A stretch of DNA of 64,000 nucleotides from the NCBI GenBank assembly GCA_041651095.1, contig JBAZJV010000001.1, positions 147,835-211,834 of the forward strand, read 5' to 3'. Made by a program: the position numbers and the translations under genes. Source of the DNA: Patescibacteria group bacterium. GTDB lineage: Bacteria > Patescibacteriota > Patescibacteriia > Patescibacteriales > UBA12465. Shown in pieces: positions 1 through 64,000 of the stretch; positions within the stretch are counted from its first letter, which is position 1, and each line of letters begins with the position of its first letter. The notes beneath the pieces are model-generated. The model saw only the letters and a program-made list of their open reading frames with translations, had not been told where the DNA came from and did no database searches.

Positions 1-17
1 TACACTGTGGGTCTAAA

Positions 18-770
18 ATGGAAGTTGAATCAAAAATGTTGCATAGTAGAAATCATGATTATGAGAACGAAGAAGTGCTTTTTACTTTCCGTTGCCCCGA
101 ATGCCAATCTGGGCGAGGTTTTTGGGAATATGGGGATGAGTGGGTATTGAAACCTAAGAAGTGTTCAAAGTGCGGTATTGCAATGGATGAAAGAAGCAGA
201 AGAGAAAATAAAAAAGTTTTTCATTTATCAGTCTGTCCTAGATGCGGCGAAAAAGATGAATTCATTCTTGATCTTGGTGAGAAAGACAAAGTGCAGATAG
301 ACCAAAATTACGAAAAAGACCGAGCTGAATTTTGTTTGTCGGAAGAAGAAGGCCGTAAATACTCGGATATGACTTTCCAATTGAAGAGTATTGGGAATTT
401 ATCAGCAAAAATTGAAGAAAGAGAAAAGAATAAAGATGTATATGACAAGATCGCTAAATTACAAAAATTATCTATAGCCCAGATACAAAAACTACTTACG
501 GATGTAATTGAACAAAATAAGTATAGCGATTTACAATTTTCAAAACCAGAATTTGGTCGCAATGTCATGGTTGAATTTACCTGCATAGAACAGGATCCTG
601 ACAGACAAGAATACAATAGTAAACAAAATTTAAAAAAACTTATCGAAAAAACCTTGGCAGATACCACGTGGAGATTGATGAGTGATGGTATAAATTATCG
701 GATGGGATATTTGAGTGGAAGAATTAAGGCTTACGAAAGTGAGGATGATTTAAAGAAATTAGTACAATAA
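18..770 (+). CDS. hypothetical protein with N-terminal zinc-ribbon-like CxxC pairs
   Basis: 250-aa ORF with CPECQ...CSKCG and CPRCG motifs in the first ~80 aa. Its stop lies 1 nt before the next ORF start, so the two are likely co-transcribed. Confidence 0.55.
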   Translation: MEVESKMLHSRNHDYENEEVLFTFRCPECQSGRGFWEYGDEWVLKPKKCSKCGIAMDERSRRENKKVFHLSVCPRCGEKDEFILDLGEKDKVQIDQNYEKDRAEFCLSEEEGRKYSDMTFQLKSIGNLSAKIEEREKNKDVYDKIAKLQKLSIAQIQKLLTDVIEQNKYSDLQFSKPEFGRNVMVEFTCIEQDPDRQEYNSKQNLKKLIEKTLADTTWRLMSDGINYRMGYLSGRIKAYESEDDLKKLVQ

Positions 771-771
771 T

Positions 772-1773
772 ATGAAAAAACTTACAAAAATATTACTAGA
801 TAAAAGTCACGAAAGTTTTTTGCTCGCACTTGAATTATTTAATAAACCTACAAGTGGATATAGAGTTGAATCATTTTGTTTGCTATTTAGTAACGCATGG
901 GAGTTGGCACTTAAAGCTTATATCTTCGAAAGTAATAATGGGAGTAAAAAAAGCATATTTATGAAGAAGAAAAGGCGTGAGAAGAGAAAAACAATAACTC
1001 TTGATCAATCTTTATCAAATGTTTTTGAGGAAAATAATCCAGTAAGAAAAAATATTGAATTCGTATCAGAATTAAGAAATGAAGCGGCCCACTTAATAAT
1101 TGAAGAAATGGAACCATATTTTTCTCGTGTTTTCCAAAGCGGTGTAATTAACTACATAGAATTTATTAATGAAAAATTCTCGATTGATATCATTGAAAGA
1201 TTAAATCCTGGATTTATAAGTCTTGTAAGCCAAGAAAAAGATATAAAAAATATAGGACTGTTAAAACAAAAATTAGCAAAAGAAGATCTAAATAATATAA
1301 AATCATGGCTGGACCGTTTTCAAGAGTTGGAAAATATGGGGCATAAAGCGGCCATACCTCTAACTTATAAAGTTGCTATAGTAAATAACCCAGAGCATGC
1401 AGATATAACTTTGTCTAATAGTAAAGTTGGCAATACTGGAAATGTTATGGCAGGGATTATTATAGAAAAAACAAAAGATAGAGATTTAACTCATCCCCAC
1501 ACTGCTAATGAAGCGTTGGCTGAGGTTAATCGTCGCTTAAATATCAGCCCTGTTTTATCAAGTTATGACTTCCAAGCCTATTGTTATTATAAAAATGTTA
1601 AAAAGACAAAAAAGAATGATTTGTTTTGGCATGCTAAACACTCAACTCCAACTTATTCTGATAAGTTTATTGATCAAATGACTAATTATTTTACTGAACA
1701 CTCAGATCAAAGAAATACAATGCGGAGTAAATACAAAAGCTATCTGAGAAGCAAAAACCCTAGAAAGAAATAA
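772..1773 (+). CDS. hypothetical protein; N-terminal helical region resembles a DUF3644-type domain (recollection only)
   Basis: 333-aa ORF. The N-terminus SHESFLLALELFNKP..YRVESFCLLFSNAWELALKAYI matches the signature I associate with DUF3644. The gene is tightly packed with its neighbours. Confidence 0.5.
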   Translation: MKKLTKILLDKSHESFLLALELFNKPTSGYRVESFCLLFSNAWELALKAYIFESNNGSKKSIFMKKKRREKRKTITLDQSLSNVFEENNPVRKNIEFVSELRNEAAHLIIEEMEPYFSRVFQSGVINYIEFINEKFSIDIIERLNPGFISLVSQEKDIKNIGLLKQKLAKEDLNNIKSWLDRFQELENMGHKAAIPLTYKVAIVNNPEHADITLSNSKVGNTGNVMAGIIIEKTKDRDLTHPHTANEALAEVNRRLNISPVLSSYDFQAYCYYKNVKKTKKNDLFWHAKHSTPTYSDKFIDQMTNYFTEHSDQRNTMRSKYKSYLRSKNPRKK

Positions 1774-1777
1774 AAAT

Positions 1778-1975
1778 ATGAGACGAAGACTTAGCTACAA
1801 ACAAAGAATAAATATTGGAAGACTTTCATGGTGGATCATGTTTTTAACTGGTGGTTCTCTAATCTGGAAATTTGTTAGTAACAACTATATTGCTGGCAGT
1901 TTAGTTTTTGTGTGGGGTTCTTTTGTTTATTTAATTAATCCCTATCTCTTAAAAGAGTTGCGTGTGTGGAAATAA
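1778..1975 (+). CDS. small membrane protein
   Basis: 65-aa ORF with two hydrophobic segments (LSWWIMFLTGGSLIW, IAGSLVFVWGSFVYLI). It starts 4 nt after the previous stop. Confidence 0.4.
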   Translation: MRRRLSYKQRINIGRLSWWIMFLTGGSLIWKFVSNNYIAGSLVFVWGSFVYLINPYLLKELRVWK

Positions 1976-1976
1976 T

Positions 1977-2162
1977 ATGAACAAAAAATTACTTATCATT
2001 TTAATTATATTCGCCATTTTATTTGGAGTGTTCTTGTTTATCTTCGGCGGATATGATGACAGTCCTGGAGCACAACTATTAGGTTTATTATTAGTTGTTA
2101 TTGGTATTGTTTTCATTTTTAAATTAAAAAAATATGATTTTCGAAAATCAATCAAAAAATAA
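1977..2162 (+). CDS. small two-TM membrane protein
   Basis: The ATG at 1977 lies 1 nt after the previous stop; the track start at 1962 is a GTG extension. Sequence MNKKLLIILIIFAILFGVFLFIFGG...LLGLLLVVIGIVFIF. Confidence 0.45.
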   Translation: MNKKLLIILIIFAILFGVFLFIFGGYDDSPGAQLLGLLLVVIGIVFIFKLKKYDFRKSIKK

Positions 2163-3348
2163 GAAAGTTTTGTTTATTATTTCTCTCATTATTTTAATAG
2201 TTGGAATTTCAGCTTTGTTGTATCTACCAGTCATTTTTCAAGAAGGCAATCCTTGGCCGCAGATAAAAGGAATAACCCAATTGAATTTTACAGGTAAAGA
2301 CATGGTAAAGTTATCTAGTGAAGAAAACAGATACATGACCAAGAGTAAAAATGGTGTTGAGGTTATTAAGGAATACATGAAAAATAAGGGGTATAATTTT
2401 ACCGAACAAATGGGTTCAGGTTATCTTTTTCAATCCACAACAGGAGAAAGTGCCGTTGCCACACATAAATATTACAGCCGATTTTATTCACTTTGGAAAA
2501 TAACAGAAAATACAAATAATACAGAAAATAATAATGATCTATGGACGACAGCAACTGTTGGCGATGGCATAACATTTCAATATCCAAAGGAACTATTGGC
2601 AAAATATATTAGTGAAATAGAATGGCCGCCACAGTTAAAAATAGAAGACAAGTTATTTGCTTGTAATCCGTCTGATAACGAAATTCAACAGGGCAGTCAA
2701 ACTGAACTGCGTTTAGTAGACAGCCGATCATATTGTGTGACTAAGGAAAGTGAGGGTGCGGCTGGTAGTATGTATACTGCTTACACTTATACTTTTCCAA
2801 AAGATAACAAAACAGGAGTTATCACTTTTGCTTTACGCTTTGTTCAGTGCCAAAATTACGACGAACCAAAAGCGTCAGAGTGTGAAAACGAACGATCTGC
2901 TTTTGATATAGATGGCACTATAGATAGAATTGCTCAAAGTATTAAAATGAAATCCGAACAATTATCCATCGCCGAAGAATTAAAAGATTGTTTGCCAAAA
3001 AGTGATACTGCCAGTCATGAAAAATGCAATGAGCTTTTAGCTACAATTAGAAACTTTGATGATTGTGTTAATGCTGGTTTTACTATAATGAAATCAAATC
3101 CACCTCAATGTGCTACTCCCGATGGTAGATCCTTTACTGACGAAACCAATAGTACTTGGGATGTAGTCTTAACAAGTCTTAATAACTGTGAAGTTGAAAG
3201 CGTCTTTCAAACTCATAGTAAATTAGTGACTCTTAAACTCAAAAATGGTAATAAGGTTACAGCTTACGAACCCCAAATTGATGATGTAATGAAGGTGGTC
3301 GCTGATTTAAAGGGTAAGTGTGGCGATATCCGAATGGCTACTGAGTAG
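2134..3348 (+). CDS. membrane-anchored Cys-containing protein, paralog of 15924..16700 with a ~145-aa central insertion
   Basis: 404 aa with an N-terminal TM. The blocks FQEGNPWPQIKGI, GYNFTEQMGSGYLF and C-terminal CLPKSD..CNELLATIRNFDDC..PPQCATPDGRSFTDETN..GKCGDIRMATE align with the 258-aa ORF at 15924. Confidence 0.7.
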   Translation: MIFENQSKNKKVLFIISLIILIVGISALLYLPVIFQEGNPWPQIKGITQLNFTGKDMVKLSSEENRYMTKSKNGVEVIKEYMKNKGYNFTEQMGSGYLFQSTTGESAVATHKYYSRFYSLWKITENTNNTENNNDLWTTATVGDGITFQYPKELLAKYISEIEWPPQLKIEDKLFACNPSDNEIQQGSQTELRLVDSRSYCVTKESEGAAGSMYTAYTYTFPKDNKTGVITFALRFVQCQNYDEPKASECENERSAFDIDGTIDRIAQSIKMKSEQLSIAEELKDCLPKSDTASHEKCNELLATIRNFDDCVNAGFTIMKSNPPQCATPDGRSFTDETNSTWDVVLTSLNNCEVESVFQTHSKLVTLKLKNGNKVTAYEPQIDDVMKVVADLKGKCGDIRMATE

Positions 3349-3546
3349 TGAGACATAAGACAATACCTCCATAAGTGTCCCACGTGTCCTGTCCCACATC
3401 AAAACCCCAGTATTTTAGCCTTTTACTTAATTGGGGTGGGACACAGACCCCGACCCACATACCTCAATTCGTCCCCTGGACAAATCGCTCAAAAACCCTT
3501 ATACTGATTGTAATTCTGGGTTACTTAACCCGAGTAGCCCGCCAGC

Positions 3547-3577
3547 AAAAAAGACCCAAAATGCTTTGGTCTTTTTT
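3547..3577. terminator. hairpin flanked by an A-run and a T-run (bidirectional-type intrinsic terminator)
   Basis: AAAAAAGACCCAAA-ATGC-TTTGGTCTTTTTT: about 11 bp of stem with one bulge, sited in the non-coding stretch after the 2134..3348 gene. Confidence 0.55.
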
Positions 3578-3823
3578 GTTAATATTGAATTTTTTTGGGG
3601 GGGGCGAAAGGCGATGCGCAGTTGTGCGCCGCCGAGCCCGGGTAGCGCAATCTTTCCTTCTCCACAGTATAAAATAAAATATCCTTTGGGGGTGTTTATT
3701 TTACATCTGGAGAGATAATAGGGATGAGAACCCATAGGGTTCGCCCGGGCAACGAGTGACGCGGCTCAAGCGCCACGAGGCGGGAATCCTTACCTGGCTA
3801 TCTTGTTATTTAGCTTAACTTAA

Positions 3824-3851
3824 TAAAAAAGCTCTACGTAAAATGTAGAGC
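3824..3851 (-). terminator. Rho-independent terminator of the 3874..4392 gene
   Basis: Perfect 7-bp stem GCTCTAC/GTAGAGC (3831-3837/3845-3851) with a 7-nt loop. On the minus strand it is followed by a T-run (plus-strand AAAAAAA 3824-3830). Confidence 0.7.
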
Positions 3852-3873
3852 TTCCAACAATTACTTAAGTTAA

Positions 3874-4392
3874 CTATTTAATTTTAGACAAATCAGATCC
3901 ATCTAAATATTCCACTGAAAGTAATTGGCCATAAGTTTCCCCAGTGCAGGCTTTTATTTGATAACTTGGTTTTTTAGCGCCGCTAGGGAATAAATTAATA
4001 ACCAAGTCATAAAATCTCTTATCATTAGCTTTAATATCCTTTAGATGCTCCTTAATATGTGGCGGCATATGGCTGTTATCAGGATGTTGGTGATAAGAAA
4101 TGATAGCTTGAGCCCTCACGGTTTTACAAATTGTAGTATAATCCTCCGGGCTAATATGCTCTGGGTTAGGCAACATTCGGTTAATATTTTCTGCAATACC
4201 AGTATGGGATTGTAGAAAGGAAGATATAGTTATTTTTTTTATGACCGTTGCCGTGATAAGTGCATGTAGCAATATTTCTGGCAAAAGAATAATGAGTTGA
4301 TAGCCAGGACTGTACAGCACCTCGTACTCCTTGCTTATCAGTTTGCGAAGTTTGGCATCCTGATAAATGCTCCATTTTTTTAATTTGATCAT
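3874..4392 (-). CDS. hypothetical protein
   Basis: 172-aa ORF with a terminator immediately downstream and an AT-rich promoter region upstream. I recognise no family motif. Confidence 0.55.
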   Translation of the reverse strand: MIKLKKWSIYQDAKLRKLISKEYEVLYSPGYQLIILLPEILLHALITATVIKKITISSFLQSHTGIAENINRMLPNPEHISPEDYTTICKTVRAQAIISYHQHPDNSHMPPHIKEHLKDIKANDKRFYDLVINLFPSGAKKPSYQIKACTGETYGQLLSVEYLDGSDLSKIK

Positions 4393-4744
4393 CGCGATTC
4401 TCCTTTTGGTTTTTAGGCTCGCTATGGCCTATTGTTTTTAGTTTGTTGCTTATTGCAACGTGACTTTTATTTTTAATGATCACTTTGTAATAAATAATTT
4501 TACATTATTTTTGTTGTTTTGTCAATATTAGTTTTGTATATAAAATTAAATTTTGTTTAATAATAGTAATTTTATTCCAAAAATAGAATAAAATATATAA
4601 CAGAGGCTCTCATTTACCACCCATCTCAGCCCCCAGCGTCTCTGGAATTGAGACGCCTTCATAGTTATCGGCCTTTTAAATAGGGAAATTGGGTTTTTAA
4701 ATAATCAGTGCTTTAAATAAATTTTGTGACAGCAAGGCTTAAAG

Positions 4745-4774
4745 CCGTTCCAACTACGCCCCACCCTCTCCGCA
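4745..4774 (+). repeat. copy 1 of a recurring motif ending in the tRNA-Ser 3'-end string
   Basis: CCGTTCCAACTACGCCCCACCCTCTCCGCA. Positions 4750-4774 match 13851-13875 at 23/25 nt. The last 10 nt, CCTCTCCGCA, equal 12752-12761 (tRNA-Ser 3' acceptor strand plus GCA). Confidence 0.6.
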
Positions 4775-4832
4775 GTATAGAGCCCATAGCGCTAGCTATA
4801 GATTTTTATTAGCCGGTTTTACTTCTGAGGTG

Positions 4833-4841
4833 TGCTATAAT
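4833..4841 (+). promoter_or_regulatory. extended -10 promoter element (TGcTATAAT) upstream of the oxidoreductase operon
   Basis: TGCTATAAT lies ~50 nt upstream of the ATG at 4893. The -35 element is weak. Confidence 0.35.
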
Positions 4842-4892
4842 ATCATTATCGGCTAAAACCATCATTATTCTCGGCCGAGCGTATTACTTTTC

Positions 4893-6599
4893 ATGACAGC
4901 CTTTACTTTCAAGATCGGCGGACGGGCCGGGGCCGGCATCACTTCGGCTGGCCTGACCTTTGCCAAGGTCGCGACCCGTTCCGGTTATCATATTTTCGAC
5001 TATTTAGAATATCCTTCTCTTATCCGCGGCGGGCATAACGTCATGCAGACGACCGTCGCCGATGAGCCGATAGGCGCTACTTCTTCAGCGACTGATTTTT
5101 TAGTGGCGCTCAATCAGGAAACCGTTGACCGGCATATCACTGAATTATCGCCTGATGGCATCCTGCTTTATGATGCTGATGAAAAGATCACGGTCGGCCA
5201 GTTGCCGGCCGGTGCCGCCGCCCTCGGCCTGCCTCTGCATAGTTTGTCCAAGCGCAGCAGCGCCAGCATCGCCGCAATCAATACCGTGGCTTTGGGCGCG
5301 ACTTTATATCTCTTAGGCGGAGAATTGAAGATTTTGCAGGATTTGCTGAGTGATCAGTTTGCTAAAAAAGGGCAGAAAGTCCAGCAAAATAATATTGATG
5401 CCGCGGCTATAGGATTCGAATATGCTCAGGATAATTTTGCTGCGCATGTTGCTCCAAGGCTGTCCAAGCGAAAGAAATCCGCGCCGCAAATAGTCATTAA
5501 CGGCAATGAAGCGGCGGCTCTCGGATCAATCGCGGCCGGCTTGCAATTCGCGGCCATCTATCCGATGACCCCGACCTCCCAGATCTTGGAGGTCCTGGCC
5601 CCGCTGCAAGAGGAATTCGGCTTTATTTATAAGCAGCCGGAGGACGAGATTGCCGCTATTAATATGGCGATTGGCGCTTCGTTCGCCGGCGCCCGCTCCA
5701 TGACCGCCACTTCCGGCGGCGGTTTCTGTCTGATGACCGAAGGTTTTGGTTTGGCCGGCATGACGGAAACGCCGGTCGTGATCATCGTCGGACAGCGTCC
5801 GGGTCCGGCCACCGGTTTGCCGACCTGGACCGAACAAGGCGACCTGCGTTTCGTGCTGCACGCGCATCAGGGCGATTTCCCGCGCCTGGTGCTGGCCCCC
5901 GGCGACGTTACCGAAACTTTTGAGTTGACCAGGCAGGCTTTTAATCTGGCGGATAAATATCAGACGCCGGTCATCGTCTTGTTGGATAAGCAGGTTTGCG
6001 AGAGCCATCAGAGCGTGCCGCTTTTTAGCGACGATAAGTATAAGATTGACCGCGGCAAATTCACGATTAAGGCAAATGGTAATTACGAGCGTTATGCTCT
6101 GAGCCCGGACGGGATTTCGCGTCGCGTGCCGGCCGGTTCCGGCGTCCACGTTATCGCCAACTCCGACGAGCACGACAGTTTCGGTTATTCTAACGAAGAA
6201 GCAGCGATCCGCCACCAGCAAGTGGAGAAACGGATGCAGAAATTAGCGACTTGCGAGCGGGAAGACCTGCCGGCGCCGCAACTTTATGGCCCGGCCGAAG
6301 CCGATCTGACCATTGTTGCCTGGGGGAGCAATAAGGGAGCGATCTTGGCGGCCTTAGCCGAGCATCCGCGGGTCAATTTCTTGCATCTGACTTGGCTTAA
6401 TCCTTTTCCGACGGAAGCGGTCGCCAAGATATTGAAAGGAGCCAAACGCGTTTTGAATATTGAAAATAATTATAGCGGTCAGCTGGCCGGCCTGATCGCG
6501 GAAAAGACCGGCCTTATGATTGAACATCAACTATTGAAATACGATGGCCGGCCGTTCTATCCGGCAGAGATTAGCAATAAGATCAAAGAACTATTATGA
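4893..6599 (+). CDS. korA: 2-oxoacid:ferredoxin oxidoreductase, alpha subunit (gamma-type domain fused at the N-terminus); substrate not determinable
   Basis: 568 aa. N-terminal FKIGGRAGAGITSAGLTFAK (gamma-type domain), then INGNEAAALGSIAAGLQFAAIYPMTPTS and TSGGGFCLMTEGFGLAGMTETPVVI (alpha). ATGA overlap with the beta subunit. Confidence 0.9.
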   Translation: MTAFTFKIGGRAGAGITSAGLTFAKVATRSGYHIFDYLEYPSLIRGGHNVMQTTVADEPIGATSSATDFLVALNQETVDRHITELSPDGILLYDADEKITVGQLPAGAAALGLPLHSLSKRSSASIAAINTVALGATLYLLGGELKILQDLLSDQFAKKGQKVQQNNIDAAAIGFEYAQDNFAAHVAPRLSKRKKSAPQIVINGNEAAALGSIAAGLQFAAIYPMTPTSQILEVLAPLQEEFGFIYKQPEDEIAAINMAIGASFAGARSMTATSGGGFCLMTEGFGLAGMTETPVVIIVGQRPGPATGLPTWTEQGDLRFVLHAHQGDFPRLVLAPGDVTETFELTRQAFNLADKYQTPVIVLLDKQVCESHQSVPLFSDDKYKIDRGKFTIKANGNYERYALSPDGISRRVPAGSGVHVIANSDEHDSFGYSNEEAAIRHQQVEKRMQKLATCEREDLPAPQLYGPAEADLTIVAWGSNKGAILAALAEHPRVNFLHLTWLNPFPTEAVAKILKGAKRVLNIENNYSGQLAGLIAEKTGLMIEHQLLKYDGRPFYPAEISNKIKELL

Positions 6600-7450
6600 C
6601 TTGGCAGGATTATTTAACACCCAATAAATGTACCTGGTGCCCCGGCTGCGGCAACTTCGGCATCTGGAGCGCTTTTGAACGGGCCGCTTTAGCCGCCGGC
6701 TGGGATAATTCCAATACGGCTCTCGTGGCCGGTATCGGCTGCCACGGACACATCGTCAATTTTATCGGTCTCACCACTTTCGAAGGTCTGCACGGCCGGC
6801 CGATTCCGGTCGCGGCCGGCTTGAAGCTGGCCAATAGCCAGTTGAATGTTTTTGTCTTTACCGGCGACGGCGATTGCTTGGCGGAAGGCGGCAATCATCT
6901 GATCCATGCCGCCCGCCGCAATCAGAATATCACGGTGATTATTCATGATAATGCTATTTACGGCCTGACTGCCGGCCAGACCTCGCCGCGTTCGCCGCAA
7001 GGTTTAGCCTCCAAGTCTACGCCGGACGGCAACCTGGAAGAACCCATTCATCCGTTGCGCCTGGCCTTGGCTGCGGGCGCCACTTTCTTGGCCCGGACCT
7101 ATTCCGGCGACATTGACCAGTGCTCCGATATCCTGATAAAAGCTAATCAGCACGACGGCCTGGCGGTCGTGCAAATTCTGCAGCCTTGCGTGACTTTCAA
7201 CCAGGTTTACAGCCATATTTTTTATCAGGAAAACACTTATCAGCTGCCGGCCGATTATGATCCGACGGATCGGGCCGCCGCTTTTGCCAAAACCATGGAA
7301 TGGGGCGAGAAGCAGATTCCGGTCGGCATCTTATATCAGGCCAATGAGCCGAGCTATGAAAGCCGGATACCGCAGATCAGCCGACAGCCGCTGGTCAAGG
7401 CGGCCGTCCGCAAGCGCAACATCGGCAAGATTTTAAAGCAGTACTTATGA
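6596..7450 (+). CDS. korB: 2-oxoacid:ferredoxin oxidoreductase, beta (TPP-binding) subunit
   Basis: 284 aa with WCPGCGNFGI and the TPP motif GDGDCLAEGGNHLIHAARRN. Translationally coupled on both sides by ATGA overlaps. Confidence 0.9.
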   Translation: MTWQDYLTPNKCTWCPGCGNFGIWSAFERAALAAGWDNSNTALVAGIGCHGHIVNFIGLTTFEGLHGRPIPVAAGLKLANSQLNVFVFTGDGDCLAEGGNHLIHAARRNQNITVIIHDNAIYGLTAGQTSPRSPQGLASKSTPDGNLEEPIHPLRLALAAGATFLARTYSGDIDQCSDILIKANQHDGLAVVQILQPCVTFNQVYSHIFYQENTYQLPADYDPTDRAAAFAKTMEWGEKQIPVGILYQANEPSYESRIPQISRQPLVKAAVRKRNIGKILKQYL

Positions 7451-7911
7451 GCAAACGGGTGATCATTGTTTACGCCAGCAATTCCGGCGCTACGTTCCTG
7501 GTGGCCGAGATTATCGCGCGCGTTTTAAAGCGCCGCTATCAGGTAACCATGCAAAAGGCGGCGGCGACTCAGCCGGTCGACTTAGAACAGTATGACGTAC
7601 TGCTCTTCGGTTCGCCCAGCTGGCGCGTGCCCGGTCGGGGCGACGGCTTCCCACAGGAAACTATGCTAGATTTTATGCGGCGCTGTGCCGGACGAGAATT
7701 TCCCGGTCAGCAATGCGCCGCTTTCGGCTGCGGCGACTCGTCTTATACTCTGTTTTGCGGCGCTGTCAACCAATTGGAAAAATTCCTGTTTGATTTGAAG
7801 GCTAAACGGGTGAGCGACTCTTTGCGTATTGACGGCTACTTCTTCGATCGGGAAAAGAATATGGCCCTGGCCGAGCGTTGGGCGGAGGAATTGCTGCAGA
7901 AAATCGTTTAG
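7447..7911 (+). CDS. flavodoxin
   Basis: 154 aa with VIIVYASNSGATFLVAE (FMN phosphate loop) and FGCGDSSYTLFCGAV. ATGA overlap with the beta subunit. Confidence 0.8.
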   Translation: MSKRVIIVYASNSGATFLVAEIIARVLKRRYQVTMQKAAATQPVDLEQYDVLLFGSPSWRVPGRGDGFPQETMLDFMRRCAGREFPGQQCAAFGCGDSSYTLFCGAVNQLEKFLFDLKAKRVSDSLRIDGYFFDREKNMALAERWAEELLQKIV

Positions 7912-7996
7912 CATTAGGCGGTAATTATTAGACGGCTTAAATTCCGGCTTGCGGCCGGTTTTTTTAAAACCAGGGCCGACATGATATAATAGAAAT

Positions 7997-8947
7997 ATGA
8001 TACGTTCAACCACCATTTTAGTAACCTGCTACGTCAACCCCGATCTGGACGGTTTTGCCAGCGCGGTGGCTTATGCCGAGTTCCTGAATCTTCATGGCCG
8101 GACAGCGCAGACCGGCATTTTGGGCGAACCTCATGCGGAGGCCAAGTATGTCGTCGATCGTTTCAAATTAGCGCCGCCGCCTGAAATAGCCAATGCTGAT
8201 GATTTTACGGCGGTTATCCTCGTTGACGCCAGCGATCTGAACGGATTGGAAGGCCGCGTGCCGCCGCAAAAAGTGATTGAGATTATCGATCATCGGCCCG
8301 TCAATGAAACGGAAAAGTTTACTCGGGCGAAAGTGCAGATTGAACTGGTCGGCGCGGCCGCGACTTTAATCGCGGAAAAATTCCAGTCGACCGGCTCGGC
8401 CGTATCGCCGGCCGCCGCCATTCTGCTTTATAGCGCGATCATTTCCAATACTTTGAATTTCCAAGCCAGTATTACCACGGAGCGCGACCGGGAAATGGCG
8501 GCTTGGCTCAGGCAGTTTGTCGGTGTGGCGGATGATTATTGGCGGGAACTATTCATCGCTAAGTCTGATTTATCCGGCAGCAAGCTAGCCAAACAGATCA
8601 GGAGCGACTTCGCTTGGTTCGTCCTGGAAGGGAAGAGAATCGGGGTAGCGCAACTGGAGATTATCGGCGCCGAGCAGCTAATTAGCGGCCGGTTGCCGGA
8701 AATTATCGCCGAACTGGGTCGACTGAAGGCCGATCTGAATTTGGATTATGTTTTCCAGAACACTATCGAGCTGGAGCAAACCGGCAATTATCTCGTGGCG
8801 CTGGATCGCGCTACCGAAAAAATTTTGACCCGAGCCTTAAATTTACAGTTTTCCAACCAGGTCGCTAAACGCCAGAAGCTGATTATGCGGAAACAGATCA
8901 TGCCGTTAATTAAAGCCGAATTGGAGAATAAAAGATTCATTTTTTAA
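7997..8947 (+). CDS. DHH/DHHA2 family phosphoesterase (family II pyrophosphatase-like)
   Basis: 316 aa with NPDLDGFASAVAYAEFL, ILVDASD and IIDHRP (a DHH-motif variant). The C-terminal region AKSDLSG...RIGVAQLEI resembles DHHA2. Confidence 0.7.
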   Translation: MIRSTTILVTCYVNPDLDGFASAVAYAEFLNLHGRTAQTGILGEPHAEAKYVVDRFKLAPPPEIANADDFTAVILVDASDLNGLEGRVPPQKVIEIIDHRPVNETEKFTRAKVQIELVGAAATLIAEKFQSTGSAVSPAAAILLYSAIISNTLNFQASITTERDREMAAWLRQFVGVADDYWRELFIAKSDLSGSKLAKQIRSDFAWFVLEGKRIGVAQLEIIGAEQLISGRLPEIIAELGRLKADLNLDYVFQNTIELEQTGNYLVALDRATEKILTRALNLQFSNQVAKRQKLIMRKQIMPLIKAELENKRFIF

Positions 8948-8968
8948 TGTCAGTCCGATTAATTATTA

Positions 8969-8995
8969 ATCAGCCGTTATCGGTTGATTTTATTT
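8969..8995 (+). terminator. intrinsic terminator after the DHH gene
   Basis: ATCAGCCG-TTAT-CGGTTGAT hairpin (one G-U pair) followed by a T-rich tract. Confidence 0.55.
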
Positions 8996-9003
8996 AGGTT
9001 TAT

Positions 9004-9032
9004 TTGACAAAAATTGATTTTTAGTGTATATT
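9004..9032 (+). promoter_or_regulatory. sigma70-type promoter TTGACA-N17-TATATT
   Basis: TTGACA 9004-9009, a 17-nt spacer, then TATATT 9027-9032. It lies ~70 nt upstream of the GTG start at 9105, which has an AGGAGG RBS. Confidence 0.7.
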
Positions 9033-9104
9033 AAACAGTTATATAGTTATTTAAAAATTTAAGTAAATTAAGCAAAAATCTAATCATAAATCATAGGAGG
9101 GCAA

Positions 9105-10700
9105 GTGAAGAGATTAACAGTAATTCTAGTAATTATATTCTGGGCGTTGATTATAAAAGCCCAAGACAAAATGGATATCAGTTTCACCGATAGTACCATT
9201 TCCATTATTTTGTCAGGGCAGGGTGTTATCCCGGGATTTTCGCCGGATAATCATCATGAGTTTGCCTTGTCTTTCCATAAAGTCGGCAACGCTTACGAAG
9301 CGGTGTTACCGGATTTTCAAAGAGGCATGTCCGCTGGTAAATTCGGGCCAATCATTGACCAGCTGCCAGCTGATATCGTGCCGATTAAATTGTCCGCACC
9401 GCTAAGAATCACCGTGCATATTCCTATGGGAAAAGTTTTGTTCTGGGGTTGTCAGCTTTGGACCGATGAATCAGCGATATTAACTTTCCGGGATTATTTT
9501 CAAGCCCGGGAATTTCCCATCATCTTAGTCGACCGGGATAGATATCTGGTTAGAACATCTTGGTTCAACAAGCTAGACTCTATGTCCGTCGTCTACATTT
9601 GGGACGACAGCACGGGTCACGCCGCTTTGCCAACAGCTTTTACGGCAGTAGATACTGCGGCGTTGAACTTCGGATTAATTACTCCCACTTACCTGGATAA
9701 GCATGTTATGGCTTATTTTTCCCAGGATAGCCGCAAACAGTATATGTTGGCCTATTTTATTACCAGCCGCCGTATCATGACCGGGGCAGAGCACTATAGT
9801 CAGCCTTTCGTAATAACGCCGCCCAAATGGATCAGGGAAGACGGCGTGTTCCACACCCTATTCCATAGCCTGGTGGGCAAATCCATCATCCCCAAAGAAT
9901 ATATGCGCTCCGACGGCCGCTATTGTCCGGCTGACGCTCTGGGGATGTATGAAGGTTTGACTACCTACATGTCCAATAAATATATTCGAGATGATTTCGC
10001 CGCTAACCTGTCGGCGATGCTGTATCGAGCCTGTTTGCGGCCGGACCTGATTGATTTAAGAAAAATTGGTTTGGATGCGGAACAAGAATCATATTACGCC
10101 AAAGGATATTTATTTTGGCTATATATGGAGGCTAACGGGCTTAATGTTGAATTGTTTACGAAATGGCTCTTTTCCATTTATCTGATTAATAAGCCATTCC
10201 CATATCAATTCGATTGGCAGGACGTAGTACATTGGATTAGCACTTATGATCAGCGTTTAGGCAAATTGGCCGAGGAAGTTTCTAGCGGCGCCTATCTTGA
10301 TGCAGCCTTTGAAATATTGGAAAAATCCGGCTGGTCGCCGATTCCGCTTAAGGATATGCCGGATTGGTATGACTTTTATGTCGGACCATACTCAGTCAAA
10401 CCGGGCGGTTATCAACTGCCGACTAATGAATATCCGCTTATGGATTCAGCGTATCCGGAATATTTATTAGAAAATGGTAAAAAATTTCAACTCGAAGCCA
10501 ATAAGAATAATCCGGCGTTGCGTCGGATTAAAGATAATCCTAGTCAAATGTTTTCGGTCCAATTCTCCGACAGCCGAGTCATAGAATTACGTGATTCTTT
10601 AACATTAGGCTCTCGTCCTTACTTTTTGGGCGGAAAGATAGATTATCAAAAAAATCCAGATTTTTGGAGAATGTTAACCAAATATACTCCAATCCAGTAA
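9105..10700 (+). CDS. secreted hypothetical protein
   Basis: 531 aa with a GTG start 6 nt after AGGAGG. Signal-peptide-like N-terminus MKRLTVILVIIFWALIIKAQ. GC is lower than in flanking genes. No family recognised; it carries an HTLFH HxxxH string, not HExxH. Confidence 0.7.
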   Translation: MKRLTVILVIIFWALIIKAQDKMDISFTDSTISIILSGQGVIPGFSPDNHHEFALSFHKVGNAYEAVLPDFQRGMSAGKFGPIIDQLPADIVPIKLSAPLRITVHIPMGKVLFWGCQLWTDESAILTFRDYFQAREFPIILVDRDRYLVRTSWFNKLDSMSVVYIWDDSTGHAALPTAFTAVDTAALNFGLITPTYLDKHVMAYFSQDSRKQYMLAYFITSRRIMTGAEHYSQPFVITPPKWIREDGVFHTLFHSLVGKSIIPKEYMRSDGRYCPADALGMYEGLTTYMSNKYIRDDFAANLSAMLYRACLRPDLIDLRKIGLDAEQESYYAKGYLFWLYMEANGLNVELFTKWLFSIYLINKPFPYQFDWQDVVHWISTYDQRLGKLAEEVSSGAYLDAAFEILEKSGWSPIPLKDMPDWYDFYVGPYSVKPGGYQLPTNEYPLMDSAYPEYLLENGKKFQLEANKNNPALRRIKDNPSQMFSVQFSDSRVIELRDSLTLGSRPYFLGGKIDYQKNPDFWRMLTKYTPIQ

Positions 10701-10722
10701 ATTAACAAATTAGCATCAAATC

Positions 10723-10750
10723 CCCCGTTGTTTTAACAGCGGGGTTTTTA
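10723..10750 (+). terminator. intrinsic terminator
   Basis: CCCCGTTG-TTTTAA-CAGCGGGG hairpin followed by TTTTTATTT. Confidence 0.7.
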
Positions 10751-10816
10751 TTTGTATTTTTTATCGTCCGGCCGGCGTATTACTTTATGAAGCTAATTAT
10801 CTAAATATTTAAATTT

Positions 10817-11254
10817 ATGCTAAAAATCGGCGACAGGACTCCTGATTGGGAGGCTAAAGATCAGAATGGAGATATCCATCGTTCTGCCGATTATCTCGGC
10901 CACTGGGTCGTCCTGTATTTTTATCCCAAAGACAATACACCGGGCTGTACGCAAGAAGCTTGCGCTTTCCGTGACGCTTATCCGGAATTTAAAAAGGACA
11001 AGGTGGCCGTGCTCGGCGTCAGCAAGGATTCAATAGAAAGCCACGAGAAGTTCGCTAACGAGTTCCGTTTACCTTTCACGCTCTTAGCTGATGTTGACCA
11101 CCGTTTGGTTAAAGATTTCGGTGCTGACGGGTTATCCGGGCGCATTTCTTATCTGATTGATCCGAGCGGCCGGATCGCCAAGGCTTATAGCCGGGTCAAT
11201 CCGGCTGAGCATGCTCAAGAAGTGCTGCGCGATTTGGCGGCATTGGAAAAATAA
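10817..11254 (+). CDS. bcp: thioredoxin-dependent thiol peroxidase (peroxiredoxin Bcp)
   Basis: 145 aa with the YFYPKDNTPGCTQEACAFRD peroxidatic-Cys motif. Confidence 0.9.
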   Translation: MLKIGDRTPDWEAKDQNGDIHRSADYLGHWVVLYFYPKDNTPGCTQEACAFRDAYPEFKKDKVAVLGVSKDSIESHEKFANEFRLPFTLLADVDHRLVKDFGADGLSGRISYLIDPSGRIAKAYSRVNPAEHAQEVLRDLAALEK

Positions 11255-11304
11255 GGCCCGGCTTGTTATAATAGGAATATAGCCACTAGGGTGGCGTTTC
11301 CTAT

Positions 11305-11718
11305 ATGGATTATCGCAAATTTCGTTCCCGGCGGTTCTGGCGGCACCTTATTTCGGCGCCTTTTATCTGGTTGCCGGTTTTGCCGTTGCTGCTCTTGGAT
11401 ATAGGCGTCTCGCTATATCAAGCTATTTGTTTTCCGCTTTATGGATTAGAGAAGGTCAAACGTTCGACCTACATTCTTGTTTTAGACCGCAATAAATTAG
11501 ATTATCTGAAGCCGCTGCAGAAAATTAACTGCATGTATTGCGGCTACGCCAACGGGTTTTTGCTGTACGCCAAAGAGATCGCCGGCCGCACCGAAAAATA
11601 CTGGTGTGGCATCATGCACGAGAATCGGCCCGGCTTCAAGACCCAAGTCAGCCAGGTCGAACAGGATTTTTCCCGTTTCGGCGATGAAGCTGATTTTCAT
11701 AATAAATACGGCGTTTAG
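11305..11718 (+). CDS. conserved hypothetical membrane protein with a Cys-rich motif
   Basis: 137 aa with an N-terminal TM region and NCMYCGYANG...YWCGIMHE motifs. Confidence 0.6.
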   Translation: MDYRKFRSRRFWRHLISAPFIWLPVLPLLLLDIGVSLYQAICFPLYGLEKVKRSTYILVLDRNKLDYLKPLQKINCMYCGYANGFLLYAKEIAGRTEKYWCGIMHENRPGFKTQVSQVEQDFSRFGDEADFHNKYGV

Positions 11719-11771
11719 CCGTTTTTATTCAGCTAATTTTTAAGATCCGCGTTATCGCGGGCGTTAAAATT

Positions 11772-12557
11772 ATGAAAAAATTTTTTATTTTATTAGTCTT
11801 AGCGGCCATATGGGGAGCCGCGGCAGCTGTCTTGCCGGCTAGAGCAGCAGAGCTGGAAAAGATCCTGACGCCCGATCAGATCAAGAATTACCAGGGAATA
11901 ATCAAGCGCGGCACCTCCTTGTATGGCATCAAAATAGAGAAGGCGTTGCAGGAAATCAAAGCCGACCTTCAGAATCTGGCAGATAGTGCCAGCAGCACTC
12001 CCGGCACCGGCGAAGACGCCAGTTTGACGAGCCGACAACTAGAAAAGATCGCGACGCCAGCCCAGATCCCGCTGTTTGAAAAGATAATCAAGATCGGTAC
12101 GGCCTTATGGGGCGTCAAGAAAGACATAGTTGATACTTTAAGGAGCAAGGCCTCGACTACGCCGGCCGTAATTTCCGCCAGCGAATCGGTCTGCGTCACG
12201 GCGGCGATAGACGTTAAAGATAAGGCCTTGATGGAAAAAATTACGGCTGCCGCCACTGGTCTGAATGCGGCGATTACGGCGCGCAGCGCTTGCCAGCAGA
12301 CCGCGATCCAATCAGCGGACCGCCAGCGGGCCAATCTGGAAGCTTGCGTCAAGACTTTCCAAAATGCCAGGAAGCAAGTTAATAATACGGCCCGCGCCGC
12401 TCAGCAGGCAATCTGGAAAACTTATCAGGCCAGCTTGAAGGCTTGCCGCCAGACTGTTGCCACCGGCACGGCGGCCACAGCCGAAACCGCTGAAATCATG
12501 ATTAACGACGGCAGCGAGGGTATCATGAATATGGTAACCGATATGGTCCAGCAGTGA
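11772..12557 (+). CDS. secreted hypothetical protein with an internal repeat
   Basis: 261 aa with signal peptide MKKFFILLVLAAIWGAAAAVLPARA. Contains the repeated block LEKI(L/A)TP.QI....II(K)(R/I)GT(S/A)L(Y/W)G(I/V)K. Confidence 0.65.
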   Translation: MKKFFILLVLAAIWGAAAAVLPARAAELEKILTPDQIKNYQGIIKRGTSLYGIKIEKALQEIKADLQNLADSASSTPGTGEDASLTSRQLEKIATPAQIPLFEKIIKIGTALWGVKKDIVDTLRSKASTTPAVISASESVCVTAAIDVKDKALMEKITAAATGLNAAITARSACQQTAIQSADRQRANLEACVKTFQNARKQVNNTARAAQQAIWKTYQASLKACRQTVATGTAATAETAEIMINDGSEGIMNMVTDMVQQ

Positions 12558-12580
12558 TTTCAAGAAGATTTATCGACCAG

Positions 12581-12608
12581 AAAAGCCCGTTACCAGCGGG
12601 CTTTTTGT
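12581..12608 (+). terminator. intrinsic terminator
   Basis: AAAAGCCCG-TTACCAG-CGGGCTTTTTG hairpin followed by a T-run. Confidence 0.75.
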
Positions 12609-12672
12609 TAGTTATTTTGGCTTGTTTTTCAGCCGATTTTATGTTAGAGTAGCTTTAGAAAATCAGGTATAA

Positions 12673-12759
12673 GGAGAGGTGCTAGAGTGGTTTAATAGGA
12701 CAGTCTTGAAAACTGTTGTCGATGCAAGTCGACCCAGGGTTCGAATCCCTGCCTCTCCG
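12673..12759 (+). tRNA. tRNA-Ser (anticodon UGA)
   Basis: Manual cloverleaf fold. Acceptor GGAGAGG/CCTCTCC; D stem CTA/TAG with a GG loop; anticodon stem ACAGT/ACTGT with loop CTTGAAA; long variable arm GTCGA-TGCAAG-TCGAC; T arm CAGGG-TTCGAAT-CCCTG; discriminator G. CCA is not encoded. Confidence 0.95.
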
Positions 12760-12784
12760 CAGAAAGTAAAAATAAATTTCAATT

Positions 12785-13843
12785 ATGCCTTTTGGAGGTA
12801 TAGAACAATTTAATAGCGTACCGGGGAAAAAGAACTCTATAGATGAGACGGGCCGGGATTATTTTGAAAAGGACAAGAAGCCCGGTTATCGATATTACTA
12901 CCACGCCACCTTCTTGCCGCTTTTTGAAAAGGTTGCAACTAGCGGGGTTTTTAAATTTAAAGAACATGTGCCAAATCTTACTATATCGCCAAATTTTAGT
13001 TTTCATTTTATTGCTAGCGAAGTGAGAAAGGGGCCAGAACAATTATTAAATAGGATGAAGCATTTGCCAGTCGACGAGAAAGAGCGCTTTGATCGGGAAA
13101 GATTTAATAATGATGAGGCCGTGATGCTAGTTATTGAGCCCGATGAAATATATAAGGTTTATAGTTCGTCCGAAGGAGCACCGAATATTTTTTCCACCGT
13201 CGACCAAATACCAGACGATGTCGATCGGGTGATTAGAACGCGCATCTGGGACTCTTATCAACATGCTATGTCAAAGGAGCCAATTTCTAAAACTCATACT
13301 TCCGGCATTAAACATCCCGGTTTGCGTCTTAATAAAAAAATACTGTCGGATGGAACATGGGAAAAGCTTCCAGAAGAACAGCGCATTAATCTTCCCGGCG
13401 AGCTGCCGGCTGATGCCATAAAGATGGCAATAAAAAGAAACCCTGAATTCTTAGGTATTTTTACGGAACTTAATAATAAGCTATCTGATGGCGGTCCAAT
13501 AGATTTTTCTCTATTCCAAGAAAAATTATCGGCATATCTCAAGAACGGACAAGGGATAATAAAAGACGAAATACCAGACAAAAAAGAATTGGCCGCGAAT
13601 ATGATCATGGGGGAAATTGAACATTTTTTGGTTTCGGCTGTAAGGCGCTTATATTTAGAAGTACAGAAATATAAAGGAAAAAAGATTTTAAAAGGGAAGG
13701 ATATGTCAGAACTCCCCGGCCCCGCCAGCAACCGAGAGCAATTACTTCAGAGAATACAAAAACTCACATCAATCGATCCCGGGAATGATGTCTTAAAGAG
13801 ATATATCGCTTCTGCTACCCGGGCCATAGAAAATGAAATTTAG
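12785..13843 (+). CDS. hypothetical protein
   Basis: 352-aa ORF starting 25 nt after the tRNA. No family recognised. A strong terminator follows. Confidence 0.6.
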   Translation: MPFGGIEQFNSVPGKKNSIDETGRDYFEKDKKPGYRYYYHATFLPLFEKVATSGVFKFKEHVPNLTISPNFSFHFIASEVRKGPEQLLNRMKHLPVDEKERFDRERFNNDEAVMLVIEPDEIYKVYSSSEGAPNIFSTVDQIPDDVDRVIRTRIWDSYQHAMSKEPISKTHTSGIKHPGLRLNKKILSDGTWEKLPEEQRINLPGELPADAIKMAIKRNPEFLGIFTELNNKLSDGGPIDFSLFQEKLSAYLKNGQGIIKDEIPDKKELAANMIMGEIEHFLVSAVRRLYLEVQKYKGKKILKGKDMSELPGPASNREQLLQRIQKLTSIDPGNDVLKRYIASATRAIENEI

Positions 13844-13846
13844 AAA

Positions 13847-13875
13847 CCGTCCAACTACGTCCCGCCCTCTCCGCA
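13847..13875 (+). repeat. copy 2 of the tRNA-Ser 3'-end-like motif
   Basis: CCGTCCAACTACGTCCCGCCCTCTCCGCA. It begins 4 nt after the stop codon and lies just before a terminator hairpin. Confidence 0.6.
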
Positions 13876-13882
13876 ATGAGAT

Positions 13883-13916
13883 AAAGACAGAGCCTAAGGC
13901 TCTGTCTTTGCTTTAT
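13883..13916 (+). terminator. intrinsic terminator
   Basis: Perfect 12-bp stem AAAGACAGAGCC-TAA-GGCTCTGTCTTT followed by GCTTTATC. Confidence 0.75.
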
Positions 13917-14024
13917 CTATAGGCGTATTCTGAGTTCCGGGGCAGTTCGAACGTTGTAATTTTCTCTTTAATAATAGCTTGTTTTATGATAAACTAAACA
14001 TAAGGGTGAAATAATTTAGTTATT

Positions 14025-15005
14025 ATGAAAGTATTAATCAAAAATCTGGCAAATCTCTGCGTGAAGATTCTGGAGAAAAAAGGTCTTTCCCAAAAGGATG
14101 CGCTTGTTATTTTTAATGACTATCTTGAACAAGAATTACAAGGGAAATCAGATCACGGTTTTCAGTCTTTTATCGGGTTCGGAGCAAAATTAGTTAAACC
14201 AGATGGTGCGCCAAAAATTATAAAACAGAATAGCGCTTTTCTTTTTATTGATGGGAAGAAGAACTTGGGGCAGATTGTTTGTAATAAGTTTATGCCTGTT
14301 TTGATGAAAAAGGCTAAGAAAAACGGTATCGCCATGATGGGAATATCAAACATGCATTCCTATCTTGCCCCTGGTAAATATGCTGGCTGGGCCGCGGAAA
14401 ATGATTTAGTGGCAATAATTATAAATTATGGCGGTTGGCCAAGAATTGCTCCGAGTGGCTCTATTGATCCTATATTTGGCACAAACCCGATTGCCATTGG
14501 TATTCCATCTAAAAGATTCCCTTTGGTGCTTGATATGGCCACTTCAAAAGTTGCTTTAATGAAAATAAGGTTAGCGCAAAAACTTGGATTCAATATTCCG
14601 TTCGATTGGGCGATCGATAAAAATGGAAAACCGACTACTAATCCGGCAAAAGCCCTGGAAGGCGCCGTTTTGCCATTTGGCGATTATAAGGGTTCTGGAT
14701 TAGCCTTGATGATTGAACTGCTCACAAAAACTTTATTTAATATAAATATCCACGATAAGCACAAAGTTAATAGAGGATTTTTCTTCATCTGTTTCGACCC
14801 ATCAGTTTTCCAAAATATCAATAAATATAAAGCTGACGTGACGGCCGTAATTGAAAAAATAAAAAGATCCAGAAAGGCCAAGGGTGTCAAAGAGATTTTT
14901 ATTCCCGGTGAACAGACTTATAGGACTAAGATTAGAAATACGAAAAAGAAATATATTAATTTGGATAAGGGAATAATGGAAGAAATAACTAATTTTAAGG
15001 ATTAA
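14025..15005 (+). CDS. Ldh_2 family (malate/L-lactate/sulfolactate-type) dehydrogenase
   Basis: 326 aa with SDHGFQSF, FGTNPIAIGIP, LDMATSKVALMKI and LPFGDYKGSGLALMIELL, which are typical of the Ldh_2 family. Confidence 0.8.
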   Translation: MKVLIKNLANLCVKILEKKGLSQKDALVIFNDYLEQELQGKSDHGFQSFIGFGAKLVKPDGAPKIIKQNSAFLFIDGKKNLGQIVCNKFMPVLMKKAKKNGIAMMGISNMHSYLAPGKYAGWAAENDLVAIIINYGGWPRIAPSGSIDPIFGTNPIAIGIPSKRFPLVLDMATSKVALMKIRLAQKLGFNIPFDWAIDKNGKPTTNPAKALEGAVLPFGDYKGSGLALMIELLTKTLFNINIHDKHKVNRGFFFICFDPSVFQNINKYKADVTAVIEKIKRSRKAKGVKEIFIPGEQTYRTKIRNTKKKYINLDKGIMEEITNFKD

Positions 15006-15057
15006 TTAAAATTTGTTAATTTTATTTACATTTTTCCTTATTCCAAGTTCAGATATA

Positions 15058-15074
15058 GCCCCACCTTCTCCGCA
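15058..15074 (+). repeat. copy 3 (short) of the tRNA-Ser 3'-end-like motif
   Basis: GCCCCACCTTCTCCGCA is a near match to the 3' part of copies 1 and 2. It lies after the Ldh_2 gene and before a weak hairpin with a T-run. Confidence 0.45.
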
Positions 15075-15210
15075 GACTGAAAAATGGCCCTGAATAGGGG
15101 TTATTTTTAATAGGGAGTTTATCGCCCTGGAACGATATGATATGATTATCGTATTGGATCCCGCCATCTCCCGGATGAAGATTAATATAATGATTTATTG
15201 ATTTTTAATT

Positions 15211-15927
15211 ATGATCGATGTTATTGAAAAAATAATTGCTGAAATAGACGCAAATGAAAAGGAATATTTCCTTTATCACCAGCATAGGTTTAAATATATA
15301 TTTTCTCTATTACAGCAGCATGATAATGGTGAGTCCCTGCTTGATATCGGGTCGCATTATGAGCATGTTTTGTTGGGGGCTCATTTTTTGGGCTATAAAA
15401 ATATATTCGGCATTGATTTAAGCGTTTTTAATGCCGTCGCAATCGATAGAGCTAAGAAAATAAATGCAGTAATTAAGGATTGCGATTTGGGGCAAGAGGG
15501 CATTCCTTTCGCTGACCAAAGCTTTAATATTGTTCTGCTGACCGAAACTCTCGAGCATTTTAACTTTCATCCCAAGAAAGTTTTTGCAGAGATTTCCAGG
15601 GTTTTAAAACCGGGCGGCGAGCTGGTTATCACTACGCCGAATCTTCTGAGATTGAACAATAGGCTAAAATTTATTTTAGGGAAAAGCATAAATTATGATA
15701 TTAAAGAAGATTATACGCCCGGGACGCACTTCAGAGAATATTCAGCCGTTGAGATAGCATATTTATTAAATATAGCCGGGCTTAAAAAAGTAAGATTGCA
15801 ATATATTGATTTTCATTATCCGAGCGGAAGTCAAATCGGGAACATGATAAATAAGGTTTTTGGGTATTTGTGCCCTAGTTTGGGGAAAAACATAATAATG
15901 ATTGGCAAAAAAGAGGGCCTATTATGA
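15211..15927 (+). CDS. class I SAM-dependent methyltransferase
   Basis: 238 aa with LLDIGSHYEH (motif I-like), IVLLTETLEH and VLKPGGELVITTPN. ATGA overlap with the next gene. Confidence 0.75.
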   Translation: MIDVIEKIIAEIDANEKEYFLYHQHRFKYIFSLLQQHDNGESLLDIGSHYEHVLLGAHFLGYKNIFGIDLSVFNAVAIDRAKKINAVIKDCDLGQEGIPFADQSFNIVLLTETLEHFNFHPKKVFAEISRVLKPGGELVITTPNLLRLNNRLKFILGKSINYDIKEDYTPGTHFREYSAVEIAYLLNIAGLKKVRLQYIDFHYPSGSQIGNMINKVFGYLCPSLGKNIIMIGKKEGLL

Positions 15928-16700
15928 TCTCTGAACGCTCATCAAAAAATAAAACAGTTCTGCTCATCGCCTCAGTCACTATTTTAGTATTGGGTATTTT
16001 GGTAATTTTTTTCTCCCCGGTCATGTTCCAGGAAGGCAATCCGTGGCCGCAGATTAAAGGCATCGCTCGGCTGACTTTTGGCAATAATGACCTGGTAAAA
16101 TTGGATATCGGAGGAAATAAATATATTACCAAAAGCGATAATCCGGAGATAATAAAATCTTTTATGAAAGCCAGAGGCTATGATTTTACGGAACAGCTGG
16201 GCTCGGGCTATCTTTTTAAATCGCCGACCGGAGTTGGCGCGGTCGCCGTTCATAGATATTACAGCCGATATTATTCTTTGTGGAGCGTTAGTGAAAATAT
16301 AGCTGCGCAAGACGAGACATTAGCCGATGAATTCAAAGAATGTTTGCCTAAAAGCGATAAGGCGAGTCAAGAAGGATGCAACGAATTGCTGGCTACGATC
16401 AGAAATTTTGATGATTGCGCTAATGCCGGTTTTCCTATTATGGAGTCCGATCCGCCGCAATGCGCTACTCCTGATGACAGAAATTTTACGGATGAAACTA
16501 ATAGTAAATGGAGTATCGTTTTGACCGCTCTGAACAATTGCGAAGCAAAAAGCGTATTTCAAACCCACAGTAAATTAGTAATGCTTAAGCTTAAAAATGG
16601 CGACCAGATTACCGCCTATGAACCTAAAATAGACGATGTAATGAGGGCAGTCGAAAGCTTGAATGGCAAATGCGGCGATATCCGAATAAGCACTGAATAA
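15924..16700 (+). CDS. membrane-anchored Cys-containing protein, short paralog of 2134..3348
   Basis: 258 aa with an N-terminal TM. FQEGNPWPQIKGI, GYDFTEQLGSGYLF and CLPKSD..CNELLATIRNFDDC..PPQCATPDDRNFTDETN..GKCGDIRISTE align with the 404-aa ORF. Confidence 0.7.
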   Translation: MISERSSKNKTVLLIASVTILVLGILVIFFSPVMFQEGNPWPQIKGIARLTFGNNDLVKLDIGGNKYITKSDNPEIIKSFMKARGYDFTEQLGSGYLFKSPTGVGAVAVHRYYSRYYSLWSVSENIAAQDETLADEFKECLPKSDKASQEGCNELLATIRNFDDCANAGFPIMESDPPQCATPDDRNFTDETNSKWSIVLTALNNCEAKSVFQTHSKLVMLKLKNGDQITAYEPKIDDVMRAVESLNGKCGDIRISTE

Positions 16701-16750
16701 TGGGCGACATTGGCCGGCTATTAATAGGATCTTTTAGAGTCGCCCGCGCT

Positions 16751-16779
16751 AAAAAACAGATAGTCGCCTATCTGTTTTT
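16751..16779. terminator. bidirectional intrinsic terminator between convergent genes
   Basis: AAAAA-ACAGATA-GTCGCC-TATCTGT-TTTT: a perfect 7-bp stem flanked by A and T runs. Confidence 0.75.
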
Positions 16780-16801
16780 AGTACCCTTATGTGACCTTGG
16801 T

Positions 16802-17437
16802 TTATCTGGTTTTCAGTAAACCGCGTCCAATTCCCTGATGGCCCCGTAAACCGGGTCCGAAACCGGCGCCATCCATAAATTCGCCCATAAATTTCGATTC
16901 TATATTATTGGTTAATCCGAGACTGAGCATAATGCTGTGAGCCTGATCGCTTAGCTGGTAAGCTTGGGCATATTGGCTGAAATTGGCGGCAGTGATTTTT
17001 TGCAGAAGCGGGGAATCGCTGTTGAGAGCCGTCTCCGCCGTTACCCAGGCGTTGTAGTCGTTATTCTTAAGAGCGGTCCTGACGGCCGTCAGCTTGGCTT
17101 GGCGATCCGCTTGTTTAGCCGCCCGGTCTTTGAACTTGGCGGCGTAGTCTGAAAAATTGGCGGCGGTCAATTGTTGGAGAAGCGGCGAATTCGGATTGAG
17201 CGCGGTCTCTGCCTTTACCCAGGCATTATAATCGCCGGCCGTTAAGGCGTCCTTTATGGCCTCCCGCTTGGCTGGCAGTTCCGCTTTTTGGGCTTCAGTC
17301 AGATTTTGGTTGCCGGGTATGGACGCTCTGCCGTGCCACGGTCCATTCGATCCGGCCGCCAGGGCGGTCGTCGTACCGGCCGATACGGCCAAGATAGACA
17401 AGATTGATAAAGCCAGGATGAGATTTTTTTTAGTCAT
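16802..17437 (-). CDS. secreted hypothetical protein with a tandem ~45-aa repeat
   Basis: 211 aa with signal peptide MTKKNLILALSILSILAVSAG. The block DYNAWV.AETALN..SPLLQ..TAANFS.YA occurs twice. Confidence 0.65.
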   Translation of the reverse strand: MTKKNLILALSILSILAVSAGTTTALAAGSNGPWHGRASIPGNQNLTEAQKAELPAKREAIKDALTAGDYNAWVKAETALNPNSPLLQQLTAANFSDYAAKFKDRAAKQADRQAKLTAVRTALKNNDYNAWVTAETALNSDSPLLQKITAANFSQYAQAYQLSDQAHSIMLSLGLTNNIESKFMGEFMDGAGFGPGLRGHQGIGRGLLKTR

Positions 17438-17701
17438 AAATTTATAGTTAATGATTTAAAGCTTCCCCAGGCGCGCGTGTTTATTAATACGCAGGCCAGG
17501 CTTAAATCTTCTGCCTCCGAATCATGAATATTATGTAGTATTTTATGTTTATTTTAGCTGTAATTTAAAAATAACTAAACGCATGGTATAATTAAATAAA
17601 GCCAACCGGAATATTTTATGGACCCGATAAAAACCGTATAAACATCGTCGCACCCCGGACCGGCGGCTAATAGATTTTTGGAATAGTCAAATCATAACCT
17701 T

Positions 17702-18205
17702 ATGTTCTGGTCTTATCTTTATTTCATCCTGATGGCTCCCGGCATCATAGTCCACGAACTGGCCCACGCTTTTTTTTGCTGGTTGTTCAAGGTAAAAATT
17801 TACAGCATCAATCTATTGCGTTTTGACCGGGTGGCCGGTTATGTCACCCACGAGGAGCCGCGCGGTTTCTTCGCCAGTTTCTTCGTTTCTTTCGGGCCGC
17901 TCATCATCAACTCGGCGCTCGCGGTCTGGTTATTTGCCAAGGTCAATTGGGCGTCGCACGATTGGCGGATATTGCTGTATTTATGGCTGGCCATCGCCCT
18001 GGGGCTGCAGGCTATTCCTTCGACCGGCGACGCCAAAGCCTTATGGCAGAGCGCCAATCACAAGCTGCTGCGCAATCCGCTAGTGATCCTGTTTTATCCG
18101 TTGGTCCTGTTGTTGTATATCTTGAATTTCTTGAAACGCCTGTACATTGATTTTATCTTTGTCGTCTTCTTATTTTATGTAGCCCGGACTTATTGGCCGT
18201 TTTAA
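17702..18205 (+). CDS. integral membrane protein with an HExxH motif (putative zinc metalloprotease)
   Basis: 167 aa, polytopic, with VHELAHAFFCW near the N-terminus. Confidence 0.55.
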   Translation: MFWSYLYFILMAPGIIVHELAHAFFCWLFKVKIYSINLLRFDRVAGYVTHEEPRGFFASFFVSFGPLIINSALAVWLFAKVNWASHDWRILLYLWLAIALGLQAIPSTGDAKALWQSANHKLLRNPLVILFYPLVLLLYILNFLKRLYIDFIFVVFLFYVARTYWPF

Positions 18206-18209
18206 ATTT

Positions 18210-18866
18210 ATGATCAAAGCGGTAATCTTCGATATCGACGGCGTTCTACTGGATTCTTTCCAGGCTAATTTCAAGTTTTACCATGACTTGATGACTGCTA
18301 ACGGTTACCGGCCCTTTACGCTGGAAGAATTCGCCCCCTTGTTTCATCTGACGCTCTGGGACGCGGTCAAAGCGATGACTAAATCCGATTCGGAAGAGGA
18401 AATCCGCCGGATTTGGGAAATCGGCCGGCGCCGGGACGTTAAATATGATACGAGCTTATTGACCATGCCGGCGGGGGCCGCCGAAGTAATAGACGCTTTA
18501 AGCCATTTTTATCGTTTGGGCATCGTTACCAGCCGGGTGCAGAATAGCGTCTATGAATTCGCCGATTTAGCCGGCCTGAAGGATTATTTTCAAGCCGTTG
18601 TCGTTTTTGAAGATACTATCAAGCATAAGCCCGACCCGGAACCGCTGCTTTTGGCCGCCTCGCGCTTAGGCGCCAGCCCGGCGGAATGCGTCTATATCGG
18701 CGATGTGGCCAACGATATCACGGCCGCCCGGAGCGCGGGCACGAAAATAATCATTTATTCGCCTCAGCCCTTGGCCGCCGCGGACGCCAACACGCCGGAT
18801 TTCCGCCGGTTGCCGGAGCTGATCGCCGCTTTGTCCGGCGGCGGTCAAAAGCCAGCGCGGTCATAA
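18210..18866 (+). CDS. HAD-IA family hydrolase/phosphatase
   Basis: 218 aa with VIFDIDGVLLDS (DxDG), GIVTSR and GDVANDITAARSAG motifs. Confidence 0.85.
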   Translation: MIKAVIFDIDGVLLDSFQANFKFYHDLMTANGYRPFTLEEFAPLFHLTLWDAVKAMTKSDSEEEIRRIWEIGRRRDVKYDTSLLTMPAGAAEVIDALSHFYRLGIVTSRVQNSVYEFADLAGLKDYFQAVVVFEDTIKHKPDPEPLLLAASRLGASPAECVYIGDVANDITAARSAGTKIIIYSPQPLAAADANTPDFRRLPELIAALSGGGQKPARS

Positions 18867-18882
18867 GCCGACGTCATCATAT

Positions 18883-19671
18883 ATGGCCATCGATAAAATA
18901 ATTTTAGCCGCCGACCCTTCCCGTTATACGGTCTATCAGATGCTGGATTATGTTAAAGAGACCAGAGGCTGGCAGCTGAGACAGACGGTCACTGAGCATT
19001 TATACCTCTTCAAGACCGAGCCTTATGTCAGCGACTTGTATAATTATGCCCACATTCTGGACGGCCGGATCACTTCCGACGAATTGGCGGCCATCAGAGA
19101 TTTTTTCGGCGATGACCATTTCCGAATCAATGTGCCGGTTAAGGATAACCTGAAAGACCGTTTGCTGGAACAGGGCTTCAAGTTCAAGAACAACGGCTAT
19201 ATCATGCGCGCGGATCATTTCGTGATCCCTCTCGGGCTCCGGCCGCGGCCGGCCGACGTGGTCGTTCGGCCGGTCGATACCCCGCAGGCTCTGGCCGACT
19301 ATAAAGCGATATTCGCCGCCGCCTTCGACCGTAGCCAGGCGGAAGTCGAAGAACGGCTAGGTTTCCTGGATCGGACCATTATCGATGCCGCCGACCGGCA
19401 CATTAAATCTTTCGTATTATATGAGGCTGGGCGGCCGGCGGCCACCGGTTCCTATTATGCTTTTGATTATTTTTCCGTGGAGAGTATCGGCACTAAGCCG
19501 GAATGCCGCGGCCGCGGCTATGCCCAGCTGATCCTGGCCCGCTTGGCTCAGGCCGCGACGGAATTAGGTTACCGCGCCGCCTGTCTGAACGCCTCCGAGG
19601 CCGGAGCGCCGGTCTATCGGAAATTCGGTTTTGACACTCTGGCCGCGACGGAAACCTTTACTTCTTTTTAG
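18883..19671 (+). CDS. GNAT family N-acetyltransferase
   Basis: 262 aa. The C-terminal half carries RGRGYAQLILARLAQAA and YRKFGF, an acetyl-CoA-binding type pattern. Confidence 0.65.
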   Translation: MAIDKIILAADPSRYTVYQMLDYVKETRGWQLRQTVTEHLYLFKTEPYVSDLYNYAHILDGRITSDELAAIRDFFGDDHFRINVPVKDNLKDRLLEQGFKFKNNGYIMRADHFVIPLGLRPRPADVVVRPVDTPQALADYKAIFAAAFDRSQAEVEERLGFLDRTIIDAADRHIKSFVLYEAGRPAATGSYYAFDYFSVESIGTKPECRGRGYAQLILARLAQAATELGYRAACLNASEAGAPVYRKFGFDTLAATETFTSF

Positions 19672-19711
19672 GCATCGCTCCGCCGGCGAATAAGCCGCGT
19701 TTTAGTCTGCC

Positions 19712-19740
19712 CGGCGCTTCCCGGCGCCGGTTTTGATTTT
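19712..19740 (+). terminator. intrinsic terminator
   Basis: CCGGCGC-TTCCCG-GCGCCGG hairpin followed by TTTTGATTTT. Confidence 0.65.
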
Positions 19741-19781
19741 CTGGAATTTTTGTTATACCATTAAATGACTATTAGCTAACT

Positions 19782-20453
19782 ATGAATCCGATTTTACGCC
19801 ATTTTAATACCTTGGACGAAGTAGCCGCGGCTGTTGCCCGGCCGATTGCCGAGGCCTTACGGCTTGGCCGCTCCGTCCTCTGGCTGGTGCCCGGTGGATC
19901 CGGAATCGCCGTCGCCGCGTACGCCGCCGAGTTGCTCAATGCTGCTGCCGGCGGGAACTTAACTAATCTGGCCGTGACTTTGACCGATGAGCGCTACGGT
20001 CCGGTCGATCACCCGGACTCTAATTGGCGCCAATTACGGGCGGCCGGCTTTATGCTGCCTTCGGCCCGCCTGATCCCAGTTTTAGACGGCGCTAATCAGC
20101 TTGAGACGACCCGGTCTTTTGCTGTGCGCCTGGAACAAGAACTGGCTCAGGCCGATTTTGCCATCGGCCTCTTCGGTATCGGCGCCGACGGCCATACCGC
20201 CGGCATTTTGCCGCACAGCCCGGCCGTCGGTTCGGCCGATTTGGCTTATGCCTATGACGCCGGCAATTTTCGGCGTATTACCATTACGCCGCGCGCTATC
20301 GGACGCTTGTCTGAAATCGTCGTTTACGCCCAGGGCCCGGAAAAATGGCCGGCGCTGGCGCGCCTGTCGGAGCGGCTAGATCCGGCCGAACAGCCGGCTC
20401 AAGCCTTGAAACAGGTAAAAAAATTAACGGTGTTCAGCGATTACCGGGGCTAA
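19782..20453 (+). CDS. pgl: 6-phosphogluconolactonase
   Basis: 223 aa with LVPGGSG, LTDERYGPVDHPDSN and GIGADGHTAGILP motifs. Sits next to gnd and zwf. Confidence 0.85.
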   Translation: MNPILRHFNTLDEVAAAVARPIAEALRLGRSVLWLVPGGSGIAVAAYAAELLNAAAGGNLTNLAVTLTDERYGPVDHPDSNWRQLRAAGFMLPSARLIPVLDGANQLETTRSFAVRLEQELAQADFAIGLFGIGADGHTAGILPHSPAVGSADLAYAYDAGNFRRITITPRAIGRLSEIVVYAQGPEKWPALARLSERLDPAEQPAQALKQVKKLTVFSDYRG

Positions 20454-20511
20454 GCGCGCTGACCCAGCTAATAGACTGCTAAATTTAAGAAATCAATCAC
20501 TTAAGCCATAT

Positions 20512-21417
20512 ATGAAAATAGCGATCAGCGGCTTAGGCCGCATGGGCGGACAAATCGCCCGCAAATTGCAGGCCGGCGGGCATTCGGTCATCGCGCATAA
20601 CCGCAGCCGCGGCCCGATAGACGAGATGAAGGCTCAAGGCCTGGTGCCGGCCTATTCCAAAGAGGAGGTGGTCGCGGCTTTTAGCGGCGAGCGGGCCGTG
20701 ATCTGGCTGATGGTGCCGGCCGAAGCGGTTGAGGCGGAATTGGCGGCCTGGCTGGAGATTATTCCCCGGGACAGCTTGCTGATTGATGGCGGCAATTCTA
20801 ATTTCCAGTCTACGCAAAAACATGCGGCTTTGGTGGCGGCACGGGGCAGCCGTTGGCTGGATGTCGGCACGAGCGGCGGCATCTGGGGCTATCAGAACGG
20901 TTTTTCCATGATGGTCGGCGGTGATCGCTCGGACTATGAGATTTTAGAGCCGGCGCTTAAGACCTTGGCGGCGCCGGGCGGCGCCTATCATTTATTCGGT
21001 CCGGCGGGTGCCGGCCACTACGTCAAGATGATCCATAATGCGATAGAATATGGCATGATGGAAAGCCTGGCCGAAGGCTACCGGCTGTTAAAAGAAGGCC
21101 CTTACGATAACTTGGATTTGGCCGCGGCCGGCGAAGTCTGGCAGCATCATAGCGTCATCACTTCCTGGCTGAACGAATTAGCGCGCGATGTTTTGCGACC
21201 GAATCCGCAGCTGGACGGCATCGACGGCTATGTAGCGGAATCAGGCGAAGCGCGCTGGGCTCTGGCGCTGGCTCGGGAGCGGCACATTCCGTTGCCGGCT
21301 ATCCAGGCGGCCTTTGACGTGCGCCTGGCTTCGCAGCAAGGAGAAACTAATTTCGCGACCAAGCTGCTGGCCGCTATGCGTAACGCCTTCGGCGGCCACC
21401 AACTGAATCAAAGTTGA
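20512..21417 (+). CDS. gnd: 6-phosphogluconate dehydrogenase, decarboxylating (short form)
   Basis: 301 aa with MKIAISGLGRMGGQIARKL (Rossmann), IDGGNSNFQST, DVGTSGGIWG and GHYVKMIHNAIEYGMM. Confidence 0.85.
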   Translation: MKIAISGLGRMGGQIARKLQAGGHSVIAHNRSRGPIDEMKAQGLVPAYSKEEVVAAFSGERAVIWLMVPAEAVEAELAAWLEIIPRDSLLIDGGNSNFQSTQKHAALVAARGSRWLDVGTSGGIWGYQNGFSMMVGGDRSDYEILEPALKTLAAPGGAYHLFGPAGAGHYVKMIHNAIEYGMMESLAEGYRLLKEGPYDNLDLAAAGEVWQHHSVITSWLNELARDVLRPNPQLDGIDGYVAESGEARWALALARERHIPLPAIQAAFDVRLASQQGETNFATKLLAAMRNAFGGHQLNQS

Positions 21418-21445
21418 GTCGAGCGGAAATTTAACATCAGTCCCT

Positions 21446-22798
21446 ATGAGCGACATCAAGGCCACCATTTTAATCATTATCGGTATTGCCGGCGATCTGG
21501 CCGTCCGCAAGCTTTTGCCGGCCATCAGCCGGCTGGCCAAAGCCGGAGTTCTGCCGGCTGATTTTAGAATCATCGGCATCACGCGCCGGTCCGACATTCC
21601 GCTTGACCGGCTATTCGCCCAGACGGCGGACGCGACTTATTTGCGTCGCCACATTGAGCTCCTGACCGCCGACGTAACCGAGCCGGGTGACTACCAGCGA
21701 ATCGCCAGCCGTTTACGGGAAATTGAAAGCGATATCGGCCGCCCGACCCAGCGCTTGTTCTATCTATCCGTGCCACCGCAGGTTTCGCGGCCGATCATCG
21801 AATTGCTCGGCCAATCGGAATTAGCGAAGATCGGCGATCTCAAGCTGCTGCTGGAAAAACCTTTCGGCGTCGATCTGGCCAGCGCCGAAGAGCTGAACCA
21901 ATACATCGACCGCTATTTCGAGCCCGACCAGGTATACCGCATCGATCATTACCTGGCCCGGGAAACTTCGCAGAATCTCATCGTCTTCCGGGAGCATAAC
22001 CCTTTGTTCAAGCATAGCTGGAATCGTGATTTTATTTCCCGGATCGAGATCATTGCCACGGAAACCATCGGCATCGAAGGCCGGGCAGTGTTTTATGAAC
22101 AGACCGGCGCCCTGCGTGACTGGGTGCAGAGCCATTTGTTGCAACTGGCCGCCCTGGCTTTGATGGAAGCGCCGCCGGCCGACCGGTTGGAAGAAGTGTC
22201 GGCTCGGCGCCTGGACGCTTTGCGGCAGCTGCATTTGCCGGCCGGCGCCGCGCCGACCCAGCATGTCCGGCGCGGCCAGTACCAGGGCTACCAGGCGGAA
22301 GTGAATAATCCCGGCAGCCAGGTGGAGACCTTTGTCTCTCTAGCCTTGGAATCGGATGATCCGCGCTGGCAGGGCGTGCCGATTATCCTGACGGCGGGCA
22401 AAGCCATGAATCAGAAGTATACCGGCATCAAGGTTTCTTACCGCTCGGTGGCCGGCCAGGCAGCCAACCAGCTGATTTTGCGCCTGTTGCCGGACGCCGG
22501 CGTCGAACTCTGCCTCTGGGCCAAGCGCCCCGGTTACGACCACGTGATTACTAAACATCCCCTGAAATTCGATTTCCAGGATTATTATGCCAACCTGCCG
22601 GAAGCCTATGAACAAGTCCTATTCCACGCGTTCCGAGCCGATCACAGCTTATTCACGTCCAGCGATGAAGTCCGGGAAACTTGGCGGATCCTGGATCCGA
22701 TCCAGCGCGCCTGGGAGATGTCCGGCGACGACCTGATCAGTTATCGGCCGGGCGCCCGCCGAGAAGAGATTTTAGCGGGAGCGGAAATTTTGTTATAA
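21446..22798 (+). CDS. zwf: glucose-6-phosphate dehydrogenase
   Basis: 450 aa with IIGIAGDLAVRKLLPAI (NADP site), EKPFG and YRIDHYLARE (the RIDHYLGKE active-site motif). Confidence 0.9.
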   Translation: MSDIKATILIIIGIAGDLAVRKLLPAISRLAKAGVLPADFRIIGITRRSDIPLDRLFAQTADATYLRRHIELLTADVTEPGDYQRIASRLREIESDIGRPTQRLFYLSVPPQVSRPIIELLGQSELAKIGDLKLLLEKPFGVDLASAEELNQYIDRYFEPDQVYRIDHYLARETSQNLIVFREHNPLFKHSWNRDFISRIEIIATETIGIEGRAVFYEQTGALRDWVQSHLLQLAALALMEAPPADRLEEVSARRLDALRQLHLPAGAAPTQHVRRGQYQGYQAEVNNPGSQVETFVSLALESDDPRWQGVPIILTAGKAMNQKYTGIKVSYRSVAGQAANQLILRLLPDAGVELCLWAKRPGYDHVITKHPLKFDFQDYYANLPEAYEQVLFHAFRADHSLFTSSDEVRETWRILDPIQRAWEMSGDDLISYRPGARREEILAGAEILL

Positions 22799-23361
22799 TG
22801 GAAAATAGCTTAGTATTTCTTCATAGTTGTTCTATGGCTCAAATAAGTTTGCGCTACCAACAATTAAAAGACGCCCGGATCTTCTGGCGCATCCTGAATA
22901 ATCCGCATTTCCGGTATATGAGCGTCAAGGCGAAGACGCTCCGGGAAGAGGAGGCCTGGCTGCGCGCCAATCCGGCCAAACGGCGCCAGAACCGAGAGTG
23001 GAATTACGCGATTCTTTTAGATGGGGCGGTGGTCGGCGCTATCGGTATCAAGATTAACCGGTTCCGGCCGCAGATCGGGGAAATCGGCTATTTTGTCGCC
23101 GAAGAATATTGGGGGTGGGGAATTACGACCCGGGCGGTCAAGCTCGCGGAAGAGATCGCCTTTAAGCGTTTGCGATTGCATCGCCTGGAAATCATGATGC
23201 GGCCGGAGAATCTGGCCAGCGAACGGGTGGCGATCAAGAATAAGTACCGAAAAGAGGGGCGCCTGAAGCATTTGGAACAGGATGGACAAGGGCGTTGGCG
23301 GGATTTCTGGCTATACGCCAAAGTTTGCCCGACGGCTCGCCGCCGCCCTGGCGCTAAATAA
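22798..23361 (+). CDS. GNAT family N-acetyltransferase (RimJ/RimL-like)
   Basis: The ATG at 22798 overlaps the zwf stop (TAATG); the track start at 22681 is an in-gene extension. An alternative ATG lies at 22834. Motifs GYFVAEEYWGWGITTRAVKL and LHRLEIMMRPENLASERV. Confidence 0.7.
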   Translation: MENSLVFLHSCSMAQISLRYQQLKDARIFWRILNNPHFRYMSVKAKTLREEEAWLRANPAKRRQNREWNYAILLDGAVVGAIGIKINRFRPQIGEIGYFVAEEYWGWGITTRAVKLAEEIAFKRLRLHRLEIMMRPENLASERVAIKNKYRKEGRLKHLEQDGQGRWRDFWLYAKVCPTARRRPGAK

Positions 23362-23368
23362 TTAAATT

Positions 23369-23605
23369 ATGGAACAGCTCATCGGCATCGTGGCTATTCT
23401 GATTTATCTTAGTTATATCTTCGGCCATGAAAAGGATTGGTTGAAGTTTTCTGAGCGTTTCAAGGAACGCTGGCACCGGCAGCGCCGGCGCCGCCTTAAT
23501 CATCATGAATATATCGAACAGGTGGTAGATAGCGCCAATGAGAAATACTGGGTGCAGAAGAGAGCGGCGGCAGATAAGGAGCGGGTCAAGAAGAATTTTT
23601 TATGA
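23369..23605 (+). CDS. small hypothetical protein with an N-terminal TM
   Basis: 78-aa ORF with the hydrophobic N-terminus IGIVAILIYLSYIFG followed by a basic tail. Confidence 0.4.
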   Translation: MEQLIGIVAILIYLSYIFGHEKDWLKFSERFKERWHRQRRRRLNHHEYIEQVVDSANEKYWVQKRAAADKERVKKNFL

Positions 23606-23615
23606 TCAACATCTT

Positions 23616-24317
23616 ATGCCGCGCCGCTGCTTAAATCTTAATTTGCTGCTGGCCGCCGGCCTGCTGGTTTTGGCCGGCGCGCTGTTTAATCCGGTCCCAT
23701 CGGCCGGAGCGGCTTCAGTCGCCCAGCCGGACATTATCGATCAGGACGTGCCTTTTACTTCCCAAGCGCCGCTCGGGGAATGGCGCGATGTCCGCCAGCA
23801 GGATGGCTGTGAAGAGGCGGGAGCTGCTATGGCCATGGCCTGGGTCGGCGGCGAGAAAGATATTAGTAAAGCGGACTGGCGCTTAAGAATACTTATTCTC
23901 TCTACTTTTGAAAATAAAAAATATGGCGAATACCGCGATGTATCCCTGCCGGATATGGCGGCTTGGCTGTTTAACGATTATTTCCGCCACCAGGCGGTCG
24001 CAGTCAAACCGGTAGCCGGGCCGGCGGATATCGTGACGGAACTTGAACAGGGCAATATCATGCTCGCCCCGATGAACGGCCGACGGCTGAAGAATCCGCA
24101 TTATACCGCCCCGGGGCCGGAGCGGCACATGATCCTGATCAAGGGCTATGATTATGAGCGGCAGGAATTCATCACTAATGATCCCGGTACGCGTTTCGGC
24201 GCCAATTACCGCTATCCGGCCGATTTGTTTTTCCGGGCCATCCGAGACTATCAGACCGGCGATAAGCGGCCGTTCCAGGAATTGAGCCAGCACATGCTCG
24301 TCGTCAGTCGGCCGTAA
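23616..24317 (+). CDS. secreted peptidase C39-like domain protein
   Basis: The start at ATG 23616 gives the signal-like N-terminus MPRRCLNLNLLLAAGLLVLAGALF. VPFTSQAPLGEW...GCEEAGAAMAMAW resembles the Peptidase_C39_2 pattern (VP..SQ...C....A..M). Confidence 0.5.
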   Translation: MPRRCLNLNLLLAAGLLVLAGALFNPVPSAGAASVAQPDIIDQDVPFTSQAPLGEWRDVRQQDGCEEAGAAMAMAWVGGEKDISKADWRLRILILSTFENKKYGEYRDVSLPDMAAWLFNDYFRHQAVAVKPVAGPADIVTELEQGNIMLAPMNGRRLKNPHYTAPGPERHMILIKGYDYERQEFITNDPGTRFGANYRYPADLFFRAIRDYQTGDKRPFQELSQHMLVVSRP

Positions 24318-24385
24318 TCAGCCGGTTTTTCCGGTGGCCGGCTCCGGGCGTTTGACCCGCCCGGTCCTCCGATCTGATTGAGACA

Positions 24386-24416
24386 ACAAAAAAGCGGCTG
24401 TTCGGCCGCTCTTTTC
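24386..24416. terminator. bidirectional terminator between convergent genes
   Basis: AAAAAA-AGCGGC-TGTTCG-GCCGCT-CTTTTC. Confidence 0.6.
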
Positions 24417-24431
24417 GTTACCGCTTATGGC

Positions 24432-24950
24432 TTATTCCCGGCAGCAATCGATGACTTTTTTGACCAGGGCGCCCAGCGTCTCCGCCAGCCCCTGCTTCTT
24501 GGTATTTATGGCGTCGTCATCAATTTTTCTGACCTCGCCGAGATCAATGAGTTTCATATTCAGGCCCCAGAACAAGGAATAGAGGTCATAGGCCTTCTTG
24601 AACATTTCCTGCGCCTCCGCTTTATCGCCCTTGCCCTGGGCCTTGGTGCCGACTTCCATCAGACGGTACGAGGCGGCCAGGAGATGCTTGGAAATGCACC
24701 AGACTTCACCTTCGTATTCCTTGATGATTTTCTTCAGCAGCGCTTTGCGCATTTCCCGTACTTCGGCCAGCAGGTCGTAATATTTCGGTTGGCCGGTTTT
24801 GGCGCCGGTGAAGAAGAAGTGTTCCTCGATGCTGACCAGGTTCATGATGGCGATGGACAAGTCCTCGTCGGAAGAGAGATCAAGCGCATGGTCTTTTTTC
24901 AAGTGATCGACTTTTTCGATCATCTCGTTGAGGCTGAGCATGTTATTCAT
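24432..24950 (-). CDS. hypothetical cytoplasmic protein (C-terminal CC pair)
   Basis: 172-aa ORF, last gene of a three-gene minus-strand cluster. The 240-aa plus-strand ORF covering it also spans the neighbouring gene and reads as an antisense shadow. Confidence 0.55.
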   Translation of the reverse strand: MNNMLSLNEMIEKVDHLKKDHALDLSSDEDLSIAIMNLVSIEEHFFFTGAKTGQPKYYDLLAEVREMRKALLKKIIKEYEGEVWCISKHLLAASYRLMEVGTKAQGKGDKAEAQEMFKKAYDLYSLFWGLNMKLIDLGEVRKIDDDAINTKKQGLAETLGALVKKVIDCCRE

Positions 24951-24968
24951 ATGTTTAAGTTGGTTATT

Positions 24969-25478
24969 TTAATAGCGGGTAATGAAATAGAAGACGAAGC
25001 TGAGGATGAGCAGGGCGCTGACCGGCAGAGCGACTTTTTCATAAGGGAAATGCGGCCGGCCGCGCCGGGTCTTGATCCGGTTATACCACAGCGTCATTAG
25101 CAGAAAAGCCAGGCTGCCGATCAAGGCTCCCAAGATGATTTTATCTGCCCCCCAAAGCCGGCTGTTCGGATAGCCGATCAGGTTCTGCGACCAGAGCGGC
25201 CAGAAAGTCAGGCCGTAATACAGGACGGCGACCAGGATATCCCGCAGGTCCTTATTGCCGAAAGACCATTCTTTCTTGTTCAGCCAATTAATGGTCCAGG
25301 CGGTCAGAGAAACCAGCAAGCCGCCGATCCACAAGCCGGCGATGGTATTGTCGATACCCAGGTATTCGCTCAGCCCCAGGCCGGCGCCGACCGCGACGAC
25401 GCAGACCGGACAAACGGCCGAGGCCGGCCAGGCGGTCAAGCTTAAGATCGGTATACTCAAATAAAATAATTTTTTCAT
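24969..25478 (-). CDS. polytopic membrane protein with a CPVC motif
   Basis: 169 aa with about 5-6 hydrophobic segments and VCPVCVVAVGAG at the start of the second. Confidence 0.6.
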   Translation of the reverse strand: MKKLFYLSIPILSLTAWPASAVCPVCVVAVGAGLGLSEYLGIDNTIAGLWIGGLLVSLTAWTINWLNKKEWSFGNKDLRDILVAVLYYGLTFWPLWSQNLIGYPNSRLWGADKIILGALIGSLAFLLMTLWYNRIKTRRGRPHFPYEKVALPVSALLILSFVFYFITRY

Positions 25479-25507
25479 ATGGTTATGCCGTTAGATCGGC
25501 AACTGTT

Positions 25508-25849
25508 TTATTTTTGAAAATATCGGATAATCTCCTGATCACCCATCAGGCAATTCTGCCCGTCGAAGAAGAAGGGCACGCCCAGACCCTGCGCCGCATC
25601 TAAGCCGCAAGCGCGCGCCTTCCTTTCCATCAAGGAGGCGTTAGCCTGGTTTTGCGATACTTCCAGTTCCTGGAAGCGGAACCGGTCCCGGACGCCGTTA
25701 TCGCCGATGTATTTTTCTACGACCTGGCAATGCGGGCAGGACAGGCTGTAGAAGAGGATCATCTTGGGTCTTTGGCCGGCCCAGAGCACGACCCCGACAG
25801 CCAACAGAGCCAGAACAAAGATGAGGCCCAAGGCTTTATATTTTATCAT
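25508..25849 (-). CDS. membrane-anchored thioredoxin/glutaredoxin-fold protein (CPHC)
   Basis: 113 aa with an N-terminal TM, then ILFYSLSCPHCQVVEKY and GVPFFF, a typical thioredoxin-fold pattern. Confidence 0.7.
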   Translation of the reverse strand: MIKYKALGLIFVLALLAVGVVLWAGQRPKMILFYSLSCPHCQVVEKYIGDNGVRDRFRFQELEVSQNQANASLMERKARACGLDAAQGLGVPFFFDGQNCLMGDQEIIRYFQK

Positions 25850-26003
25850 AAAATAATTTATATTAATTAATAAGCCGGTCTTTATCAGACAGGTATTTTT
25901 ATAATAACATATTTTATATTGATTTGATATATATTATATTTATTTTAAATTTAGCTTATTTTATTGTAAATCAGTCGGGCAAAGGGAAATTGGGGTGAAT
26001 ACA

Positions 26004-26032
26004 TTGACAAGAATTCAAAAATATGATAATAT
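26004..26032 (+). promoter_or_regulatory. sigma70-type promoter TTGACA-N17-TAATAT
   Basis: TTGACA 26004-26009, a 17-nt spacer, then TAATAT 26027-26032. It lies ~150 nt upstream of the 26182 start. Confidence 0.6.
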
Positions 26033-26086
26033 GCCAACAATGTATTTAAATCTTATTTTATCTGCGGTTCTTTTAAAACCTGCTGT

Positions 26087-26138
26087 TTATTAGACCGTCC
26101 GAGCCCAATCTGACGATCGGACTGGGATGGTCTAATAA
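26087..26138 (+). promoter_or_regulatory. 52-nt nested inverted repeat in the 5' leader of the 26182 gene
   Basis: Outer arms TTATTAGACC/GGTCTAATAA are perfect over 10 nt. The inner arms are GTCCGA/TCGGAC. Loop GCCCA is complementary to the downstream TGGG. Confidence 0.5.
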
Positions 26139-26181
26139 ATAAAATAAATATCTTAAACAAATTCCCTAGGAGGTTATAATA

Positions 26182-26766
26182 GTGGAAAAAGCCAAGAAAT
26201 ATGGCAAACCGCCTTGCCTGTTCAAGGTGAATATTACTGAACAGGAGTTCATATTTCTGACCCGCAACTTTGAACATAGCGGAGATTGGTCGCAAGCGAT
26301 TTATCTATACTTTGATTCGAGCAGTGATCAGGATCAAGCCAGGCTGTTCGGCAGACATCTGCGTCTGCGAGTTCGCCTGAAATACGGCAACTATTCTCTG
26401 GAATTAAAAAATCAAGTGGCCGGAGATCGTTGGGAATTGACCCAGCCGATTTCTTCGGAAGAATTCCGGTTGATTTTCCAGGGCGTATTACCGGCCGGCG
26501 AAATTAGCCAGAGGTTGGCGGAACTTAATTTTAGCTTGCCGCTAAAATGGATCGGGACAACGCAGACGACCCGGAAGAAAGTCCATTTCCAGGACGGAGT
26601 ATTGGTTCTGGATCAGACGGATTGCTGTAATAAGGCAAAAACTTTCTATCAGGTCGAATTCCGGTCGTCGGCCGATCATCTGCCGGGAAAGGTAGAAAAA
26701 ATTAAGGAAAAACTTAATGTCTTTATGCGGCGCTATATCAGCAAGGAAGATGAAATCTGGGATTAA
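26182..26766 (+). CDS. hypothetical protein (weak CYTH/triphosphate-tunnel-like strand pattern; not secure)
   Basis: 194 aa with a GTG start after a TAGGAGG RBS. Alternating-charge strands RLRVRLKYGNYSLELK and FYQVEFRS are present, but there is no clear N-terminal ExExK motif. Confidence 0.4.
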   Translation: MEKAKKYGKPPCLFKVNITEQEFIFLTRNFEHSGDWSQAIYLYFDSSSDQDQARLFGRHLRLRVRLKYGNYSLELKNQVAGDRWELTQPISSEEFRLIFQGVLPAGEISQRLAELNFSLPLKWIGTTQTTRKKVHFQDGVLVLDQTDCCNKAKTFYQVEFRSSADHLPGKVEKIKEKLNVFMRRYISKEDEIWD

Positions 26767-26832
26767 ATTTTGAAACAAAGCGGAGATATTTATGAGAAGG
26801 ATAATTAACGGGATAATCAAAGAAATAAGCTG

Positions 26833-26866
26833 AAAAGAGGTTCGCGGCCAGCCAACCTCTTTTTTA
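26833..26866. terminator. bidirectional terminator between convergent genes
   Basis: GAAAAGAGGTT-CGCGGCCAGCC-AACCTCTTTTTT. Confidence 0.7.
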
Positions 26867-26931
26867 TTTTTATTCTATAATTCCGTTGGTTTTCGTCCGG
26901 GCCGAAACGTCGCGATGACCGGTAAGGCCGG

Positions 26932-28743
26932 CTATTGTCTATTCCTGACTTTCTCCTGCACTTCAGCGATGAAACTATCCGGCGCGATTTCCCTGGTGTC
27001 CTGCGCGCCGCGGTCTCTGACGCTTAACACCGGCGCGTTCATTTCCTTGTCGCCGATGACCAGCATATAGGGGACCTTGTCCGCCACGGCTTTGCGGATC
27101 TTATTGCCGACCGTCTCATTGCTGTCATCTATTTCCGCCCGCAGGCCGGCGTCGCGGAATTGCGCCGCCAGTTTCTCGCAGGCCGGGACATGGTTTTCGC
27201 CGACGGAAACGATCTTGATCTGGACCGGCGAGATCCAGACCGGGAAGGCGCCGGCGTAATGTTCTATTAGCAGGCCGATAAATCTTTCGAAGGAGCCGAA
27301 GAGCGCGCGGTGCAGCATGTAGGGGCGCTCCTTTTCACCTTGGGCGTTGGTGAAGTTCATATCGAATCTTTCCGGCAGGTTGAAGTCGAATTGCAATGTT
27401 GAGCACTGCCATTCGCGGCCCAGCGAGTCCTTGACCTTGAAGTCCAGCTTCGGGCCGTAGAAGACGGCGCCGCCGATGTCTTTCTGGTAAGTCAGATGTT
27501 TGGCCTGAGCGACTTTTTCCAGAATCTGCTCGGTAAAGGCCCAGCCGGCGTCGCTGCCCGCGTACTTGTCATTTTCCGGATCGCGGACTGAAAGATAGAC
27601 CTGAACGTCTTCGGTCTTGAAGCCAAAGGAACGGTACATGAACAGGATGAAATCGACGACCCGTGCCAATTCCGCTTCCACCTGGTCGGCCCGGCAGACG
27701 ATATGGGCATCATCCTGGGTAAAGCCGCGGACGCGGGTGAGGCCGGAGAGCTCGCCCTTCTTTTCGAAACGGTAGACCGTACCGCATTCGGCCCAGCGCA
27801 GCGGGAATTCGCGGTAGGAGTGCAGGCGATGCTTGTAAATCTGGACATGGAAGGGGCAGTTCATCGGTTTGAGCAGATAGGCCTCCGGTTCCTTCGCCGC
27901 TTCCTGGTTCTGGTTGGCCGACAGGCTTTGGCCGACTTCAAGCGGCGGATACATGCTGTCGTTATAGAAGCCCCAATGGCCGGAAGTTTCCCAGAGCGCC
28001 TTGTTGCCGATATGCGGCGACCGGACCAGGTCGTAGCCGGCTTTTTCATGTTCGCGATACCAGAAATCTTCGATGAGCCGCCAGAGCTTGGCGCCTTTCG
28101 GGTGCCAGAGCGGCAGGCCGAGGCCGACCATCTCATCGACATGGAAGAGATCCAGCTCCTTGCCCAGCTTGCGGTGGTCCCGTTTTTCCGCTTCCGCCAG
28201 CAATTTCAAATAGTCGTCCAATTCTTCTTTAGTATCGAAAGCCAGGCCGTAGATGCGGGTGAGCATCTTGTTCTTCTCGTCGCCGCGCCAGTAAGCGCCA
28301 GCAAGTTTATCCAGCTTGAAACTGCCGGGCTTTATTTCCTTGGTATTGGTAACATGTCCGCCGCGGCAGAGATCAGTGAATTTGCCGACGGTATAGTAGC
28401 TGACGGTGGTTTCGCCGGCGGCCTTCAGGTCGGCGATAAGTTCAGCCTTGTAAGTTTCGCCGGCCTCCCGGGCGGCCGCGAGGGCCTCGTCTATCGGCTT
28501 CTCACTGCGGATGAAATCCGCATTCTGTTTGGCCAGATGGGCCATCTTCTTTTCTATCTCCCGCAAGTCGGCTTCACTGATCTTAGTCTCACCGAAGTCG
28601 ATATCGTAATAGAAGCCGTTATCGATAACGGGGCCGATGGACAGCTGGGCCTTGGGATATATTTCCAGGACCGCGGCGGCCAAAAGATGCGATAAGGAAT
28701 GGCGCTTGTCGGCCAAGCTGGCCGACGGTTTTTCTTTAGACAT
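26932..28743 (-). CDS. thrS: threonine--tRNA ligase
   Basis: 603 aa from the ATG at 28743; the track start at 28791 is a TTG inside the leader hairpin. Motifs RHSLSHLLAAAV (editing domain), HRKLGKELDLF, RGFTQDDAHIV and FYGPKLDF. Confidence 0.95.
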   Translation of the reverse strand: MSKEKPSASLADKRHSLSHLLAAAVLEIYPKAQLSIGPVIDNGFYYDIDFGETKISEADLREIEKKMAHLAKQNADFIRSEKPIDEALAAAREAGETYKAELIADLKAAGETTVSYYTVGKFTDLCRGGHVTNTKEIKPGSFKLDKLAGAYWRGDEKNKMLTRIYGLAFDTKEELDDYLKLLAEAEKRDHRKLGKELDLFHVDEMVGLGLPLWHPKGAKLWRLIEDFWYREHEKAGYDLVRSPHIGNKALWETSGHWGFYNDSMYPPLEVGQSLSANQNQEAAKEPEAYLLKPMNCPFHVQIYKHRLHSYREFPLRWAECGTVYRFEKKGELSGLTRVRGFTQDDAHIVCRADQVEAELARVVDFILFMYRSFGFKTEDVQVYLSVRDPENDKYAGSDAGWAFTEQILEKVAQAKHLTYQKDIGGAVFYGPKLDFKVKDSLGREWQCSTLQFDFNLPERFDMNFTNAQGEKERPYMLHRALFGSFERFIGLLIEHYAGAFPVWISPVQIKIVSVGENHVPACEKLAAQFRDAGLRAEIDDSNETVGNKIRKAVADKVPYMLVIGDKEMNAPVLSVRDRGAQDTREIAPDSFIAEVQEKVRNRQ

Positions 28744-28971
28744 ATTGTTTAGTTTAATTATATTCCTAATTAAAAAGTCCCCTCCTCGCAAAAACAGCCA
28801 AAGCTGCTTTTGCCAGGACGGGACTTGTCAGGGCTCTTGGCCCGGGGTCTCGCGGTTCCACCCGGCTTTATCCGCCAAATTGGCGGAAACGCTCGTCTGA
28901 TTGTTTGTGCTTTAGGAGCCAGGCTCGCCGGTACTATCCGGCCCGCGTTTGGTAAGCGCGGCAATCAGCAT
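28744..28971 (-). promoter_or_regulatory. T-box-like leader (tRNA-sensing riboswitch candidate) of thrS
   Basis: The minus strand contains AAAGCCGGGTGGAACCGCGAG (plus-strand 28849-28869), matching the conserved T-box GGGTGGnACCGCG core. A Stem-III-position hairpin CCGCCAATTTGGCGG lies just upstream and a long terminator hairpin downstream. Confidence 0.6.
28772..28826 (-). terminator. leader terminator/attenuator hairpin of the thrS leader
   Basis: About 23 bp of stem (AAGTCCCGTCCTGGCAAAAGCAG / CTGTTTTTGCGAGGAGGGGACTT, 2 mismatches) followed by TTTTT on the minus strand. It ends ~28 nt before the thrS ATG. Confidence 0.7.
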
Positions 28972-28977
28972 AAGTAT

Positions 28978-29006
28978 ATTATATGGCAAGCGGGACGATT
29001 TGTAAA
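28978..29006 (-). promoter_or_regulatory. sigma70-type promoter TTTACA-N17-TATAAT for the thrS leader
   Basis: Minus-strand TTTACA (29001-29006), a 17-nt spacer, then TATAAT (28978-28983). Confidence 0.65.
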
Positions 29007-29039
29007 TATCCGGCCTGAAGTTTGGTTTTCGGCGAGGAT

Positions 29040-29771
29040 TTAGCCTTTAGCCAGAACCAGGCCATAAATTTTTCCGGCTCCGCCCGCCTGCAAAGCTGAC
29101 GCCGCTTCATTCAAGGTCGCGCCGGTAGTTACGACGTCATCTATCAGGATGATTGTTTGCCCGGCGAGCGGCGCACCAGTCCAGACAAAGGCGCCGCGCA
29201 GATTCTGCTGGCGTTCCCGACCCTTTAATTTAGCCTGCACTTCAGTATGCTTGATGCGTCGTAAGCCGGCTAGCAGGGGATAGCCGAAAGCGGCGCCGAG
29301 CTCTCGGGCCAATAGTTCCGCCTGGTTGGAGCCGCGCCAATGGAGGCGCCGTTTAGCCAGCGGCACCGGCGCCAAGACCACCGTTTCCCAGAGATTCCGG
29401 CCCTGGACGGAATTTTCGGCCAAGGCGAGCCGCCCTTGCCAGAACAAGGTCAAAAAGCGTCCCAGCGGTTTAGCCAGCTCGGTCAGAAAATTGTATTTGA
29501 ATTTTTTGATCAGGCGAGAAAGCAGCGGATCTTCATAATCGCCGGCAATGAATAATCCGCTTAGCGCCGGCGCGGCTATTAGCGCCGTTTGCTCGGCGCT
29601 CCGGGGAGTTTTATAGAAACGCAGACGCCTGAAACAATCGGAGCAAAGCGCGGCGTCCTCCCGGCCGCAGCCATAGCAGGCAGCCGGGAACAGCCAGGCG
29701 AGCAAGAATGATCGAAGCAGGCCTAAAGGACGGAACATAATGGCCAAATTAAATTTTTTTAAAATATTCAT
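29040..29771 (-). CDS. comFC: ComF family protein (ComFC-type phosphoribosyltransferase)
   Basis: 243 aa with the N-terminal zinc-finger-like CYGCGREDAALCSDC and the C-terminal PRTase motif ILIDDVVTTGATLNEAA. Confidence 0.85.
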   Translation of the reverse strand: MNILKKFNLAIMFRPLGLLRSFLLAWLFPAACYGCGREDAALCSDCFRRLRFYKTPRSAEQTALIAAPALSGLFIAGDYEDPLLSRLIKKFKYNFLTELAKPLGRFLTLFWQGRLALAENSVQGRNLWETVVLAPVPLAKRRLHWRGSNQAELLARELGAAFGYPLLAGLRRIKHTEVQAKLKGRERQQNLRGAFVWTGAPLAGQTIILIDDVVTTGATLNEAASALQAGGAGKIYGLVLAKG

Positions 29772-29868
29772 CGGTTCAAAGCCGGAAAAACAAACACCTT
29801 CCGTTCGGGCGGAAGGTGTTTAATTTTTAGTTGTCCGTGAATATCGGATTTGATTAGCGTTTTCCGGC

Positions 29869-31101
29869 TTAAGGCAGCTTTATCGTGTATAGCTGGTTGG
29901 TCTTCTTGTCCGTAAAATACAGGGCATGGTTCGCTGACGATACCAAGATCTGGGAAATATTATAAGTCCCGGCCGGCACGGCGATGAGTTCCTTGACGCC
30001 GGTCGTCAGGTTGATCCGGTACAGGTTGTCCTTGGTTTTGTCGGCCAATTCCGGGAACATGCCGGCGCCCCGTTCCAGGTTTTCCGGCACGGCGCAGTAG
30101 ACCTCCGTATTGGAGGCGAAGCTGCATTTATCGGCCCAGGTGTTCAGATCGATGCTGCGGCGATTCTGGCCGATCGCGTCGCCGCTCGCGTCAACGATCC
30201 AGAGTTTCGGATTCAAATTGGTGTCCGTGCTATAGACGCTGTAGAGCAGGCGGTCGCCGGTCTGGGACCATTGGGGCTGGAAACCGCGCCCTTCGATTAT
30301 GGTCGATTTGAAATTTTCGCCATTCTGGCCGACGAAGAAGACTTCCTGGCGGTTGAAATCCAATCCTTGCGTATACATGGCGACGATCTGTTTGTTCGGC
30401 GACCAGTCAGGAAAGACCGTCTTGTCATTCGTACCGATATTTTCCAGGGTTTGCGCCTGCGAACCGTCATCGTTGGCCGTTATCAGCCAGCGGTTTTCCG
30501 GATCCAGCCCCAGGCTTTTGGCGACCACCCGGCCGCTATCCGGCGAGAAAGAAAAATCTTCCCAATGGGCGGGCAGTGTCACTTGTTCTTTGGTCTGGAA
30601 ATTGTAGAGAATCTTGTTGCCGTCGGGGTATTCCAGGATGGCCCGGTTCTTGTCCGGCGCCCAAACCGCGTCCTTGACGTTATAGAAGACTTTGTCGGAC
30701 ATGGCGATGGCCTGGCCGTTCTGGTCGATGCGGTAGAAGCGGCCGTCGCCCCGGTTGTAATATTGGACCTGGCCGTCGCCCGTCAAGGTCGGGGAAGTAA
30801 TCTGGTCCTGAGTCAGAGTCGTCGTCTTGGTCGCGCCGCCGGTCGCGACCGGGCTGGGTCCGCTCGATACGTCTTCGCCACTGATGCCGGGCAAGAGGCC
30901 GGTGCCGGTCGCCTGGTTGGTCGTGGCGGTTCCCGGTCCGGCCACCGGCAGGCCGGCGCCGGTTTCCGGCACCGTTACTTCGATCGGCGTGATGTTAGAC
31001 GGCTGAAAAAACAGCCGCCACAGCAGGTAGCCGATCAACAGCACCAAGATCAGGAAACCGAGGACGATAATCGGCTTTTGATAGCGGCGGAAAAAGTTCA
31101 T
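29869..31101 (-). CDS. membrane-anchored PD40/TolB-like beta-propeller repeat protein
   Basis: 410 aa with an N-terminal TM and a Pro/Thr/Gly-rich linker. WD40-like PD40 strings FSPDSGRVV, PDWSPNKQIV and PQWSQTGDRLLYS are present. Confidence 0.6.
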   Translation of the reverse strand: MNFFRRYQKPIIVLGFLILVLLIGYLLWRLFFQPSNITPIEVTVPETGAGLPVAGPGTATTNQATGTGLLPGISGEDVSSGPSPVATGGATKTTTLTQDQITSPTLTGDGQVQYYNRGDGRFYRIDQNGQAIAMSDKVFYNVKDAVWAPDKNRAILEYPDGNKILYNFQTKEQVTLPAHWEDFSFSPDSGRVVAKSLGLDPENRWLITANDDGSQAQTLENIGTNDKTVFPDWSPNKQIVAMYTQGLDFNRQEVFFVGQNGENFKSTIIEGRGFQPQWSQTGDRLLYSVYSTDTNLNPKLWIVDASGDAIGQNRRSIDLNTWADKCSFASNTEVYCAVPENLERGAGMFPELADKTKDNLYRINLTTGVKELIAVPAGTYNISQILVSSANHALYFTDKKTNQLYTIKLP

Positions 31102-31106
31102 ATCGC

Positions 31107-31135
31107 TTGTTTATTGTTTTTAGATGTTGTATAAT
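31107..31135 (+). promoter_or_regulatory. candidate promoter of the pilus operon (TTGTTT-N17-TATAAT)
   Basis: TATAAT at 31130-31135 with TTGTTT 17 nt upstream, ~75 nt before the pilM ATG. Confidence 0.45.
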
Positions 31136-31208
31136 TCATTATATACTAAGCGGAGAGATAATTCAATTTAAATCCGGCTTTTTAGCGTAAGAATTTACCC
31201 TAAGCATT

Positions 31209-32261
31209 ATGAGTTTGTTTTCTTTTGGCGGCGAAAATTTGTTCCTGGGCGTTGATATTGGCGACTCTTCTTTGAAGATGGTAGAACTGAAGAAAAAGAA
31301 CCGCCGGATTTACCTTTCCAACTACGCCTTTAGCGAGAATATTTCCGAGGTCAATTTCATGAAAATGGATGATATCAATTATCTGGCCCGGGCGATCAAT
31401 AAAGTCAAGAGCGAGGCCGGCATCGTCGCCACGAAGGTGACCGCCTCATTGCCGACTTTTGCCGTTTTTTCCTCGATCATCAATATCAACGGGACGGATA
31501 AGAAGCGGATTACCGAAGAAGTCAACGAAGAAGCCAAGAAGGTCATACCCTTGCCTCTGGAAGAAATGACCCTGGATTGGAAGATCGTACCGGATGGCGG
31601 CGCGAAATCGGGCCCGAAAGGAGATCTACGAGTGTTTCTCACCGGCAGCCCCAAGAAATTGGTCCGTAAATATATTGATATTTTTGCGGCCGCAAAATTA
31701 GAACTGGCCAGCCTGGAAACGGAAACTTTTTCGTTGGTCCGTTCCCTAGTCGGCGACGACAAATCCACGGTTATGATCGTGGAAATCGGCGCGAACAGCA
31801 CTGATTTTTCCATCGTCAAGGAAAGTATCCCGGTCTTGAACCGCAGCCTGGCCGTTTGTGGCTCGACGATAACGAAGGCTATTGCCGATAAGCTCGGCCT
31901 GCCCTTTGCTCAGGCTGAGCAATTCAAATTCGACCTGAGCGTTTCCCTGAGCGCCGACACTCGCGAGGAATTGCCGCAGCTGGTGATCAAGACCTTAGAA
32001 CCGATAGTTACCGAGATTCAGTACATGCTTGATTTCTTCCATTCGCAGAATAATGGGGAAGTGGAGAAACTGATCTTGTCCGGCGGCGGCGCGCTGCTCC
32101 TTAATTTGACCGATTATCTGTCCAAGCGCCTGAATCTGAAAGTGATCGTCGGCGATCCTTGGAACCGCATCCATTATCCGGCGGAACTCAAGCCGGTTTT
32201 GGCCGAAGTCGGCCCGCGCCTAGCCGTCGCCATCGGTTTGGCGATGCGGGAGATTGAATAA
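31209..32261 (+). CDS. pilM: type IV pilus assembly protein PilM (actin-like ATPase fold)
   Basis: 350 aa with LGVDIGDSSLKMVELKK and ILSGGGALL. First gene of the pilMNO-pilBC order. Confidence 0.85.
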   Translation: MSLFSFGGENLFLGVDIGDSSLKMVELKKKNRRIYLSNYAFSENISEVNFMKMDDINYLARAINKVKSEAGIVATKVTASLPTFAVFSSIININGTDKKRITEEVNEEAKKVIPLPLEEMTLDWKIVPDGGAKSGPKGDLRVFLTGSPKKLVRKYIDIFAAAKLELASLETETFSLVRSLVGDDKSTVMIVEIGANSTDFSIVKESIPVLNRSLAVCGSTITKAIADKLGLPFAQAEQFKFDLSVSLSADTREELPQLVIKTLEPIVTEIQYMLDFFHSQNNGEVEKLILSGGGALLLNLTDYLSKRLNLKVIVGDPWNRIHYPAELKPVLAEVGPRLAVAIGLAMREIE

Positions 32262-32267
32262 ATAGCC

Positions 32268-32897
32268 ATGTTTTTATTAAAGAAAAAACTCGGCCGGAAG
32301 GACACGAAGGACAGAGGCTTTTTGCAGAACCCGAAAATTTTGGATGTTAATCTGGTGAAAGATGAAGTCCAGGTTTCTTTTGATTGGCGCAAACAGCTTT
32401 TGGTCCTGGCTTTAATCCTGGCCTTAGCCGCCCTGTTCGTCGGCGAGATCTATTTCGGGCTGGACCAATGGGAGAAGCAAGAAGCGGCGAGGACCAAGGT
32501 TCTGGAAGAGCAGGTCGACCGCACTAACGCCGAAATCAGCCAGCTCAGGAATCAAATCGGGGCCGCCTTGTCGTATAAGGACAAAGCGGCGATTTTCGGT
32601 GAATTATTGGATAACCATATTTACTGGACCAATTTTTTCAGCTGGCTGGAAAAGAATACCCTGAGCTCCGTGACCTATGAACAGTTCGCCGGCGGCACGG
32701 ACGGGCTCTATGTCTTGACGGCACGCGCCAAGACCTATGCCGACATTTCCTGGCAAGTCCGAGCCTTCCTGAAGGATCCACTGGTGGAAAAAGCGCAGGT
32801 CGTCGCCGCGGAGTCGAGCCGGGAAGGCGAGGATCAGACCGGCGACTTGAGTTTCAGAATTACTTTGCAAGTCAAACCGGAAATTTTTAAGAAATAG
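32268..32897 (+). CDS. pilN: PilN-like pilus assembly membrane protein
   Basis: 209 aa with a single TM (LLVLALILALAALFVGEIYF) followed by a coiled-coil-like segment. Its position directly after pilM supports the call. Confidence 0.55.
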   Translation: MFLLKKKLGRKDTKDRGFLQNPKILDVNLVKDEVQVSFDWRKQLLVLALILALAALFVGEIYFGLDQWEKQEAARTKVLEEQVDRTNAEISQLRNQIGAALSYKDKAAIFGELLDNHIYWTNFFSWLEKNTLSSVTYEQFAGGTDGLYVLTARAKTYADISWQVRAFLKDPLVEKAQVVAAESSREGEDQTGDLSFRITLQVKPEIFKK

Positions 32898-32899
32898 TT

Positions 32900-33496
32900 A
32901 TGGCCAACGTCCGCAACCAAAAGAATAAGAATGCGCTTAATCTTTTTCTCCGGGAATACGCCCCGGCTCTGATGGCCGCCGTTCTGGTCGTCTGTCTGCT
33001 CTTATCCTATATTCTCCTGCTGGCTCCGAAATTCGCGGCGGCGAAAGCCGGCATCCGGGCCAATCTGGAGAGCGAGCAGAAGCTTTATCTCAACAGTTTG
33101 CGGAAACTGGCTGTTTATCGGGCGATTGATCAAGTTTATCAGCAGATCAATCCGAACGACTTGCAGCGCTTCAACGGCGTCTTGCCCGACGATTACGTGC
33201 CGGAAAGGCTGTTCGGCGAAGTGGAAGAAATGGCGGCGCAGGGCGGCTGGCTGATCAGCAGCCTGACGATCAGCGAACCGAAGGCCGACGAAACGCCACC
33301 CGGTGTCGTGCGGCCTGGTTTGGGTCGCTATAATCTGGAGCTGTCTATAGCCAGCATCGATTATAGCGGGCTCAAGAAACTCCTGAAGATATTCGAGAAT
33401 AACCTGCGCCTCTTCGACGTGACCGAGGTTAACTTTTCACCGTCGGAAGCGACGGCCGACATCATCCTGACCACTTATTATTATCAGGCGCCCTAG
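32900..33496 (+). CDS. pilO: PilO-like pilus assembly membrane protein
   Basis: 198 aa with a single TM (LMAAVLVVCLLLSYILLLA). The call rests on position after pilN and typical size and topology. Confidence 0.5.
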   Translation: MANVRNQKNKNALNLFLREYAPALMAAVLVVCLLLSYILLLAPKFAAAKAGIRANLESEQKLYLNSLRKLAVYRAIDQVYQQINPNDLQRFNGVLPDDYVPERLFGEVEEMAAQGGWLISSLTISEPKADETPPGVVRPGLGRYNLELSIASIDYSGLKKLLKIFENNLRLFDVTEVNFSPSEATADIILTTYYYQAP

Positions 33497-33503
33497 CTGT
33501 CAT

Positions 33504-33902
33504 ATGACGAAACCAGCTTACAACATCGTTTTATATTCCCTGATCGGCCTGCTACTCTTGGCCGGCGGCTTGTTATTCCTGTTTCATGGCCGGCTCTTCG
33601 ACTATCTGGGGTCGCAAATGGACCTGGCGCCTCTGACCACCGGGACGGTGACGGTCGTGCCGCCCGGGGAGGCTCTGGACACTTCGGCTTTGCAATCGCC
33701 GCGCTTCCTGGCCCTGGCCGATTACGTGGTTAATTTCGATTTTGACAATATCTGCTGGCGGCCGGACACGAAGGCGAACCGCTCATTGATCTTGAATCCG
33801 GCCGTGATTGCCACCAGCACGGCGACCGCCACGGCCGCCACCGGCGCCACCCTAAACTGCCAGACCGGCAACGATTTGCCCTTTCAGGCTAAAGTGAAAT
33901 AG
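33504..33902 (+). CDS. membrane-anchored hypothetical protein in the pilus operon
   Basis: 132 aa with an N-terminal TM (IVLYSLIGLLLLAGGLLFLF). Sits between the pilO-like gene and pilB. Confidence 0.55.
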   Translation: MTKPAYNIVLYSLIGLLLLAGGLLFLFHGRLFDYLGSQMDLAPLTTGTVTVVPPGEALDTSALQSPRFLALADYVVNFDFDNICWRPDTKANRSLILNPAVIATSTATATAATGATLNCQTGNDLPFQAKVK

Positions 33903-33905
33903 ATT

Positions 33906-35666
<1,761 letters not shown>

Positions 35667-35681
35667 GTTTTTTAGAATCAT

Positions 35682-36887
35682 ATGCCTATTTTCAAATATC
35701 AAGCGGAGGATGCGAGCGGCCGGAGCCGCCGCGGCCAAGTCGTCGGCCTGTCCGAGGCGGAAGTGACCGCCAAGCTGCGCAAGCAGGACTTGAACGCGAC
35801 CAGCATCCAGGATGTGACGAATACGCCGTTAAGCCGTTTTTCCCGCTTGATCGCGCCGGTCCGCGCCAAGGATCTGGTCATTTTCGCCCGCCAGTTCTCG
35901 GTCATGATTTCTTCCAATGTCCCGGTGGTGGAATCCCTCTTGGTGCTGGTCGATCAGACGAACAACCTGTCTTTGAAGAACTTGATCGCCGACGTCGCCT
36001 ACGACGTCAACGCCGGCGCTTTTTTGTCCGACGCTCTGGCCAAGTACCCGAAGATCTTTTCCGAATTCTTCATCAATATCGTCCGCTCCGGCGAAACTTC
36101 CGGCAAACTGGATGAGGTGCTGAATTATTTGGCTGATGAAATGGAAAAGAATTACGACATGGTTTCCAAGATCCGCGGCGCCATGATTTATCCGGCCTTC
36201 ATCATTACCGCCCTCTTCGGCGTCGGCATCGTACTGATGGTCTACGTCATCCCGAACCTGACTTCCATTTTGACTGAAACCGGCGCGACTCTGCCGCTCT
36301 CGACCCGGCTAGTGATCTGGACTTCCAATTTTCTGATCGATTACGCGGTGCTCATCGTCATCGCCTTGGTTATTATCATCATCTTGGTCCGTCTTTATCT
36401 CCGGACCTATGCCGGCCGCCGGAACGTGGATAGCCTGAAGTTGCGCCTGCCGATTTTCGGACCGCTTTTCAAATACATCTATCTGATGCGTTTTTCCCGT
36501 TCCTTGTCGACGCTCCTGAAGGGAGGCGTGACCATCACCCGCAGCTTGGAAATCGTGGCGGACGTCGTCGGCAACCTGGTTTATCGCGAATTGATTCTGG
36601 ATACTCTGGAATCGATCAACGACGGCAATCCTTTCGCCACGGTTTTCGAGTCCAGCAAGTACGTTCCGAAAATGGTGCCGCAAATGATCGCCGTCGGCGA
36701 ACGGACCGGCAAAATAGACGCGGTCCTGGACCGGATTACGATCTTCTACACCCGGGAAAGCACCAATATGCTGGACAATCTCAGCAAGCTGATGGAGCCG
36801 CTCATCATGGTCATCATGGGCATCGGCGTCGGCGTGATGGTCGCCGCGGTCCTTCTGCCGATGTATAACCTGGCCAGCCAATTCTAA
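35682..36887 (+). CDS. pilC: type IV pilus platform protein PilC (GspF family)
   Basis: 401 aa with a duplicated GspF-type domain (FARQFSVMISSNVPVVESL, FSRSLSTLLKGGVTITRSL) and three TM regions. Confidence 0.9.
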   Translation: MPIFKYQAEDASGRSRRGQVVGLSEAEVTAKLRKQDLNATSIQDVTNTPLSRFSRLIAPVRAKDLVIFARQFSVMISSNVPVVESLLVLVDQTNNLSLKNLIADVAYDVNAGAFLSDALAKYPKIFSEFFINIVRSGETSGKLDEVLNYLADEMEKNYDMVSKIRGAMIYPAFIITALFGVGIVLMVYVIPNLTSILTETGATLPLSTRLVIWTSNFLIDYAVLIVIALVIIIILVRLYLRTYAGRRNVDSLKLRLPIFGPLFKYIYLMRFSRSLSTLLKGGVTITRSLEIVADVVGNLVYRELILDTLESINDGNPFATVFESSKYVPKMVPQMIAVGERTGKIDAVLDRITIFYTRESTNMLDNLSKLMEPLIMVIMGIGVGVMVAAVLLPMYNLASQF

Positions 36888-36900
36888 TTTACTCGGGATA

Positions 36901-36929
36901 TTGTGGTTTCCGAGCTCGGCTGTTATAAT
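36901..36929 (+). promoter_or_regulatory. promoter TTGTGG-N17-TATAAT (with TGt extended -10) for pilin gene 1
   Basis: TTGTGG 36901-36906 and TATAAT 36924-36929 preceded by TGT. RBS TAAGGAGA; ATG at 36961. Confidence 0.6.
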
Positions 36930-36960
36930 ATAGTGGTAAGGAGAATTAAAGAAAAAAAGT

Positions 36961-37443
36961 ATGTCTAAAATTAATCCCCGCCTGCCTCTGCTGACGGTTA
37001 ATGCGGCTGCTCGCCTGCGCGGCTTCACGCTGATCGAGCTCTTGGTAGTCATCGCCATCATCGGCCTGCTATCGACTCTCTCGGTCCTGGCCCTGAACAC
37101 GGCGCGAGCTAGAGCGCGTGACGCCAAGCGCGTCGCGGACGTGAAGCAGATTCAGACCGCTCTGGAAATGTATTACAACGACGTCGGCTCTTACCCGGCG
37201 ACGGCTTCGGTAGCTGCCGGTGCGGCCATTTCTACGACCAACGGCGTTTACCTGTCGGTCGTGCCGACTCCGCCGACCCCGTTTGATTTCACGACCGGCA
37301 ACTGCGTGGGTCAGCCCGAGTACACCTATACCGCCGACGGCTTAGCCCCTTATTCCACTTACCACATCAACTACTGCCTGGGCGCCCAGACCGGCGGCGT
37401 GAGCGCCGGCGCCAAGACCGCGACTCCGGCCGGTATCCAGTAA
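36961..37443 (+). CDS. type IV pilin (prepilin with a 21-aa leader)
   Basis: 160 aa. MSKINPRLPLLTVNAAARLRG/FTLIELLVVIAIIGLLSTL is the class III signal, cleaved at G/F with Glu at +5. Confidence 0.85.
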   Translation: MSKINPRLPLLTVNAAARLRGFTLIELLVVIAIIGLLSTLSVLALNTARARARDAKRVADVKQIQTALEMYYNDVGSYPATASVAAGAAISTTNGVYLSVVPTPPTPFDFTTGNCVGQPEYTYTADGLAPYSTYHINYCLGAQTGGVSAGAKTATPAGIQ

Positions 37444-37446
37444 ACC
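37021..37446 (+). repeat. pilin duplication, copy A
   Basis: 37021-37403 is identical to 37630-38012 (383 nt). A ~20-nt variable patch follows, then the copies are identical again through the stop codon. Confidence 0.95.
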
Positions 37447-37476
37447 GTTCGGCATCGCCGTCCTCTGCCAGATTCG

Positions 37477-37505
37477 TTGTGGTTTTTCGGGCGGTGTGAT
37501 ATAAT
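37477..37505 (+). promoter_or_regulatory. promoter TTGTGG-N17-TATAAT (with TGa extended -10) for pilin gene 2
   Basis: TTGTGG 37477-37482 and TATAAT 37500-37505 preceded by TGA. It has the same -35 hexamer and adjoining TTT as the pilin-1 promoter. Confidence 0.55.
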
Positions 37506-37611
37506 CATAAATAACTACAGGCGACAGAAGTGCGTCTCCATTTAAAATAATTTAATTTTTCAATTAGCGCCGGCATTAGCCGGATTGCGGTTGAGATAAC
37601 GCTACATATTT

Positions 37612-38052
37612 ATGAGCAAAAATCAAAAAGGCTTCACGCTGATCGAGCTCTTGGTAGTCATCGCCATCATCGGCCTGCTATCGACTCTCTCGGTCCTGGC
37701 CCTGAACACGGCGCGAGCTAGAGCGCGTGACGCCAAGCGCGTCGCGGACGTGAAGCAGATTCAGACCGCTCTGGAAATGTATTACAACGACGTCGGCTCT
37801 TACCCGGCGACGGCTTCGGTAGCTGCCGGTGCGGCCATTTCTACGACCAACGGCGTTTACCTGTCGGTCGTGCCGACTCCGCCGACCCCGTTTGATTTCA
37901 CGACCGGCAACTGCGTGGGTCAGCCCGAGTACACCTATACCGCCGACGGCTTAGCCCCTTATTCCACTTACCACATCAACTACTGCCTGGGCGCCCAGAC
38001 CGGCGGCGTGAGTTCCGGTCTTAAGACCGCCACTCCGGCCGGTATCCAGTAA
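37612..38052 (+). CDS. type IV pilin (prepilin with a 7-aa leader)
   Basis: 146 aa. MSKNQKG/FTLIELLVVIAIIGLLSTL. The mature part is identical to pilin 1 except SAGAK versus SSGLK near the C-terminus. Confidence 0.9.
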   Translation: MSKNQKGFTLIELLVVIAIIGLLSTLSVLALNTARARARDAKRVADVKQIQTALEMYYNDVGSYPATASVAAGAAISTTNGVYLSVVPTPPTPFDFTTGNCVGQPEYTYTADGLAPYSTYHINYCLGAQTGGVSSGLKTATPAGIQ

Positions 38053-38055
38053 ACC
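37630..38055 (+). repeat. pilin duplication, copy B
   Basis: See copy A. The offset between copies is 609 nt. Confidence 0.95.
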
Positions 38056-38085
38056 TCGGTTAGCAAAAATTTATCACAAGAAAAG

Positions 38086-38118
38086 TCCGTCGCACGGCCA
38101 GTGTCGGCGGGTTTTTTT
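38086..38118 (+). terminator. intrinsic terminator after pilin gene 2
   Basis: GC-rich hairpin TCCGTCGCAC-GGCCA-GTGTCGGCGGG (one bulge) followed by TTTTTTT. Confidence 0.65.
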
Positions 38119-38149
38119 GCTTGTTTGGCTTTTATGTTATACTGGCAAT

Positions 38150-39184
38150 ATGGAAATTTTTACTTTCGGCGACACTTTCAAGGATAAGTCGGCTTGGGAT
38201 GGTTTCGTCAAAAATGCCGGTGACCCGACTGGCGTCGTTCAAGGAGCAACCCCGCCGCCGGGCGGGGAGTATCTGCAGTCCTGGGAATGGGCCGAGATTT
38301 GGCGTGCCGGCGGCCAGGCCGTCAAGCGCTTTGGCTTGCGCGATAAAGGTAAAATCGTGGCAGCCGCGGCCGTTATCAAAGCGTCTCTACCCCTAGGGCA
38401 GCACTATTGGTATGCGCCGCGCGGACCGGTTTTTAGCCCAGACCTGCCAACTGACGCCAAACACTTGGCCAGCTATGTGGATGTCCTGAGCCGGGAATTG
38501 CGACGGCAGGATCCGCGGGCGATTTTTTGGCGCCTGGAGCCGGCTATCTATAGAACCGCGGGAGAAGTTTTGCCCTGGCTCAGGACCGTCGACCGGCAGC
38601 CGGCGCAAACTTTATTTTTAGATTTGTCGCCGAGCGAAGCCGAGCTGCTTGCCGCCATGGGACAGAAGACCCGCTACAATATCCGGCTCGCTGAAAAGAA
38701 AAACGTACGGATAAAATCTGGTCAAGCAACCGATTTTCCGGAGTTCTGGCGGCTGCTGCGATTGACCGGGGAACGGGACGGTTTCCGCACCCATACCCAG
38801 GAACATTACCGGCGCTTGTTAACGGCCGCGAACGGATTTATCAGGCTCCGCCTGGCCGAATATGAAGGCCGGATTATCGCCGCCGGACTATTCTGTTTCT
38901 GGGGCGGCCGGGCGACCTATTTGCACGGCGCCTCCGACAATGAGTACCGCAATGTGATGGCGCCGTATCTCCTGCAGTGGTCGGTCATTAAGGAAGCCAA
39001 GCAGTCGGGCGTCCGATGTTATGATTTTTACGGGCTTGATGAGCGGCGCTTCCCGGGCGTGACCCGGTTCAAACTCGGTTTCGGCGGCGAACGTTTCAAT
39101 TACCCCGGCACTTATGACCTGGTTTTCCGTCCGTCGACCTATCGGCTTTATGACCGGTTGCGGCGGCTGAAGCGGTCGATGTAA
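38150..39184 (+). CDS. FemAB family peptidoglycan interpeptide-bridge aminoacyltransferase
   Basis: ATG at 38150; the track start at 38117 is a TTG. Motifs YLQSWEWAEIW, TRYNIRLAEKKNV and YLHGASDNEYRNVMAPYLLQWSVIKEAKQSG..YDFYG. Confidence 0.8.
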   Translation: MEIFTFGDTFKDKSAWDGFVKNAGDPTGVVQGATPPPGGEYLQSWEWAEIWRAGGQAVKRFGLRDKGKIVAAAAVIKASLPLGQHYWYAPRGPVFSPDLPTDAKHLASYVDVLSRELRRQDPRAIFWRLEPAIYRTAGEVLPWLRTVDRQPAQTLFLDLSPSEAELLAAMGQKTRYNIRLAEKKNVRIKSGQATDFPEFWRLLRLTGERDGFRTHTQEHYRRLLTAANGFIRLRLAEYEGRIIAAGLFCFWGGRATYLHGASDNEYRNVMAPYLLQWSVIKEAKQSGVRCYDFYGLDERRFPGVTRFKLGFGGERFNYPGTYDLVFRPSTYRLYDRLRRLKRSM

Positions 39185-39186
39185 AT

Positions 39187-39212
39187 AAAAATCTCCCCGG
39201 CGGGGAGATTTT
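39187..39212 (+). terminator. intrinsic terminator
   Basis: AAAATCTCCCC-GGC-GGGGAGATTTT: a perfect stem followed by a T-run. Confidence 0.8.
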
Positions 39213-39280
39213 ATAGATTCCGTTGCGGTCTTGAAGTATTTAGAATCAACTCTGACATTGCTATAATTATATCATCACTC

Positions 39281-39757
39281 ATGCTAGAGATCAATAACAC
39301 GACGCGGCAAAAAATCAATCCGGCGGCCACTGAAAAATTGGTCGATCGTTTTTTGCGCGCCTATAAGCAATCTGGAGCAGAGGTTTCTCTGGCTATTGTC
39401 GGTGATGCCCGGATGAAGAGCCTGAACCGGACTTATCGGGGCATTGATAAGACGACCGATGTTTTGTCTTTTAGCCCGGACAAGCCCGGAACGGACCGAG
39501 GCGGACGCCGAGCCAGGCAGTATCTGGGCGAAATCGTCATCAATATCCAGGAAGCGCGCCGGATAGGGAAATATCGTCAAATGTTAGCCGAATTAAATTT
39601 AAACATTAAAGGTCGGAAATTAAAAGATTATCTGTTTTATTTCTTGCTCGTCCACGGTCTGCTGCATTTAATCGGCTACGACGATACGACAGATCATGCC
39701 CGGCGCAAAATGTTGCGCCTGGGCCGGGAATTTCTGGAAAAATATCAAAAATTCTGA
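39281..39757 (+). CDS. ybeY: rRNA maturation endoribonuclease YbeY
   Basis: 158 aa with the HGLLHLIGYDD zinc-binding motif and TDVLSF. A TGcTATAAT element lies 14 nt upstream of the ATG. Confidence 0.9.
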   Translation: MLEINNTTRQKINPAATEKLVDRFLRAYKQSGAEVSLAIVGDARMKSLNRTYRGIDKTTDVLSFSPDKPGTDRGGRRARQYLGEIVINIQEARRIGKYRQMLAELNLNIKGRKLKDYLFYFLLVHGLLHLIGYDDTTDHARRKMLRLGREFLEKYQKF

Positions 39758-39793
39758 AACGCTGGCAGCGAAGATGCCGGCTGCCTGCCGACG

Positions 39794-39816
39794 CCGCCCC
39801 TAGAGGCGGTTTTTTA
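39794..39816 (+). terminator. intrinsic terminator
   Basis: CCGCC-CCTAGA-GGCGG followed by TTTTTT. Confidence 0.65.
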
Positions 39817-39866
39817 ATTCCAAAAAATCCGGAAAAATGCTATGATTAAAGCATTAAAGACTGATA

Positions 39867-41300
39867 ATGATTATCCGGCCTAAAATTAGAATTATCATCC
39901 TCATGGCGGTAGCGATACCGGTTTTTTTCGCGGCTAAAACCGCCGCCGCGGTTTCCTATATCCACGGCGCGGCCTGGTGGAGCGGCCAGTCGCAATATCT
40001 GGCGATGGACTGCATCGATGATGTTTCCGGCGACCGCTTTGACGTTCCCGGCAATCTGACCACGCCGCCGGGTTTCGCGTTCTATTCCGTCCCTTGCACG
40101 AATATCGTCCACCACGTCTCCATAGACGATAACGGCAATTTCGCCGGCGAGGCCTGGAATTATACCAAGGGCCTGATCACCTTTGCTGCGACGACCACAC
40201 CGCCGGATAATTATGCCTTCAGCGCCAATTGTCCGGGCACTTGCAACGGCAGCAACAGCTGTTCGGCTTGCTATAACGAAAGCACCCAGCGGGTCTACGG
40301 CTGGGCGCGGGTCTTAAGCGACGGCACCTGGATCAGGCTGGACAGCGCGCCGACCGCGACCCGGACGCCGGTCGCTATCCAGTCCTGGGATCTCAGCAGC
40401 CCGGTCCTGCCCGGGCATGGCATCCAGCCCGGCGATTTTGTCGGTTACGCCACTACGACCGATGACGTTATTAGCTTCAACTGCGAAAGCGAATGGAACG
40501 GGCTGAGCGTCGGCAATTGCGCTACACGCAACTATAAGGCCTATGTCAGCAACTTGGAAATCGGCCATTTGTCGGCGCCGAATTGGAGCTATAGCGAAGC
40601 CTGCGATTTCGGCGCGCGGAAAGTCGTCCTGAAATGGCTGCTCGGCAGCGGCACGCAGACTGCCTATCGGATCATCATCAATACCGTTAACGCCACTTCC
40701 AGCCCGGTTTTTGACAGCGGCAAGCAGGTTGCGGCCGATGCCCGGCAGCTGACCTGCCCCAGCGCGCTCTGCGTGAACGCCCTGGATTCGTTGATTTGGA
40801 CGCCGGCTTATGGCACCAATTACTATTGGTGGATCCAACTTTGGGACGGCGATGACCAGCCGACGACCTGGTATCAATTCGGTACGCTGGACGGCCATAA
40901 TGGCAACCTTGACGAGTCGACCGACGGGAATCCGGACGGCAACAACAAGACCTTCACGACTTACGCCCATGAATTCCCGAATCCTTTCTTTACCTGGGAG
41001 CCGACGGATATCCTGGTCGGGACGACCACTAATTTTACCAGCAACTACTACAGCGGCACGCCGCTGCCGCGCAGCTGCTACGGCAACTGCACTTACCTCT
41101 GGACGACGAGCGATCCGCAGGATACTATTGATAGCCCCTATGGCGCCACGACTTCCATCAAATTCTTCCATAAGTCGACCAATACCGTAGTCACTTTGCG
41201 CGTTACAGACGCCAATAATTACTATTGCAGCACTTCCACTTCCTTGACCATCAATTACGGCCTGCCGATCTGGCGTGAAGTCAAGGCGGAAGAATATTAA
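39867..41300 (+). CDS. secreted hypothetical protein heading the pseudopilin cluster
   Basis: 477 aa with a signal/anchor (IIILMAVAIPVFFAAKTAAA). Degenerate aromatic repeats occur (HGAAWW, GEAWNYTKGLITF, YGWARVLSDGTWIRL, VGYATTTDDVISF). The 363-aa antisense ORF is a GC shadow. Confidence 0.65.
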   Translation: MIIRPKIRIIILMAVAIPVFFAAKTAAAVSYIHGAAWWSGQSQYLAMDCIDDVSGDRFDVPGNLTTPPGFAFYSVPCTNIVHHVSIDDNGNFAGEAWNYTKGLITFAATTTPPDNYAFSANCPGTCNGSNSCSACYNESTQRVYGWARVLSDGTWIRLDSAPTATRTPVAIQSWDLSSPVLPGHGIQPGDFVGYATTTDDVISFNCESEWNGLSVGNCATRNYKAYVSNLEIGHLSAPNWSYSEACDFGARKVVLKWLLGSGTQTAYRIIINTVNATSSPVFDSGKQVAADARQLTCPSALCVNALDSLIWTPAYGTNYYWWIQLWDGDDQPTTWYQFGTLDGHNGNLDESTDGNPDGNNKTFTTYAHEFPNPFFTWEPTDILVGTTTNFTSNYYSGTPLPRSCYGNCTYLWTTSDPQDTIDSPYGATTSIKFFHKSTNTVVTLRVTDANNYYCSTSTSLTINYGLPIWREVKAEEY

Positions 41301-41310
41301 ACCGAATGTT

Positions 41311-41913
41311 ATGAAGGATAAGCGGCGACAACCAGGATTCACGCTGATCGAGATGATCGTCAGCATCAGCATCATCGTTATCATCACGGTTTTGTTCATC
41401 GTCAACTACCATTCGACGGACAAGCGGACCGACCTGGCCATGGCCGCCCAGAACCTGGTCGCCGATTTGCATCTAGCCCAGAATAATACCCTGGGATTGG
41501 TGAAATATAACGGCGATATCGGCGGCGTGCCGCCCGGCGGCTGGGGTATCAGCCTGGATACGGCCAGCACCAGCTATGTCATGTTCGCCGACTTGGACCA
41601 GCCGGCCTCGCCCGGCCACCCCAGCCCGGGCTACTTGAAATACGATCAGTCCTCGGAAGGGAATGTCCGTTACGGCGCCCGGGTGACACCGCTGCCGCCG
41701 CAAATAGAGATCGCCGAACTCCGGACCGGCACCGGCGTGCTCAATAACCGCGTTAACGTCAGCTTCCTGCCGCCCGACCCGCAGACCAATATCTACCGGG
41801 TGGATGCGGCGAGTACTTCGACGGTCCTGGAAATCAAGTTGCAGGAAAAACAGAACAATACTACTAAGACCGTCCGGGTGAATTTTTTGGGCTTGATCGA
41901 AGTCATTGATTAG
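41311..41913 (+). CDS. pseudopilin / minor pilin (prepilin-type N-terminal cleavage/methylation domain)
   Basis: The ATG at 41311 gives MKDKRRQPG/FTLIEMIVSISIIVIITVLF. Confidence 0.8.
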   Translation: MKDKRRQPGFTLIEMIVSISIIVIITVLFIVNYHSTDKRTDLAMAAQNLVADLHLAQNNTLGLVKYNGDIGGVPPGGWGISLDTASTSYVMFADLDQPASPGHPSPGYLKYDQSSEGNVRYGARVTPLPPQIEIAELRTGTGVLNNRVNVSFLPPDPQTNIYRVDAASTSTVLEIKLQEKQNNTTKTVRVNFLGLIEVID

Positions 41914-41917
41914 CCAT

Positions 41918-42406
41918 ATGAAAAAAGGATTCTCGCTCGTGGAAATAATCACCATTCTCTTCATCGTTTCGCTGGCTCTAGTCGGCATATTGTCTTTGCT
42001 TATCCAGAACATCCAGAGCCAGAGCTACAACAAGAACAACCTAATCGCCTACCAATTGGCCCAGGAGGGCGTCGAGCTGATCCGTAAAGTCCGGGATTCT
42101 AATTGGCGGGGGGCTAAGCAGCCCTTGAACCAGGTTTTTCAAAACGGGCAATTTTATATGGATTATCAGGATGCGTCTCCTCAGCCCTATAGCGGCTACG
42201 CGCCGGAATTGTCTTTGAAACAGGATAGTAACGGCTTTTATTTCCATGACACGGCTAGCGCGGCGCCAGACAGCGGCTTCCGACGCTTAATCGTTTTACA
42301 GAATGTCAGCGCCACCTCAATCCGGGTGATTTCCCGGGTTACCTGGACTGATCATCAACGTAATTATGCCTATGATTTGGAAACGATGCTCTATGACTGG
42401 CGCTAG
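41918..42406 (+). CDS. pseudopilin / minor pilin
   Basis: The ATG at 41918 gives MKKG/FSLVEIITILFIVSLALVGILSL. Confidence 0.8.
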   Translation: MKKGFSLVEIITILFIVSLALVGILSLLIQNIQSQSYNKNNLIAYQLAQEGVELIRKVRDSNWRGAKQPLNQVFQNGQFYMDYQDASPQPYSGYAPELSLKQDSNGFYFHDTASAAPDSGFRRLIVLQNVSATSIRVISRVTWTDHQRNYAYDLETMLYDWR

Positions 42407-42971
42407 ACCGGGCGGCGGCCGCTTCGGAAACTGCCGCGCGGCCGGTTTTTCCTTGATGGAAGTCGTGATGTCGGTGACCATCTTCGTCGTCATCATCCTG
42501 TCGGCTACAGGTATTTTCAAGCTGGTCATTGACAGCCAGCGGAGCGCGCTCGCGGCGCAGAATGTCCAGGAGAGCCTGAAATATTTCTTCGAAGTGGTGG
42601 ATAAGGAAATCCGCATGGCCCAGATCAATAAAGGGGTCTGTCCGGGCATCCCGAATAACCGGGTATATACGGTCACGACCGGTTCGCTCGGCGACAGCTT
42701 GTCTTTCCGGAACTATTATAACCAATGCGTGACTTATTCCCTGGTAGCCGATGGCACTAACCAGCGCTTCCAGGTCAGCCGCAACGGCATCGCCGATTTT
42801 ATCTCGCCGAAGAAAATCAAAATAGATACTCTGCACTTCATCCTTAACGATCTGGGCGCGGTTCAGCCCATGGTTACCTTGAATCTACGGGCGCATGCCT
42901 TGGACCAGGAGAAGTTCCAGTCGGATATGGTTATTCAGACCAGCCTGACCTCGCGGTATTATAAGGAATAA
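42393..42971 (+). CDS. pseudopilin / minor pilin
   Basis: The ATG at 42393 gives MTGARPGGGRFGNCRAAG/FSLMEVVMSVTIFVVIIL. It overlaps the previous gene by 14 nt. Confidence 0.7.
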   Translation: MTGARPGGGRFGNCRAAGFSLMEVVMSVTIFVVIILSATGIFKLVIDSQRSALAAQNVQESLKYFFEVVDKEIRMAQINKGVCPGIPNNRVYTVTTGSLGDSLSFRNYYNQCVTYSLVADGTNQRFQVSRNGIADFISPKKIKIDTLHFILNDLGAVQPMVTLNLRAHALDQEKFQSDMVIQTSLTSRYYKE

Positions 42972-42972
42972 T

Positions 42973-43350
42973 ATGATGAATAAATTGGCTATTATCAAAA
43001 GAAAAAAAGGCAGCGCCCTGATCTTAACCATGTTCATCATGTCCGGCATGCTGATTGTCGCGATGGGCGGTGCCTACGTAGTCTGGCTGGGCATCAAGGC
43101 CGGCGGCATCCAGGCCCAGTCGACCAAGGCTTATTACGCGGCCGAAGCCGGTGCCGAACGGTTGCTCTACGAATTAAACTATGGCTCCTATGTCTATGGT
43201 GCTCCGTCCCTAGCGAGCATCTTTAGCGATACCCTGAACTCCGGCGCCGTCTATGACGATTATTTCATCTCGGCCCCGCCCCTAGTCTTCCAGGCTATCG
43301 GCGACTATCAGAGCACGAAACGGAGCGTGGAAATCCGCTTCGGAGATTGA
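42973..43350 (+). CDS. PilX-like pilus-associated protein (hydrophobic N-terminus without Glu5)
   Basis: 125 aa. KKGSALILTMFIMSGMLIVAMGG followed by AYYAAEAGAERLLYEL is the pattern I associate with the PilX N-terminal domain. Confidence 0.55.
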   Translation: MMNKLAIIKRKKGSALILTMFIMSGMLIVAMGGAYVVWLGIKAGGIQAQSTKAYYAAEAGAERLLYELNYGSYVYGAPSLASIFSDTLNSGAVYDDYFISAPPLVFQAIGDYQSTKRSVEIRFGD

Positions 43351-43384
43351 CCGATGATTAGCGGTTTTTTGCCCTTATTTTTCC

Positions 43385-43413
43385 TTGGCAAACTACTCGG
43401 GAAATGGTATAAT
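43385..43413 (+). promoter_or_regulatory. promoter TTGGCA-N17-TATAAT (TGg extended -10) giving a leaderless transcript
   Basis: TTGGCA 43385-43390 and TATAAT 43408-43413 preceded by TGG. The ATG at 43420 begins 7 nt after the -10 element. Confidence 0.6.
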
Positions 43414-43419
43414 TTGGAT

Positions 43420-43671
43420 ATGGAAAAATTTGCTAAAAATCGGCCATATTTGTTTTGGTCGACCACTAATTACCGGTCATTGTCACCGGCAGTGATTTTA
43501 GAAAATACCCTAAATTACGGAGATTTTTCAGATGTGCAGGAGTTGATGAGAGGGTTAGGGAAAAATCGGGCCGCTCTTATTTTTCGGCAACAACTGAAGA
43601 GCAAAAGGCATAATTATCAGCCGGCCGTAGCTAATTACTTTAAACTCTATTTCCGGAAATATGCACCTTGA
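43420..43671 (+). CDS. small hypothetical protein, upstream partner of the AbiEii-like gene (possible antitoxin)
   Basis: 83 aa from the ATG at 43420. A longer form from 43354 is possible but would contain the promoter. It overlaps the next gene by 11 nt. Confidence 0.5.
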   Translation: MEKFAKNRPYLFWSTTNYRSLSPAVILENTLNYGDFSDVQELMRGLGKNRAALIFRQQLKSKRHNYQPAVANYFKLYFRKYAP

Positions 43672-44272
43672 TATCTTGGCTGCCAAACAACAACGCCTGT
43701 TGCCCTGGCTGAAAGAATTCCGGCCAGATTTCGGTTTGGTCGGCGGCACGGCCTTGGCTTTGCAAATCGGCCACCGCCAGTCGATAGATTTTGATCTGTT
43801 CACTTGCCAAGAATTCGATAACTTAACTCTGCAACGCCGAATCTTCAAAAAAGAAAAAATCAGCAAAATTTTGGTTGACCAGCAAGGCGAGCTAACCGTT
43901 GTAGTCAAGGGCGTTAAAATCACTTTTTTATATTATCCTTTCAAGATCAGCTTTGCCGTGCCTTTGGCGAGCACTATCAAGATGGCGGACATCCTGACCA
44001 TCGCGGCTCTTAAAGCTTACGCCTTAGGGCGCCGGGCCAAGTGGAAAGACTATGTGGATCTATACGTGATTTTAAAAGATTTTTACACTCTACCGGAAAT
44101 AGTTAAAAAAGCCGAACAAATTTTTAAAAATAATTTTAACGAAAAAATCCTGCGAGCCCAGTTGGCTTATTTTAAAGATTTGGATTATTCGGAAAAAGTC
44201 ATTTATCAGCCTGGATACAAGATGGCCGACGCCAGCATCAAGAAATTTTTAACAGCCGTTAGTTTATCATAG
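43661..44272 (+). CDS. nucleotidyltransferase, AbiEii/DUF1814-like (type IV toxin-antitoxin toxin family)
   Basis: 203 aa. FGLVGGTALALQIGHRQSIDFDLFT matches the GGTAL....G.R.S.D.D signature as I recall it. Later AALKAYALGRRAKWKDYVDLY is also present. Confidence 0.55.
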   Translation: MHLDILAAKQQRLLPWLKEFRPDFGLVGGTALALQIGHRQSIDFDLFTCQEFDNLTLQRRIFKKEKISKILVDQQGELTVVVKGVKITFLYYPFKISFAVPLASTIKMADILTIAALKAYALGRRAKWKDYVDLYVILKDFYTLPEIVKKAEQIFKNNFNEKILRAQLAYFKDLDYSEKVIYQPGYKMADASIKKFLTAVSLS

Positions 44273-44285
44273 GCTAATTGTTTTA

Positions 44286-47200
44286 ATGCCCCGATTCTAT
44301 AGTCGGAAAACCGGAATATTACTTTTTGCTTTATTATTAAGCGGCGGTTTTTTGTTATTCTCTAACGCTAAAAACGCCCAAGCCTATCATGCCACTTCCA
44401 GCTATAATAAAACTTTTAACGATACCCTGACTTCCCAGAATTGGAACGACCTGTTCAGCGATTTTGTAAATACCTGGTTGCCGGTTTCTTTGAACGGCCC
44501 GGTCGGCATCGCCACGGGAGCGCCGGCCGCCGGACTGAGCGTCAACGGGCCGGTTAACGCGACCAACCTGTTTACAGGCGGATTGTTCACGACCGGCAAC
44601 GTCGGCGTCGGGACGACCAATCCCGGCTCCAACCTGCATATCGTCGGCAGCTTGGACGCTTCCGGCACGGTAAACGGCACCGGCCTCTGCATCGCCGGCG
44701 TTTGCAAGACCGACTGGAGCGGCGTCGGCGCGACCAGCGGCTGGACGATAAACGGCACGACGGTCTATAAGACGGATACGAACGGGAATGTGGGAGTGGG
44801 GACAACCAACCCCGCAGCGACTCTTAATTTAGAAAGATCAAACGCCGCAGGAGCGCCATCCTTAAGACTTTCATTGTCGGACAGTCCGGCGTCATATAGA
44901 GTAGATCTGAAGGCGCAGTATGACGATGTCACATCACTTGCCTTGCAGCAATCAGGACAGAACATACTGACGGCCGGCCGATCTCCGTCGAAGACTGCCC
45001 TTTATACCTTTAATGGCGGAGGAACTTCAAACGAAAGGATTACAATCCTCGGCAGTTCAGGCAACGTCGGCATCGGGACGACTAACCCCGTCCAAAAGCT
45101 AGCCATAGCCAATGGGCGCTTGTTAGTGGATAATTATAATACTTATTCCGAGGGTTCCATACAGAATAATTTAGCGGAATTTACTTTGCGTACAACGAAC
45201 GGGCCCAATTATTCATCGGTTTATTCTTATCAGACCATTGATTCTAGTAATGGCGGGAGCAATAACGCGCAGGCTAATTGGTTATTAGCTGTAAATAATG
45301 CGACGGCCGGCGACTACCAACTAGGAGGGCTTAGCTTGTACCCCGCTAACTATTGGACCGCGTCCAAGCGTGGTTTGTATGTATATTCCACCAACGTTCC
45401 GATTAAGTTCGCCACCGGCATTGGAGCGCAAAGTTCCAAGCTTTATGGCGCTGATGACGCCAATGTCAAGATGACCATAGATAATAACGGCCGAGTCGGA
45501 ATCGGAACGACGAACCCCGGCAACCAGCTGACGGTAAACGGCCGAGGCGGTTTCAATAACGACCAAGTCACTATCGGCGGCACTTCCGGCTTAGCGGCGG
45601 AAAGAATATATCTAAATTACGATGGCGCCAATACCTTAGGGAGACTTAATGCCATCAGCGGAGTAGGTCTGAGTTTTGGCAGCAACGGAGCGAATGATCG
45701 TCTGGTTATTACCTCTGGCGGCAACATCGGCATCGGGACTACTGCCCCCGGCTCCAATCTCGACGTCGTCGGCAGCATCAACGCTTCCGGCACGGTGAAC
45801 GGCACCGGTCTCTGCATCGGCGGCGACTGCAAAGTCAGCTGGCCAGCCATCATTGCCGCCGGAGGAGGGAATCTTTGGAGCGGCACGACGACCGGAGCGA
45901 TTTGGAATGCGAATTCCGGGGATGTCGGGATCGGGACGACGGCGCCGGGGGCGAGAATAGAAATAAAGGGAAGTGGTAATACGTTTGCTACTACAAATTT
46001 TAGGTTAGCTAATTCAGATAATACAACAATATTCACAGTCCAAGATCATTCCGTGGGTAAGTTTACGGGGCAATTTCAGATTTTAGGTGGAACCGGGACA
46101 AACCAATTATATGTTCAGGATGGGGGGGCATATATTGCCGGCAACGTCGGCATCGGAACCAGCACGCCGACACAACAGCTGGCAGTCGGCGGAAATGGCA
46201 ATATCTGGTTAGCTGGCAGCAACCCGGGTATATTCTTGATGGATACTCCCAGCGCGGACGGGTATGGTTATAGGATTTATAACGATGGCGATTCTATTGT
46301 AGGCAACTTAGTGACTAATGCCGGCGCCGGGGCGACTCAGATATTTGATTTTAAATACGGCAATCCGTCAGTGTATTCATTCACCGGCAATACCGTCAGA
46401 TTTGGCATCGGCACTTCTACGCCGACGGCCAATCTGGAAATCTACCAATATTCCAGCGACGCTGATTTGCTGAAGCTCTCCTCGGCAGGAGGTTCCAGTG
46501 GAGACTTGTTAACCGTAAGAAACAGTGGCAACGTCGGTATCATGAAATCCAGCCCCGGCGCCAACTTAGACGTCGTCGGCAGCATCAACGCCTCCGGCAC
46601 GGTAAACGGCACCGGCCTCTGTATTGGCGGTGACTGCCGTACTTCCTGGGCAGCGGCCGGCGCCTATTGGACCGGCTATGGCAGCGATATAGCCAGCAAT
46701 AACTCCGGTAATGTCGGTGTAGGGACGACAGCCCCTTCCCAGAAGCTTCATGTCGCAGGCGGAGCCTATATAACGCAAAGAACCGGGATTGGCGTTACCC
46801 CTGGCGGCCACGGGTCCATCTTATCTGCTCAACTTGATGGGAGCAACGGGCAGAGAGGTGTAGTGGTTTTCAATAATACAGGCGATACGGACAATGACCA
46901 GCAGTTGTTCGCAGGCCTTAATCATTCCGGCAATTTCACATCTTGGATAAACGGCGCGGGCTCAGCTTACTTCGGCGGCAACGTCGGGATCGGGACAACC
47001 GCTCCTAGTAACAGGTTGCATACGGTTGGTTTTGGATCATATCCAGGTAACTTATCTGAAATTCCGCAGTACTCTCATATAAGGTTTCAACCGCGAAGCG
47101 ATCAGAACGGCTCTCTTTTTATAGCTGGCAATAGCGATTCATCAACCCTTATTATTCAAGGCGCTTTAGACGGAACTACCGCTAGGGCAATTTCATTGAA

Positions 47201-50200
47201 TCCGTACGGCGGCAATGTCGGTGTGGGAGTGATGACTCCGGCGGCTAAGTTACAGGTTGCTGGCGGGCAATTGTATCTAAGCGGGAAGGGGAGTGCCACG
47301 GGACTGACTTTTACTAACCACTCTATTTATCAGGATGCCAATAATATTTTGATCCTTGATTCTTCCGGAAATCAGAATATGGCTTTTATGCCAGGAACGG
47401 GTAATATCGGCATCGCCAAGACAAATCCCAGCTCCAACCTGGATGTCGTCGGCAGCATAAACGCTTCCGGCACCGTGAACGGCACCGGCCTCTGCATCGG
47501 CGGGGACTGTAAAGTTTCTTGGCCGGCCATCATCGCCGCCGGCGGAGGGAACCTCTGGAGCGGCACGACGACCGGGGCGATCTGGAATGCGAATTCCGGG
47601 GATGTCGGGATCGGGACGACGGCGCCGGGGGCGAGAATAGAAATAAAGGGAAGTGGTAATACGTTTGCTACTACAAATTTTAGGTTAGCTAATTCAGATA
47701 ATACAACAATATTCACAGTCCAAGATCATTCCGTGGGTAAGTTTACGGGGCAATTTCAGATTTTAGGTGGAACCGGGACAAACCAATTATATGTTCAGGA
47801 TGGGGGGGCATATATTGCCGGCAACGTCGGCATCGGAACCAGCACGCCGACACAACAGCTGGCAGTCGGCGGAAATGGCAATATCTGGTTAGCTGGCAGC
47901 AACCCGGGTATATTCTTGATGGATACTCCCAGCGCGGACGGGTATGGTTATAGGATTTATAACGATGGCGATTCTATTGTAGGCAACTTAGTGACTAATG
48001 CCGGCGCCGGGGCGACTCAGATATTTGATTTTAAATACGGCAATCCGTCAGTGTATTCATTCACCGGCAATACCGTCAGATTTGGCATCGGCACTTCTAC
48101 GCCGACGGCCAATCTGGAAATCTACCAATATTCCAGCGACGCTGATTTGCTGAAGCTCTCCTCGGCAGGAGGTTCCAGTGGAGACTTGTTAACCGTAAGA
48201 AACAGTGGCAACGTCGGTATCATGAAATCCAGCCCCGGCGCCAACTTAGACGTCGTCGGCAGCATCAACGCCTCCGGCACGGTAAACGGCACCGGCCTCT
48301 GTATTGGCGGTGACTGCCGTACTTCCTGGGCAGCGGCCGGCGCCTATTGGACCGGCTATGGCAGCGATATAGCCAGCAATAACTCCGGTAATGTCGGTGT
48401 AGGGACGACAGCCCCTTCCCAGAAGCTTCATGTCGCAGGCGGAGCCTATATAACGCAAAGAACCGGGATTGGCGTTACCCCTGGCGGCCACGGGTCCATC
48501 TTATCTGCTCAACTTGATGGGAGCAACGGGCAGAGAGGTGTAGTGGTTTTCAATAATACAGGCGATACGGACAATGACCAGCAGTTGTTCGCAGGCCTTA
48601 ATCATTCCGGCAATTTCACATCTTGGATAAACGGCGCGGGCTCAGCTTACTTCGGCGGCAACGTCGGGATCGGGACAACCGCTCCTAGTAACAGGTTGCA
48701 TACGGTTGGTTTTGGATCATATCCAGGTAACTTATCTGAAATTCCGCAGTACTCTCATATAAGGTTTCAACCGCGAAGCGATCAGAACGGCTCTCTTTTT
48801 ATAGCTGGCAATAGCGATTCATCAACCCTTATTATTCAAGGCGCTTTAGACGGAACTACCGCTAGGGCAATTTCATTGAATCCGTACGGCGGCAATGTCG
48901 GTGTGGGAGTGATGACTCCGGCGGCTAAGTTACAGGTTGCTGGCGGGCAATTGTATCTAAGCGGGAAGGGGAGTGCCACGGGACTGACTTTTACTAACCA
49001 CTCTATTTATCAGGATGCCAATAATATTTTGATCCTTGATTCTTCCGGAAATCAGAATATGGCTTTTATGCCAGGAACGGGTAATATCGGCATCGCCAAG
49101 ACAAATCCCAGCTCCAACCTGGATGTCGTCGGCAGCATAAACGCTTCCGGCACCGTGAACGGCACCGGCCTCTGCATCGGCGGGGACTGTAAAGTTTCTT
49201 GGCCGGCCATCATCGCCGCCGGCGGAGGGAACCTCTGGAGCGGCACGACGACCGGGGCGATCTGGAATGCGAATTCTGGCAATGTGGGGATTGGGACGAC
49301 AAACCCTCTTTCTAAATTTGAAATTTATGGTGGAAATCTAAATATACGTAATAATGATAATGGAATAAATGTATTAGGTTTAGGTCTAGCCACATCAGAT
49401 AGCGGCGCACCTGGTGGTGCATATGGTACCTCTTTTATTGTTGGTAACTCTAGCACTGGTTCAGGCCATCCTTCTTCACTTGCGTTCTATACAGAATCTA
49501 GTGGTGCTGTTGGTGAACGAGTACGTATTGATTCCATAGGCAACGTCGGGATCGGGACCACTAGCCCGGCTGGAAAGCTGGAAGTGAGTGGGACGGCAAT
49601 AATAAATAACACCCTGACATTAAATGGCGCTGGTTCGGCAATAGAACAAATTTGGAAGGGGGGCACCTGGTATCACATAAAAGCAAATGCGAGCAATTTG
49701 TTTAATATATTTGAAGATAACTATGAAACTACAAGGAATATTGCTTTAGTGGCCGGAAATGTCGGGGTGGGGACGACAGCGCCTTCTTCAAAGCTGCAGG
49801 TTGGCGCAACGACAGGAAGCAACTTTATTACCTTAGCTGGCGGCGTCACCGGAGCAAGCTATGGTATTGATTGGTCATTTAATAACCCGGGCGTAAATAA
49901 GTATGCCCAAGTTATGTTCTCTTATGATGATAGGTCCACAAAGGGGCTCCAATTCAATATCAATAATGGATATCAGATGTCGTTTAACAGGATCGATACC
50001 GTTGGTACATTCCAAGCTAATTTAATGACAATACTATCGGCCGGCAACGTCGGCATCGCCAAGACTAATCCCGGCACTACACTGGATGTTACTGGCGGTA
50101 TTAACGCTTCCGGCACGGTGAACGGTACGGGTCTCTGCATCGGCGGGGACTGTAAAGTTTCCTGGCCCTCCATCGTTTCGGCCGGCGGCGGCAATCTCTG

Positions 50201-50597
50201 GAGCGGCACGACGACCAGTGCGATTTGGAACGCTAATATCGGCTATAATGTCGGTATCGGGACGACTAATCCGCAGGCCACCCTGCAAGTGGCTGGCGGT
50301 CTGTCATTGAACCGGACGACGGTAGCGGACGCTGACTATACGACCCAGTCTACGGATTACATCATCGGTTATACTACGCTCACCACAAATCGGACAGTTA
50401 CCCTGCCTAATGCTTTATGCACGCCGGGCCGTTTCTTCGTGGTCTTGGATGAAAGCGGCAGCGCTTCGGCCAGCAAGAAGATCATCATTGATCCGGAAGG
50501 CGCGACGACCATCGTCGGCCAACCTACTTTTACGCTCTCCGGCGCCTACAATTCTGTCTACGTTTTCTGTGGCAGTTCGGCTTGGTATGTGTTATAA
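44286..50597 (+). CDS. giant secreted/surface repeat protein, tail-fibre-like
   Basis: 2103 aa with an N-terminal signal/anchor (ILLFALLLSGGFLLF). It has more than 20 G-N-V-G-I-G-T-T-x-P-xxx-L-x-V motifs and 7 two-Cys modules ASGTVNGTGLCIGGDCKxSW. Confidence 0.85.
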   Translation: MPRFYSRKTGILLFALLLSGGFLLFSNAKNAQAYHATSSYNKTFNDTLTSQNWNDLFSDFVNTWLPVSLNGPVGIATGAPAAGLSVNGPVNATNLFTGGLFTTGNVGVGTTNPGSNLHIVGSLDASGTVNGTGLCIAGVCKTDWSGVGATSGWTINGTTVYKTDTNGNVGVGTTNPAATLNLERSNAAGAPSLRLSLSDSPASYRVDLKAQYDDVTSLALQQSGQNILTAGRSPSKTALYTFNGGGTSNERITILGSSGNVGIGTTNPVQKLAIANGRLLVDNYNTYSEGSIQNNLAEFTLRTTNGPNYSSVYSYQTIDSSNGGSNNAQANWLLAVNNATAGDYQLGGLSLYPANYWTASKRGLYVYSTNVPIKFATGIGAQSSKLYGADDANVKMTIDNNGRVGIGTTNPGNQLTVNGRGGFNNDQVTIGGTSGLAAERIYLNYDGANTLGRLNAISGVGLSFGSNGANDRLVITSGGNIGIGTTAPGSNLDVVGSINASGTVNGTGLCIGGDCKVSWPAIIAAGGGNLWSGTTTGAIWNANSGDVGIGTTAPGARIEIKGSGNTFATTNFRLANSDNTTIFTVQDHSVGKFTGQFQILGGTGTNQLYVQDGGAYIAGNVGIGTSTPTQQLAVGGNGNIWLAGSNPGIFLMDTPSADGYGYRIYNDGDSIVGNLVTNAGAGATQIFDFKYGNPSVYSFTGNTVRFGIGTSTPTANLEIYQYSSDADLLKLSSAGGSSGDLLTVRNSGNVGIMKSSPGANLDVVGSINASGTVNGTGLCIGGDCRTSWAAAGAYWTGYGSDIASNNSGNVGVGTTAPSQKLHVAGGAYITQRTGIGVTPGGHGSILSAQLDGSNGQRGVVVFNNTGDTDNDQQLFAGLNHSGNFTSWINGAGSAYFGGNVGIGTTAPSNRLHTVGFGSYPGNLSEIPQYSHIRFQPRSDQNGSLFIAGNSDSSTLIIQGALDGTTARAISLNPYGGNVGVGVMTPAAKLQVAGGQLYLSGKGSATGLTFTNHSIYQDANNILILDSSGNQNMAFMPGTGNIGIAKTNPSSNLDVVGSINASGTVNGTGLCIGGDCKVSWPAIIAAGGGNLWSGTTTGAIWNANSGDVGIGTTAPGARIEIKGSGNTFATTNFRLANSDNTTIFTVQDHSVGKFTGQFQILGGTGTNQLYVQDGGAYIAGNVGIGTSTPTQQLAVGGNGNIWLAGSNPGIFLMDTPSADGYGYRIYNDGDSIVGNLVTNAGAGATQIFDFKYGNPSVYSFTGNTVRFGIGTSTPTANLEIYQYSSDADLLKLSSAGGSSGDLLTVRNSGNVGIMKSSPGANLDVVGSINASGTVNGTGLCIGGDCRTSWAAAGAYWTGYGSDIASNNSGNVGVGTTAPSQKLHVAGGAYITQRTGIGVTPGGHGSILSAQLDGSNGQRGVVVFNNTGDTDNDQQLFAGLNHSGNFTSWINGAGSAYFGGNVGIGTTAPSNRLHTVGFGSYPGNLSEIPQYSHIRFQPRSDQNGSLFIAGNSDSSTLIIQGALDGTTARAISLNPYGGNVGVGVMTPAAKLQVAGGQLYLSGKGSATGLTFTNHSIYQDANNILILDSSGNQNMAFMPGTGNIGIAKTNPSSNLDVVGSINASGTVNGTGLCIGGDCKVSWPAIIAAGGGNLWSGTTTGAIWNANSGNVGIGTTNPLSKFEIYGGNLNIRNNDNGINVLGLGLATSDSGAPGGAYGTSFIVGNSSTGSGHPSSLAFYTESSGAVGERVRIDSIGNVGIGTTSPAGKLEVSGTAIINNTLTLNGAGSAIEQIWKGGTWYHIKANASNLFNIFEDNYETTRNIALVAGNVGVGTTAPSSKLQVGATTGSNFITLAGGVTGASYGIDWSFNNPGVNKYAQVMFSYDDRSTKGLQFNINNGYQMSFNRIDTVGTFQANLMTILSAGNVGIAKTNPGTTLDVTGGINASGTVNGTGLCIGGDCKVSWPSIVSAGGGNLWSGTTTSAIWNANIGYNVGIGTTNPQATLQVAGGLSLNRTTVADADYTTQSTDYIIGYTTLTTNRTVTLPNALCTPGRFFVVLDESGSASASKKIIIDPEGATTIVGQPTFTLSGAYNSVYVFCGSSAWYVL
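45903..49276 (+). repeat. perfect tandem duplication, period 1680 nt (560 codons), ~2.0 copies
   Basis: By line-by-line comparison, bases 45903-47596 are identical to 47583-49276. The flanking partial copy 45720-45902 is only ~80-90 percent similar to 47400-47582. Confidence 0.95.
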
Positions 50598-50645
50598 TAT
50601 AATAACAAGAGAGCGGAGGAAAACTCCGCTGCGGTTAGATATATT

Positions 50646-53600
50646 ATGAAGTTTAGAATAAAAAATCTCGGGAAGATTTTTACCCTGGTCTTTTTGGTTA
50701 TCCTGGGGGTTTTTTATTTCTCGGCCATCGCCCGCGCCGCTTTTATCACCTCCGGCGGTTCGCAGTGGACTGACGTTTCGGGCGGCATATATTATACCGG
50801 CAATATCGGGGTCGGAACGTCAACGCCAACCGGGCCGCTAGATGTTATGACTAGCGGTGCGGATGGTGGATTTAGAGTAAGGTATAATGGTAATGGAGCC
50901 GAATGGTTTAGTGTTGGCAATGGTGGTACCGGAGTTGTCAGATTTGGTGCTGCCGGAGGATATACTGATGTAGGCGGTGCCGGAAACTTAGGCGGTCGTA
51001 TGAACATTAGCTCTCTTAATACTGGTGGCTCCGTTCCGCTAGTTTTAACTGGAGTAACCAGCCAGACGGCTAATTTATTTGAAATTAATGATATTGGCGA
51101 TCAATCAGGAAACAAGTTTGTCGTCCAATTTGGCGGGAATGTCGGTGTTGCTAAGACCAACCCCGGAACCACTTTAGATATCGTCGGCGGCCTGAACGCC
51201 TCCGGCACCGTAAACGGTACCGGGCTCTGCATTAGCAGCGACTGCCGTACTTCCTGGGCGGCGGCGGGAGCGTATTGGACGGGGAACGGGAGTAATATTT
51301 ATAGCAATAATTCCGGGAATGTGGGAATCGGGACGACGACACCAAATTATAAATTATATGTAAATGGGATAACATACATTTCAGGAGATGTTTTAGGGGG
51401 TGGTTTTGTTACGGATAATGGTTTCTATGCAATGAATACTAAATATGGGTGGAGCGATTATTATAGTATCTATGCAAAGACTGGTATAAATGCTCAATTA
51501 AATAATACGACCCAAGGGCCATTTAATATTTGGTCATCACAATTGAATGTCCATTCGGGTTTGTATGTCTCGGGCAACGTCGGCATCGCCAAGACTAACC
51601 CCGGCACGACCCTGGATATCGTCGGCGGTATCAACGCTTCCGGCACCGTCAATGGCACCGGCCTCTGTATCGGCGGAGACTGTAAGACTACCTGGCCGAC
51701 CATAGTTCAGGCCGGTCTGCCTTCCGGCACGGCCGGACAGACCCTCTATAGTGACGGGACTCAATGGTTAACCAGTTCCGCGTTGATTAATAACGGCACG
51801 AATATCGGGATCGGGACGACGAATCCTGTTGAAAAATTATCCGTAAGCGGAAATATGTATATTACAGGAACGAGTTCATTGATAGGAAAAGTTGGAATTG
51901 GGACCAACTCTCCTGACCCAGTTAGAAAATTAACCATAAAAGCTGGAAGAGATGCACAAAATTATGGCGGATCTATAGCTTTTTATAATGATAATTATTC
52001 TTCCGGAAGAAATTTTTATATTGGTAATGTGTATGATGGAGTAAATGCAATGCGTTTTCAAGTTGGGCGGTATGATAATTCTACATATAATGACTTTTTT
52101 TCTATTACAGAATCTGGCAATGTCGGGATAGGGACGACGGCGCCCGTGGGCGCGCTAGACACAGTTTTAGGATCAGGAACATGGAGTAAATATACTGAGA
52201 TAGTATTAGCTCAAGAAAGTGATAACCCCTCCGTTAGAATGTATCGACCAGCCGGATCTGGGACATTAAGAACGCCCTGGTGGATTTCAATTGAAAATAG
52301 TGCTTTACAATTTAAGACTGGCAGTAATGCTGAATTAGGCAACGAAAGCGTTGCTTCAAAGTTAACAATATTGAATGGTGGCAATGTCGGCATCGCGAAG
52401 ACCAACCCCGGCACGACCCTGGATATTACCGGCGGCGTCAGCGCCTCCGGCACCGTAAACGGCACCGGCCTCTGCATTGCCGGCGACTGCCGCACTTCCT
52501 GGGCGGCAGCGGGGGCTTATTGGACGGGGAACGGTAACAACGTATATAGCAATAATTCCGGCAATGTCGGGATCGGGACGACCAACCCGGTCGGCAAGCT
52601 TGATGTCCGGCCGGCTGGCAATAACGGCAATGGTAAAATTTATGTCGGCGGCGATAATACTTATCCGCGCCTGTATATGGGCGGCGATAGTACCACCGTG
52701 GCCGGCGTATTCAACCGGACGCAGGGTAGCGCTACTATGTATTTCGGAGAATTTTCAGATACGGGCGGCTTTGAGATGCGCGGCACCGGCAACTATAATT
52801 TCGGCGCCGACCGCCTGTTCCTGTCATCCGGCGGCAATACCGGTATCGGCACGACCAATCCCTTATCCAAGCTGGACGTCTATAATGGCAATATCGGCGT
52901 CTCTAATAATGTCGCCTCCGGCGGCAATGCGAGCGGCCTCATTTTCTATCACACCGCCGGCTTGGGCAGCAATTGGTACTCCGGCCTGGTTCCTTATGTG
53001 ACCAGCAGCTATGATCGGGTCGGTTTGAAATTCTTGACCGCGAATTCGGGGGCGGCCACGGAAAAAATGGTCATTGCTCCGGATGGTAATGTGGGAATCG
53101 GGACGACGAATCCGCTTACTAAATTGCATATTTCCAGTGGAGATTTTTCGATTAATCGCGCCAGCACATCTACTTTTGCTAATTTAGGTTGGCAAACGGC
53201 GGGGGCGGCTAAATGGTGGTTAGGATTAAGAAACGACGGAACTGATCAATTATACCTATATGATCAGGCTGCCGGACAAGCTAGGGTTACGTTCAGTCAA
53301 AATGGCAACGTCGGAATTGGGACGACGAATCCAACACAGGCTAGATTGGTGAGCGCTGGAACTGCATCAGTCGGGCCGTATGTTGGATTGAATGATAATA
53401 ACGTCAAGATATTTGAGATAACTTATGGCGCGGGCCGCGATGGAGTATTAAAACTTTTTAAAAATGATACGACATTAAATGTCTTATTAAATTCCAATGG
53501 AAATAGTTATGTAAACTCTGGCAACGTCGGCATCGCCAAGACCGATCCCGGCACCACCCTAGATATTGTCGGCGGTTTGAGCGCCTCCGGCACGGTGAAC

Positions 53601-56045
53601 GGCACCGGTCTCTGTATTGCTGGCGATTGTAAAACCAGTTGGGAGGCGGTCGGCGGCGGCGGCTGGTTGCTGAATGGCATCGACACCTATAAGGCTGATA
53701 CGAGTGGGAATGTCGGGATTGGGACGACAAATCCTAATAATAAGCTAGAAGTAAACGGACAGATAGCTCAAAATGCTGCTAGTGGCGGCACTATTACTAG
53801 TTTTTCTTCTGATACACTTTTAAGAATGTGGGCCGATACTGGAAATAATTGGGGGGCAATTGAAGTAACTAATGCCGCTAATAACACAAAAAAGAATTTG
53901 GTATTAAATCCTTGGGGCGGCAACGTCGGGATTGGGACGACGAATCCGGGAGGTGCGAAGTTATTTGTAAATGATGGGATAACTCATCTCGGAGGGTATA
54001 CGGGAAGTGACATATTACAGATTCAACCGGGAGATGATAATAATCCGAGTTATGCGGCTATAGTGGTTGGAAATTCGACTTGGACAGGGTGGCCATTTGT
54101 TGTGAGGAAAAACGGAGACATCGGTGGTAATACAATATATTTATCAGGAAGTAGCAATAACTATTTTGCCGGCAACGTCGGGATTGGGACAACGAATCCG
54201 GGGGCAACTTTAGATGTAAATACATCAAACGCAATGCCATTTAGAATTAGAAGATCAGGAGCTCTAGGTGGTGGATGGATGGGTGCAAATAATGTGATGA
54301 GCGGATCAGTCTCGGATTTACTAATTGTACCTGAAAATGATGGAGTAGGCGCTGGCGGCATCGCTTTTTATTCAACAGCTGGAGCTACTGAAGCATTTGC
54401 TATGGGAATCAATTCTTCTGGCAACGTCGGGGTGGGGATGACAAATCCGACCGATCGGCTCCAAGTTGGTGGCACAGCAGATAATAAATTAAGTCTTAGT
54501 GATTTAAGATCCGGCAGAGCGATCGCAGTCGGGCAGAAGAATCAGATATCTTTCTACAACTACGCCGGCAGTGGCCCCCCTATTTCTACTACGACTATAG
54601 GGTCAATAGTGGAATTTACGCCCTCAGGAGTGGGCGGAAATACTGGTATATTTTTCGGAACTACTGATTATAGCCTTGGTTATGGTGAAAGGATGAGGAT
54701 TTCGTCTAGTGGCAATATCGGCATCATGAAGACCAACCCCGGCACTACCCTTGATGTCGTCGGCGGCATTACCGCCTCCGGCACGATTAACGGCACCAGC
54801 CTCTGTATCGCCGGCGATTGTAAAGCTAACTGGGCGGCGGTCGGCGGCGGCGGCTGGAGCTTGAATGGCATTAATACCTATAAGACGGATACGACCGGCA
54901 ACGTCGGCATCGGTACGACCGATCCCGGCGCTTATAAGTTGAATGTTGGCGGCGATATTTATGCTGCCGGCGCCTTGACGGTGACCGGCTCCATTACGGC
55001 TTCCGGCGGCAATAGCGGCAATTGGAATACGGCCTATTCGGAAAGGGCGCAATGGGACGGCGGTTCGACTAATTTGGTGGCGGCCACCGGTCGCACCTCT
55101 TTAGGCCTCGGTTCTTTAGCGACGCTCAATTCCATTAATAACTCCAACTGGTCCGGCACGCAGTTATCGGTCGCTAACGGCGGCACTGGCACGACCACTC
55201 TGACCGGCATCCTGAAAGGGAACGGTACCTCCAACTTTACGGCGCTGACCGGCACCAGCGGTTACGTCACCCGTTGGACTGATAATAATACTATAGGTAT
55301 CGGCACGCTGTATGATAATTCTACCAACGTCGGCATCGGCAAAACCAATCCCGGCGCGACTCTAGATGTAGTCGGCAGCATCAACTCTTCCGGCACGGTA
55401 AACGGCACCGGTTTGTGCATGGCCGGCGACTGCAAGACCAGCTGGGCCAGCGTCACCGGCCCCTGGACAGCGAATGGCACCCATATCTATAATAACAATT
55501 CCGGCAATGTCGGCATCGGTGCGACCAATCCGGCCGCTAAATTGGATGTGGCCGGCGTCGTTAATGCCACCGGCGCGTCGTTCACCGGCTCGGTCAACAT
55601 GAATAATAATAATATTACTAATATTAACAAGATTTATGTTGGCACGATCGACCCGTTGTATAAGATAAAAGGCATCAATTATGCTACCTATGCCGCCTCC
55701 GTAGCCGGTGGAGTCAAGGAAGAGTATGTCGGCCGGCTGGCCATTACCCGTAAAGCGTCGGCCAAGGAATATGAAGCAGCGATAGATTTCTCTAAAGCCG
55801 CCGAAGGCAGCGACCTCTGGCTCTGGCGCAAGATCGTTGATTTCAATGCCGATAACGTGGAGGTCATCGCCACCCCCTATGGTCGGGCCGCCCAGGTTTA
55901 TTATATAATAGAAGGAGAGCGGATAATTTTCCGCTCCGATCGGCCGGCCGAGATTTCATACCGTCTGACCGGCAAGCGTTTTGACTGGCGAGAATGGCCG
56001 ACGGTGTCGGAAGACCAGGCTTTACAGGGCAGAGAAGTGGATTAA
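50646..56045 (+). CDS. giant secreted/surface repeat protein, tail-fibre-like (second copy of the architecture)
   Basis: 1799 aa with an N-terminal anchor (IFTLVFLVILGVFYF). It has the same GNVGIGTTNP motif family, 6 two-Cys modules and an LSVANGGTGTTTLTG fibre-like string. Confidence 0.85.
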   Translation: MKFRIKNLGKIFTLVFLVILGVFYFSAIARAAFITSGGSQWTDVSGGIYYTGNIGVGTSTPTGPLDVMTSGADGGFRVRYNGNGAEWFSVGNGGTGVVRFGAAGGYTDVGGAGNLGGRMNISSLNTGGSVPLVLTGVTSQTANLFEINDIGDQSGNKFVVQFGGNVGVAKTNPGTTLDIVGGLNASGTVNGTGLCISSDCRTSWAAAGAYWTGNGSNIYSNNSGNVGIGTTTPNYKLYVNGITYISGDVLGGGFVTDNGFYAMNTKYGWSDYYSIYAKTGINAQLNNTTQGPFNIWSSQLNVHSGLYVSGNVGIAKTNPGTTLDIVGGINASGTVNGTGLCIGGDCKTTWPTIVQAGLPSGTAGQTLYSDGTQWLTSSALINNGTNIGIGTTNPVEKLSVSGNMYITGTSSLIGKVGIGTNSPDPVRKLTIKAGRDAQNYGGSIAFYNDNYSSGRNFYIGNVYDGVNAMRFQVGRYDNSTYNDFFSITESGNVGIGTTAPVGALDTVLGSGTWSKYTEIVLAQESDNPSVRMYRPAGSGTLRTPWWISIENSALQFKTGSNAELGNESVASKLTILNGGNVGIAKTNPGTTLDITGGVSASGTVNGTGLCIAGDCRTSWAAAGAYWTGNGNNVYSNNSGNVGIGTTNPVGKLDVRPAGNNGNGKIYVGGDNTYPRLYMGGDSTTVAGVFNRTQGSATMYFGEFSDTGGFEMRGTGNYNFGADRLFLSSGGNTGIGTTNPLSKLDVYNGNIGVSNNVASGGNASGLIFYHTAGLGSNWYSGLVPYVTSSYDRVGLKFLTANSGAATEKMVIAPDGNVGIGTTNPLTKLHISSGDFSINRASTSTFANLGWQTAGAAKWWLGLRNDGTDQLYLYDQAAGQARVTFSQNGNVGIGTTNPTQARLVSAGTASVGPYVGLNDNNVKIFEITYGAGRDGVLKLFKNDTTLNVLLNSNGNSYVNSGNVGIAKTDPGTTLDIVGGLSASGTVNGTGLCIAGDCKTSWEAVGGGGWLLNGIDTYKADTSGNVGIGTTNPNNKLEVNGQIAQNAASGGTITSFSSDTLLRMWADTGNNWGAIEVTNAANNTKKNLVLNPWGGNVGIGTTNPGGAKLFVNDGITHLGGYTGSDILQIQPGDDNNPSYAAIVVGNSTWTGWPFVVRKNGDIGGNTIYLSGSSNNYFAGNVGIGTTNPGATLDVNTSNAMPFRIRRSGALGGGWMGANNVMSGSVSDLLIVPENDGVGAGGIAFYSTAGATEAFAMGINSSGNVGVGMTNPTDRLQVGGTADNKLSLSDLRSGRAIAVGQKNQISFYNYAGSGPPISTTTIGSIVEFTPSGVGGNTGIFFGTTDYSLGYGERMRISSSGNIGIMKTNPGTTLDVVGGITASGTINGTSLCIAGDCKANWAAVGGGGWSLNGINTYKTDTTGNVGIGTTDPGAYKLNVGGDIYAAGALTVTGSITASGGNSGNWNTAYSERAQWDGGSTNLVAATGRTSLGLGSLATLNSINNSNWSGTQLSVANGGTGTTTLTGILKGNGTSNFTALTGTSGYVTRWTDNNTIGIGTLYDNSTNVGIGKTNPGATLDVVGSINSSGTVNGTGLCMAGDCKTSWASVTGPWTANGTHIYNNNSGNVGIGATNPAAKLDVAGVVNATGASFTGSVNMNNNNITNINKIYVGTIDPLYKIKGINYATYAASVAGGVKEEYVGRLAITRKASAKEYEAAIDFSKAAEGSDLWLWRKIVDFNADNVEVIATPYGRAAQVYYIIEGERIIFRSDRPAEISYRLTGKRFDWREWPTVSEDQALQGREVD

Positions 56046-56081
56046 GTTTAAAAATTAATAAATTTATATATAATTAAATTT

Positions 56082-56774
56082 ATGGACAACAAACCTATGG
56101 ACAACAAGCCAGTGGGCGGCGCCAAGAAGATCTGGATCCTCTTGGGGGTGCTGGTAGTCATCGTGATTATCATCATTGTGGCTGCTATGCAGGGGAAAAA
56201 GCCCGCCAATCAGGGAACTAGTCAAGAGCCGCAGACGAGCGGCAACGAAGTCGAGACGACCGGTGCCGAGAAGACTCCGGCCGGCGAAGAAGGCACGACG
56301 CCGGTGCAGAACCTGGAAGACAATAAAGTCTACAGCCTGGATGACGCCAAGGCTCAGATTCCTGGCGCCAGCCTGGTTACCGCCGGCGAGCAGAAGGTCG
56401 TAACATCGGAAGGCAAGGCCGCTCAGAACGATGCTATCCCGAACAGTCCGGCTGCGCCGAAACCGGTTTTGGTCGCCAAAGATCAGCTGCCGGCAGCTGC
56501 CGTCAAGCTGGAAGTCGGTAACGGCAAGATTACGCCCGCCTCGTTTACGGTCACTGCCGGCCAAGTCGTGAATCTGGCGGTTTCTTCCGCCGATAATCAG
56601 GTCCACGTCTTCATCTTCACCAATTCCGCGGTCGGCGCCATCGCCATGGGCGTCGGACCGGGCGAGACCAAGGCGATTACCTTCAATGCGCCGGCAGCCG
56701 GCAGCTATGATTTCCGCTGCGACGTTCCCGGCCATAAGGAAAAGGGCGAAGTCGGCAAGATGATCGTCAAGTAA
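56082..56774 (+). CDS. membrane-anchored cupredoxin (type-1 copper) domain protein
   Basis: 230 aa with a TM (ILLGVLVVIVIIIIVAA) and a low-complexity linker. The C-terminal domain carries candidate ligands H (NQVHVF) and FRCDVPGHKEKGEVGKM. Confidence 0.65.
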   Translation: MDNKPMDNKPVGGAKKIWILLGVLVVIVIIIIVAAMQGKKPANQGTSQEPQTSGNEVETTGAEKTPAGEEGTTPVQNLEDNKVYSLDDAKAQIPGASLVTAGEQKVVTSEGKAAQNDAIPNSPAAPKPVLVAKDQLPAAAVKLEVGNGKITPASFTVTAGQVVNLAVSSADNQVHVFIFTNSAVGAIAMGVGPGETKAITFNAPAAGSYDFRCDVPGHKEKGEVGKMIVK

Positions 56775-56909
56775 TAGTCGGCCAATCATCAGTTTTCATA
56801 CTAAGAACGCCCGCCGTCCGGCGGGTGTTTTTAGTTGGAGAATATGCTATAATTAGCTTATCATCCGTTAATCATTCTTAGGCTCGCCGGCATCAGGCCG
56901 GCCATCATT

Positions 56910-58349
56910 ATGCCGCATTTTTCTTCCGGGGCGCGTAAACTGTTTTTTATCTTCGTCCTGGTCATCATCTTCGTTATACCCGTTTCTCTGAGCGTGCTGG
57001 ACTGTGTCCCGCCGGATGCCGCGATTTCTCCGGCTGACACTGTGGCTACTGGCACGCCCGTCGTTACGGTTACTTCTTCGTTGCCCGTTGTTTCGTCTGG
57101 CGCCTCTTTATCGCCGGCCGCTGTTCAGCCGGCCAAGCCAGCCGGCGGATCCCCGATTGACTCCCTGGCCGCGGCGCAGCAATTCGGCTCCTTCGCTTAT
57201 AGCCAGGTTAATTTTCATTTATCAGGCAGTGCTATTCGTTTTGACAACGAGACGCGCGGCCTGTCTTTTTATCCGGATTACGCCATGAGCGGGGCCGGCA
57301 GCCAATTGCTCGGCACCGCCGTACAAAAATCCCTACAAGACGCGGCTGCTAACGATTTTAACGGTCCATACGCGGACCGCCGCTGTCTGGGTAATGATTG
57401 CCTGGAACAGAAAGACTGGGAATTATTTTATAACGACCGGTATTTGGATTTGCCGCTTAGCAGCAGTTCTTTAACCGCCGTTTCCATCGCCGGCCTGCAG
57501 AAAATCTGGCTGGTCGGGTTGACTTTCCGAGCGGGCGAAGGATATCGGGGCCGAGCCTTTCGTTTTGACGGCCGGGAATTTACGGAAATCGTGACGCCGT
57601 CGCCGATCACTTCCTTATACCCCGGTCTATTTGGTTTCGGCGGCGAGGACGATGATTTTTTGGTCTTATATAGCGCGGATCAGGGCACGGCTTACCGCAT
57701 CCGCGGCGGCCGGTTTACCGAAGCGATCAATATCAGTCGCTTCTTCAATATTCGCGGTCCGTTGGCCGCTTTCAAGGCGGAAGCGATCAAGGTGGTAAAC
57801 GGCAGCGATACCGTCTGGTATATTTATAGCTCCACTTTGTCCCGGCCGCGGCTCTTGAAACTCTGGCAGAACCGGACCGCGGAAATTGTCGGCAGCCTGT
57901 CTTTCGATAATTTTCCGGGCAGCCGGGCCAAGGCCGCCCTATTTCGTAAACTGGACGTGAGCACCGGGCAGATCCGGCTGGCTGCCCTGGTCCGGGATTA
58001 CCGGGGCGGGGAAGATTGGCAGATCTTTAGCGACCGTGGCTTTAAAAATACCAAGCCGGTTTCGCTTGCCACGCCGGCGCTGGGGAAACTGTCCGGCGGC
58101 GCCGCTTACCGGATAATTTCTATCGCGAACAGTGCTTTGGATATTGATCCACCCAGCCAGGATAAGGTGAAATGGCTATTTTCAACCGATAATAAAAATT
58201 GGCGAACCGTGCCTTTGGGCCGCAACTTGGAGTTTAAGACGGCGACGGCCAACTCCTATTTTTTCCGGCTAGATTTCCCGGCCAGCGGCGATAAGTTCTT
58301 TTCCCCTTTTATTAGTGCGATTTTCTTTGATTATTATTTCCAAAAGTGA
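56910..58349 (+). CDS. secreted/membrane-anchored hypothetical protein
   Basis: 479 aa with an N-terminal TM (LFFIFVLVIIFVIPVSL) and a Ser/Pro/Val-rich linker. No family recognised. Confidence 0.65.
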   Translation: MPHFSSGARKLFFIFVLVIIFVIPVSLSVLDCVPPDAAISPADTVATGTPVVTVTSSLPVVSSGASLSPAAVQPAKPAGGSPIDSLAAAQQFGSFAYSQVNFHLSGSAIRFDNETRGLSFYPDYAMSGAGSQLLGTAVQKSLQDAAANDFNGPYADRRCLGNDCLEQKDWELFYNDRYLDLPLSSSSLTAVSIAGLQKIWLVGLTFRAGEGYRGRAFRFDGREFTEIVTPSPITSLYPGLFGFGGEDDDFLVLYSADQGTAYRIRGGRFTEAINISRFFNIRGPLAAFKAEAIKVVNGSDTVWYIYSSTLSRPRLLKLWQNRTAEIVGSLSFDNFPGSRAKAALFRKLDVSTGQIRLAALVRDYRGGEDWQIFSDRGFKNTKPVSLATPALGKLSGGAAYRIISIANSALDIDPPSQDKVKWLFSTDNKNWRTVPLGRNLEFKTATANSYFFRLDFPASGDKFFSPFISAIFFDYYFQK

Positions 58350-58424
58350 TATAATTAGCTTAGGCTTAAAATAGGTCTAAATTTAGTTAAATTAAATATA
58401 ACATTTAAAAATAATCTCATTATT

Positions 58425-58922
58425 ATGAGCAAAAAGACTTACCTTTGGCTGGCCGTGGCGGTCATTGTCGTCATCGCGGCCATCTACGTTCTCGTCTCCT
58501 TGAATTCTCAAGGTTTGAACGGAGAATACGCCGATCAGGGCCAGGCCCAGACCCTGAATAACAACCTCATTCCGACCGGCAATGAAGCGGCCGCGCTCAA
58601 ACAGGGTGATGTCATTCCGGGCTATGCCACGGACAGCAATTCCATCGAGCAGGCGCCGATAATCATCACGGCCGAAGCCAAATCTTTCAGCCCGACCGCG
58701 GTGACGGCCAAGCTGAATTCCAAGATTACCTTCATCCTGGAGGCGACCGACGACGCGACCCACTCGTTGTCTTTTTCCAGCAAGCAATTCGGCTACATCC
58801 AGGACGTCAATTTCTCCAAGGCTAGCGGTCGCAAGTCAATAACCTTCCCGGGCAATATCGCCGGATCTTTTAATTTTTACATCGATCAGGAGAGCAATAA
58901 GGGAACCCTGGTGGTTAAATAG
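58425..58922 (+). CDS. membrane-anchored cupredoxin-like protein lacking the Cys/His/Met copper ligands
   Basis: 165 aa with the same TM-linker-beta-domain layout as 56082..56774. The C-terminal GSFNFYIDQESNKGTLVV replaces the C..H..M ligand region. Confidence 0.55.
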   Translation: MSKKTYLWLAVAVIVVIAAIYVLVSLNSQGLNGEYADQGQAQTLNNNLIPTGNEAAALKQGDVIPGYATDSNSIEQAPIIITAEAKSFSPTAVTAKLNSKITFILEATDDATHSLSFSSKQFGYIQDVNFSKASGRKSITFPGNIAGSFNFYIDQESNKGTLVVK

Positions 58923-58955
58923 CCTAGTTGAGCGTTTAATTTTTAAAATACCCTT

Positions 58956-61900
58956 ATGAATTTTAAAAAACTAAAACTAAGCAAATCCTTGGTGTTTGCT
59001 TCAGTTTTTATTGCCGTTGCCGTCGCGGCCGCTTTCTTGTCGCTGCGGCCGGTCGGGCCGCCAGCCTTAGCTGCCAGCGACTGCCGGCTTAACGTGACGG
59101 CCAGCGGCAATATTTCCGTCAGTCCGGTTTCCGGCAGTAATTGTACTATTACGGCCGGCACCATCGAAGGCGTTGACAGCGGCGACCTGATTATCCCCGC
59201 TAACAAGACGATTACCATCGGCTCGGGCGCCCAACTGGTTATGGATCCGAACCATCCTTTGGATAAGACGGCCCTTGGCACCAAGATCATCATCGAGAAG
59301 CCGAGCGCGGCGGGCGGCGCTATCGTCAAGGGCTATATCTGCGCGGTTGACGCCGATAATGACGGCTACGCCGATAAAGTCGGGAGTAACAGTGAGCCGA
59401 TCTATCAGTATTCAGCTTCGCCAGATTGTCCGGCCAACACAGTTCGCAAAGCAAGCCTAGGCAATAACATTACCCAATTGGACTGCGTCTCCGGCACCGG
59501 GCAGAAGTTGAACGCGACCTGCTCGCCCAAGCTCGGCAATTGGGAAGATATAGGCGGCTGCGGCGATTATGCCCCCGGCATCCAGTACCAAAAGATGGAT
59601 TGGACCCGGACGACTTTGACCGCAGCCAACTGCGGTGGTAATGACTGCGTCCTGTCCGGTACGGACTATGATTATACTACGACTTGCGAATGTAACCCCG
59701 GTGCCACTACCACCTATTCTTGCGGTACTGGCAACTGTACCCGTTCCGGCACCAAGACTTGCGGTAGCGACCGCAAATGGGGCGCCGGCAATTGTGTGGC
59801 CGGCACACCCGGCACCTGCCAATCTTTGGGCTATGAATGTGGCCAGGATTTAAGCGACGGCTGTGGCAACTATAACCTGAATTGCGGCAATGATAATAGT
59901 TCTACCAGTTGTACGGTCGGCGTTGGCGCCTGTCAAAACACCGGTACCAAGTCCCGAACCTGCTCCGGCGGCGTTTGGGGCACTTATGGCGCTTGTTCGG
60001 CCACGGCCGGCATCCCGAGCACGGAAATTTGCAACGGCGATGATGATGATTGTGATGGGTCAACTGACGCTATTGACTCCGATTTGCTTCCCCAGACTCA
60101 GAGCTGCACGGTCGGCGTTGGCAATTGTGCCCGCACCGGCACTCAAAGTCGGACTTGTTTCAATGGTGCCTGGCCGACTTGGGGCGCTTGTTCCGCCACG
60201 CCCGGCACGCCGGACACCTGCAGTTCCTTAGGTTATGTTTGCGGTAGCAGCGTATCGGACGGTTGCGGCGGCACTCTGAATTGCGGTACTGACACTTCTT
60301 CGACCAGCTGCACGGTTGGCGAGGGGGATTGCCAACGTACTGGTACTAAGACTAGGTCCTGCTCCGGCGGCGCCTGGGGCGCCTATGGCGCCTGTTCAGC
60401 TACGGCCGGGGCACCGACCAAGACTTGTGCGACGGCGGTAGAGGACGGAGCCTTTTGCGGCACTCCGCCAAATGGTTGTGGTGGCACATTAAGTTGCGGT
60501 TCCTGTGGTACCGGTTATACATGTTCTAACTATAAATGTGTTTTTGATGGTGCTAACTTCACAACCGGTTATACAGACGTTGATAAAGATGGATATGGCA
60601 GCGGCAGCTATGGTATTTGGGCAAATAGTTCTTCCTATAACGTCGTTTCTAACGATTCCGACTGCGATGACAGCAATGCCAGCATCACGCCCGGTTCTTA
60701 CGCCACCTGTGATTCTAACGGCGACGGAGCGGCTTGCGGCTATAAACACTGTTCGGCCGGTTCCTGGACTTCTTGCCAAGATGACGATTCTGCTACTTAT
60801 TATCGCGACGCCGATGGTGATGGAGCTGGCGATCCTAGCGTGTCGACCACCGCTTGCCAGTCTAGCTGGGGTCCACCCGTCTGCCATTCAGAGCCGGCGA
60901 TTTGTCCGAGCACTTGGTGTAATTCTTCCTCTAGCGGATATTATATAACTTGTAGCTGTTTCCAGATAGTTTGTCCGCCGCAAGCGTCACCTGTCAAAGA
61001 ATTTATTTCTTATGGTGGCTATACCTATGTCCGTACATCCAATGATTGCAATGACTCCAATTCCAACATAACTTCTAGTTCCAGCAGTACTTGCGACTCT
61101 AACGGTGATGGCTCATATTGCGGCACCAAAACCTGCAGTAATGGGCTCTGGAGTTCCTGTACCGGAGATCATTCTTTGCAAGCGTATTATTATGACTTTG
61201 ATTATGATGGACTTGGTAATCCATCTCAAACCATATATGCTTGCACCGATGTTCACATTGGATATCCTAGCTCCACTGATGGTACTGACTGCAATGATAA
61301 CGACGCAAATATTAAGGCATATGTTTTTAATACCTATTCTTGTTCAGTCGGCACTGGCGCCTGCCAACGCAGTGGAACCTATGACCATTATTGTTTAGGC
61401 GGTGTCTGGGGGTCTAATAATTGTAGAGCCACAGCCGGTTCACCAAGTTCGGAAACCTGCAACGGTGTTGACGATGATTGCGACGGCTCAGTTGACGAAG
61501 GCTTGAGCCAGAGCACGAGCTGTTCGGCTGGCACCGGCGCTTGTTATCGCACTGGTACTATGAGTAGAACCTGTGCCGGAGACGGTTCTTGGAATCCCTG
61601 GGGCGCCTGTTCAGCCACGGCCGGCTCGCCCAGCTCTGAATCTTGCAATGGCGTTGATGACGATTGCGACGGGTCAACGGATGAAGGCTTGAGCCAGAGC
61701 ACGAGCTGTACGGTCGGCACCGGCTATTGTGCTAATACCGGCACCCAGAGCAGATCCTGCTCCGGCGGTTCCTGGAGTTCCTGGAGTTCCTGTTCGGCTT
61801 CGCCACTTTCACCGCCATCTTGTAGCTATTTCGGCTATGTCTGCGGCAGCAGCATGTCAAACGGTTGCGGCGGCACCATGAATTGCGGTTCAAACTCCCA

Positions 61901-62387
61901 GTCGCAGAGCTGTTCAGTCGGTACTGGCGCCTGTTACCGGACCGGCACCCAGAGCAGATCCTGCTCCGGCGGTTCCTGGGGTTCCTGGGGGTCCTGTTCG
62001 GCCACGGCCGGCTCGCCCAGTTCGGAAAGTTGTAATGGCACTGACGATGATTGCGACGGCTCGACCGATGAAGGAACTAATTATAATCAGTCTTGCAATA
62101 ACGGACAATCCGGCAGCTGTTACCGGACCGGTACTTATTATATGGCCTGTAACAACGGATCATATATCCAGACCACTGGCTGTTCCGCTCCTTATGTCGC
62201 GCCCGGCACCTGTTCTTCCTTGGGGTATTCCTGCGGCAGCAGCATGTCCAACGGCTGCGGCGGGACGATAAATTGCGGCGCCAATTCTCGCACCAGATCC
62301 TGCACGGTCGGCGGCAGCCCGGGCTATTATTATGACACTTGCTCCGGCGGCAGCTGGTCTAACGGAACGACGTGTTATAAGTCATAA
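58956..62387 (+). CDS. giant Cys-rich secreted protein with MopE-type CNGxDDDCDG motifs
   Basis: 1143 aa with a signal peptide (LVFASVFIAVAVAAAFL). It has 4 CNG(D/V/T)DDDCDGS(T/V)D motifs, ~8 C(T/S)VGxGxCxRTGTxSRxCSGGxWGxxGxCSAT modules and 4-5 SLGYxCGxxxSxGCGGTxNCG modules. Confidence 0.85.
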   Translation: MNFKKLKLSKSLVFASVFIAVAVAAAFLSLRPVGPPALAASDCRLNVTASGNISVSPVSGSNCTITAGTIEGVDSGDLIIPANKTITIGSGAQLVMDPNHPLDKTALGTKIIIEKPSAAGGAIVKGYICAVDADNDGYADKVGSNSEPIYQYSASPDCPANTVRKASLGNNITQLDCVSGTGQKLNATCSPKLGNWEDIGGCGDYAPGIQYQKMDWTRTTLTAANCGGNDCVLSGTDYDYTTTCECNPGATTTYSCGTGNCTRSGTKTCGSDRKWGAGNCVAGTPGTCQSLGYECGQDLSDGCGNYNLNCGNDNSSTSCTVGVGACQNTGTKSRTCSGGVWGTYGACSATAGIPSTEICNGDDDDCDGSTDAIDSDLLPQTQSCTVGVGNCARTGTQSRTCFNGAWPTWGACSATPGTPDTCSSLGYVCGSSVSDGCGGTLNCGTDTSSTSCTVGEGDCQRTGTKTRSCSGGAWGAYGACSATAGAPTKTCATAVEDGAFCGTPPNGCGGTLSCGSCGTGYTCSNYKCVFDGANFTTGYTDVDKDGYGSGSYGIWANSSSYNVVSNDSDCDDSNASITPGSYATCDSNGDGAACGYKHCSAGSWTSCQDDDSATYYRDADGDGAGDPSVSTTACQSSWGPPVCHSEPAICPSTWCNSSSSGYYITCSCFQIVCPPQASPVKEFISYGGYTYVRTSNDCNDSNSNITSSSSSTCDSNGDGSYCGTKTCSNGLWSSCTGDHSLQAYYYDFDYDGLGNPSQTIYACTDVHIGYPSSTDGTDCNDNDANIKAYVFNTYSCSVGTGACQRSGTYDHYCLGGVWGSNNCRATAGSPSSETCNGVDDDCDGSVDEGLSQSTSCSAGTGACYRTGTMSRTCAGDGSWNPWGACSATAGSPSSESCNGVDDDCDGSTDEGLSQSTSCTVGTGYCANTGTQSRSCSGGSWSSWSSCSASPLSPPSCSYFGYVCGSSMSNGCGGTMNCGSNSQSQSCSVGTGACYRTGTQSRSCSGGSWGSWGSCSATAGSPSSESCNGTDDDCDGSTDEGTNYNQSCNNGQSGSCYRTGTYYMACNNGSYIQTTGCSAPYVAPGTCSSLGYSCGSSMSNGCGGTINCGANSRTRSCTVGGSPGYYYDTCSGGSWSNGTTCYKS

Positions 62388-62414
62388 GATAAGAAATTAC
62401 TGTATAGATAGCAG

Positions 62415-62442
62415 AAAGCGCTGAAGAGCGCTTTTTGCTTTT
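62415..62442 (+). terminator. intrinsic terminator
   Basis: AAAGCGCT-GAAG-AGCGCTTT followed by TTGCTTTT. Confidence 0.7.
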
Positions 62443-62488
62443 ATTAGCCTAATATTATATTACAATTTGACAAAAATTAGTAAAAATA

Positions 62489-62517
62489 TTGACAAAAATC
62501 AAAATGTGTAGTATAAT
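62489..62517 (+). promoter_or_regulatory. consensus sigma70 promoter TTGACA-N17-TATAAT
   Basis: TTGACA 62489-62494, a 17-nt spacer, then TATAAT 62512-62517. A second TTGACA lies 22 nt upstream. Confidence 0.75.
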
Positions 62518-62608
62518 ATAATCAATTAATGAAGTGAAATGGGCACTAGTTAAAGCCCTTTAAAAATTGAATAAAAAACAAAAAACATATATCCGTAAGG
62601 AGGATACA

Positions 62609-64000
62609 ATGAAAAAGTTAAATTTAATGTTGTTATGGTTTTTACTTGTTCCGCTGTTCATAAACGGACAAGTAAAGAATCAGATGGGCTATCCTCTGAT
62701 GAATTTAGAGGTTAGCTCAAGGGAAGCGCCGGTAGAAAACTATTACCAGCAACCCCAGAAATTATACAAGACAACGATTACTTCTGTTGATCACTCGAAT
62801 TTAGTTACAGTGCGTGATCAGTACCCCGGGAATACTTGTGTCCCATTTTCAGTAACATCCGGTCTGGAGTTTGCTCATAATATGAAGCACGGTAGCAAGC
62901 AAGAGCCGCTTTTTTCCCCAAGTTTCATTTATAATTTTATAAATGCTAATAATTTGGGCAGTGGCAAATCCAGCGCATTTGGTTTTCTGCAACGGCAAGG
63001 GTGTGCCAAGGAGAGCTTATTTCCTTATATGGCCAATGATTGGAAGACTTTACCTAATTTTCGGGTAATGGAATCCGCTTTGCCATATCGTATTGACAGT
63101 TGGAGCTGGTGGTATATGGGCGATACGTTGCCTCGTCCCGATCCAGGTTCTTATCCGATAGCGGTAGCCGGTCCTCTTGGCCTTAATATTGCTAAGCAAG
63201 TTTTAGCATCGGGTAACCCAGTGGTTATGGACTGGGGCATCACTGAAGGCTTTAGCGAAAAAATGCACTCAGATAATTGGGTGTATAGCTACGCTAGATT
63301 CGGCCAGATGCCATTTATCGGATCGCACTCACTATTAATGGTTGGATATGATGATAATAAAGATACCCCTGACGGTCCTGGGGCCATTCGGTGCCTAAAT
63401 TCCTGGGGAAACAATTTCGACAACGGATTTGTCTGGGTAAGTTATAAGGCGATTGCCATGCAACAGTATAATGGTAGGTTTTATAGCTTTAAATTAAGGA
63501 ATAATTACCAACCGAAATTGTTTGTAGAGCTGTCTTTGGACAGCCTAAGTTTAGGCGAATATGCTTGGACATATAGCGGTCTTAAAGTTAATGGCAATAC
63601 CTATACCCAATCATCTCTCAGCTTCCAAGGGGCAATTAATTATGTTTATCCTAAGGAATTGGTTATTGATCTTACTGATTTATTCAATGGCGATATTGCT
63701 TCCGCCACATTCTTTTTACAGATGAAGGACAAACAGGGCAGCGCGCTTAATCCAGTCATAAAATCATTACATTTCGTTGATACTAGTCGTAATATAGATT
63801 ACTATGTTACGGCTAATACTGCTGTCAGCGGCAACACTTTTTATGCCGAATGGGATTTTAGGGCCACTGATTTTAGTTTGTCGGTTCAGCCGGCCGATTC
63901 CGTCGAAGTTTATGAGCAAAAACCACTATCGGTCAAAGTCGATGCTACTCCGGAAAAACAATTACATTACAGTCTGATTACAGTCCCTGTAATTGACGGT
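62609..64000 (+). CDS. secreted papain-family (C1) cysteine peptidase, 3'-truncated by the window end
   Basis: This ORF is absent from the supplied track because it has no stop in the window. I translated it by hand: ATG at 62609 after a TAAGGAGG RBS, open for 464 codons to position 64000. Signal peptide MKKLNLMLLWFLLVPLFINGQ. Candidate catalytic strings: DQYPGNTCVPFS (Cys), GSHSLLMVGYDD (His) and LNSWGNNFDNGFVWVSY (Asn). Confidence 0.8.
   Translation, partial: MKKLNLMLLWFLLVPLFINGQVKNQMGYPLMNLEVSSREAPVENYYQQPQKLYKTTITSVDHSNLVTVRDQYPGNTCVPFSVTSGLEFAHNMKHGSKQEPLFSPSFIYNFINANNLGSGKSSAFGFLQRQGCAKESLFPYMANDWKTLPNFRVMESALPYRIDSWSWWYMGDTLPRPDPGSYPIAVAGPLGLNIAKQVLASGNPVVMDWGITEGFSEKMHSDNWVYSYARFGQMPFIGSHSLLMVGYDDNKDTPDGPGAIRCLNSWGNNFDNGFVWVSYKAIAMQQYNGRFYSFKLRNNYQPKLFVELSLDSLSLGEYAWTYSGLKVNGNTYTQSSLSFQGAINYVYPKELVIDLTDLFNGDIASATFFLQMKDKQGSALNPVIKSLHFVDTSRNIDYYVTANTAVSGNTFYAEWDFRATDFSLSVQPADSVEVYEQKPLSVKVDATPEKQLHYSLITVPVIDG

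Follow-up and report, generated by a model that had tools for sequence, protein, structure and literature searches.

What is the short sequence with which a tRNA-Ser gene ends and which recurs, in the same orientation, at three other places in the DNA around it? The question arose from a 64,000-nucleotide stretch of DNA from a Patescibacteria group bacterium (the whole stretch is called the window below). An earlier note had read the repeats as att cores duplicated by elements integrating into the tRNA, perhaps in a decayed tandem array, with a conserved 3'-UTR or terminator-associated element as the alternative. The genomes of Patescibacteria (CPR) are very small, and little is known of the mobile elements in them. 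The features of the window on which the analysis bears are the following.

1..3545, + strand: right part of a phage-like element (identity to L001-L006)
3596..3668, + strand: decayed partial tRNA-Ser repeat of a second class, a GC-rich 'split T-arm' element ending CTTTCCTTCTCCACA
4741..4774, + strand: motif copy closing the first low-GC island on the right (nhmmer E 6e-10)
12673..12760, + strand: tRNA-Ser(UGA), anchor of the array (ARAGORN; Rfam 57.6 bits)
12738-12761, + strand: putative attB-type (B) half-site, the 3' part of tRNA-Ser(UGA), GGTTCGAATCCCTGCCTCTCCGCA
12785..13843, + strand: gene of cassette 1, encoding a 352-aa protein without Pfam domain
13844..13875, + strand: motif copy, putative attP-type (P) arm plus tRNA-Ser 3' end (nhmmer E 5e-8)
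13882..13910, + strand: intrinsic-terminator hairpin after the motif copy (13-pair stem and T-rich tail)
14025..15005, + strand: gene of cassette 2, malate/L-lactate dehydrogenase family (Ldh_2; Pfam PF02615, E 7e-85)
15041..15074, + strand: variant or degenerate motif copy AGTTCAGATATAGCCCCACCTTCTCCGCA (the core fits the pattern, the profile score is weak)
15080..15146, + strand: hairpin (15080-15108) and conserved 'U' promoter box TAGGGAGTTTATCGCCCTGGAACGATATGATATGAT
15211..16700, + strand: low-GC genes past the last recognisable motif (Pfam; nucleotide identity)
15211-15927, + strand: methyltransferase gene (Pfam)

The recurrence itself is not due to chance. CYTCTCCGCA is present at 4765, 12752, 13866 and 15065, always on the + strand, where 0.23 occurrences are expected, and none of 100 shuffles gave four or more. 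ARAGORN and Rfam agree on the tRNA-Ser(UGA) called at 12673, and the 25-mers at 4750-4774 and 13851-13875 are the same at 23 of 25 positions as claimed, a likeness for which the chance expectation is 0. Of the three non-tRNA copies to which the longer motif had been assigned, the third (15041-15074) gives an E of about 1 against the main profile; it belongs to a variant class (AGTTCAGATAGCGTCCC..CTCCGCA), also seen in L020 and L009, which keeps the 17-nt spacing of the main class described below. The earlier note was mistaken in seeing no tRNA match beyond the last ~10 nt: the motif matches the end of the window tRNA-Ser(UGA) at 13 of 15 nt (CCCnnCCTCTCCGCA) and, when a 5-nt gap is allowed, its upstream part GTTCCAAC also matches the T-loop GTTCGAAT.

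The tRNA-Ser(UGA) followed by direct copies at 13844 and 15041 has the layout of a tRNA-anchored island. Cassette 1 is bounded on the right by the motif copy 13844..13875, which begins 1 nt past the stop codon of ORF 12785-13843 (this stop sits 3 nt before 13847, where the copy had first been placed); the hairpin behind it (13882-13910) is real, with 13 pairs rather than the 12 bp first given. The right boundary of cassette 2 is the variant copy 15041..15074. The low-GC surroundings were correctly described: GC is 0.36-0.41 across 13-16 kb (0.36 in the Ldh_2 gene) and 0.30-0.41 across 1-5 kb, against ~0.53 elsewhere in the window. The hairpin and 'U' box unit at 15080..15146 (a -35-like TTTATC, a 17-nt spacer and TGnTATAAT, as read off the sequences) also follows a genuine tRNA-Ser(GCU) in L015 and many motif copies. 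The second island may reach as far as 16700. Among the genes of 15211..16700 is one for a truncated paralog (258 aa) of the product of the phage-like gene 2134-3348, with 68-75% nucleotide identity to that gene and to L001-L006; no motif was found beyond 16700 in the window.

The motif copy 4741-4774 ends a separate low-GC island, different from the tRNA-Ser array. Near this copy, at 5 kb, GC rises sharply, with 0.38 before and 0.55 after, and 3' of the copy lie a hairpin with a T-run and then the promoter TGTGCTATAAT (4831-4841), which serves the core pyruvate:ferredoxin oxidoreductase operon. The left part of this region (1..3545) is 93% identical to L001-L005 and 98.7% identical to L006, relatives of the phage-like element that encode a large serine recombinase (LSR), and the decayed repeat 3596..3668 is 76% identical to L036 16571-16676, which ends AATCCCTGCCTCTCCGCA. 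No recombinase was detected anywhere in the window or near its motif copies, as the earlier note had said of an integrase. The window array (tRNA-Ser, the 352-aa gene with its motif, Ldh_2 with the variant motif) is a recombinase-less remnant or satellite.

We considered whether the 352-aa protein of cassette 1 is a hidden recombinase and rejected this. It gives no Pfam hit, and its predicted structure (pLDDT 74) has no significant match in the PDB, the best being DarT with an E of 0.7. Its 12 homologs come from Patescibacteria only, and one of them, P0007, likewise comes first behind a tRNA-Ser, here of the GGA type, with a degenerate motif after it.

A profile search showed that the window copies belong to a family found in many Patescibacteria metagenome-assembled genomes, with 53 copies of a full site of ~34 nt, AAAACCGTTCCAACTACGTCCCACCCTCTCCGCA, at 28 loci. 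In each of the 16 multi-copy loci the copies are co-oriented, and the median spacing between copies is 1087 nt. The copy starts within 60 nt of a co-oriented stop codon in 42 of 51 cases and is followed within 55 nt by a hairpin and T-run in 45 of 52, so that the typical unit consists of a single co-oriented gene, the motif just past its stop codon and then a terminator hairpin; five to six consecutive one-gene units with intact sites are present in L011 and L018. These are co-oriented arrays of mostly single-ORF cassettes, each closed by the site, as in an integron, and the cargo (glyoxalase, GNAT, RelB, SDR, HIT) is integron-like too. Many decayed motif copies also exist across the loci. More than half of the tRNA genes in motif loci (14/27) are tRNA-Ser, with the anticodons UGA, GCU, CGA and GGA beside arrays, and wherever a locus has both, the tRNA-Ser lies upstream of the motif and co-oriented with it. 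The layout of a tRNA with downstream motif was also found in L018, L022, L008, L015, L035 and L059, and motif arrays downstream of tRNA-Ser in many genomes support the proposal of att duplications at a tRNA 3' end.

In relatives, elements of 5-6 kb that encode an LSR and a rolling-circle Rep extend from the tRNA-Ser 3' end to the motif. They start exactly at the tRNA end in L013/L036, L014, L019, L061, L064 and L065, close with the motif in L036, L014, L019, L034 and L064, and at all of these loci have the LSR gene (Resolvase, Recombinase and Zn ribbon) at the site-adjacent end. Among 141 neighbouring ORFs the LSR, which co-occurs with RepSA (Pfam), is the sole recurrent recombinase. The junctions behave accordingly when syntenic genomes are compared. 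L008 and L014 are syntenic as far as the tRNA-Ser 3' end and once more from the start of the motif onward, and the insert between these shared boundaries measures 689 nt in one genome but 6134 nt in the other; at this site, one insert stands in place of another. A peptidase S51 cassette is common to two different arrays and its homology stops 2 nt past the motif, L023 and L031 diverge 1 nt past CCG, and synteny between the window and L036 breaks exactly at 12761, beyond which their content differs. Both the elements and these different inserts support the att reading. The gene upstream of the window tRNA, used as a metagenome query for an empty site, retrieved one locus only, in the L013 genome, where the region downstream is unrelated to the window for at least 9.7 kb; neither a circular cassette nor an empty site was observed among the loci. 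Viral contigs gave no match to the motif or its main variant. Searched for the recombinase, and with it a free attP, they gave nothing with a single-sequence query and, with an alignment query, only relatives whose identity did not exceed 32%, all of them lacking the motif.

The anatomy of the site was then compared with that of tRNA-Ser genes. Over its last 16 nt the motif equals a common tRNA-Ser 3' end, that of the tRNA-Ser(UGA) in L018 being identical to it, and conservation drops off directly after CCGCA. From a GTTCnnAn box to the G of CCG the distance is 17 nt in 42 of the 53 motif copies; from GTTCRAAT to the same G it is 12 nt in 14 of 14 tRNA-Ser genes. In LSR sites the 9-bp distal (ZD) box lies 5 bp farther from the crossover in attP than in attB (PMC3783163), and the spacings of 17 and 12 nt agree with this shift, for the left half-site only. 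The argument rests on the consistent spacing, because the box similarity by itself (6/8) is marginal, with an estimated p of about 0.05. The left ~28 nt (AAAACCGTTCCAACTACGTCCCACCCTC) may thus be an attP-type half-site carried by the element, which would echo the T-loop box GTTCnAAn and the acceptor strand of the tRNA with the box 5 bp further from the crossover, such an outward shift being the means by which LSRs distinguish attP from attB. LSR sites consist of two inverted half-sites about a central dinucleotide. The right half-site (P'/B') is weakly conserved here; it reads CACTGAAGAAAAATCGyyTTT in the LSR elements, is variable elsewhere and has no clear dyad symmetry to the P arm. An apparent P' remnant after the window tRNA was not significant, equal scores being obtained in 8-22% of shuffles. 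The idea that the motif, read on the minus strand, is a tRNA 5' half was also rejected, as neither a D-arm nor an anticodon continuation follows and ARAGORN is negative.

From these data we think it likely that the motif is a site-specific recombination junction, the right boundary of cassettes stacked at the tRNA-Ser 3' end. The att reading is thereby refined in two respects: the motif joins a conserved arm carried by the element to a consensus tRNA-Ser 3' end and does not copy the tRNA end of this genome, and the units of the arrays mostly hold one gene each. An LSR probably runs the system, to judge from the genes at the element ends. Exchange would fall in the last bases, putatively ..CTCTCC/GCA. 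With a crossover inside these last few bases the tRNA would never be damaged, and the sequence right of CCGCA would belong to the following unit. The autonomous element of 5-6 kb would comprise a P' arm, the LSR gene (antisense), a RepSA-like Rep, cargo and the P arm, and the window units would be its recombinase-less derivatives, with one gene, an own terminator, a terminal P arm and, in one of them, a promoter box. Such units could be fossils of decayed elements or satellites mobilised in trans. The cassette-junction model accounts for the two low-GC islands of the window and their sharp borders.

Patescibacteria may therefore have an integron-like gene-shuffling system. As a tentative extension, this could be a serine-recombinase analogue of the integron, in which any tRNA-Ser 3' end is an insertion point, the 34-nt P-arm site plays an attC-like part and genes are stacked and exchanged in trans. 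The recombinases would be supplied in trans from the 5-6 kb Rep-bearing elements and from phages, and the captured single genes would each bring their own terminator and often a promoter box; the mobilisation of single cassettes in trans is a step that we infer. Canonical LSRs recombine attP with attB only, and arrays of P-type junctions consequently require a relaxed site rule. The Ccr recombinases of SCC reportedly have such a rule.

The arrays could also be fossils only, left by full recombinase elements that integrated repeatedly and then lost all but the P arm and the cargo gene at the distal end, without mobility at the level of the cassette. Full elements do have a cargo gene beside the P arm in the orientation of the cassettes (L036, gene 14973-16484 and motif at 16512), the window copies deviate from the consensus with the third one degenerate, and decayed copies are numerous. 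However, the intact arrays of five to six units in L011 and L018 would imply repeated and precise deletion of the recombinase module, and the same S51 cassette, bringing its own terminator and promoter in both cases, stands in two unrelated arrays. We hold this explanation to be rather unlikely.

Another mechanism would involve a tyrosine, Xer-like or integron-like recombinase encoded elsewhere, or RecA-mediated exchange after DNA uptake through portable homology. Single-ORF cassettes that all point the same way and have a conserved site on their 3' side do look integron-like, the right half of the site is conserved weakly, and in a subset of copies an inverted TTTGGAACGG box lies ~75 nt downstream. 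Pairing of the motif with this box in an attC-like hairpin or RNA structure was rejected, since variants are uncompensated and the box is restricted to that subset. An attC-type inverted repeat (R''-L''/L'-R') was dismissed as well: the motif is without internal dyad and, being nearly G-free, has no capacity for folding by itself. There is no tyrosine recombinase, and thus no IntI, in the recurrent Pfam families of the 141 ORFs or near the window array, the tRNA is not preceded by a conserved gene, and the LSR elements have exactly the same boundaries as the cassettes, all of which makes such a mechanism improbable. A MITE or REP-type repeat was rejected, as the copies form co-oriented clusters at the ends of genes, a TSD was not observed and the sequence between inverted boxes is variable.

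Very improbable, finally, is a role at the RNA level as an unstructured C/U-rich 3'-UTR element, for instance a processing or stability signal that mimics a tRNA 3' end, with an incidental link to tRNA-Ser: the earlier note described the position rightly, as the motif is always on the coding strand with a stop codon on one side and a terminator on the other, and conservation across species is very strong, but almost no G and no self-folding are found, Rfam covariance models at the gathering score give only the tRNA in the window and sub-threshold terminator-like hits around the L013 motif copy, ~45 other gene ends in the window lack the motif in the profile search, and the tRNA-Ser anchoring, the motif-ended recombinase elements and the homology breakpoints at the motif edges are left unexplained.

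In the literature searched we found no published account of a cassette, integron or serine-recombinase system in Patescibacteria. If the junction reading is confirmed, the conserved 34-nt site becomes a searchable marker of cassette boundaries and gives a handle on the accessory gene pool of Patescibacteria and on gene flow among lineages. It would also represent a third solution, besides integrons and SCC islands, for stacking small cargo at one safe site, with the tRNA-Ser spared from damage. If the integron analogue is true, these tiny genomes have a dedicated locus for accessory genes. The recombinase and its short sites could serve as an integration tool.

Among known systems, integrons likewise have co-oriented, mostly single-gene cassettes, each with a terminal recombination site, and similar cargo classes (glyoxalase, GNAT, toxin-antitoxin). 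In contrast to integrons, there is no IntI tyrosine recombinase here, the site is a conserved linear sequence whereas attC is a folded imperfect palindrome, the cassettes bring their terminators with them and some of them a promoter box as well, and the anchor is a tRNA gene. The integrative plasmid pSAM2 has a tyrosine integrase, a tRNA-Pro target and a RepSA-like rolling-circle initiator. The elements described here resemble such plasmids (AICE) as small integrative elements with a RepSA-like rolling-circle initiator (Pfam) and insertion at a tRNA, and differ from pSAM2 in their serine recombinase and their tRNA-Ser target.

Attachment sites of LSRs of the A118/LI, phiC31 and Bxb1 type also have the recombinase gene at the element end adjoining the target and a short site with the distal box shifted 5 bp outward in attP (PMC3783163). 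Unlike in these, the right half-site is barely conserved here, P-type junctions form long direct arrays, beyond the canonical attP x attB logic, and all four tRNA-Ser isoacceptors are targeted at their 3' ends. Tycheposons and other tRNA-anchored islands share with our loci a full tRNA at one end, partial-tRNA repeats between tandem elements or remnants and, in some elements, large serine recombinases (10.1101/2020.12.28.424599), whereas they are multi-gene and mostly use tyrosine integrases. Their repeats are plain tRNA segments where ours are conserved P-arm/tRNA hybrids, and regular one-gene arrays are not reported for them. SCC and SCCmec differ in their target (rlmH instead of a tRNA), in units of tens of kb instead of single genes, in their host and in having no Rep module, but there too large serine recombinases (Ccr) place the elements at the 3' end of a single conserved gene, direct repeats delimit the elements, and there are tandem arrangements as well as pseudo-SCC units that lack a recombinase (PMC12648241, PMC5964201).

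The tRNA-Ser(UGA) gene, the sole tRNA gene of the window, heads an array of genes followed by copies of a ~34-nt motif, and a further copy closes the first island.

Features of the tRNA-Ser array and of the first island in the window
4741-4774, + strand: motif copy closing the first island
12673-12760, + strand: tRNA-Ser, start of the array
12785-13843, + strand: 352-aa gene, first gene behind tRNA-Ser
13844-13875, + strand: motif copy directly behind the 352-aa gene
13882-13910, + strand: terminator behind this motif copy
14025-15005, + strand: Ldh_2 gene, second gene of the array
15041-15074, + strand: variant motif behind Ldh_2
15080-15146, + strand: hairpin and conserved promoter box behind the variant motif
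15211-16700, + strand: low-GC genes, one for a methyltransferase and one a truncated paralog of phage-like gene 2134-3348

Four copies of the 10-mer CYTCTCCGCA lie in the window (4765, 12752, 13866 and 15065, all on the + strand) against 0.23 copies expected by chance, and the 25-mer CCAACTACGYCCCRCCCTCTCCGCA is found at 4750 and at 13851, with no chance occurrence expected. The positions and distances that an earlier note had given around the motif copies were correct on rechecking; the ~10-nt match that it described between motif and tRNA end is real but was drawn too short, since it covers 13 of 15 nt. The window's own tRNA-Ser terminates in CCCTGCCTCTCCGCA, which differs from the motif; hence the motif copies do not duplicate the local gene. 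They represent an imported, conserved sequence. GC content is 0.30-0.41 across 1-5 kb and 0.36-0.41 across 13-16 kb, against a backbone of ~0.53. GC also dips at 9-11 kb and 26-27 kb, and the AhpC gene at 10817-11254 is missing from the syntenic relative L036. As the earlier note had said, no integrase was found: a recombinase search of the window, with two giant ORFs (44286-56042, ~2100 and ~1800 aa) outside the scan, returned none.

The copy at 4741-4774 is preceded by a phage-like segment (1-3545; 93% identity to contigs L001-L005) and by a decayed tRNA-Ser-like repeat of a second class (3596-3668); behind it come a hairpin, a promoter and then the core PFOR operon. A large serine recombinase (LSR) is present in L001-L003. 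The contigs 93% identical to this segment encode a ParB-methyltransferase, a terminase-like protein and a serine recombinase, and the truncated paralog of the 404-aa phage-like gene (2134-3348) occupies 15924-16700 in the tRNA-Ser island. No motif was found at the end of the low-GC genes 15211-16700. A homolog of the 352-aa protein (50% identical) is also the first gene behind a tRNA-Ser, the GGA gene of relative L059, where a degenerate motif comes next. The 352-aa protein is one of a small family known from Patescibacteria only; its predicted model has pLDDT 74 and a non-significant likeness to DarT ADP-ribosyltransferase toxins. The hairpin-and-box unit seen at 15080-15146 also follows a genuine tRNA-Ser(GCU) in L015, so that the unit may be native flank or may be a promoter carried by a cassette.

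When one genome per species was scanned for exact matches to the motif's 23-nt core, 28 stretches matched, almost all of them belonging to Patescibacteria MAGs (Falkowbacteria, Paceibacterota, unclassified). Several MAGs contributed more than one contig, one Falkowbacteria bin four, and six clips held two or three exact copies. A profile made from these matches and searched against the 28 loci (263 kb) identified 53 copies, co-oriented within every one of the 16 multi-copy loci and spaced by a median of 1087 nt. In 42 of 51 copies the motif begins at most 60 nt behind a co-oriented ORF (distance from its stop codon, median 19 nt), a hairpin with T-run follows within 55 nt in 45 of 52, and the median distance on to the next ORF is 106 nt. 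The usual order is gene-motif-terminator-gene-motif, with five units behind tRNA-Ser(UGA) in L018 and five units in L011. The conserved block is ttAaaAcCgTTCCAACTACGTCCCACCCTCTCCG followed by Ca, and conservation drops off right behind it. Variant classes are ..CCAAGTGCG.., ..CCCAGTGCG.. and AGTTCAGATAGCG.., the last including the third window copy (15041-15074).

The motif is linked to tRNA-Ser. Its final 16 nt are identical to the tRNA-Ser(UGA) 3' end of L018. Among the 27 tRNA genes of the fetched loci 14 are tRNA-Ser, comprising all four isoacceptors (UGA, GCU, CGA and GGA), and tRNA-Ser is always upstream and co-oriented where a locus holds both. Homology between relatives breaks at these sites. 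L008 and L014 are syntenic across tRNA-Arg, a DUF5673 gene and tRNA-Ser(GCU); their homology breaks at the tRNA-Ser(GCU) 3' end and restarts at the motif's first base, the interval being a 689-nt one-gene unit in L008 versus a 6134-nt recombinase element in L014. L018 and L025 both have a peptidase S51 cassette carrying a hairpin and promoter box of its own; the two cassettes are 86% identical, their neighbours differ, and the homology stops 2 nt past the motif. L023/L028 and L031 have gene and motif in common and diverge 1 nt past CCG; L012 and L027 have the downstream unit in common and diverge just 5' of the motif. The window aligns with L036 to 12761 and not beyond. L007, assembled independently from another sample, starts at window 12732, within the tRNA-Ser gene; a break there is expected where a junction is repeated or strain-variable.

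An LSR with Resolvase, Recombinase and Zn-ribbon domains adjoins tRNA-Ser in antisense in L013/L036, L014, L019, L061-63, L064 and L065, and is the sole recurrent recombinase family in 141 neighbouring ORFs. The family numbers 1892 proteins (E <=1e-40), whose available source names are mostly Patescibacteria; a distant member (25% identical) lies beside tRNA-Ser in the phage-like L003. The 5-6 kb LSR elements also encode a RepSA/REP_ORF2-G2P replication initiator, and their mutual homology begins exactly at the tRNA 3' end with the conserved flank CACTGAAGAAAAATCGyyTTTATTTTCAATTTT. Their far end, wherever visible (L036, L014, L019, L034, L064), is the motif. The LSR ORF overlaps tRNA-Ser (L013, 370-1929 and 361-448; L061, gene end 6877 and 6829-6920; L003, 6874-8532 and 6923-7012) and has its stop codon within the tRNA gene, so its last 16-30 residues would differ between integrated and excised forms. 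In L034 this LSR and its flank, termed P', abut a non-tRNA P-type arm in place of tRNA-Ser. The first 60 nt of L034 join AAAAAAGTTCGAACATCAATCAAAAAACACC to GCACTGAG with a P-type box spacing of 17 nt, and the junction is either attP-like or the mark of a tandem insertion.

Motif and tRNA-Ser have in common the acceptor-strand part and the box GTTCnAAn (T-loop in the tRNA), a similarity of 6/8 that is by itself just marginal. The distance from this box to the G of ..CCG is 12 nt in 14/14 tRNA-Ser genes and 17 nt in 42/53 motif copies. Recognition by serine integrases involves a distal ZD motif, placed at positions 16-24 in attP and 5 bp nearer the centre in attB (Rutherford et al. 2013, PMC3783163). 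Given this shift, the motif looks like a P-type (attP-type) half-site and tRNA-Ser like the matching B-type (attB-type) half-site. Setting the box at the published ZD positions would place the crossover within CTCTCC/GCA, in agreement with the conservation edge and the observed breakpoints. The right half-site showed no convincing symmetry.

The second-class tRNA-Ser-like repeat consists of GGGAGGGATTCGAA, a GC-rich stretch of 50-100 nt, and (G/T)AATCCC with the tRNA-Ser 3' end, in this order, as if it were a T-loop with an insertion. It is found at window 3596-3668 and perhaps 3708-3806, L036 16590-16674, L003 5798-5918, and in L016, L025 and L035. Strong folding was found in the L003 copy (z = -5.8), whose closing stem is GGGAUUC/GAAUCCC, and not in the others; a match in Rfam was not found. 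The promoter box TAGGGAGTTTATCACTTTGGAACGG..TGnTATAAT is kept across genomes (window 15111-15146; L015, L018, L020, L025, L027 and others) and includes TTTGGAACG(G), which is reverse-complementary to the start of the motif, (C)CGTTCCAAA; the box may be an operator or second binding site. A conserved 'V' flank of ~190 nt (L036 16676-16850; L009, L011, L019, L026) holds two direct GTTCCAAAGT repeats, and the gene downstream begins MSENVFETIKRIDDNGKEYW.

In all, the array is best read as cassettes lacking a recombinase that are stacked behind an anchoring tRNA-Ser, each with a P-type att junction as its boundary. The single cassettes may be moved in trans or may be no more than fossils. An RNA-level role of the motif is less likely; it would leave all the junction data unexplained, and the motif shows neither folding capacity nor an Rfam relative. 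An integron-type mechanism would require a recombinase that was not among the recurrent families of the 141 neighbouring ORFs and a folded site that the motif lacks. For the tRNA-Ser-anchored stack, we found no description of this Patescibacteria cassette system in the literature searched. Tandem islands anchored at tRNA genes, SCC composite islands and integrons are already known, and SCC elements provide a precedent in which serine recombinases make tandem units, some of them without a recombinase.

Follow-up and report, generated by a model that had tools for sequence, protein, structure and literature searches.

In Escherichia coli, the thrS gene is subject to translational autoregulation, in which threonyl-tRNA synthetase (ThrRS) is engaged through mimicry of the anticodon arm. 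T-box riboswitches are a leading model of RNA-RNA recognition and are also antibiotic targets. At the sequence level they are characterized by the arrangement RRRxG-Stem III-AA, by a 7-nt bulge that opens with UGGN at its 5′ edge and ends in ACC, and by a terminal G·U pair in helix A2 (PMC7583486). Those acting on transcription generally require a platform that binds the tRNA elbow (PMC7583486). Structures have been reported for ileS T-boxes with an ultrashort Stem I (PDB 6UFG and 6UFM, cited in PMC7583486).

The window analysed here, a stretch of DNA of 64 kb, comes from a member of the Patescibacteria, and a first-pass annotation had proposed that its thrS leader is T-box-like, that Stem I is non-canonical and that the genome is CPR-like. 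This proposal is supported by the present analysis: we consider it highly likely that the leader attenuates transcription of thrS in the T-box manner, by sensing tRNA-Thr, and that its decoding domain is stripped down. As far as it can be judged from sequence, it is very probably a variant of the T-box architecture that acts on transcription and whose Stem I is ultrashort. The leader lies on the minus strand between the promoter and the ATG of thrS, which encodes a threonyl-tRNA synthetase without a TGS domain. All the elements annotated beforehand were located there (Table 1), namely the TTTACA-N17-TATAAT promoter, the T-box core with its UGGN bulge, AAAGCCGGGTGGAACCGCGAG (28869..28849, minus strand), which is unique in the 64 kb, the hairpin in the Stem III position, UCCGCCAAUUUGGCGGA (28887..28871), and the downstream terminator hairpin with its U-run; folding also reproduced the three short hairpins of the 5′ part. 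The sequence GGTGGNACCGCG has a single exact match in the 64 kb, and each of its three one-mismatch matches falls within a long ORF. The core of Stem III is UCCGCC/GGCGGA. Transcription is predicted to start at about A28971, immediately 5′ of helix P1, and the leader as a whole folds much better than its shuffled versions (z = −6.3; 0/200 shuffles).

Table 1. Features of the thrS leader and its gene, in positions of the window
Feature	Position	Strand	Description
Sigma-70-type promoter	28978..29006	-	−35 TTTACA 29006..29001, 17-nt spacer, −10 TATAAT 28983..28978; score 11/12
P1 5′ strand UGC	28968..28970	-	closes the predicted four-way junction; partner 28910..28908
Junction strand UGAUUG	28962..28967	-	invariant
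Hairpin 1 (putative ultrashort Stem I)	28943..28961	-	5-bp stem CCGCG/CGCGG, loop CUU-ACC-AAA
Predicted specifier codon ACC (Thr)	28951..28953	-	in the hairpin-1 terminal loop; conserved purine A28950 next
Hairpin 2 GCCGG-AUAGUA-CCGGC	28927..28942	-	variable across the family
Hairpin 3 GAGC-CUG-GCUC	28916..28926	-	short
Junction strand C-UAAA	28911..28915	-	family consensus C-UAAR
P1 3′ strand GCA	28908..28910	-	the GCA within GCACAAAC
Stem III and purine string	28867..28894	-	GAGCG 28894..28890, Stem III 28889..28869, AA 28868..28867
Antiterminator (predicted ON fold)	28812..28866	-	A1, 7-nt T-box bulge, A2
Helix A1	28866..28861 + 28817..28812	-	GCCGGG + CCUGGC
T-box bulge UGGAACC, 7 nt	28860..28854	-	directly 3′ of the A1 5′ strand
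Helix A2	28853..28847 + 28824..28818	-	GCGAGAC + GUCCCGU; terminal G28853·U28818
Intrinsic terminator (predicted OFF fold)	28772..28824	-	long interrupted hairpin 28824..28777, U5 28776..28772; about −38 kcal/mol
thrS, 603 aa	26932..28743	-	Pfam: tRNA_SAD, tRNA-synt_2b, HGTP_anticodon; ATG at 28743

Conservation upstream of thrS in relatives, proposed beforehand as a check, was found in more than 75 genomes. Relatives were collected from metagenomes with a scan pattern that fixed TGATTG and GGTGGNACC and left free both the triplet of the loop and the N in UGGN. Seventy distinct Patescibacteria thrS leaders were aligned with MAFFT, and 76 sequences, including the diverged members, were aligned by model. 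The architecture is conserved and covaries: in the MAFFT alignment 89.2% of the cells are paired, where slid controls give 32-43%, and the covariation score is 0.524, a value that compares with at most 0.14 in the controls and is reached by 0/500 shuffles; in the model alignment the corresponding values are 91.9% (controls 35-48%) and 0.605 (controls at most 0.136). A class-specific covariance model, R1, detects one copy in the window (132.9 bits), and either R1 or the anchored pattern could serve to annotate such leaders across thousands of CPR genomes. The position of the promoter is likewise conserved; among 72 relatives it scores at least 10/12 in 66 and carries TTTACA as the −35 element in 54, the −10 hexamer ending mostly 9-19 nt upstream of UGAUUG.

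The 3′ half of the leader carries the elements expected of a tRNA discriminator. All six tested pairs of Stem III covary in the model alignment (n = 76); under a strict parse RRRxG stands directly 5′ of the stem in 57 of the 70 leaders, and AA follows it in all of them. UGGAACC is present in 70/70, though GGTGGNACC was fixed in the scan, and the free N is always A; in the diverged member L030 the bulge reads UGGAAAC. Helix A1, paired in 97% of cells, covaries, as does A2, whose loop holds an extra small hairpin in the window and whose terminal G·U pair is found in 70/70 leaders and in 74 of the 76 sequences with the diverged members. Every sequence-level feature by which T-boxes are recognized is present in the discriminator half, and this half covaries. 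Folding with RNAfold gives the antiterminator as the minimum free energy (MFE) structure of the first 165-170 nt (−20.2 kcal/mol locally), and the full-length RNA prefers the terminator. The same stretch, GUCCCGUCCUGGC, forms the 5′ strand of the terminator and also the 3′ strand of A2/A1, and in these models the two structures are mutually exclusive, with the T-box bulge within the antiterminator, as the folding check suggested beforehand had anticipated. The terminator stem covaries in the 70 sequences, 5-8 U follow the hairpin directly, and its end lies 28 nt upstream of the AUG in the window, a distance to the ORF that is highly variable in the relatives.

The 5′ half is less familiar. Helix P1, of 2-7 bp, is found in 70/70 leaders (3 bp, UGC/GCA, in the window), and its three pairs are of the GC, AU, CG, UA and GU types with 87% pairing in the model-based alignment. 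The strand UGAUUG is present in all 70 leaders, though the scan required TGATTG, and the diverged members have in its place C-GAUUG, together with CUAA-G. The first U of UGAUUG pairs with the R at position 5 of UAAR (U-A 46, U·G 27, C-G 1); the C of C-UAAR occurs in 70/70, followed by UAAA in 42, UAAG in 24, CAAA in 3 and CAAG in 1. Hairpin 1 is a stem of 5-6 bp with a terminal loop of 7-9 nt, without a long Stem I or an internal Specifier Loop. Its five pairs all covary heavily, with 97-98% of the cells paired, and a sixth pair, formed in about 85% of the sequences, leaves a 7-nt loop, YN-ACC-AA, that is like an anticodon loop. Both ACC-A and UGGA occur in every junction-type match, although the triplet and the N were free in the scan, and in each case where the downstream gene was readable it is thrS. 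The triplet in the loop matches the gene that follows it. ACC is also found in the loop of eight diverged members (L013, L015, L017, L030, L003, L004, L012 and L031). By contrast with this loop, hairpin 2 (3-11 bp) varies in sequence, length and loop and has no conserved loop or internal-loop motif; hairpin 3 has 2-7 bp and in many relatives a GNRA cap, but its loop is not conserved either. A model with both hairpins fits 60 of the 70 leaders and gives 8.07 contiguous bp where shuffles give 1.87; the closing pair is G-C in 51 of those 60, and the loops include GAAA (11) and GCAA (5).

A search of the 70 sequences, by sequence and secondary structure, identified no K-turn consensus, elbow platform (IDTM), Stem II S-turn or IIA/B pseudoknot. 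The pair of strands UGAUUG/C-UAAR resembles box C/D (RUGAUGA/CUGA); it differs from a K-turn in that it has no 3-nt bulge, pairs U1 with R5 and has A where the second sheared pair has G. A K-turn-like pattern, GAU-GA...GA, was read by eye in the diverged CPR leaders L012, L003 and L031. Two other readings of the 5′ region were considered and rejected. A leader peptide could be imagined from the AUG at 28971..28969, which opens an ORF of 12 codons; an AUG near the 5′ end is found in only 7/70 relatives. Pairing in cis of the hairpin-1 loop (YYACC) with GGUGG of the T-box core does not hold for the glyS leaders, which do not have it, and the complementarity is trivial because GGU is the Thr anticodon.

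The same leader was also looked for at other aaRS genes. In CPR genomes of two lineages (L107/L172 and L178), glyS is preceded by a related leader that shows GGC-A in the loop equivalent to hairpin 1 and a UGGA bulge, and that is the simplest version found, consisting of hairpin, Stem III, antiterminator and terminator. Two genomes, among them GCA_018897195.1, carry both a thrS and a glyS leader. The junction architecture itself was found at thrS only in the scan with the free triplet, and a fuzzy search for the core over 1.28 Mb returned only the glyS leaders, canonical T-boxes and chance matches inside ORFs. Four other CPR glyS loci have too little space for a leader, and support from Gly is limited to the two lineages, since most CPR glyS genes have none. 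On the tRNA side, UGGA predicts U73 as the discriminator base of tRNA-Thr; this base cannot be assumed, because in bacterial tRNA-Thr the nucleotide at position 73 does not serve as an identity element. Searches of the window, of about 150 fetched loci, of one window end and of the surroundings of glyS in the two genomes with both leaders turned up no tRNA-Thr gene. For bacterial tRNA-Gly the discriminator is U73, which matches the UGGA of the glyS leaders (PMC9976931).

The Rfam T-box model recovers this element poorly. With a gathering threshold of 93 bits, RF00230 gave no match on 451 nt, at gathering or at E ≤ 10, and on 216 nt it scored 13.6 bits over model positions 159-216 only, i.e. 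Stem III and the antiterminator; canonical T-box controls scored 127.7 and 93.9 bits. At gathering there was no T-box match in 20 loci either, most of them labelled Patescibacteria or CPR and eight with the leader. Other Rfam matches, miRNA- or snoRNA-like and placed on the terminator hairpin, are spurious. A score below threshold had been named in the first-pass annotation as grounds for abandoning the T-box assignment, and such a score was obtained; the model, however, is built from T-boxes with a long Stem I and aligns only the Stem III and antiterminator part of the leader, so the low value does not refute a T-box. TBDB was reportedly made with RF00230 plus a class II model limited to Actinobacteria. 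Both resources would miss the class entirely, and CPR/Patescibacteria would therefore seem to have no T-boxes.

The element might instead be the degenerate remnant of a T-box, or an attenuator of a generic kind, whose terminator and antiterminator are real and whose switch is set by a protein or by the speed of RNA polymerase. With such a role would agree the absence of the canonical tRNA-docking modules (elbow platform, K-turn, Stem II domain), the poor tRNA binding of truncated Stem I's without the Stem II domain (PMC7583486), and the protein fraction that B. subtilis thrS required in vitro (PMC7583486). We regard it as unlikely, since a relic would not keep single-stranded positions of this kind invariant: the codon, its 3′ purine, UGGA, ACC, G·U and the purine string are retained in highly diverged leaders whose stems covary, and the loop codon becomes GGC at glyS.

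The first-pass annotation had suggested a 5′ part closed by GCUGAUUG...CAAUCAG, with the ACA of GCACAAAC, on the 3′ strand, as a Thr codon. Taken further, this would make the leader a T-box with one long irregular Stem I and ACA as its specifier, placed as in the specifier loops of canonical T-boxes. The 7-bp closure CUGAUUG/CAAUCAG is indeed present in the window and belongs to the RNAfold MFE structure; it would bury the invariant junction strand, which is a point against the four-way-junction reading, and ACA is followed by A at 28907..28904. This closure is particular to the window, however: in the 70 relatives NUGAUUG pairs with the real linker no better than with shuffled ones, GCA within GCACAAAC forms the 3′ strand of P1 and covaries, and the conserved closure is the 3-bp P1 (UGC/GCA) rather than CUGAUUG/CAAUCAG. 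An AACAA following the junction (ACA + A) looked conserved in the first five leaders, but only 24/70 have ACA in the 14 nt that follow P1 (any ACN, 28/70), whereas ACC-A is in the hairpin-1 loop of all, and the glyS leaders carry GGC in a hairpin loop. The long Stem I is thus very improbable, and the specifier, as predicted from conservation, is ACC in the hairpin-1 loop and not ACA.

It is no more credible that the leader is a ThrRS-binding operator like that of E. coli thrS, with a 5′ hairpin resembling the anticodon arm of tRNA-Thr and the synthetase repressing its own mRNA. The 5′ domain has a cloverleaf-like appearance, a closing helix with three hairpins, and the hairpin-2 loop of the window, AUAGUA, includes AGU. 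Yet hairpin 2 is conserved neither in sequence nor in length nor in loop, the sole conserved loop shows the codon ACC and no NGU anticodon, and the terminator of the element ends about 30 nt before the AUG, without overlap with the ribosome-binding site; the T-box bulge, the purine string and the GGC loop of glyS would be left unexplained. A translational T-box following the logic of actinobacterial class II, in which the alternative helix sequesters the ribosome-binding site, would agree with the fact that the only described ultrashort-Stem-I T-boxes act on translation (PMC7583486), but it is just as improbable, as the alternative helix consists of a long, G+C-rich, interrupted hairpin with 5-8 U directly after it and, ending 28 nt before the AUG at a distance very variable in relatives, leaves the start region uncovered.

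For the attenuator that we favour, we infer tRNA binding, sensing of charge, a transcriptional read-out and a role for the junction, and propose the following model. The transcript would begin immediately 5′ of P1. The anticodon GGU of tRNA-Thr would pair, in a loop-loop contact, with ACC, which the terminal loop of hairpin 1 displays along with a 3′ purine. If the tRNA carries no amino acid, its free 3′ NCCA would pair with UGGA at the bulge's 5′ edge and stack on A1, the GAGCG...AA purine string and the terminal G·U of A2 acting as a steric sieve that would reject aminoacyl-tRNA. Binding of the tRNA would stabilize the weaker antiterminator (about −20 kcal/mol) for long enough to block the stronger terminator (about −38), allowing RNA polymerase to enter thrS; with charged tRNA, or none, transcription would terminate. 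P1, the strands UGAUUG/C-UAAR and hairpins 2 and 3 would constitute a four-way junction that replaces the K-turn, the platform of the long Stem I and the Stem II domain. This junction presumably orients hairpin 1 toward the discriminator and may help to clamp the codon-anticodon duplex.

A bolder proposal, which we advance tentatively and hold to be a possibility of somewhat less than even weight, is that Patescibacteria own a separate transcriptional T-box class, with a hairpin like an anticodon stem-loop that reads the anticodon in a loop-loop contact, a four-way junction that is a new RNA module in place of the K-turn, the elbow platform and the Stem II/IIA-B domain, and no need of elbow contact. 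If it were true, the junction would either dock on the tRNA or clamp the codon-anticodon duplex. A literature search of incomplete coverage returned no T-boxes in CPR, Patescibacteria or Parcubacteria, which is weak evidence of novelty. Such a class would contradict the working generalization that transcriptional T-boxes need a long Stem I with its platform and that truncated ones need the K-turn, S-turn and pseudoknot. With a decoding domain of about 60 nt that is apparently read during transcription, it would be of use as a minimal system in structural work and in the engineering of tRNA sensors. Organisms with very reduced genomes would, moreover, still sense the charging of tRNA-Thr directly and, in some lineages, probably that of tRNA-Gly as well.

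The leader can finally be compared with the described systems. With the canonical class I T-boxes (RF00230; B. subtilis tyrS, thrS, glyQS) it shares RRRxG-Stem III-AA, A1, the UGGN + ACC bulge and the G·U of A2, and also an intrinsic terminator that uses the same 3′ strand, an aaRS gene downstream and a matching codon followed by a purine. It differs from them in having no long Stem I, IDTM platform or K-turn consensus, in presenting its predicted specifier in a terminal loop where theirs lies in an internal, S-turn-containing Specifier Loop, and in its putative four-way junction, which has no canonical counterpart; A2 also contains a conserved AxC mismatch. The actinobacterial ileS T-boxes (M. 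tuberculosis, N. farcinica) have in common with it a truncated Stem I without an elbow platform, a short stem that carries the specifier close to its tip and the conserved discriminator. Their target, however, is translation, by way of a Shine-Dalgarno sequestrator, and they rely on a K-turn, on the IIA/B pseudoknot and on an S-turn in Stem II that bears a string of 5 purines, whereas the CPR leader has a terminator with a U-run and a decoding hairpin enclosed by P1 together with two variable hairpins. The glyQS T-boxes resemble it in being minimal, without the Stem II domain; they keep the long Stem I, the K-turn and the platform, and the CPR glyS versions show GGC in a terminal loop. The E. 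coli thrS operator regulates the same gene from a structured 5′ leader of several hairpins, but it offers anticodon-like loops to a protein and overlaps the ribosome-binding site, whereas the CPR leader displays a codon, a T-box bulge and a terminator.

At the thrS locus of the window, the promoter, leader, T-box core, upstream hairpin and U-tailed terminator described by the first-pass annotation are all present. The leader folds far better than its shuffles (z = -6.3), and the 64 kb contain a single copy of GGTGGNACCGCG; the three matches with one mismatch all fall within long ORFs. The coordinates and elements are collected in the table, in which L-numbers denote loci fetched from other genomes or metagenomes. 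In 36/70 relatives a ComF-like motif is encoded within the 400 nt preceding the leader, so comF-thrS synteny is conserved, with the promoter and leader lying between. In most relatives 9-19 nt separate the end of the -10 hexamer from the UGAUUG motif, which would place the transcript start at P1, the short helix closing the junction described below.

Features of the window leader, of its class and of other loci
Feature	Position	Strand	Description
Promoter	29006..28978	minus	TTTACA-17-TATAAT
Leader	between promoter and thrS ATG	minus	~230 nt
P1	28970..28968 with 28910..28908	minus	UGC/GCA in window; 2-7 bp, covarying
UGAUUG	directly 3' of P1 5' strand		invariant
Hairpin 1			5 bp, all covarying; frequent sixth pair gives 7-nt loop YN-ACC-AA
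Hairpin 2			variable, 3-11 bp
Hairpin 3			short; G-C closing pair 51/60; often GAAA or GCAA cap
C-UAAR	between hairpin 3 and P1 3' strand
Hairpin UCCGCCAAUUUGGCGGA	just upstream of core	minus
T-box core AAAGCCGGGUGGAACCGCGAG	28869..28849	minus
Helix A1			GCCGGG/CCUGGC
T-box bulge			UGGAACC, 7 nt
Helix A2			GCGAGAC/GUCCCGU
Long hairpin, U5 tail	28824..28772	minus	downstream of core
thrS	ATG at 28743	minus	603-aa ThrRS
ComF-like gene	29040-29771	minus	upstream of leader; double zinc ribbon, phosphoribosyltransferase
thrS leaders	L013, L017		upstream of GNAT-thrS and NUDIX-thrS operons
thrS leaders	L015, L030		changed A2 sequences
thrS leaders	L003 ~2843-2990, L004 ~2800-2970, L031 ~2712-2880, L012		diverged; some with K-turn-like base
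glyS leader	L107 7023-7174; L172 8852-9005 = L176 545-698	minus; minus = plus	hairpin loop AGAUC-GGC-A
glyS leader	L178/L179 32-200	plus	Moranbacteria; 6-bp hairpin, 7-nt loop UU-GGC-AG
Asp T-box	L092 4178-4375; L119 ~5945-6110; L084, L088, L093, L114, L118, L121, L124, L128, L138, L147, L159, L162, L171		specifier region GAA-A-GAC-C; bulge UGGC
Weak tRNA call	L075 2838-2912	minus	35.9 bits; ARAGORN: tRNA-Cys, unusual anticodon ACA
Low-GC stretch	1-4000		GC 0.34 vs ~0.52 elsewhere
DUF3644 protein	772-1773
tRNA-Ser(UGA)	12673-12760
Identical stretches	46085-46170 and 47765-47850		≥80 nt, 1680 nt apart
ORF	44253-50597		2114 aa

The Rfam model RF00230 gave no match on a 451-nt region, either at the gathering score or at E≤10. 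On the 216-nt leader alone, the Infernal check proposed for it remained below threshold, with a local match of 13.6 bits versus 93. Since incidental canonical T-boxes scored 127.7 bits (L164, thrS) and 93.9 bits (L092), the curated model leaves the leader outside the canonical family. The 13.6-bit alignment covers model positions 159-216 only, that is, Stem III and the antiterminator, the tRNA-3'-end-sensing domain. R1, a covariance model of the thrS leader class built here, finds one copy in the window (132.9 bits); the runner-up, on the strand antisense to the terminator, reaches 20 bits.

The nearest ThrRS relatives are Patescibacteria (CPR) proteins, and four of their loci have the exact core immediately before thrS, with more diverged versions in others. 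A metagenome scan with TGATTG-N11-AA-N{68,98}-GGGTGGNACCGCGAG, in which the hairpin-1 loop triplet and the N of UGGN were deliberately unconstrained, gave 92 places. About 75 of these are thrS leaders built in the same way, and each has a loop ACC and a bulge UGGA; the motif is conserved upstream of thrS. The others comprise a canonical Asp T-box, found 15 times, a single canonical thrS T-box and one chance match. The Asp leader is a hisS-aspS T-box of the usual kind, set apart only by two intervening pilus-type genes, the downstream order being MshEN-domain gene, PilT-like ATPase, hisS and aspS.

In the RNAalifold consensus of 70 distinct leaders, hairpin 1, Stem III and the terminator were found, supported by many compensatory changes. 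The alternative (ON) fold, comprising A1, bulge and A2, was built by hand, and its 3' strand, GUCCCGUCCUGGC, is exactly the terminator 5' strand. Antiterminator and terminator hence compete for this segment, each being the minimum free energy structure at a different RNA length: RNAfold gives the hand-built antiterminator for the first 165-170 nt and prefers the terminator in the full-length RNA (-38 vs -20 kcal/mol locally). With leader position 1 at window 28975, the ON and OFF folds of ACUUAUGCUGAUUGCCGCGCUUACCAAACGCGGGCCGGAUAGUACCGGCGAGCCUGGCUCCUAAAGCACAAACAAUCAGACGAGCGUUUCCGCCAAUUUGGCGGAUAAAGCCGGGUGGAACCGCGAGACCCCGGGCCAAGAGCCCUGACAAGUCCCGUCCUGGCAAAAGCAGCUUUGGCUGUUUUUGCGAGGAGGGGACUUUUU are, respectively:
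.....(((......(((((.........)))))(((((......)))))((((...)))).....)))....................(((((((...)))))))....((((((.......(((.(((...((((.....))))......))).)))))))))........................................
.....(((......(((((.........)))))(((((......)))))((((...)))).....)))....................(((((((...)))))))..............................................(((((.((((.(((((((((((....))))))))))).)))).))))).....

Pairs were counted over P1, hairpin 1, Stem III, A1 and A2. In the MAFFT alignment of the 70 sequences, 89.2% of cells are paired, versus 32-43% with slid partners, and covariation is 0.524 versus ≤0.14 (shuffles 0/500). With diverged members included (76 sequences), the values are 91.9% versus 35-48% and 0.605 versus ≤0.136 (shuffles 0/500), in an alignment fitted to the model whose counts lean towards the tested structure. 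Because the sequences are related, the shuffles overstate significance and the slid partners are the fairer comparison.

Sensing of aminoacylation by the discriminator involves a UGGN-edged bulge, a terminal A2 G·U and a purine string, 5'-RRRxG-Stem III-AA-3' (PMC7583486), and all of these are present in the class. UGGN is fixed at the 5' edge of the 7-nt bulge, with ACC at its end; the terminal G·U is found in 70/70 and 74/76 leaders; the purine string is GAGCG...AA in the window, with RRRxG in 57/70 (strict parse) and AA in 70/70. A2 also contains a conserved AxC mismatch, replaced by A-U in 7 leaders. As the same C is matched to a G in the terminator, the mismatch should bias the switch towards OFF.

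Sequence-by-sequence dissection of the decoding half revealed one shared architecture: 5' to 3', P1, UGAUUG, hairpins 1-3, C-UAAR and the P1 3' strand, a four-way junction. A model with hairpins 2 and 3 in the middle fits 60/70 leaders (8.07 contiguous bp vs 1.87 in shuffles), and the first U of UGAUUG and the R of UAAR form a pair (U-A 46, U·G 27, C-G in a diverged member). The closure CUGAUUG/CAAUCAG suggested earlier is not conserved and pairs no better than shuffled linkers; the candidate specifier ACA appears in only 24/70, and the GCA within GCACAAAC is the P1 3' strand. UGAUUG/C-UAAR is reminiscent of box C/D, but without the 3-nt bulge.

ACC followed by A occupies a fixed position in the hairpin-1 terminal loop of every member, a triplet that the scan left free, and the more diverged CPR thrS leaders of the table also carry ACC there. 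In L003, L004 and L031, a short ACC-loop hairpin, standing on a K-turn-like base in two of them, L003 and L031, accompanies the UGGAACC bulge; no obvious terminator hairpin was seen, and A1 is followed by a conserved AUUUU(U)GGUG or GGGU and a U-run. The UUGGU of this subclass is complementary to the specifier ACCAA. L075, a close relative without the leader, has its tRNA call directly upstream of thrS.

A fuzzy T-box-core search of 1.28 Mb of sequence, together with R1, extended the search to other synthetase genes and found T-box-like leaders upstream of glyS (glycyl-tRNA synthetase) in two CPR lineages. The register of UU-GGC-AG equals that of YN-ACC-AA, and both leaders have a terminator and a bulge with UGGA, in agreement with U73 of bacterial tRNA-Gly (PMC9976931). 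As GGC stands where thrS leaders carry ACC, the loop triplet tracks the amino acid of the regulated synthetase, the Gly support being two lineages, and this comparison decides the specifier assignment. Among CPR glyS genes most lack a leader, and none was found at four other CPR glyS loci examined. In L185/L186, glyS and thrS are separated by ~5 kb, and both have a leader of their own. UGGA likewise predicts U73 in tRNA-Thr, whose gene was not found in the window or in the fetched loci searched.

Taken on sequence and covariation, the thrS leader is very probably a real, conserved T-box-type attenuator, and the T-box-like reading with an atypical Stem I is borne out by a complete discriminator, a Thr codon in a loop and an ultrashort Stem I. 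We propose that uncharged tRNA-Thr(GGU) would pair with ACC in the anticodon-loop-like loop and, through its 3' end, with UGGA, stabilizing the antiterminator against the stronger terminator and allowing read-through into thrS. The G·U/purine-string sieve would reject charged tRNA. Presumably the junction determines how hairpin 1 and discriminator are placed relative to each other, and it may help to hold the codon-anticodon duplex.

Elsewhere in the window, the low-GC stretch, possibly extending to tRNA-Ser, probably represents an integrated mobile element or the remnant of a prophage. The DUF3644 protein occurs on 21 other contigs beside a serine recombinase, ParB-methyltransferases and a phage-type repressor, and on one of them the element abuts the same tRNA-Ser. 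The identical stretches are long internal repeats of the giant protein of ORF 44253-50597, which is followed by a 1815-aa ORF.

A literature search of incomplete coverage found no paper linking T-boxes to CPR, and the class is probably uncatalogued, since TBDB is built on RF00230 and a class II model limited to Actinobacteria; it should be of moderate-to-high interest to RNA biologists. No distal tRNA-elbow platform, internal Specifier Loop, Stem II S-turn, IIA/B pseudoknot or K-turn consensus was identified in the class. Whereas transcriptional T-boxes generally need a long Stem I with platform (PMC7583486), in the CPR thrS class an ultrashort Stem I occurs together with both a terminator and a four-way junction. 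The L107/L172 glyS leader consists of hairpin, Stem III and discriminator without that junction, the Moranbacteria one has one hairpin more, and the thrS leaders have the full junction. Canonical Gly T-boxes dispense with the Stem II domain required by other T-boxes, a possible parallel to the simpler CPR glyS leaders. The CPR thrS leader has the complete discriminator and codon logic in common with the canonical Rfam family, but by score and Stem I architecture it lies outside that family.

Follow-up and report, generated by a model that had tools for sequence, protein, structure and literature searches.

In the Neisseria pilE/pilS system, the donor cassettes are silent, promoterless and 5'-truncated, and a G-quadruplex-forming sequence lies upstream of the expression locus. 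The genes for the two major pilins of S. sanguinis, PilE1 and PilE2, are adjacent. Their products co-assemble in one heteropolymeric filament at a ratio of about 4:3 (PMC6497953, PMC10628169). Saccharibacteria encode PilA1 and PilA2 at separate loci with separate machineries, and the two pilins form two distinct filaments (PMC11623550). These pilins are highly expressed and serve in host association and motility, and type IV pili mediate host attachment and motility in cultivated Patescibacteria (PMC11623550). Outside pilus systems, Salmonella tufA and tufB undergo concerted evolution through RecA-type gene conversion, with tracts bounded by the limits of homology (PMC5485169).

Few surface machines are conserved in Patescibacteria, and type IV pili are one of them. 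We examined a pilus locus in a 64-kb stretch of DNA from a Patescibacteria metagenome-assembled genome (hereafter the window) whose nearest named relatives are Falkowbacteria-like, and compared it with related loci designated L001, L002, L005, L088, L166 and L167. The gene order is pilM-pilB-pilC-pilin-pilin-femAB, with three minor pilins downstream. The pilin genes are encoded with assembly machinery (PilM, PilB, PilC and the minor pilins), and the same synteny was seen in L001, L002 and L005; the femAB neighbour is likewise present in L001, L002, L088 and L167. The most probable explanation of this locus, and one that we hold with good confidence, is an old tandem pilin pair whose bodies were recently homogenised by gene conversion, while each gene kept its own promoter and leader and the pair kept a two-residue difference. 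The features on which this reading draws are as follows.

33906-35666, plus strand: pilB-type assembly ATPase (PF00437 T2SSE, 422 bits, plus MshEN)
35682-36887, plus strand: pilC-type platform protein (PF00482 T2SSF, 187 bits)
36901-36929, plus strand: promoter-like site A, TTGTGG-N17-TATAAT with a TGt extended -10; positional counterpart after pilC in L001 and L005
36961-37443, plus strand: pilin copy A (site 1), predicted 160-aa prepilin (PF07963 N_methyl, 30.7 bits; MFA5154960.1)
37021-37403, plus strand: exact repeat from the Gly(-1) codon to mature residue 127, proposed conversion tract, copy A side
37404-37422, plus strand: divergent island, copy A version (S-A-G-A-K-T-A)
37477-37505, plus strand: promoter-like site B, TTGTGG-N17-TATAAT with a TGa extended -10; counterparts in L001, L088 and L005
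37550-37599, plus strand: conserved copy B 5'UTR element, made up of ATTTAATTTTTCAATTAGC (37550-37568), a variable GC-rich hairpin and GTTGAGATAA (37590-37599)
37612-38052, plus strand: pilin copy B (site 2), predicted 146-aa prepilin (PF07963, 39.7 bits; MFA5154961.1; AF2 model)
37630-38012, plus strand: exact repeat, proposed conversion tract, copy B side
38013-38031, plus strand: divergent island, copy B version (S-S-G-L-K-T-A), unique in the window
38086-38118, plus strand: intrinsic terminator after copy B (GC-rich hairpin plus U7), conserved in L001 and L088
38150-39184, plus strand: femAB-family gene, right-hand synteny anchor (PF02388, 148 bits)

Both ORFs are identified by their predicted products as type IV prepilins and as major type IV pilin genes. 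Each scored above the Pfam cut-off of 21.2 for N_methyl (PF07963). With the cleavage point marked by a slash, the motif context reads RG/FTLIELLVVIAIIGLLSTLS in copy A and KG/FTLIELLVV in copy B; Gly(-1), Phe(+1), Glu(+5) and about 20 hydrophobic residues are present in both, and these columns are invariant in 83 homologs. The pilin family alignment also contains two invariant Cys. The AF2 model of copy B is a lollipop with a 52-residue alpha1 (helix 10-61) and a five-strand beta-sheet (pLDDT 84.4, pTM 0.72). Foldseek against the PDB gave PAK pilin 1oqw as its best match, a weak one (E 0.05, probability 0.92) that adds little beyond Pfam and AF2, and profile matches to solved pilins were mostly restricted to alpha1. 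T4a major pilins are distinguished from T4b pilins by a leader of under about 10 aa, Phe(+1) and a small mature protein. The 7-aa leader of copy B is of T4a-like length, and copy A has a 21-aa leader of T4b-like length on the same 139-aa Phe(+1) body. No prepilin peptidase (PilD, Peptidase_A24) was matched in Pfam scans of 27 ORFs of the 64-kb window, and among window ORFs of at least 120 aa no GxGD-type motif was found in a search for PilD in these 64 kb of the contig.

A preliminary description of this DNA had reported a 383-nt identity between the two pilin ORFs that begins at the Gly-Phe cleavage site, a patch of about 20 nt, and renewed identity through the stop codon. Each of these points was reproduced. 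Positions 37021-37403 equal positions 37630-38012, with zero mismatches over 383 nt at an offset of 609. Identity begins with the Gly(-1) codon, at its first base; one base earlier the copies already differ, and upstream identity is 0 nt. The patch holds seven differences in a 19-nt span (37404, 37405, 37410-37413 and 37422 in copy A numbering), which give SAGAK in copy A and SSGLK in copy B, so that the mature proteins differ at 2 of 139 residues (A/S and A/L). The 24 nt 3' of the patch (37423-37446) are again identical, through TAA plus 3 nt, and beyond that point similarity is absent and the flanks are unrelated. When seven differences were placed at random in 426 nt, none of 200,000 placements fell within 19 nt (analytic estimate, about 5e-8).

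The genes had also been called recently duplicated. If a lone pilin gene had been duplicated in tandem recently, and the leader, promoter region and C-terminal patch had then diverged, the 383 nt with zero differences would be accounted for, and single-copy relatives (L002 and L167) agree with this. However, a duplication would have copied the flanks too, whereas identity is confined to the interval between the Gly(-1) codon and 3 nt past the stop. Within the 19 nt of the patch there are 3 synonymous and 4 non-synonymous nucleotide differences, including a 3-nt Ala-to-Leu codon change; the 383 nt before it contain none. L001 and L088 have the spacer and 5'UTR of copy B too, again placed between two pilin genes, and the within-genome identity of L001 carries its own 22 genome-specific substitutions. 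We therefore regard a recent duplication as very improbable.

The pilB and pilC genes of L001 are each 79.6% identical in nucleotides to those of the window. The two-gene pilin layout is the same in L001 and L088. The ATTTAATTTTTCAATTAGC block is exact in the window, L001 and L088 (blastn), and the GTTGAGATAA block was recognised in these three by reading of the sequences. The terminator and the femAB promoter are common to the same three, and the site-1 promoter follows pilC in the window, L001 and L005. Because the copy-2 5'UTR block, the terminator and the femAB promoter are common to the window, L001 and L088, the tandem pair appears to be old and to predate the split from genomes whose pilB and pilC are about 80% identical in DNA. 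This age is anchored by those three genomes, to which the site-1 promoter adds L005. The earlier label thus needs correction: only the homogenisation would be recent.

In the 167 nt that begin at Gly(-1), there were 0 differences between copies A and B of the window and 0 between the two pilin genes of L001. The window and L001 differ over the same 167 nt at 22 positions, all common to both paralogs. Since paralogs are identical within genomes and share 22 differences between genomes, these comparisons demonstrate concerted evolution, apparently by gene conversion, in at least two genomes; its recurrence in other tandem pairs is shown by the exact shared runs given below. The preliminary description had preferred gene conversion and had proposed comparing related strains for conversion tracts; the contrast of 0/167 within and 22/167 between genomes supports the first, and such tracts were found in the identity pattern of L001 and in exact runs of other tandem pairs. 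In 45 distinct tandem major-pilin pairs, the longest exact shared run was that of the window (383 nt), followed by runs of 167, 151, 137 and 98 nt. Homogenisation was partial and patchy in most relatives. Identical and divergent stretches meet at sharp, mosaic boundaries. In other tandem pairs identity extends through the leader up to the ATG, whereas in the window it stops at Gly(-1); this pattern suggests that tracts extend only as far as homology does, and the 5' end in the window would lie at the Gly(-1) codon because homology stops there. Cassette types occupy opposite sites in L001 and L088, and a 700-bp contig, L166, joins the site-1 upstream region of L001 to a site-2 body across a 176-nt repeat.

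The patch itself appears to be old. In the last 78 nt, copy A matches its L001 ortholog at 73 of 78 positions and copy B at 71 of 78. In the L088 pair the same two codons differ, with 1 difference in the 23 nt before them and none in the 29 nt after. Across relatives, residue X of the motif AG-X-[HK]-TATPAGI is A, L, P, W, Y, F, E, D, M, V or T, and this position, hypervariable family-wide, falls in the last beta strand of the AF2 model. Three synonymous changes, the closer match of copy A to L001 and the recurrence of the same codons in L088 point to old divergence, either unconverted or re-imported, at a hypervariable position. The patch described earlier as variable is thus real, and its better description is such old divergence. 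If the DNA 3' of 37403 was simply left unconverted, 24 identical nt after the patch would be expected in roughly 2-8% of cases at 10-15% divergence (estimate); alternatively, the patch may reflect two separate events, mismatch repair that was patchy, or sequence brought in from a third allele.

Promoter-like site A begins 14 nt after the pilC stop codon. The TTGTGG-N17-TATAAT site with extended -10 attributed earlier to each copy was confirmed at both positions. The two had been called look-alikes, which holds for the shape of the motif; the spacers of sites A and B differ, and the motif is that of the genome's own consensus. The window contains 5 occurrences of the shape TTG-N17-TGnTATAAT where 0.05 would be expected; 2 of the 5 are the pilin sites, and the shape is found upstream of every pilin gene in the related loci. 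The counterparts of site A in L001 and L005 read GGATATTGyGG/CC ... TATAAT. The sites thus follow the promoter-like consensus of the genome and are not copies of each other. A simple promoter scanner missed both because TTGTGG fits TTGACA at only 3/6 positions. In the copy B 5'UTR, a fold prediction supported the hairpin between the two conserved blocks. An Rfam search of 36800-38200 at E up to 1 matched no family and thus pointed to no known riboswitch or leader RNA. Between copy A and promoter-like site B no intrinsic terminator was found, a hairpin plus U7 being present only after copy B. With a terminator after site 2 alone, both promoters probably drive site 2, and only the first would drive site 1. 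Both pilin genes would be expressed.

A metagenome-assembled contig carrying a 383-nt exact repeat, longer than common k-mer sizes, raises the question of an assembly artefact, in which two strain variants were stitched in tandem or polishing falsely equalised the copies. The join across the 176-nt repeat in L166 indicates that shortcuts or real recombinants occur at such repeats, and protein look-ups and genome and metagenome scans found no second assembly of the same strain. Against an artefact, the arrangement of copy 1 3' end, spacer (carrying the promoter and the conserved 5'UTR), copy 2, terminator and femAB also appears in independent assemblies from other samples (L001/L007 and L088), and the region is without Ns or breaks. 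In addition, two distinct entries (the leaders) and two distinct exits (the patches, each joined to unique flanks) leave the published order, by reasoning, as the sole linear path that uses all pieces. An artefact is accordingly given very little weight.

The leaders differ sharply. That of copy A has 21 aa, MSKINPRLPLLTVNAAARLRG, encoded by 36961-37023 including Gly(-1); that of copy B has 7 aa, MSKNQKG, and its DNA is unrelated. Both ORFs and the two leader lengths given earlier were confirmed, and the NCBI annotation of MFA5154960.1 and MFA5154961.1 uses the same two starts. The earlier observation depended on the start at 36961, and apart from this ATG, no ATG, GTG or TTG lies downstream of the in-frame stop at 36937 and ahead of Gly(-1); the long leader is forced because the ORF has a single possible start codon. 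A leader of at least 18 aa was needed by 8 of 149 related pilins (5%). The minor pilin at 42366-42971 in the same locus has no ATG, GTG or TTG start nearer than 18 codons, and the site-1 pilin of L005 has a forced 20-aa basic leader. A single PilD processes leaders of 8-18 aa in S. sanguinis (PMC6497953). Long leaders are tolerated, and that of copy A is unusual but not unique; prepilin peptidase presumably cleaves it.

The copy A leader was also searched for an origin. Searches of the window and 165 loci by blastn-short and tblastn gave chance-level matches only, and a database search with the leader plus alpha1N (41 aa), a query too short to inform, yielded no match at E up to 0.001. A derivation of the leader from degenerate pilin sequence was rejected: the leader aligned locally to the pilin gene no better than shuffled sequences, which scored at least as well in 974 of 1000 cases for DNA and 433 of 2000 for protein. 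A 7-nt direct repeat, CGCCTGC, flanks 30 nt within the leader (chance about 9%, estimate) and could be the mark of an insertion into a 10-11-aa leader.

This leader raises the possibility that conversion is real and copy A is useless, its body kept passively from copy B and its product poorly made or unprocessed. The GC-rich leader is unique, with no homolog detected, leaders of 5-9 aa are found in 83% of the 149 related pilins, and a 20-codon stretch is stop-free in frame by chance in about 38% of cases (estimate). A just-overwritten body gives no sign of selection: the intact copy A body is uninformative because conversion would just have rewritten it. On the other side, the promoter-like element of site 1 matches the full consensus, with only five such elements in 64 kb, and the basic leader ends in R-G/F. 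Site-1 genes are kept in L001, L005 and L088, the L005 site-1 pilin likewise bears its long basic leader, and long leaders occur on further pilins of these loci. An AAGGAG lies 17 nt upstream of the copy A start; it is neutral on that start because only about 5 of 42 window genes have a well-spaced Shine-Dalgarno sequence. The ATG lies in an A/T-rich context typical of this largely Shine-Dalgarno-free genome. These results make a useless copy A unlikely.

For the preferred reading, an old pair with recently homogenised bodies, we propose the following course. Sites 1 and 2 between pilC and femAB would each have their own promoter-like element and 5'UTR, and the coding bodies would exchange sequence by intrachromosomal, homology-dependent gene conversion. 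In one very recent event in the window genome, at least 383 nt would have been copied between the genes, with zero mismatches since. The 5' end of the tract would be set by the limit of homology between a lineage-specific site 1 leader and an unrelated site 2 leader, and the 3' end would lie just before the 19-nt island of older divergence over the hypervariable position. The outcome would be two independently driven genes whose mature pilins differ at two residues (A/S and A/L). The direction of conversion and the number of events are matters that we infer, as is a role for selection, rather than chance, in preserving the A/L difference.

A broader and rather unlikely reading treats the pilC-femAB interval as a two-site expression system, in which differing promoters, 5'UTRs and leaders are stable, cassettes are repeatedly copied or swapped, and selection retains one or more surface differences between the products. 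It would place under one scheme the opposite cassettes of L001 and L088, the homogenised copies of the window and the collapse to one gene in L166. If it were true, the difference under selection would be the A/L residue at the hypervariable C-terminal position, pili might be mixed or switchable with different host or DNA binding, and the long leader of site 1 might be a device altering the timing or rate of maturation.

Recurrent conversion of pilin genes makes pilin trees and calls of recent duplication potentially misleading in these genomes. Tandem pilin loci are places where short-read assemblies break or take shortcuts (L088 and L166). The few positions that escape homogenisation, here the hypervariable residue of the last beta strand, may confer functional specificity.

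Compared with the described systems, this locus is a tidy and fairly ordinary case of well-known concerted evolution, with no new mechanism. As in Salmonella tufA and tufB, which are expressed (PMC5485169), two full-length paralogs would be kept near-identical by non-reciprocal transfer, tracts end at homology limits, and within-genome paralogs are closer than between-genome orthologs. Unlike the tuf genes, the pilin genes are adjacent and in direct orientation (609-nt offset) and encode a fast-evolving surface protein in place of a conserved translation factor; homogenisation is patchy in most relatives, and conversion here is proposed from sequence comparison. With Neisseria pilE/pilS the locus would share non-reciprocal recombination between pilin copies, and it has in common conserved N-terminal DNA that serves as homology and variable, cassette-like C-terminal parts. 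In contrast to pilE/pilS, both copies are full-length with a start codon and a promoter-like site, no G-quadruplex motif (G3+N1-7 x4) was found on either strand of 36000-38300, and the outcome in the source genome is homogenisation, not diversification.

Like S. sanguinis, this bacterium without an outer membrane has two major pilins with extensive identity in its pil locus. Two adjacent, closely related major pilin genes are present, the gene arrangement of an S. sanguinis-type heteropolymeric pilus. The mature proteins here differ at only the two positions and the leaders are threefold apart in length, whereas the PilE leaders are both long. Saccharibacteria PilA1 and PilA2 belong to the same phylum and are likewise small, T4a-like lollipop major pilins; in contrast to their arrangement, the two near-identical genes described here lie in one locus behind one pilB/pilC.

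Two type IV pilin ORFs lie in tandem between pilC and femAB, and both of their starts are those of the NCBI annotation of the source MAG, on a 223-kb contig.

36961-37443, pilin copy A (site 1), 160 aa, NCBI MFA5154960.1
37612-38052, pilin copy B (site 2), 146 aa, NCBI MFA5154961.1
Upstream of the pilin pair: pilM, two or three small unannotated genes, pilB, pilC
Downstream of the pilin pair: femAB, ybeY, a 477-aa protein, three minor pilins

In both copies the N-terminal methylation motif of prepilins scored above the Pfam cut-off, and both carry G↓FTLIE with Glu5. The AlphaFold model, built from 83 homologs and graded confident (pLDDT 84.4), is a lollipop with a helix at residues 10-61 and five strands, the last at residues 136-141. 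Two cysteines are invariant. Pilin homologs number in the thousands and come almost entirely from Patescibacteria MAGs, many labelled Falkowbacteria. Matches among solved structures were T4a pilins and pseudopilins, mostly via alpha1. A ComFC-like protein (double zinc ribbon plus phosphoribosyltransferase domain; 29040-29771, minus strand) is encoded about 1.4 kb upstream of pilM, with one 410-aa ORF between. Directly after the minor-pilin genes comes an AbiEii-type toxin nucleotidyltransferase (43661-44272, plus strand). Two giant ORFs (44286-50597, 2103 aa; 50646-56045, 1799 aa) are made of dozens of GNVGIGTTxP-type repeats, with 35 copies of a 47-nt unit and 13 of a 143-nt unit. One repeat within this stretch, spaced at 1680 nt and exact over at least 247 nt (46508-46754 = 48188-48434), is a further candidate for recent recombination or assembly trouble.

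A base-by-base comparison of the two pilin copies, offset by 609 nt, gave 383 nt without mismatch (37021-37403 = 37630-38012). Identity starts at the first base of the codon for Gly(-1), the last leader residue before the prepilin cleavage site, with 0 nt of identity upstream. Seven mismatches follow the repeat (37404, 37405, 37410-37413 and 37422) and form a 19-nt patch; the next 24 bases, including the stop codon and 3 nt beyond it, are identical, and similarity then ends. Clustering of 7 mismatches within 19 of 426 aligned positions was matched in 0 of 200,000 simulations and cannot be random scatter. The preliminary description had claimed 383 shared nucleotides, a patch of about 20 nt followed by identity through the stop codon, and a duplication beginning exactly at the cleavage site, and the comparison bore out all three.

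The pilin genes had also been described as recently duplicated, a claim that did not survive comparison with syntenic loci fetched for the closest homologs.

L001: two pilin genes between pilC and femAB; pilB and pilC each 79.6% identical to the window in nucleotides
L088: two pilin genes (copy 1 cut); 1136-bp contig from another sample
L005: two pilin genes; no femAB called downstream of the pair
L002 and L167: one pilin gene between pilC and femAB; single-copy lineage

L088 contains the 3' end of copy 1, the spacer, a complete copy 2, the terminator and the start of femAB. The copy-2 5'UTR blocks ATTTAATTTTTCAATTAGC and GTTGAGATAA are conserved in the window, L001 and L088, the first of them exactly in all three genomes, as are the terminator hairpin 3' of the second copy and the femAB promoter. 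Because these elements are common to the three, the second copy is the same locus in each. In the window, L001 and L005 the site-1 pilin lies directly after pilC, and its promoter has the form GGATATTGyGG/CC...TATAAT. By these shared flanking features the two expression sites are orthologous across genomes about 20% apart in housekeeping-like pilus genes, and the tandem pair is old, not recent. A fresh tandem duplication of one pilin gene is contradicted: the spacer is orthologous across genomes and the flanks are not duplicated.

The copy-2 5'UTR element lies at 37550-37599 in the window, 6509-6560 in L001 and 283-334 in L088; its two blocks can pair, enclosing a GC-rich hairpin of different sequence in each genome (n = 3 sequences), and no Rfam match to the element was found. 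A TTTTCAAT(T/C)TATG motif stands right at the start codon in the single-copy or more distant relatives L002, L167 and L125. Two tandem promoter-like repeats (AGTATTGCGC...TG.TATAAT, twice) precede the sole pilin gene of L002 (5819-6003) and L167 (30-185); they may be left over from the two-site arrangement or may have preceded it.

In the window the two copies show no difference across the first 167 nt counted from Gly(-1), and neither do the two L001 copies. Between the two genomes the same 167 nt differ at 22 positions, every one common to both paralogs. The same genome-specific synonymous changes in both paralogs are a textbook signature of concerted evolution. Identity within genomes together with shared differences between them indicates concerted evolution by gene conversion, the probable explanation of the near-identical pilin bodies; conversion keeping the mature pilin alike had been proposed in the preliminary description, and the comparison supports it. 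It is possible, at a modest level, that copy A is a passenger kept intact by conversion.

The fetched Patescibacteria loci yielded 45 distinct tandem major-pilin pairs, whose longest exact shared runs were 383 nt (the window), then 167, 151, 137 and 98 nt. Identity in the other pairs extends through the leader to the ATG, so that tract ends coincide with the ends of homology; such coincidence has been measured in the Salmonella tuf genes (PMC5485169). The leaders of copies A and B are unrelated, which is why homology in the window stops at the Gly(-1) codon. This unrelatedness explains the exact boundary, and no role of the cleavage site itself is needed. Homogenising conversion is already well known as a process; no description of it between tandem expressed pilin genes in Patescibacteria was found in the literature searched.

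The patch codons of copy A/copy B are AGC/AGT, GCC/TCC, GGC/GGT, GCC/CTT and GCG/GCC. Three of these changes are synonymous; of the two replacements, Ala/Ser involves a single base and Ala/Leu all three. The last 78 nt of copy A are identical to its L001 ortholog at 73/78 positions and to copy B at 71/78. The patch is old divergence, not new mutation. The Ala/Leu position, within the last strand of the AlphaFold model, is the X of the C-terminal motif AG-X-[HK]-TATPAGI; it varies more than any other residue of this motif, which is conserved elsewhere, and relatives have A, L, P, W, Y, F, E, D, M, V or T there. In the L088 pair (GLH vs GAH) the differences fall at the same two codons, with near-identical sequence on either side, and the L005 pair likewise has L vs A at the Ala/Leu position. 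We read the patch as a putative unconverted or re-imported gene end, located where a difference is tolerated or favoured; given the 24 identical bases beyond the patch, a second event or patchy repair may also have been involved.

An assembly artefact is an unlikely origin of the tandem pair: the same architecture occurs in independent assemblies, and with two distinct entries and two distinct exits the published order is the only linear path. Joins across repeats of this kind do turn up in assemblies, or in real populations, as L166 illustrates. L166 (ENA k141 contig, 700 bp) matches L001 5915-7390 exactly apart from one junction, where the site-1 promoter, 5'UTR and first codons lead across a 176-nt exact repeat into the site-2 body, terminator and femAB; its pilin product is P0002. 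Either its sample contained a genuine recombinant with one gene deleted, or the assembler took a shortcut.

The leaders were said to differ sharply, and they do. Copy A has a single canonical start, ATG 36961 (also the NCBI start), downstream of the in-frame stop at 36937 and ahead of the cleavage site, so its 21-residue leader is unavoidable if translation begins at a canonical start. The fetched loci gave 149 distinct major-type pilins. Their minimum leader length was 5-9 aa for 83%, while 12 pilins need at least 15 aa and 8 need at least 18 aa, so that the 21-aa leader is uncommon but not isolated. In L005, too, the site-1 pilin has a forced leader, of 20 aa and basic, which ends in Ala(-1), a residue found in 11 of the 149. 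The third minor pilin of the window (42366-42971, ..AAG↓FSLMEV) has no ATG, GTG or TTG fewer than 18 codons from the cleavage site; its L001 ortholog has a possible start only 3 codons ahead of that site. A single S. sanguinis peptidase processes leaders 8-18 aa long (PMC6497953). Homology searches detected no relative of the copy A leader, and its derivation from pilin sequence was rejected on comparison of the two. Long-leader pilins of L021, L065, L077, L143 and L145 carry a degenerate first class III motif (..KKGF(T/I)xH..) and then an intact G↓FTLIE; in protein P0069 the first 26 residues are repeated exactly head-to-tail. Long leaders in the phylum may often come from recombination placing a fresh N-terminus behind an old one.

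Each copy has its own promoter-like site, as claimed, but the two look-alikes are not copies of one another. Their spacers differ, and related loci show the same promoter shape with TTGCGG, TTGTCC or TTGTGT; the likeness therefore comes from a shared genome-wide consensus rather than copying. TGnTATAAT occurs 14 times in the window (2.4 expected), mostly just upstream of genes, and the full TTG-N17-TGnTATAAT five times (0.05 expected), two of these being the pilin sites. A hairpin with U7 follows copy B only, not copy A, making read-through from promoter A into copy B likely. Most window genes lack a Shine-Dalgarno sequence (about 5 of 42 have a well-spaced one), so the badly spaced AAGGAG ahead of copy A counts neither for nor against its start. 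Starts 6-7 nt after a TATAAT/TATACT box were seen for femAB at 38150 (box-start region 38138-38152), an ORF at 7997 (7982-7999) and the L005 site-1 pilin (L005 5425-5441); this short distance suggests leaderless mRNAs.

Variable central cassettes were compared between L001 (6001-7006) and L088 (1-781). Types that share an indel seem to be at opposite sites in the two loci, which suggests that cassettes moved between the expression sites. L001 copy 2 and L088 copy 1 both lack the same 6 nt and are 72% identical in the loop region; the longer loop is found in L001 copy 1 and in L088 copy 2, with 68% identity, and cross-comparisons gave 59-61%. A speculative reading of the arrangement is a two-site system that would exchange pilin cassettes between differently regulated sites. 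Its resemblance to Neisseria pilE/pilS is superficial: the window pair showed neither silent truncated cassettes nor a G4 motif, both defining features of that system. In biology the closest match is the two-major-pilin pili of S. sanguinis; in mechanism it is tuf, with its concerted evolution of duplicated bacterial genes.
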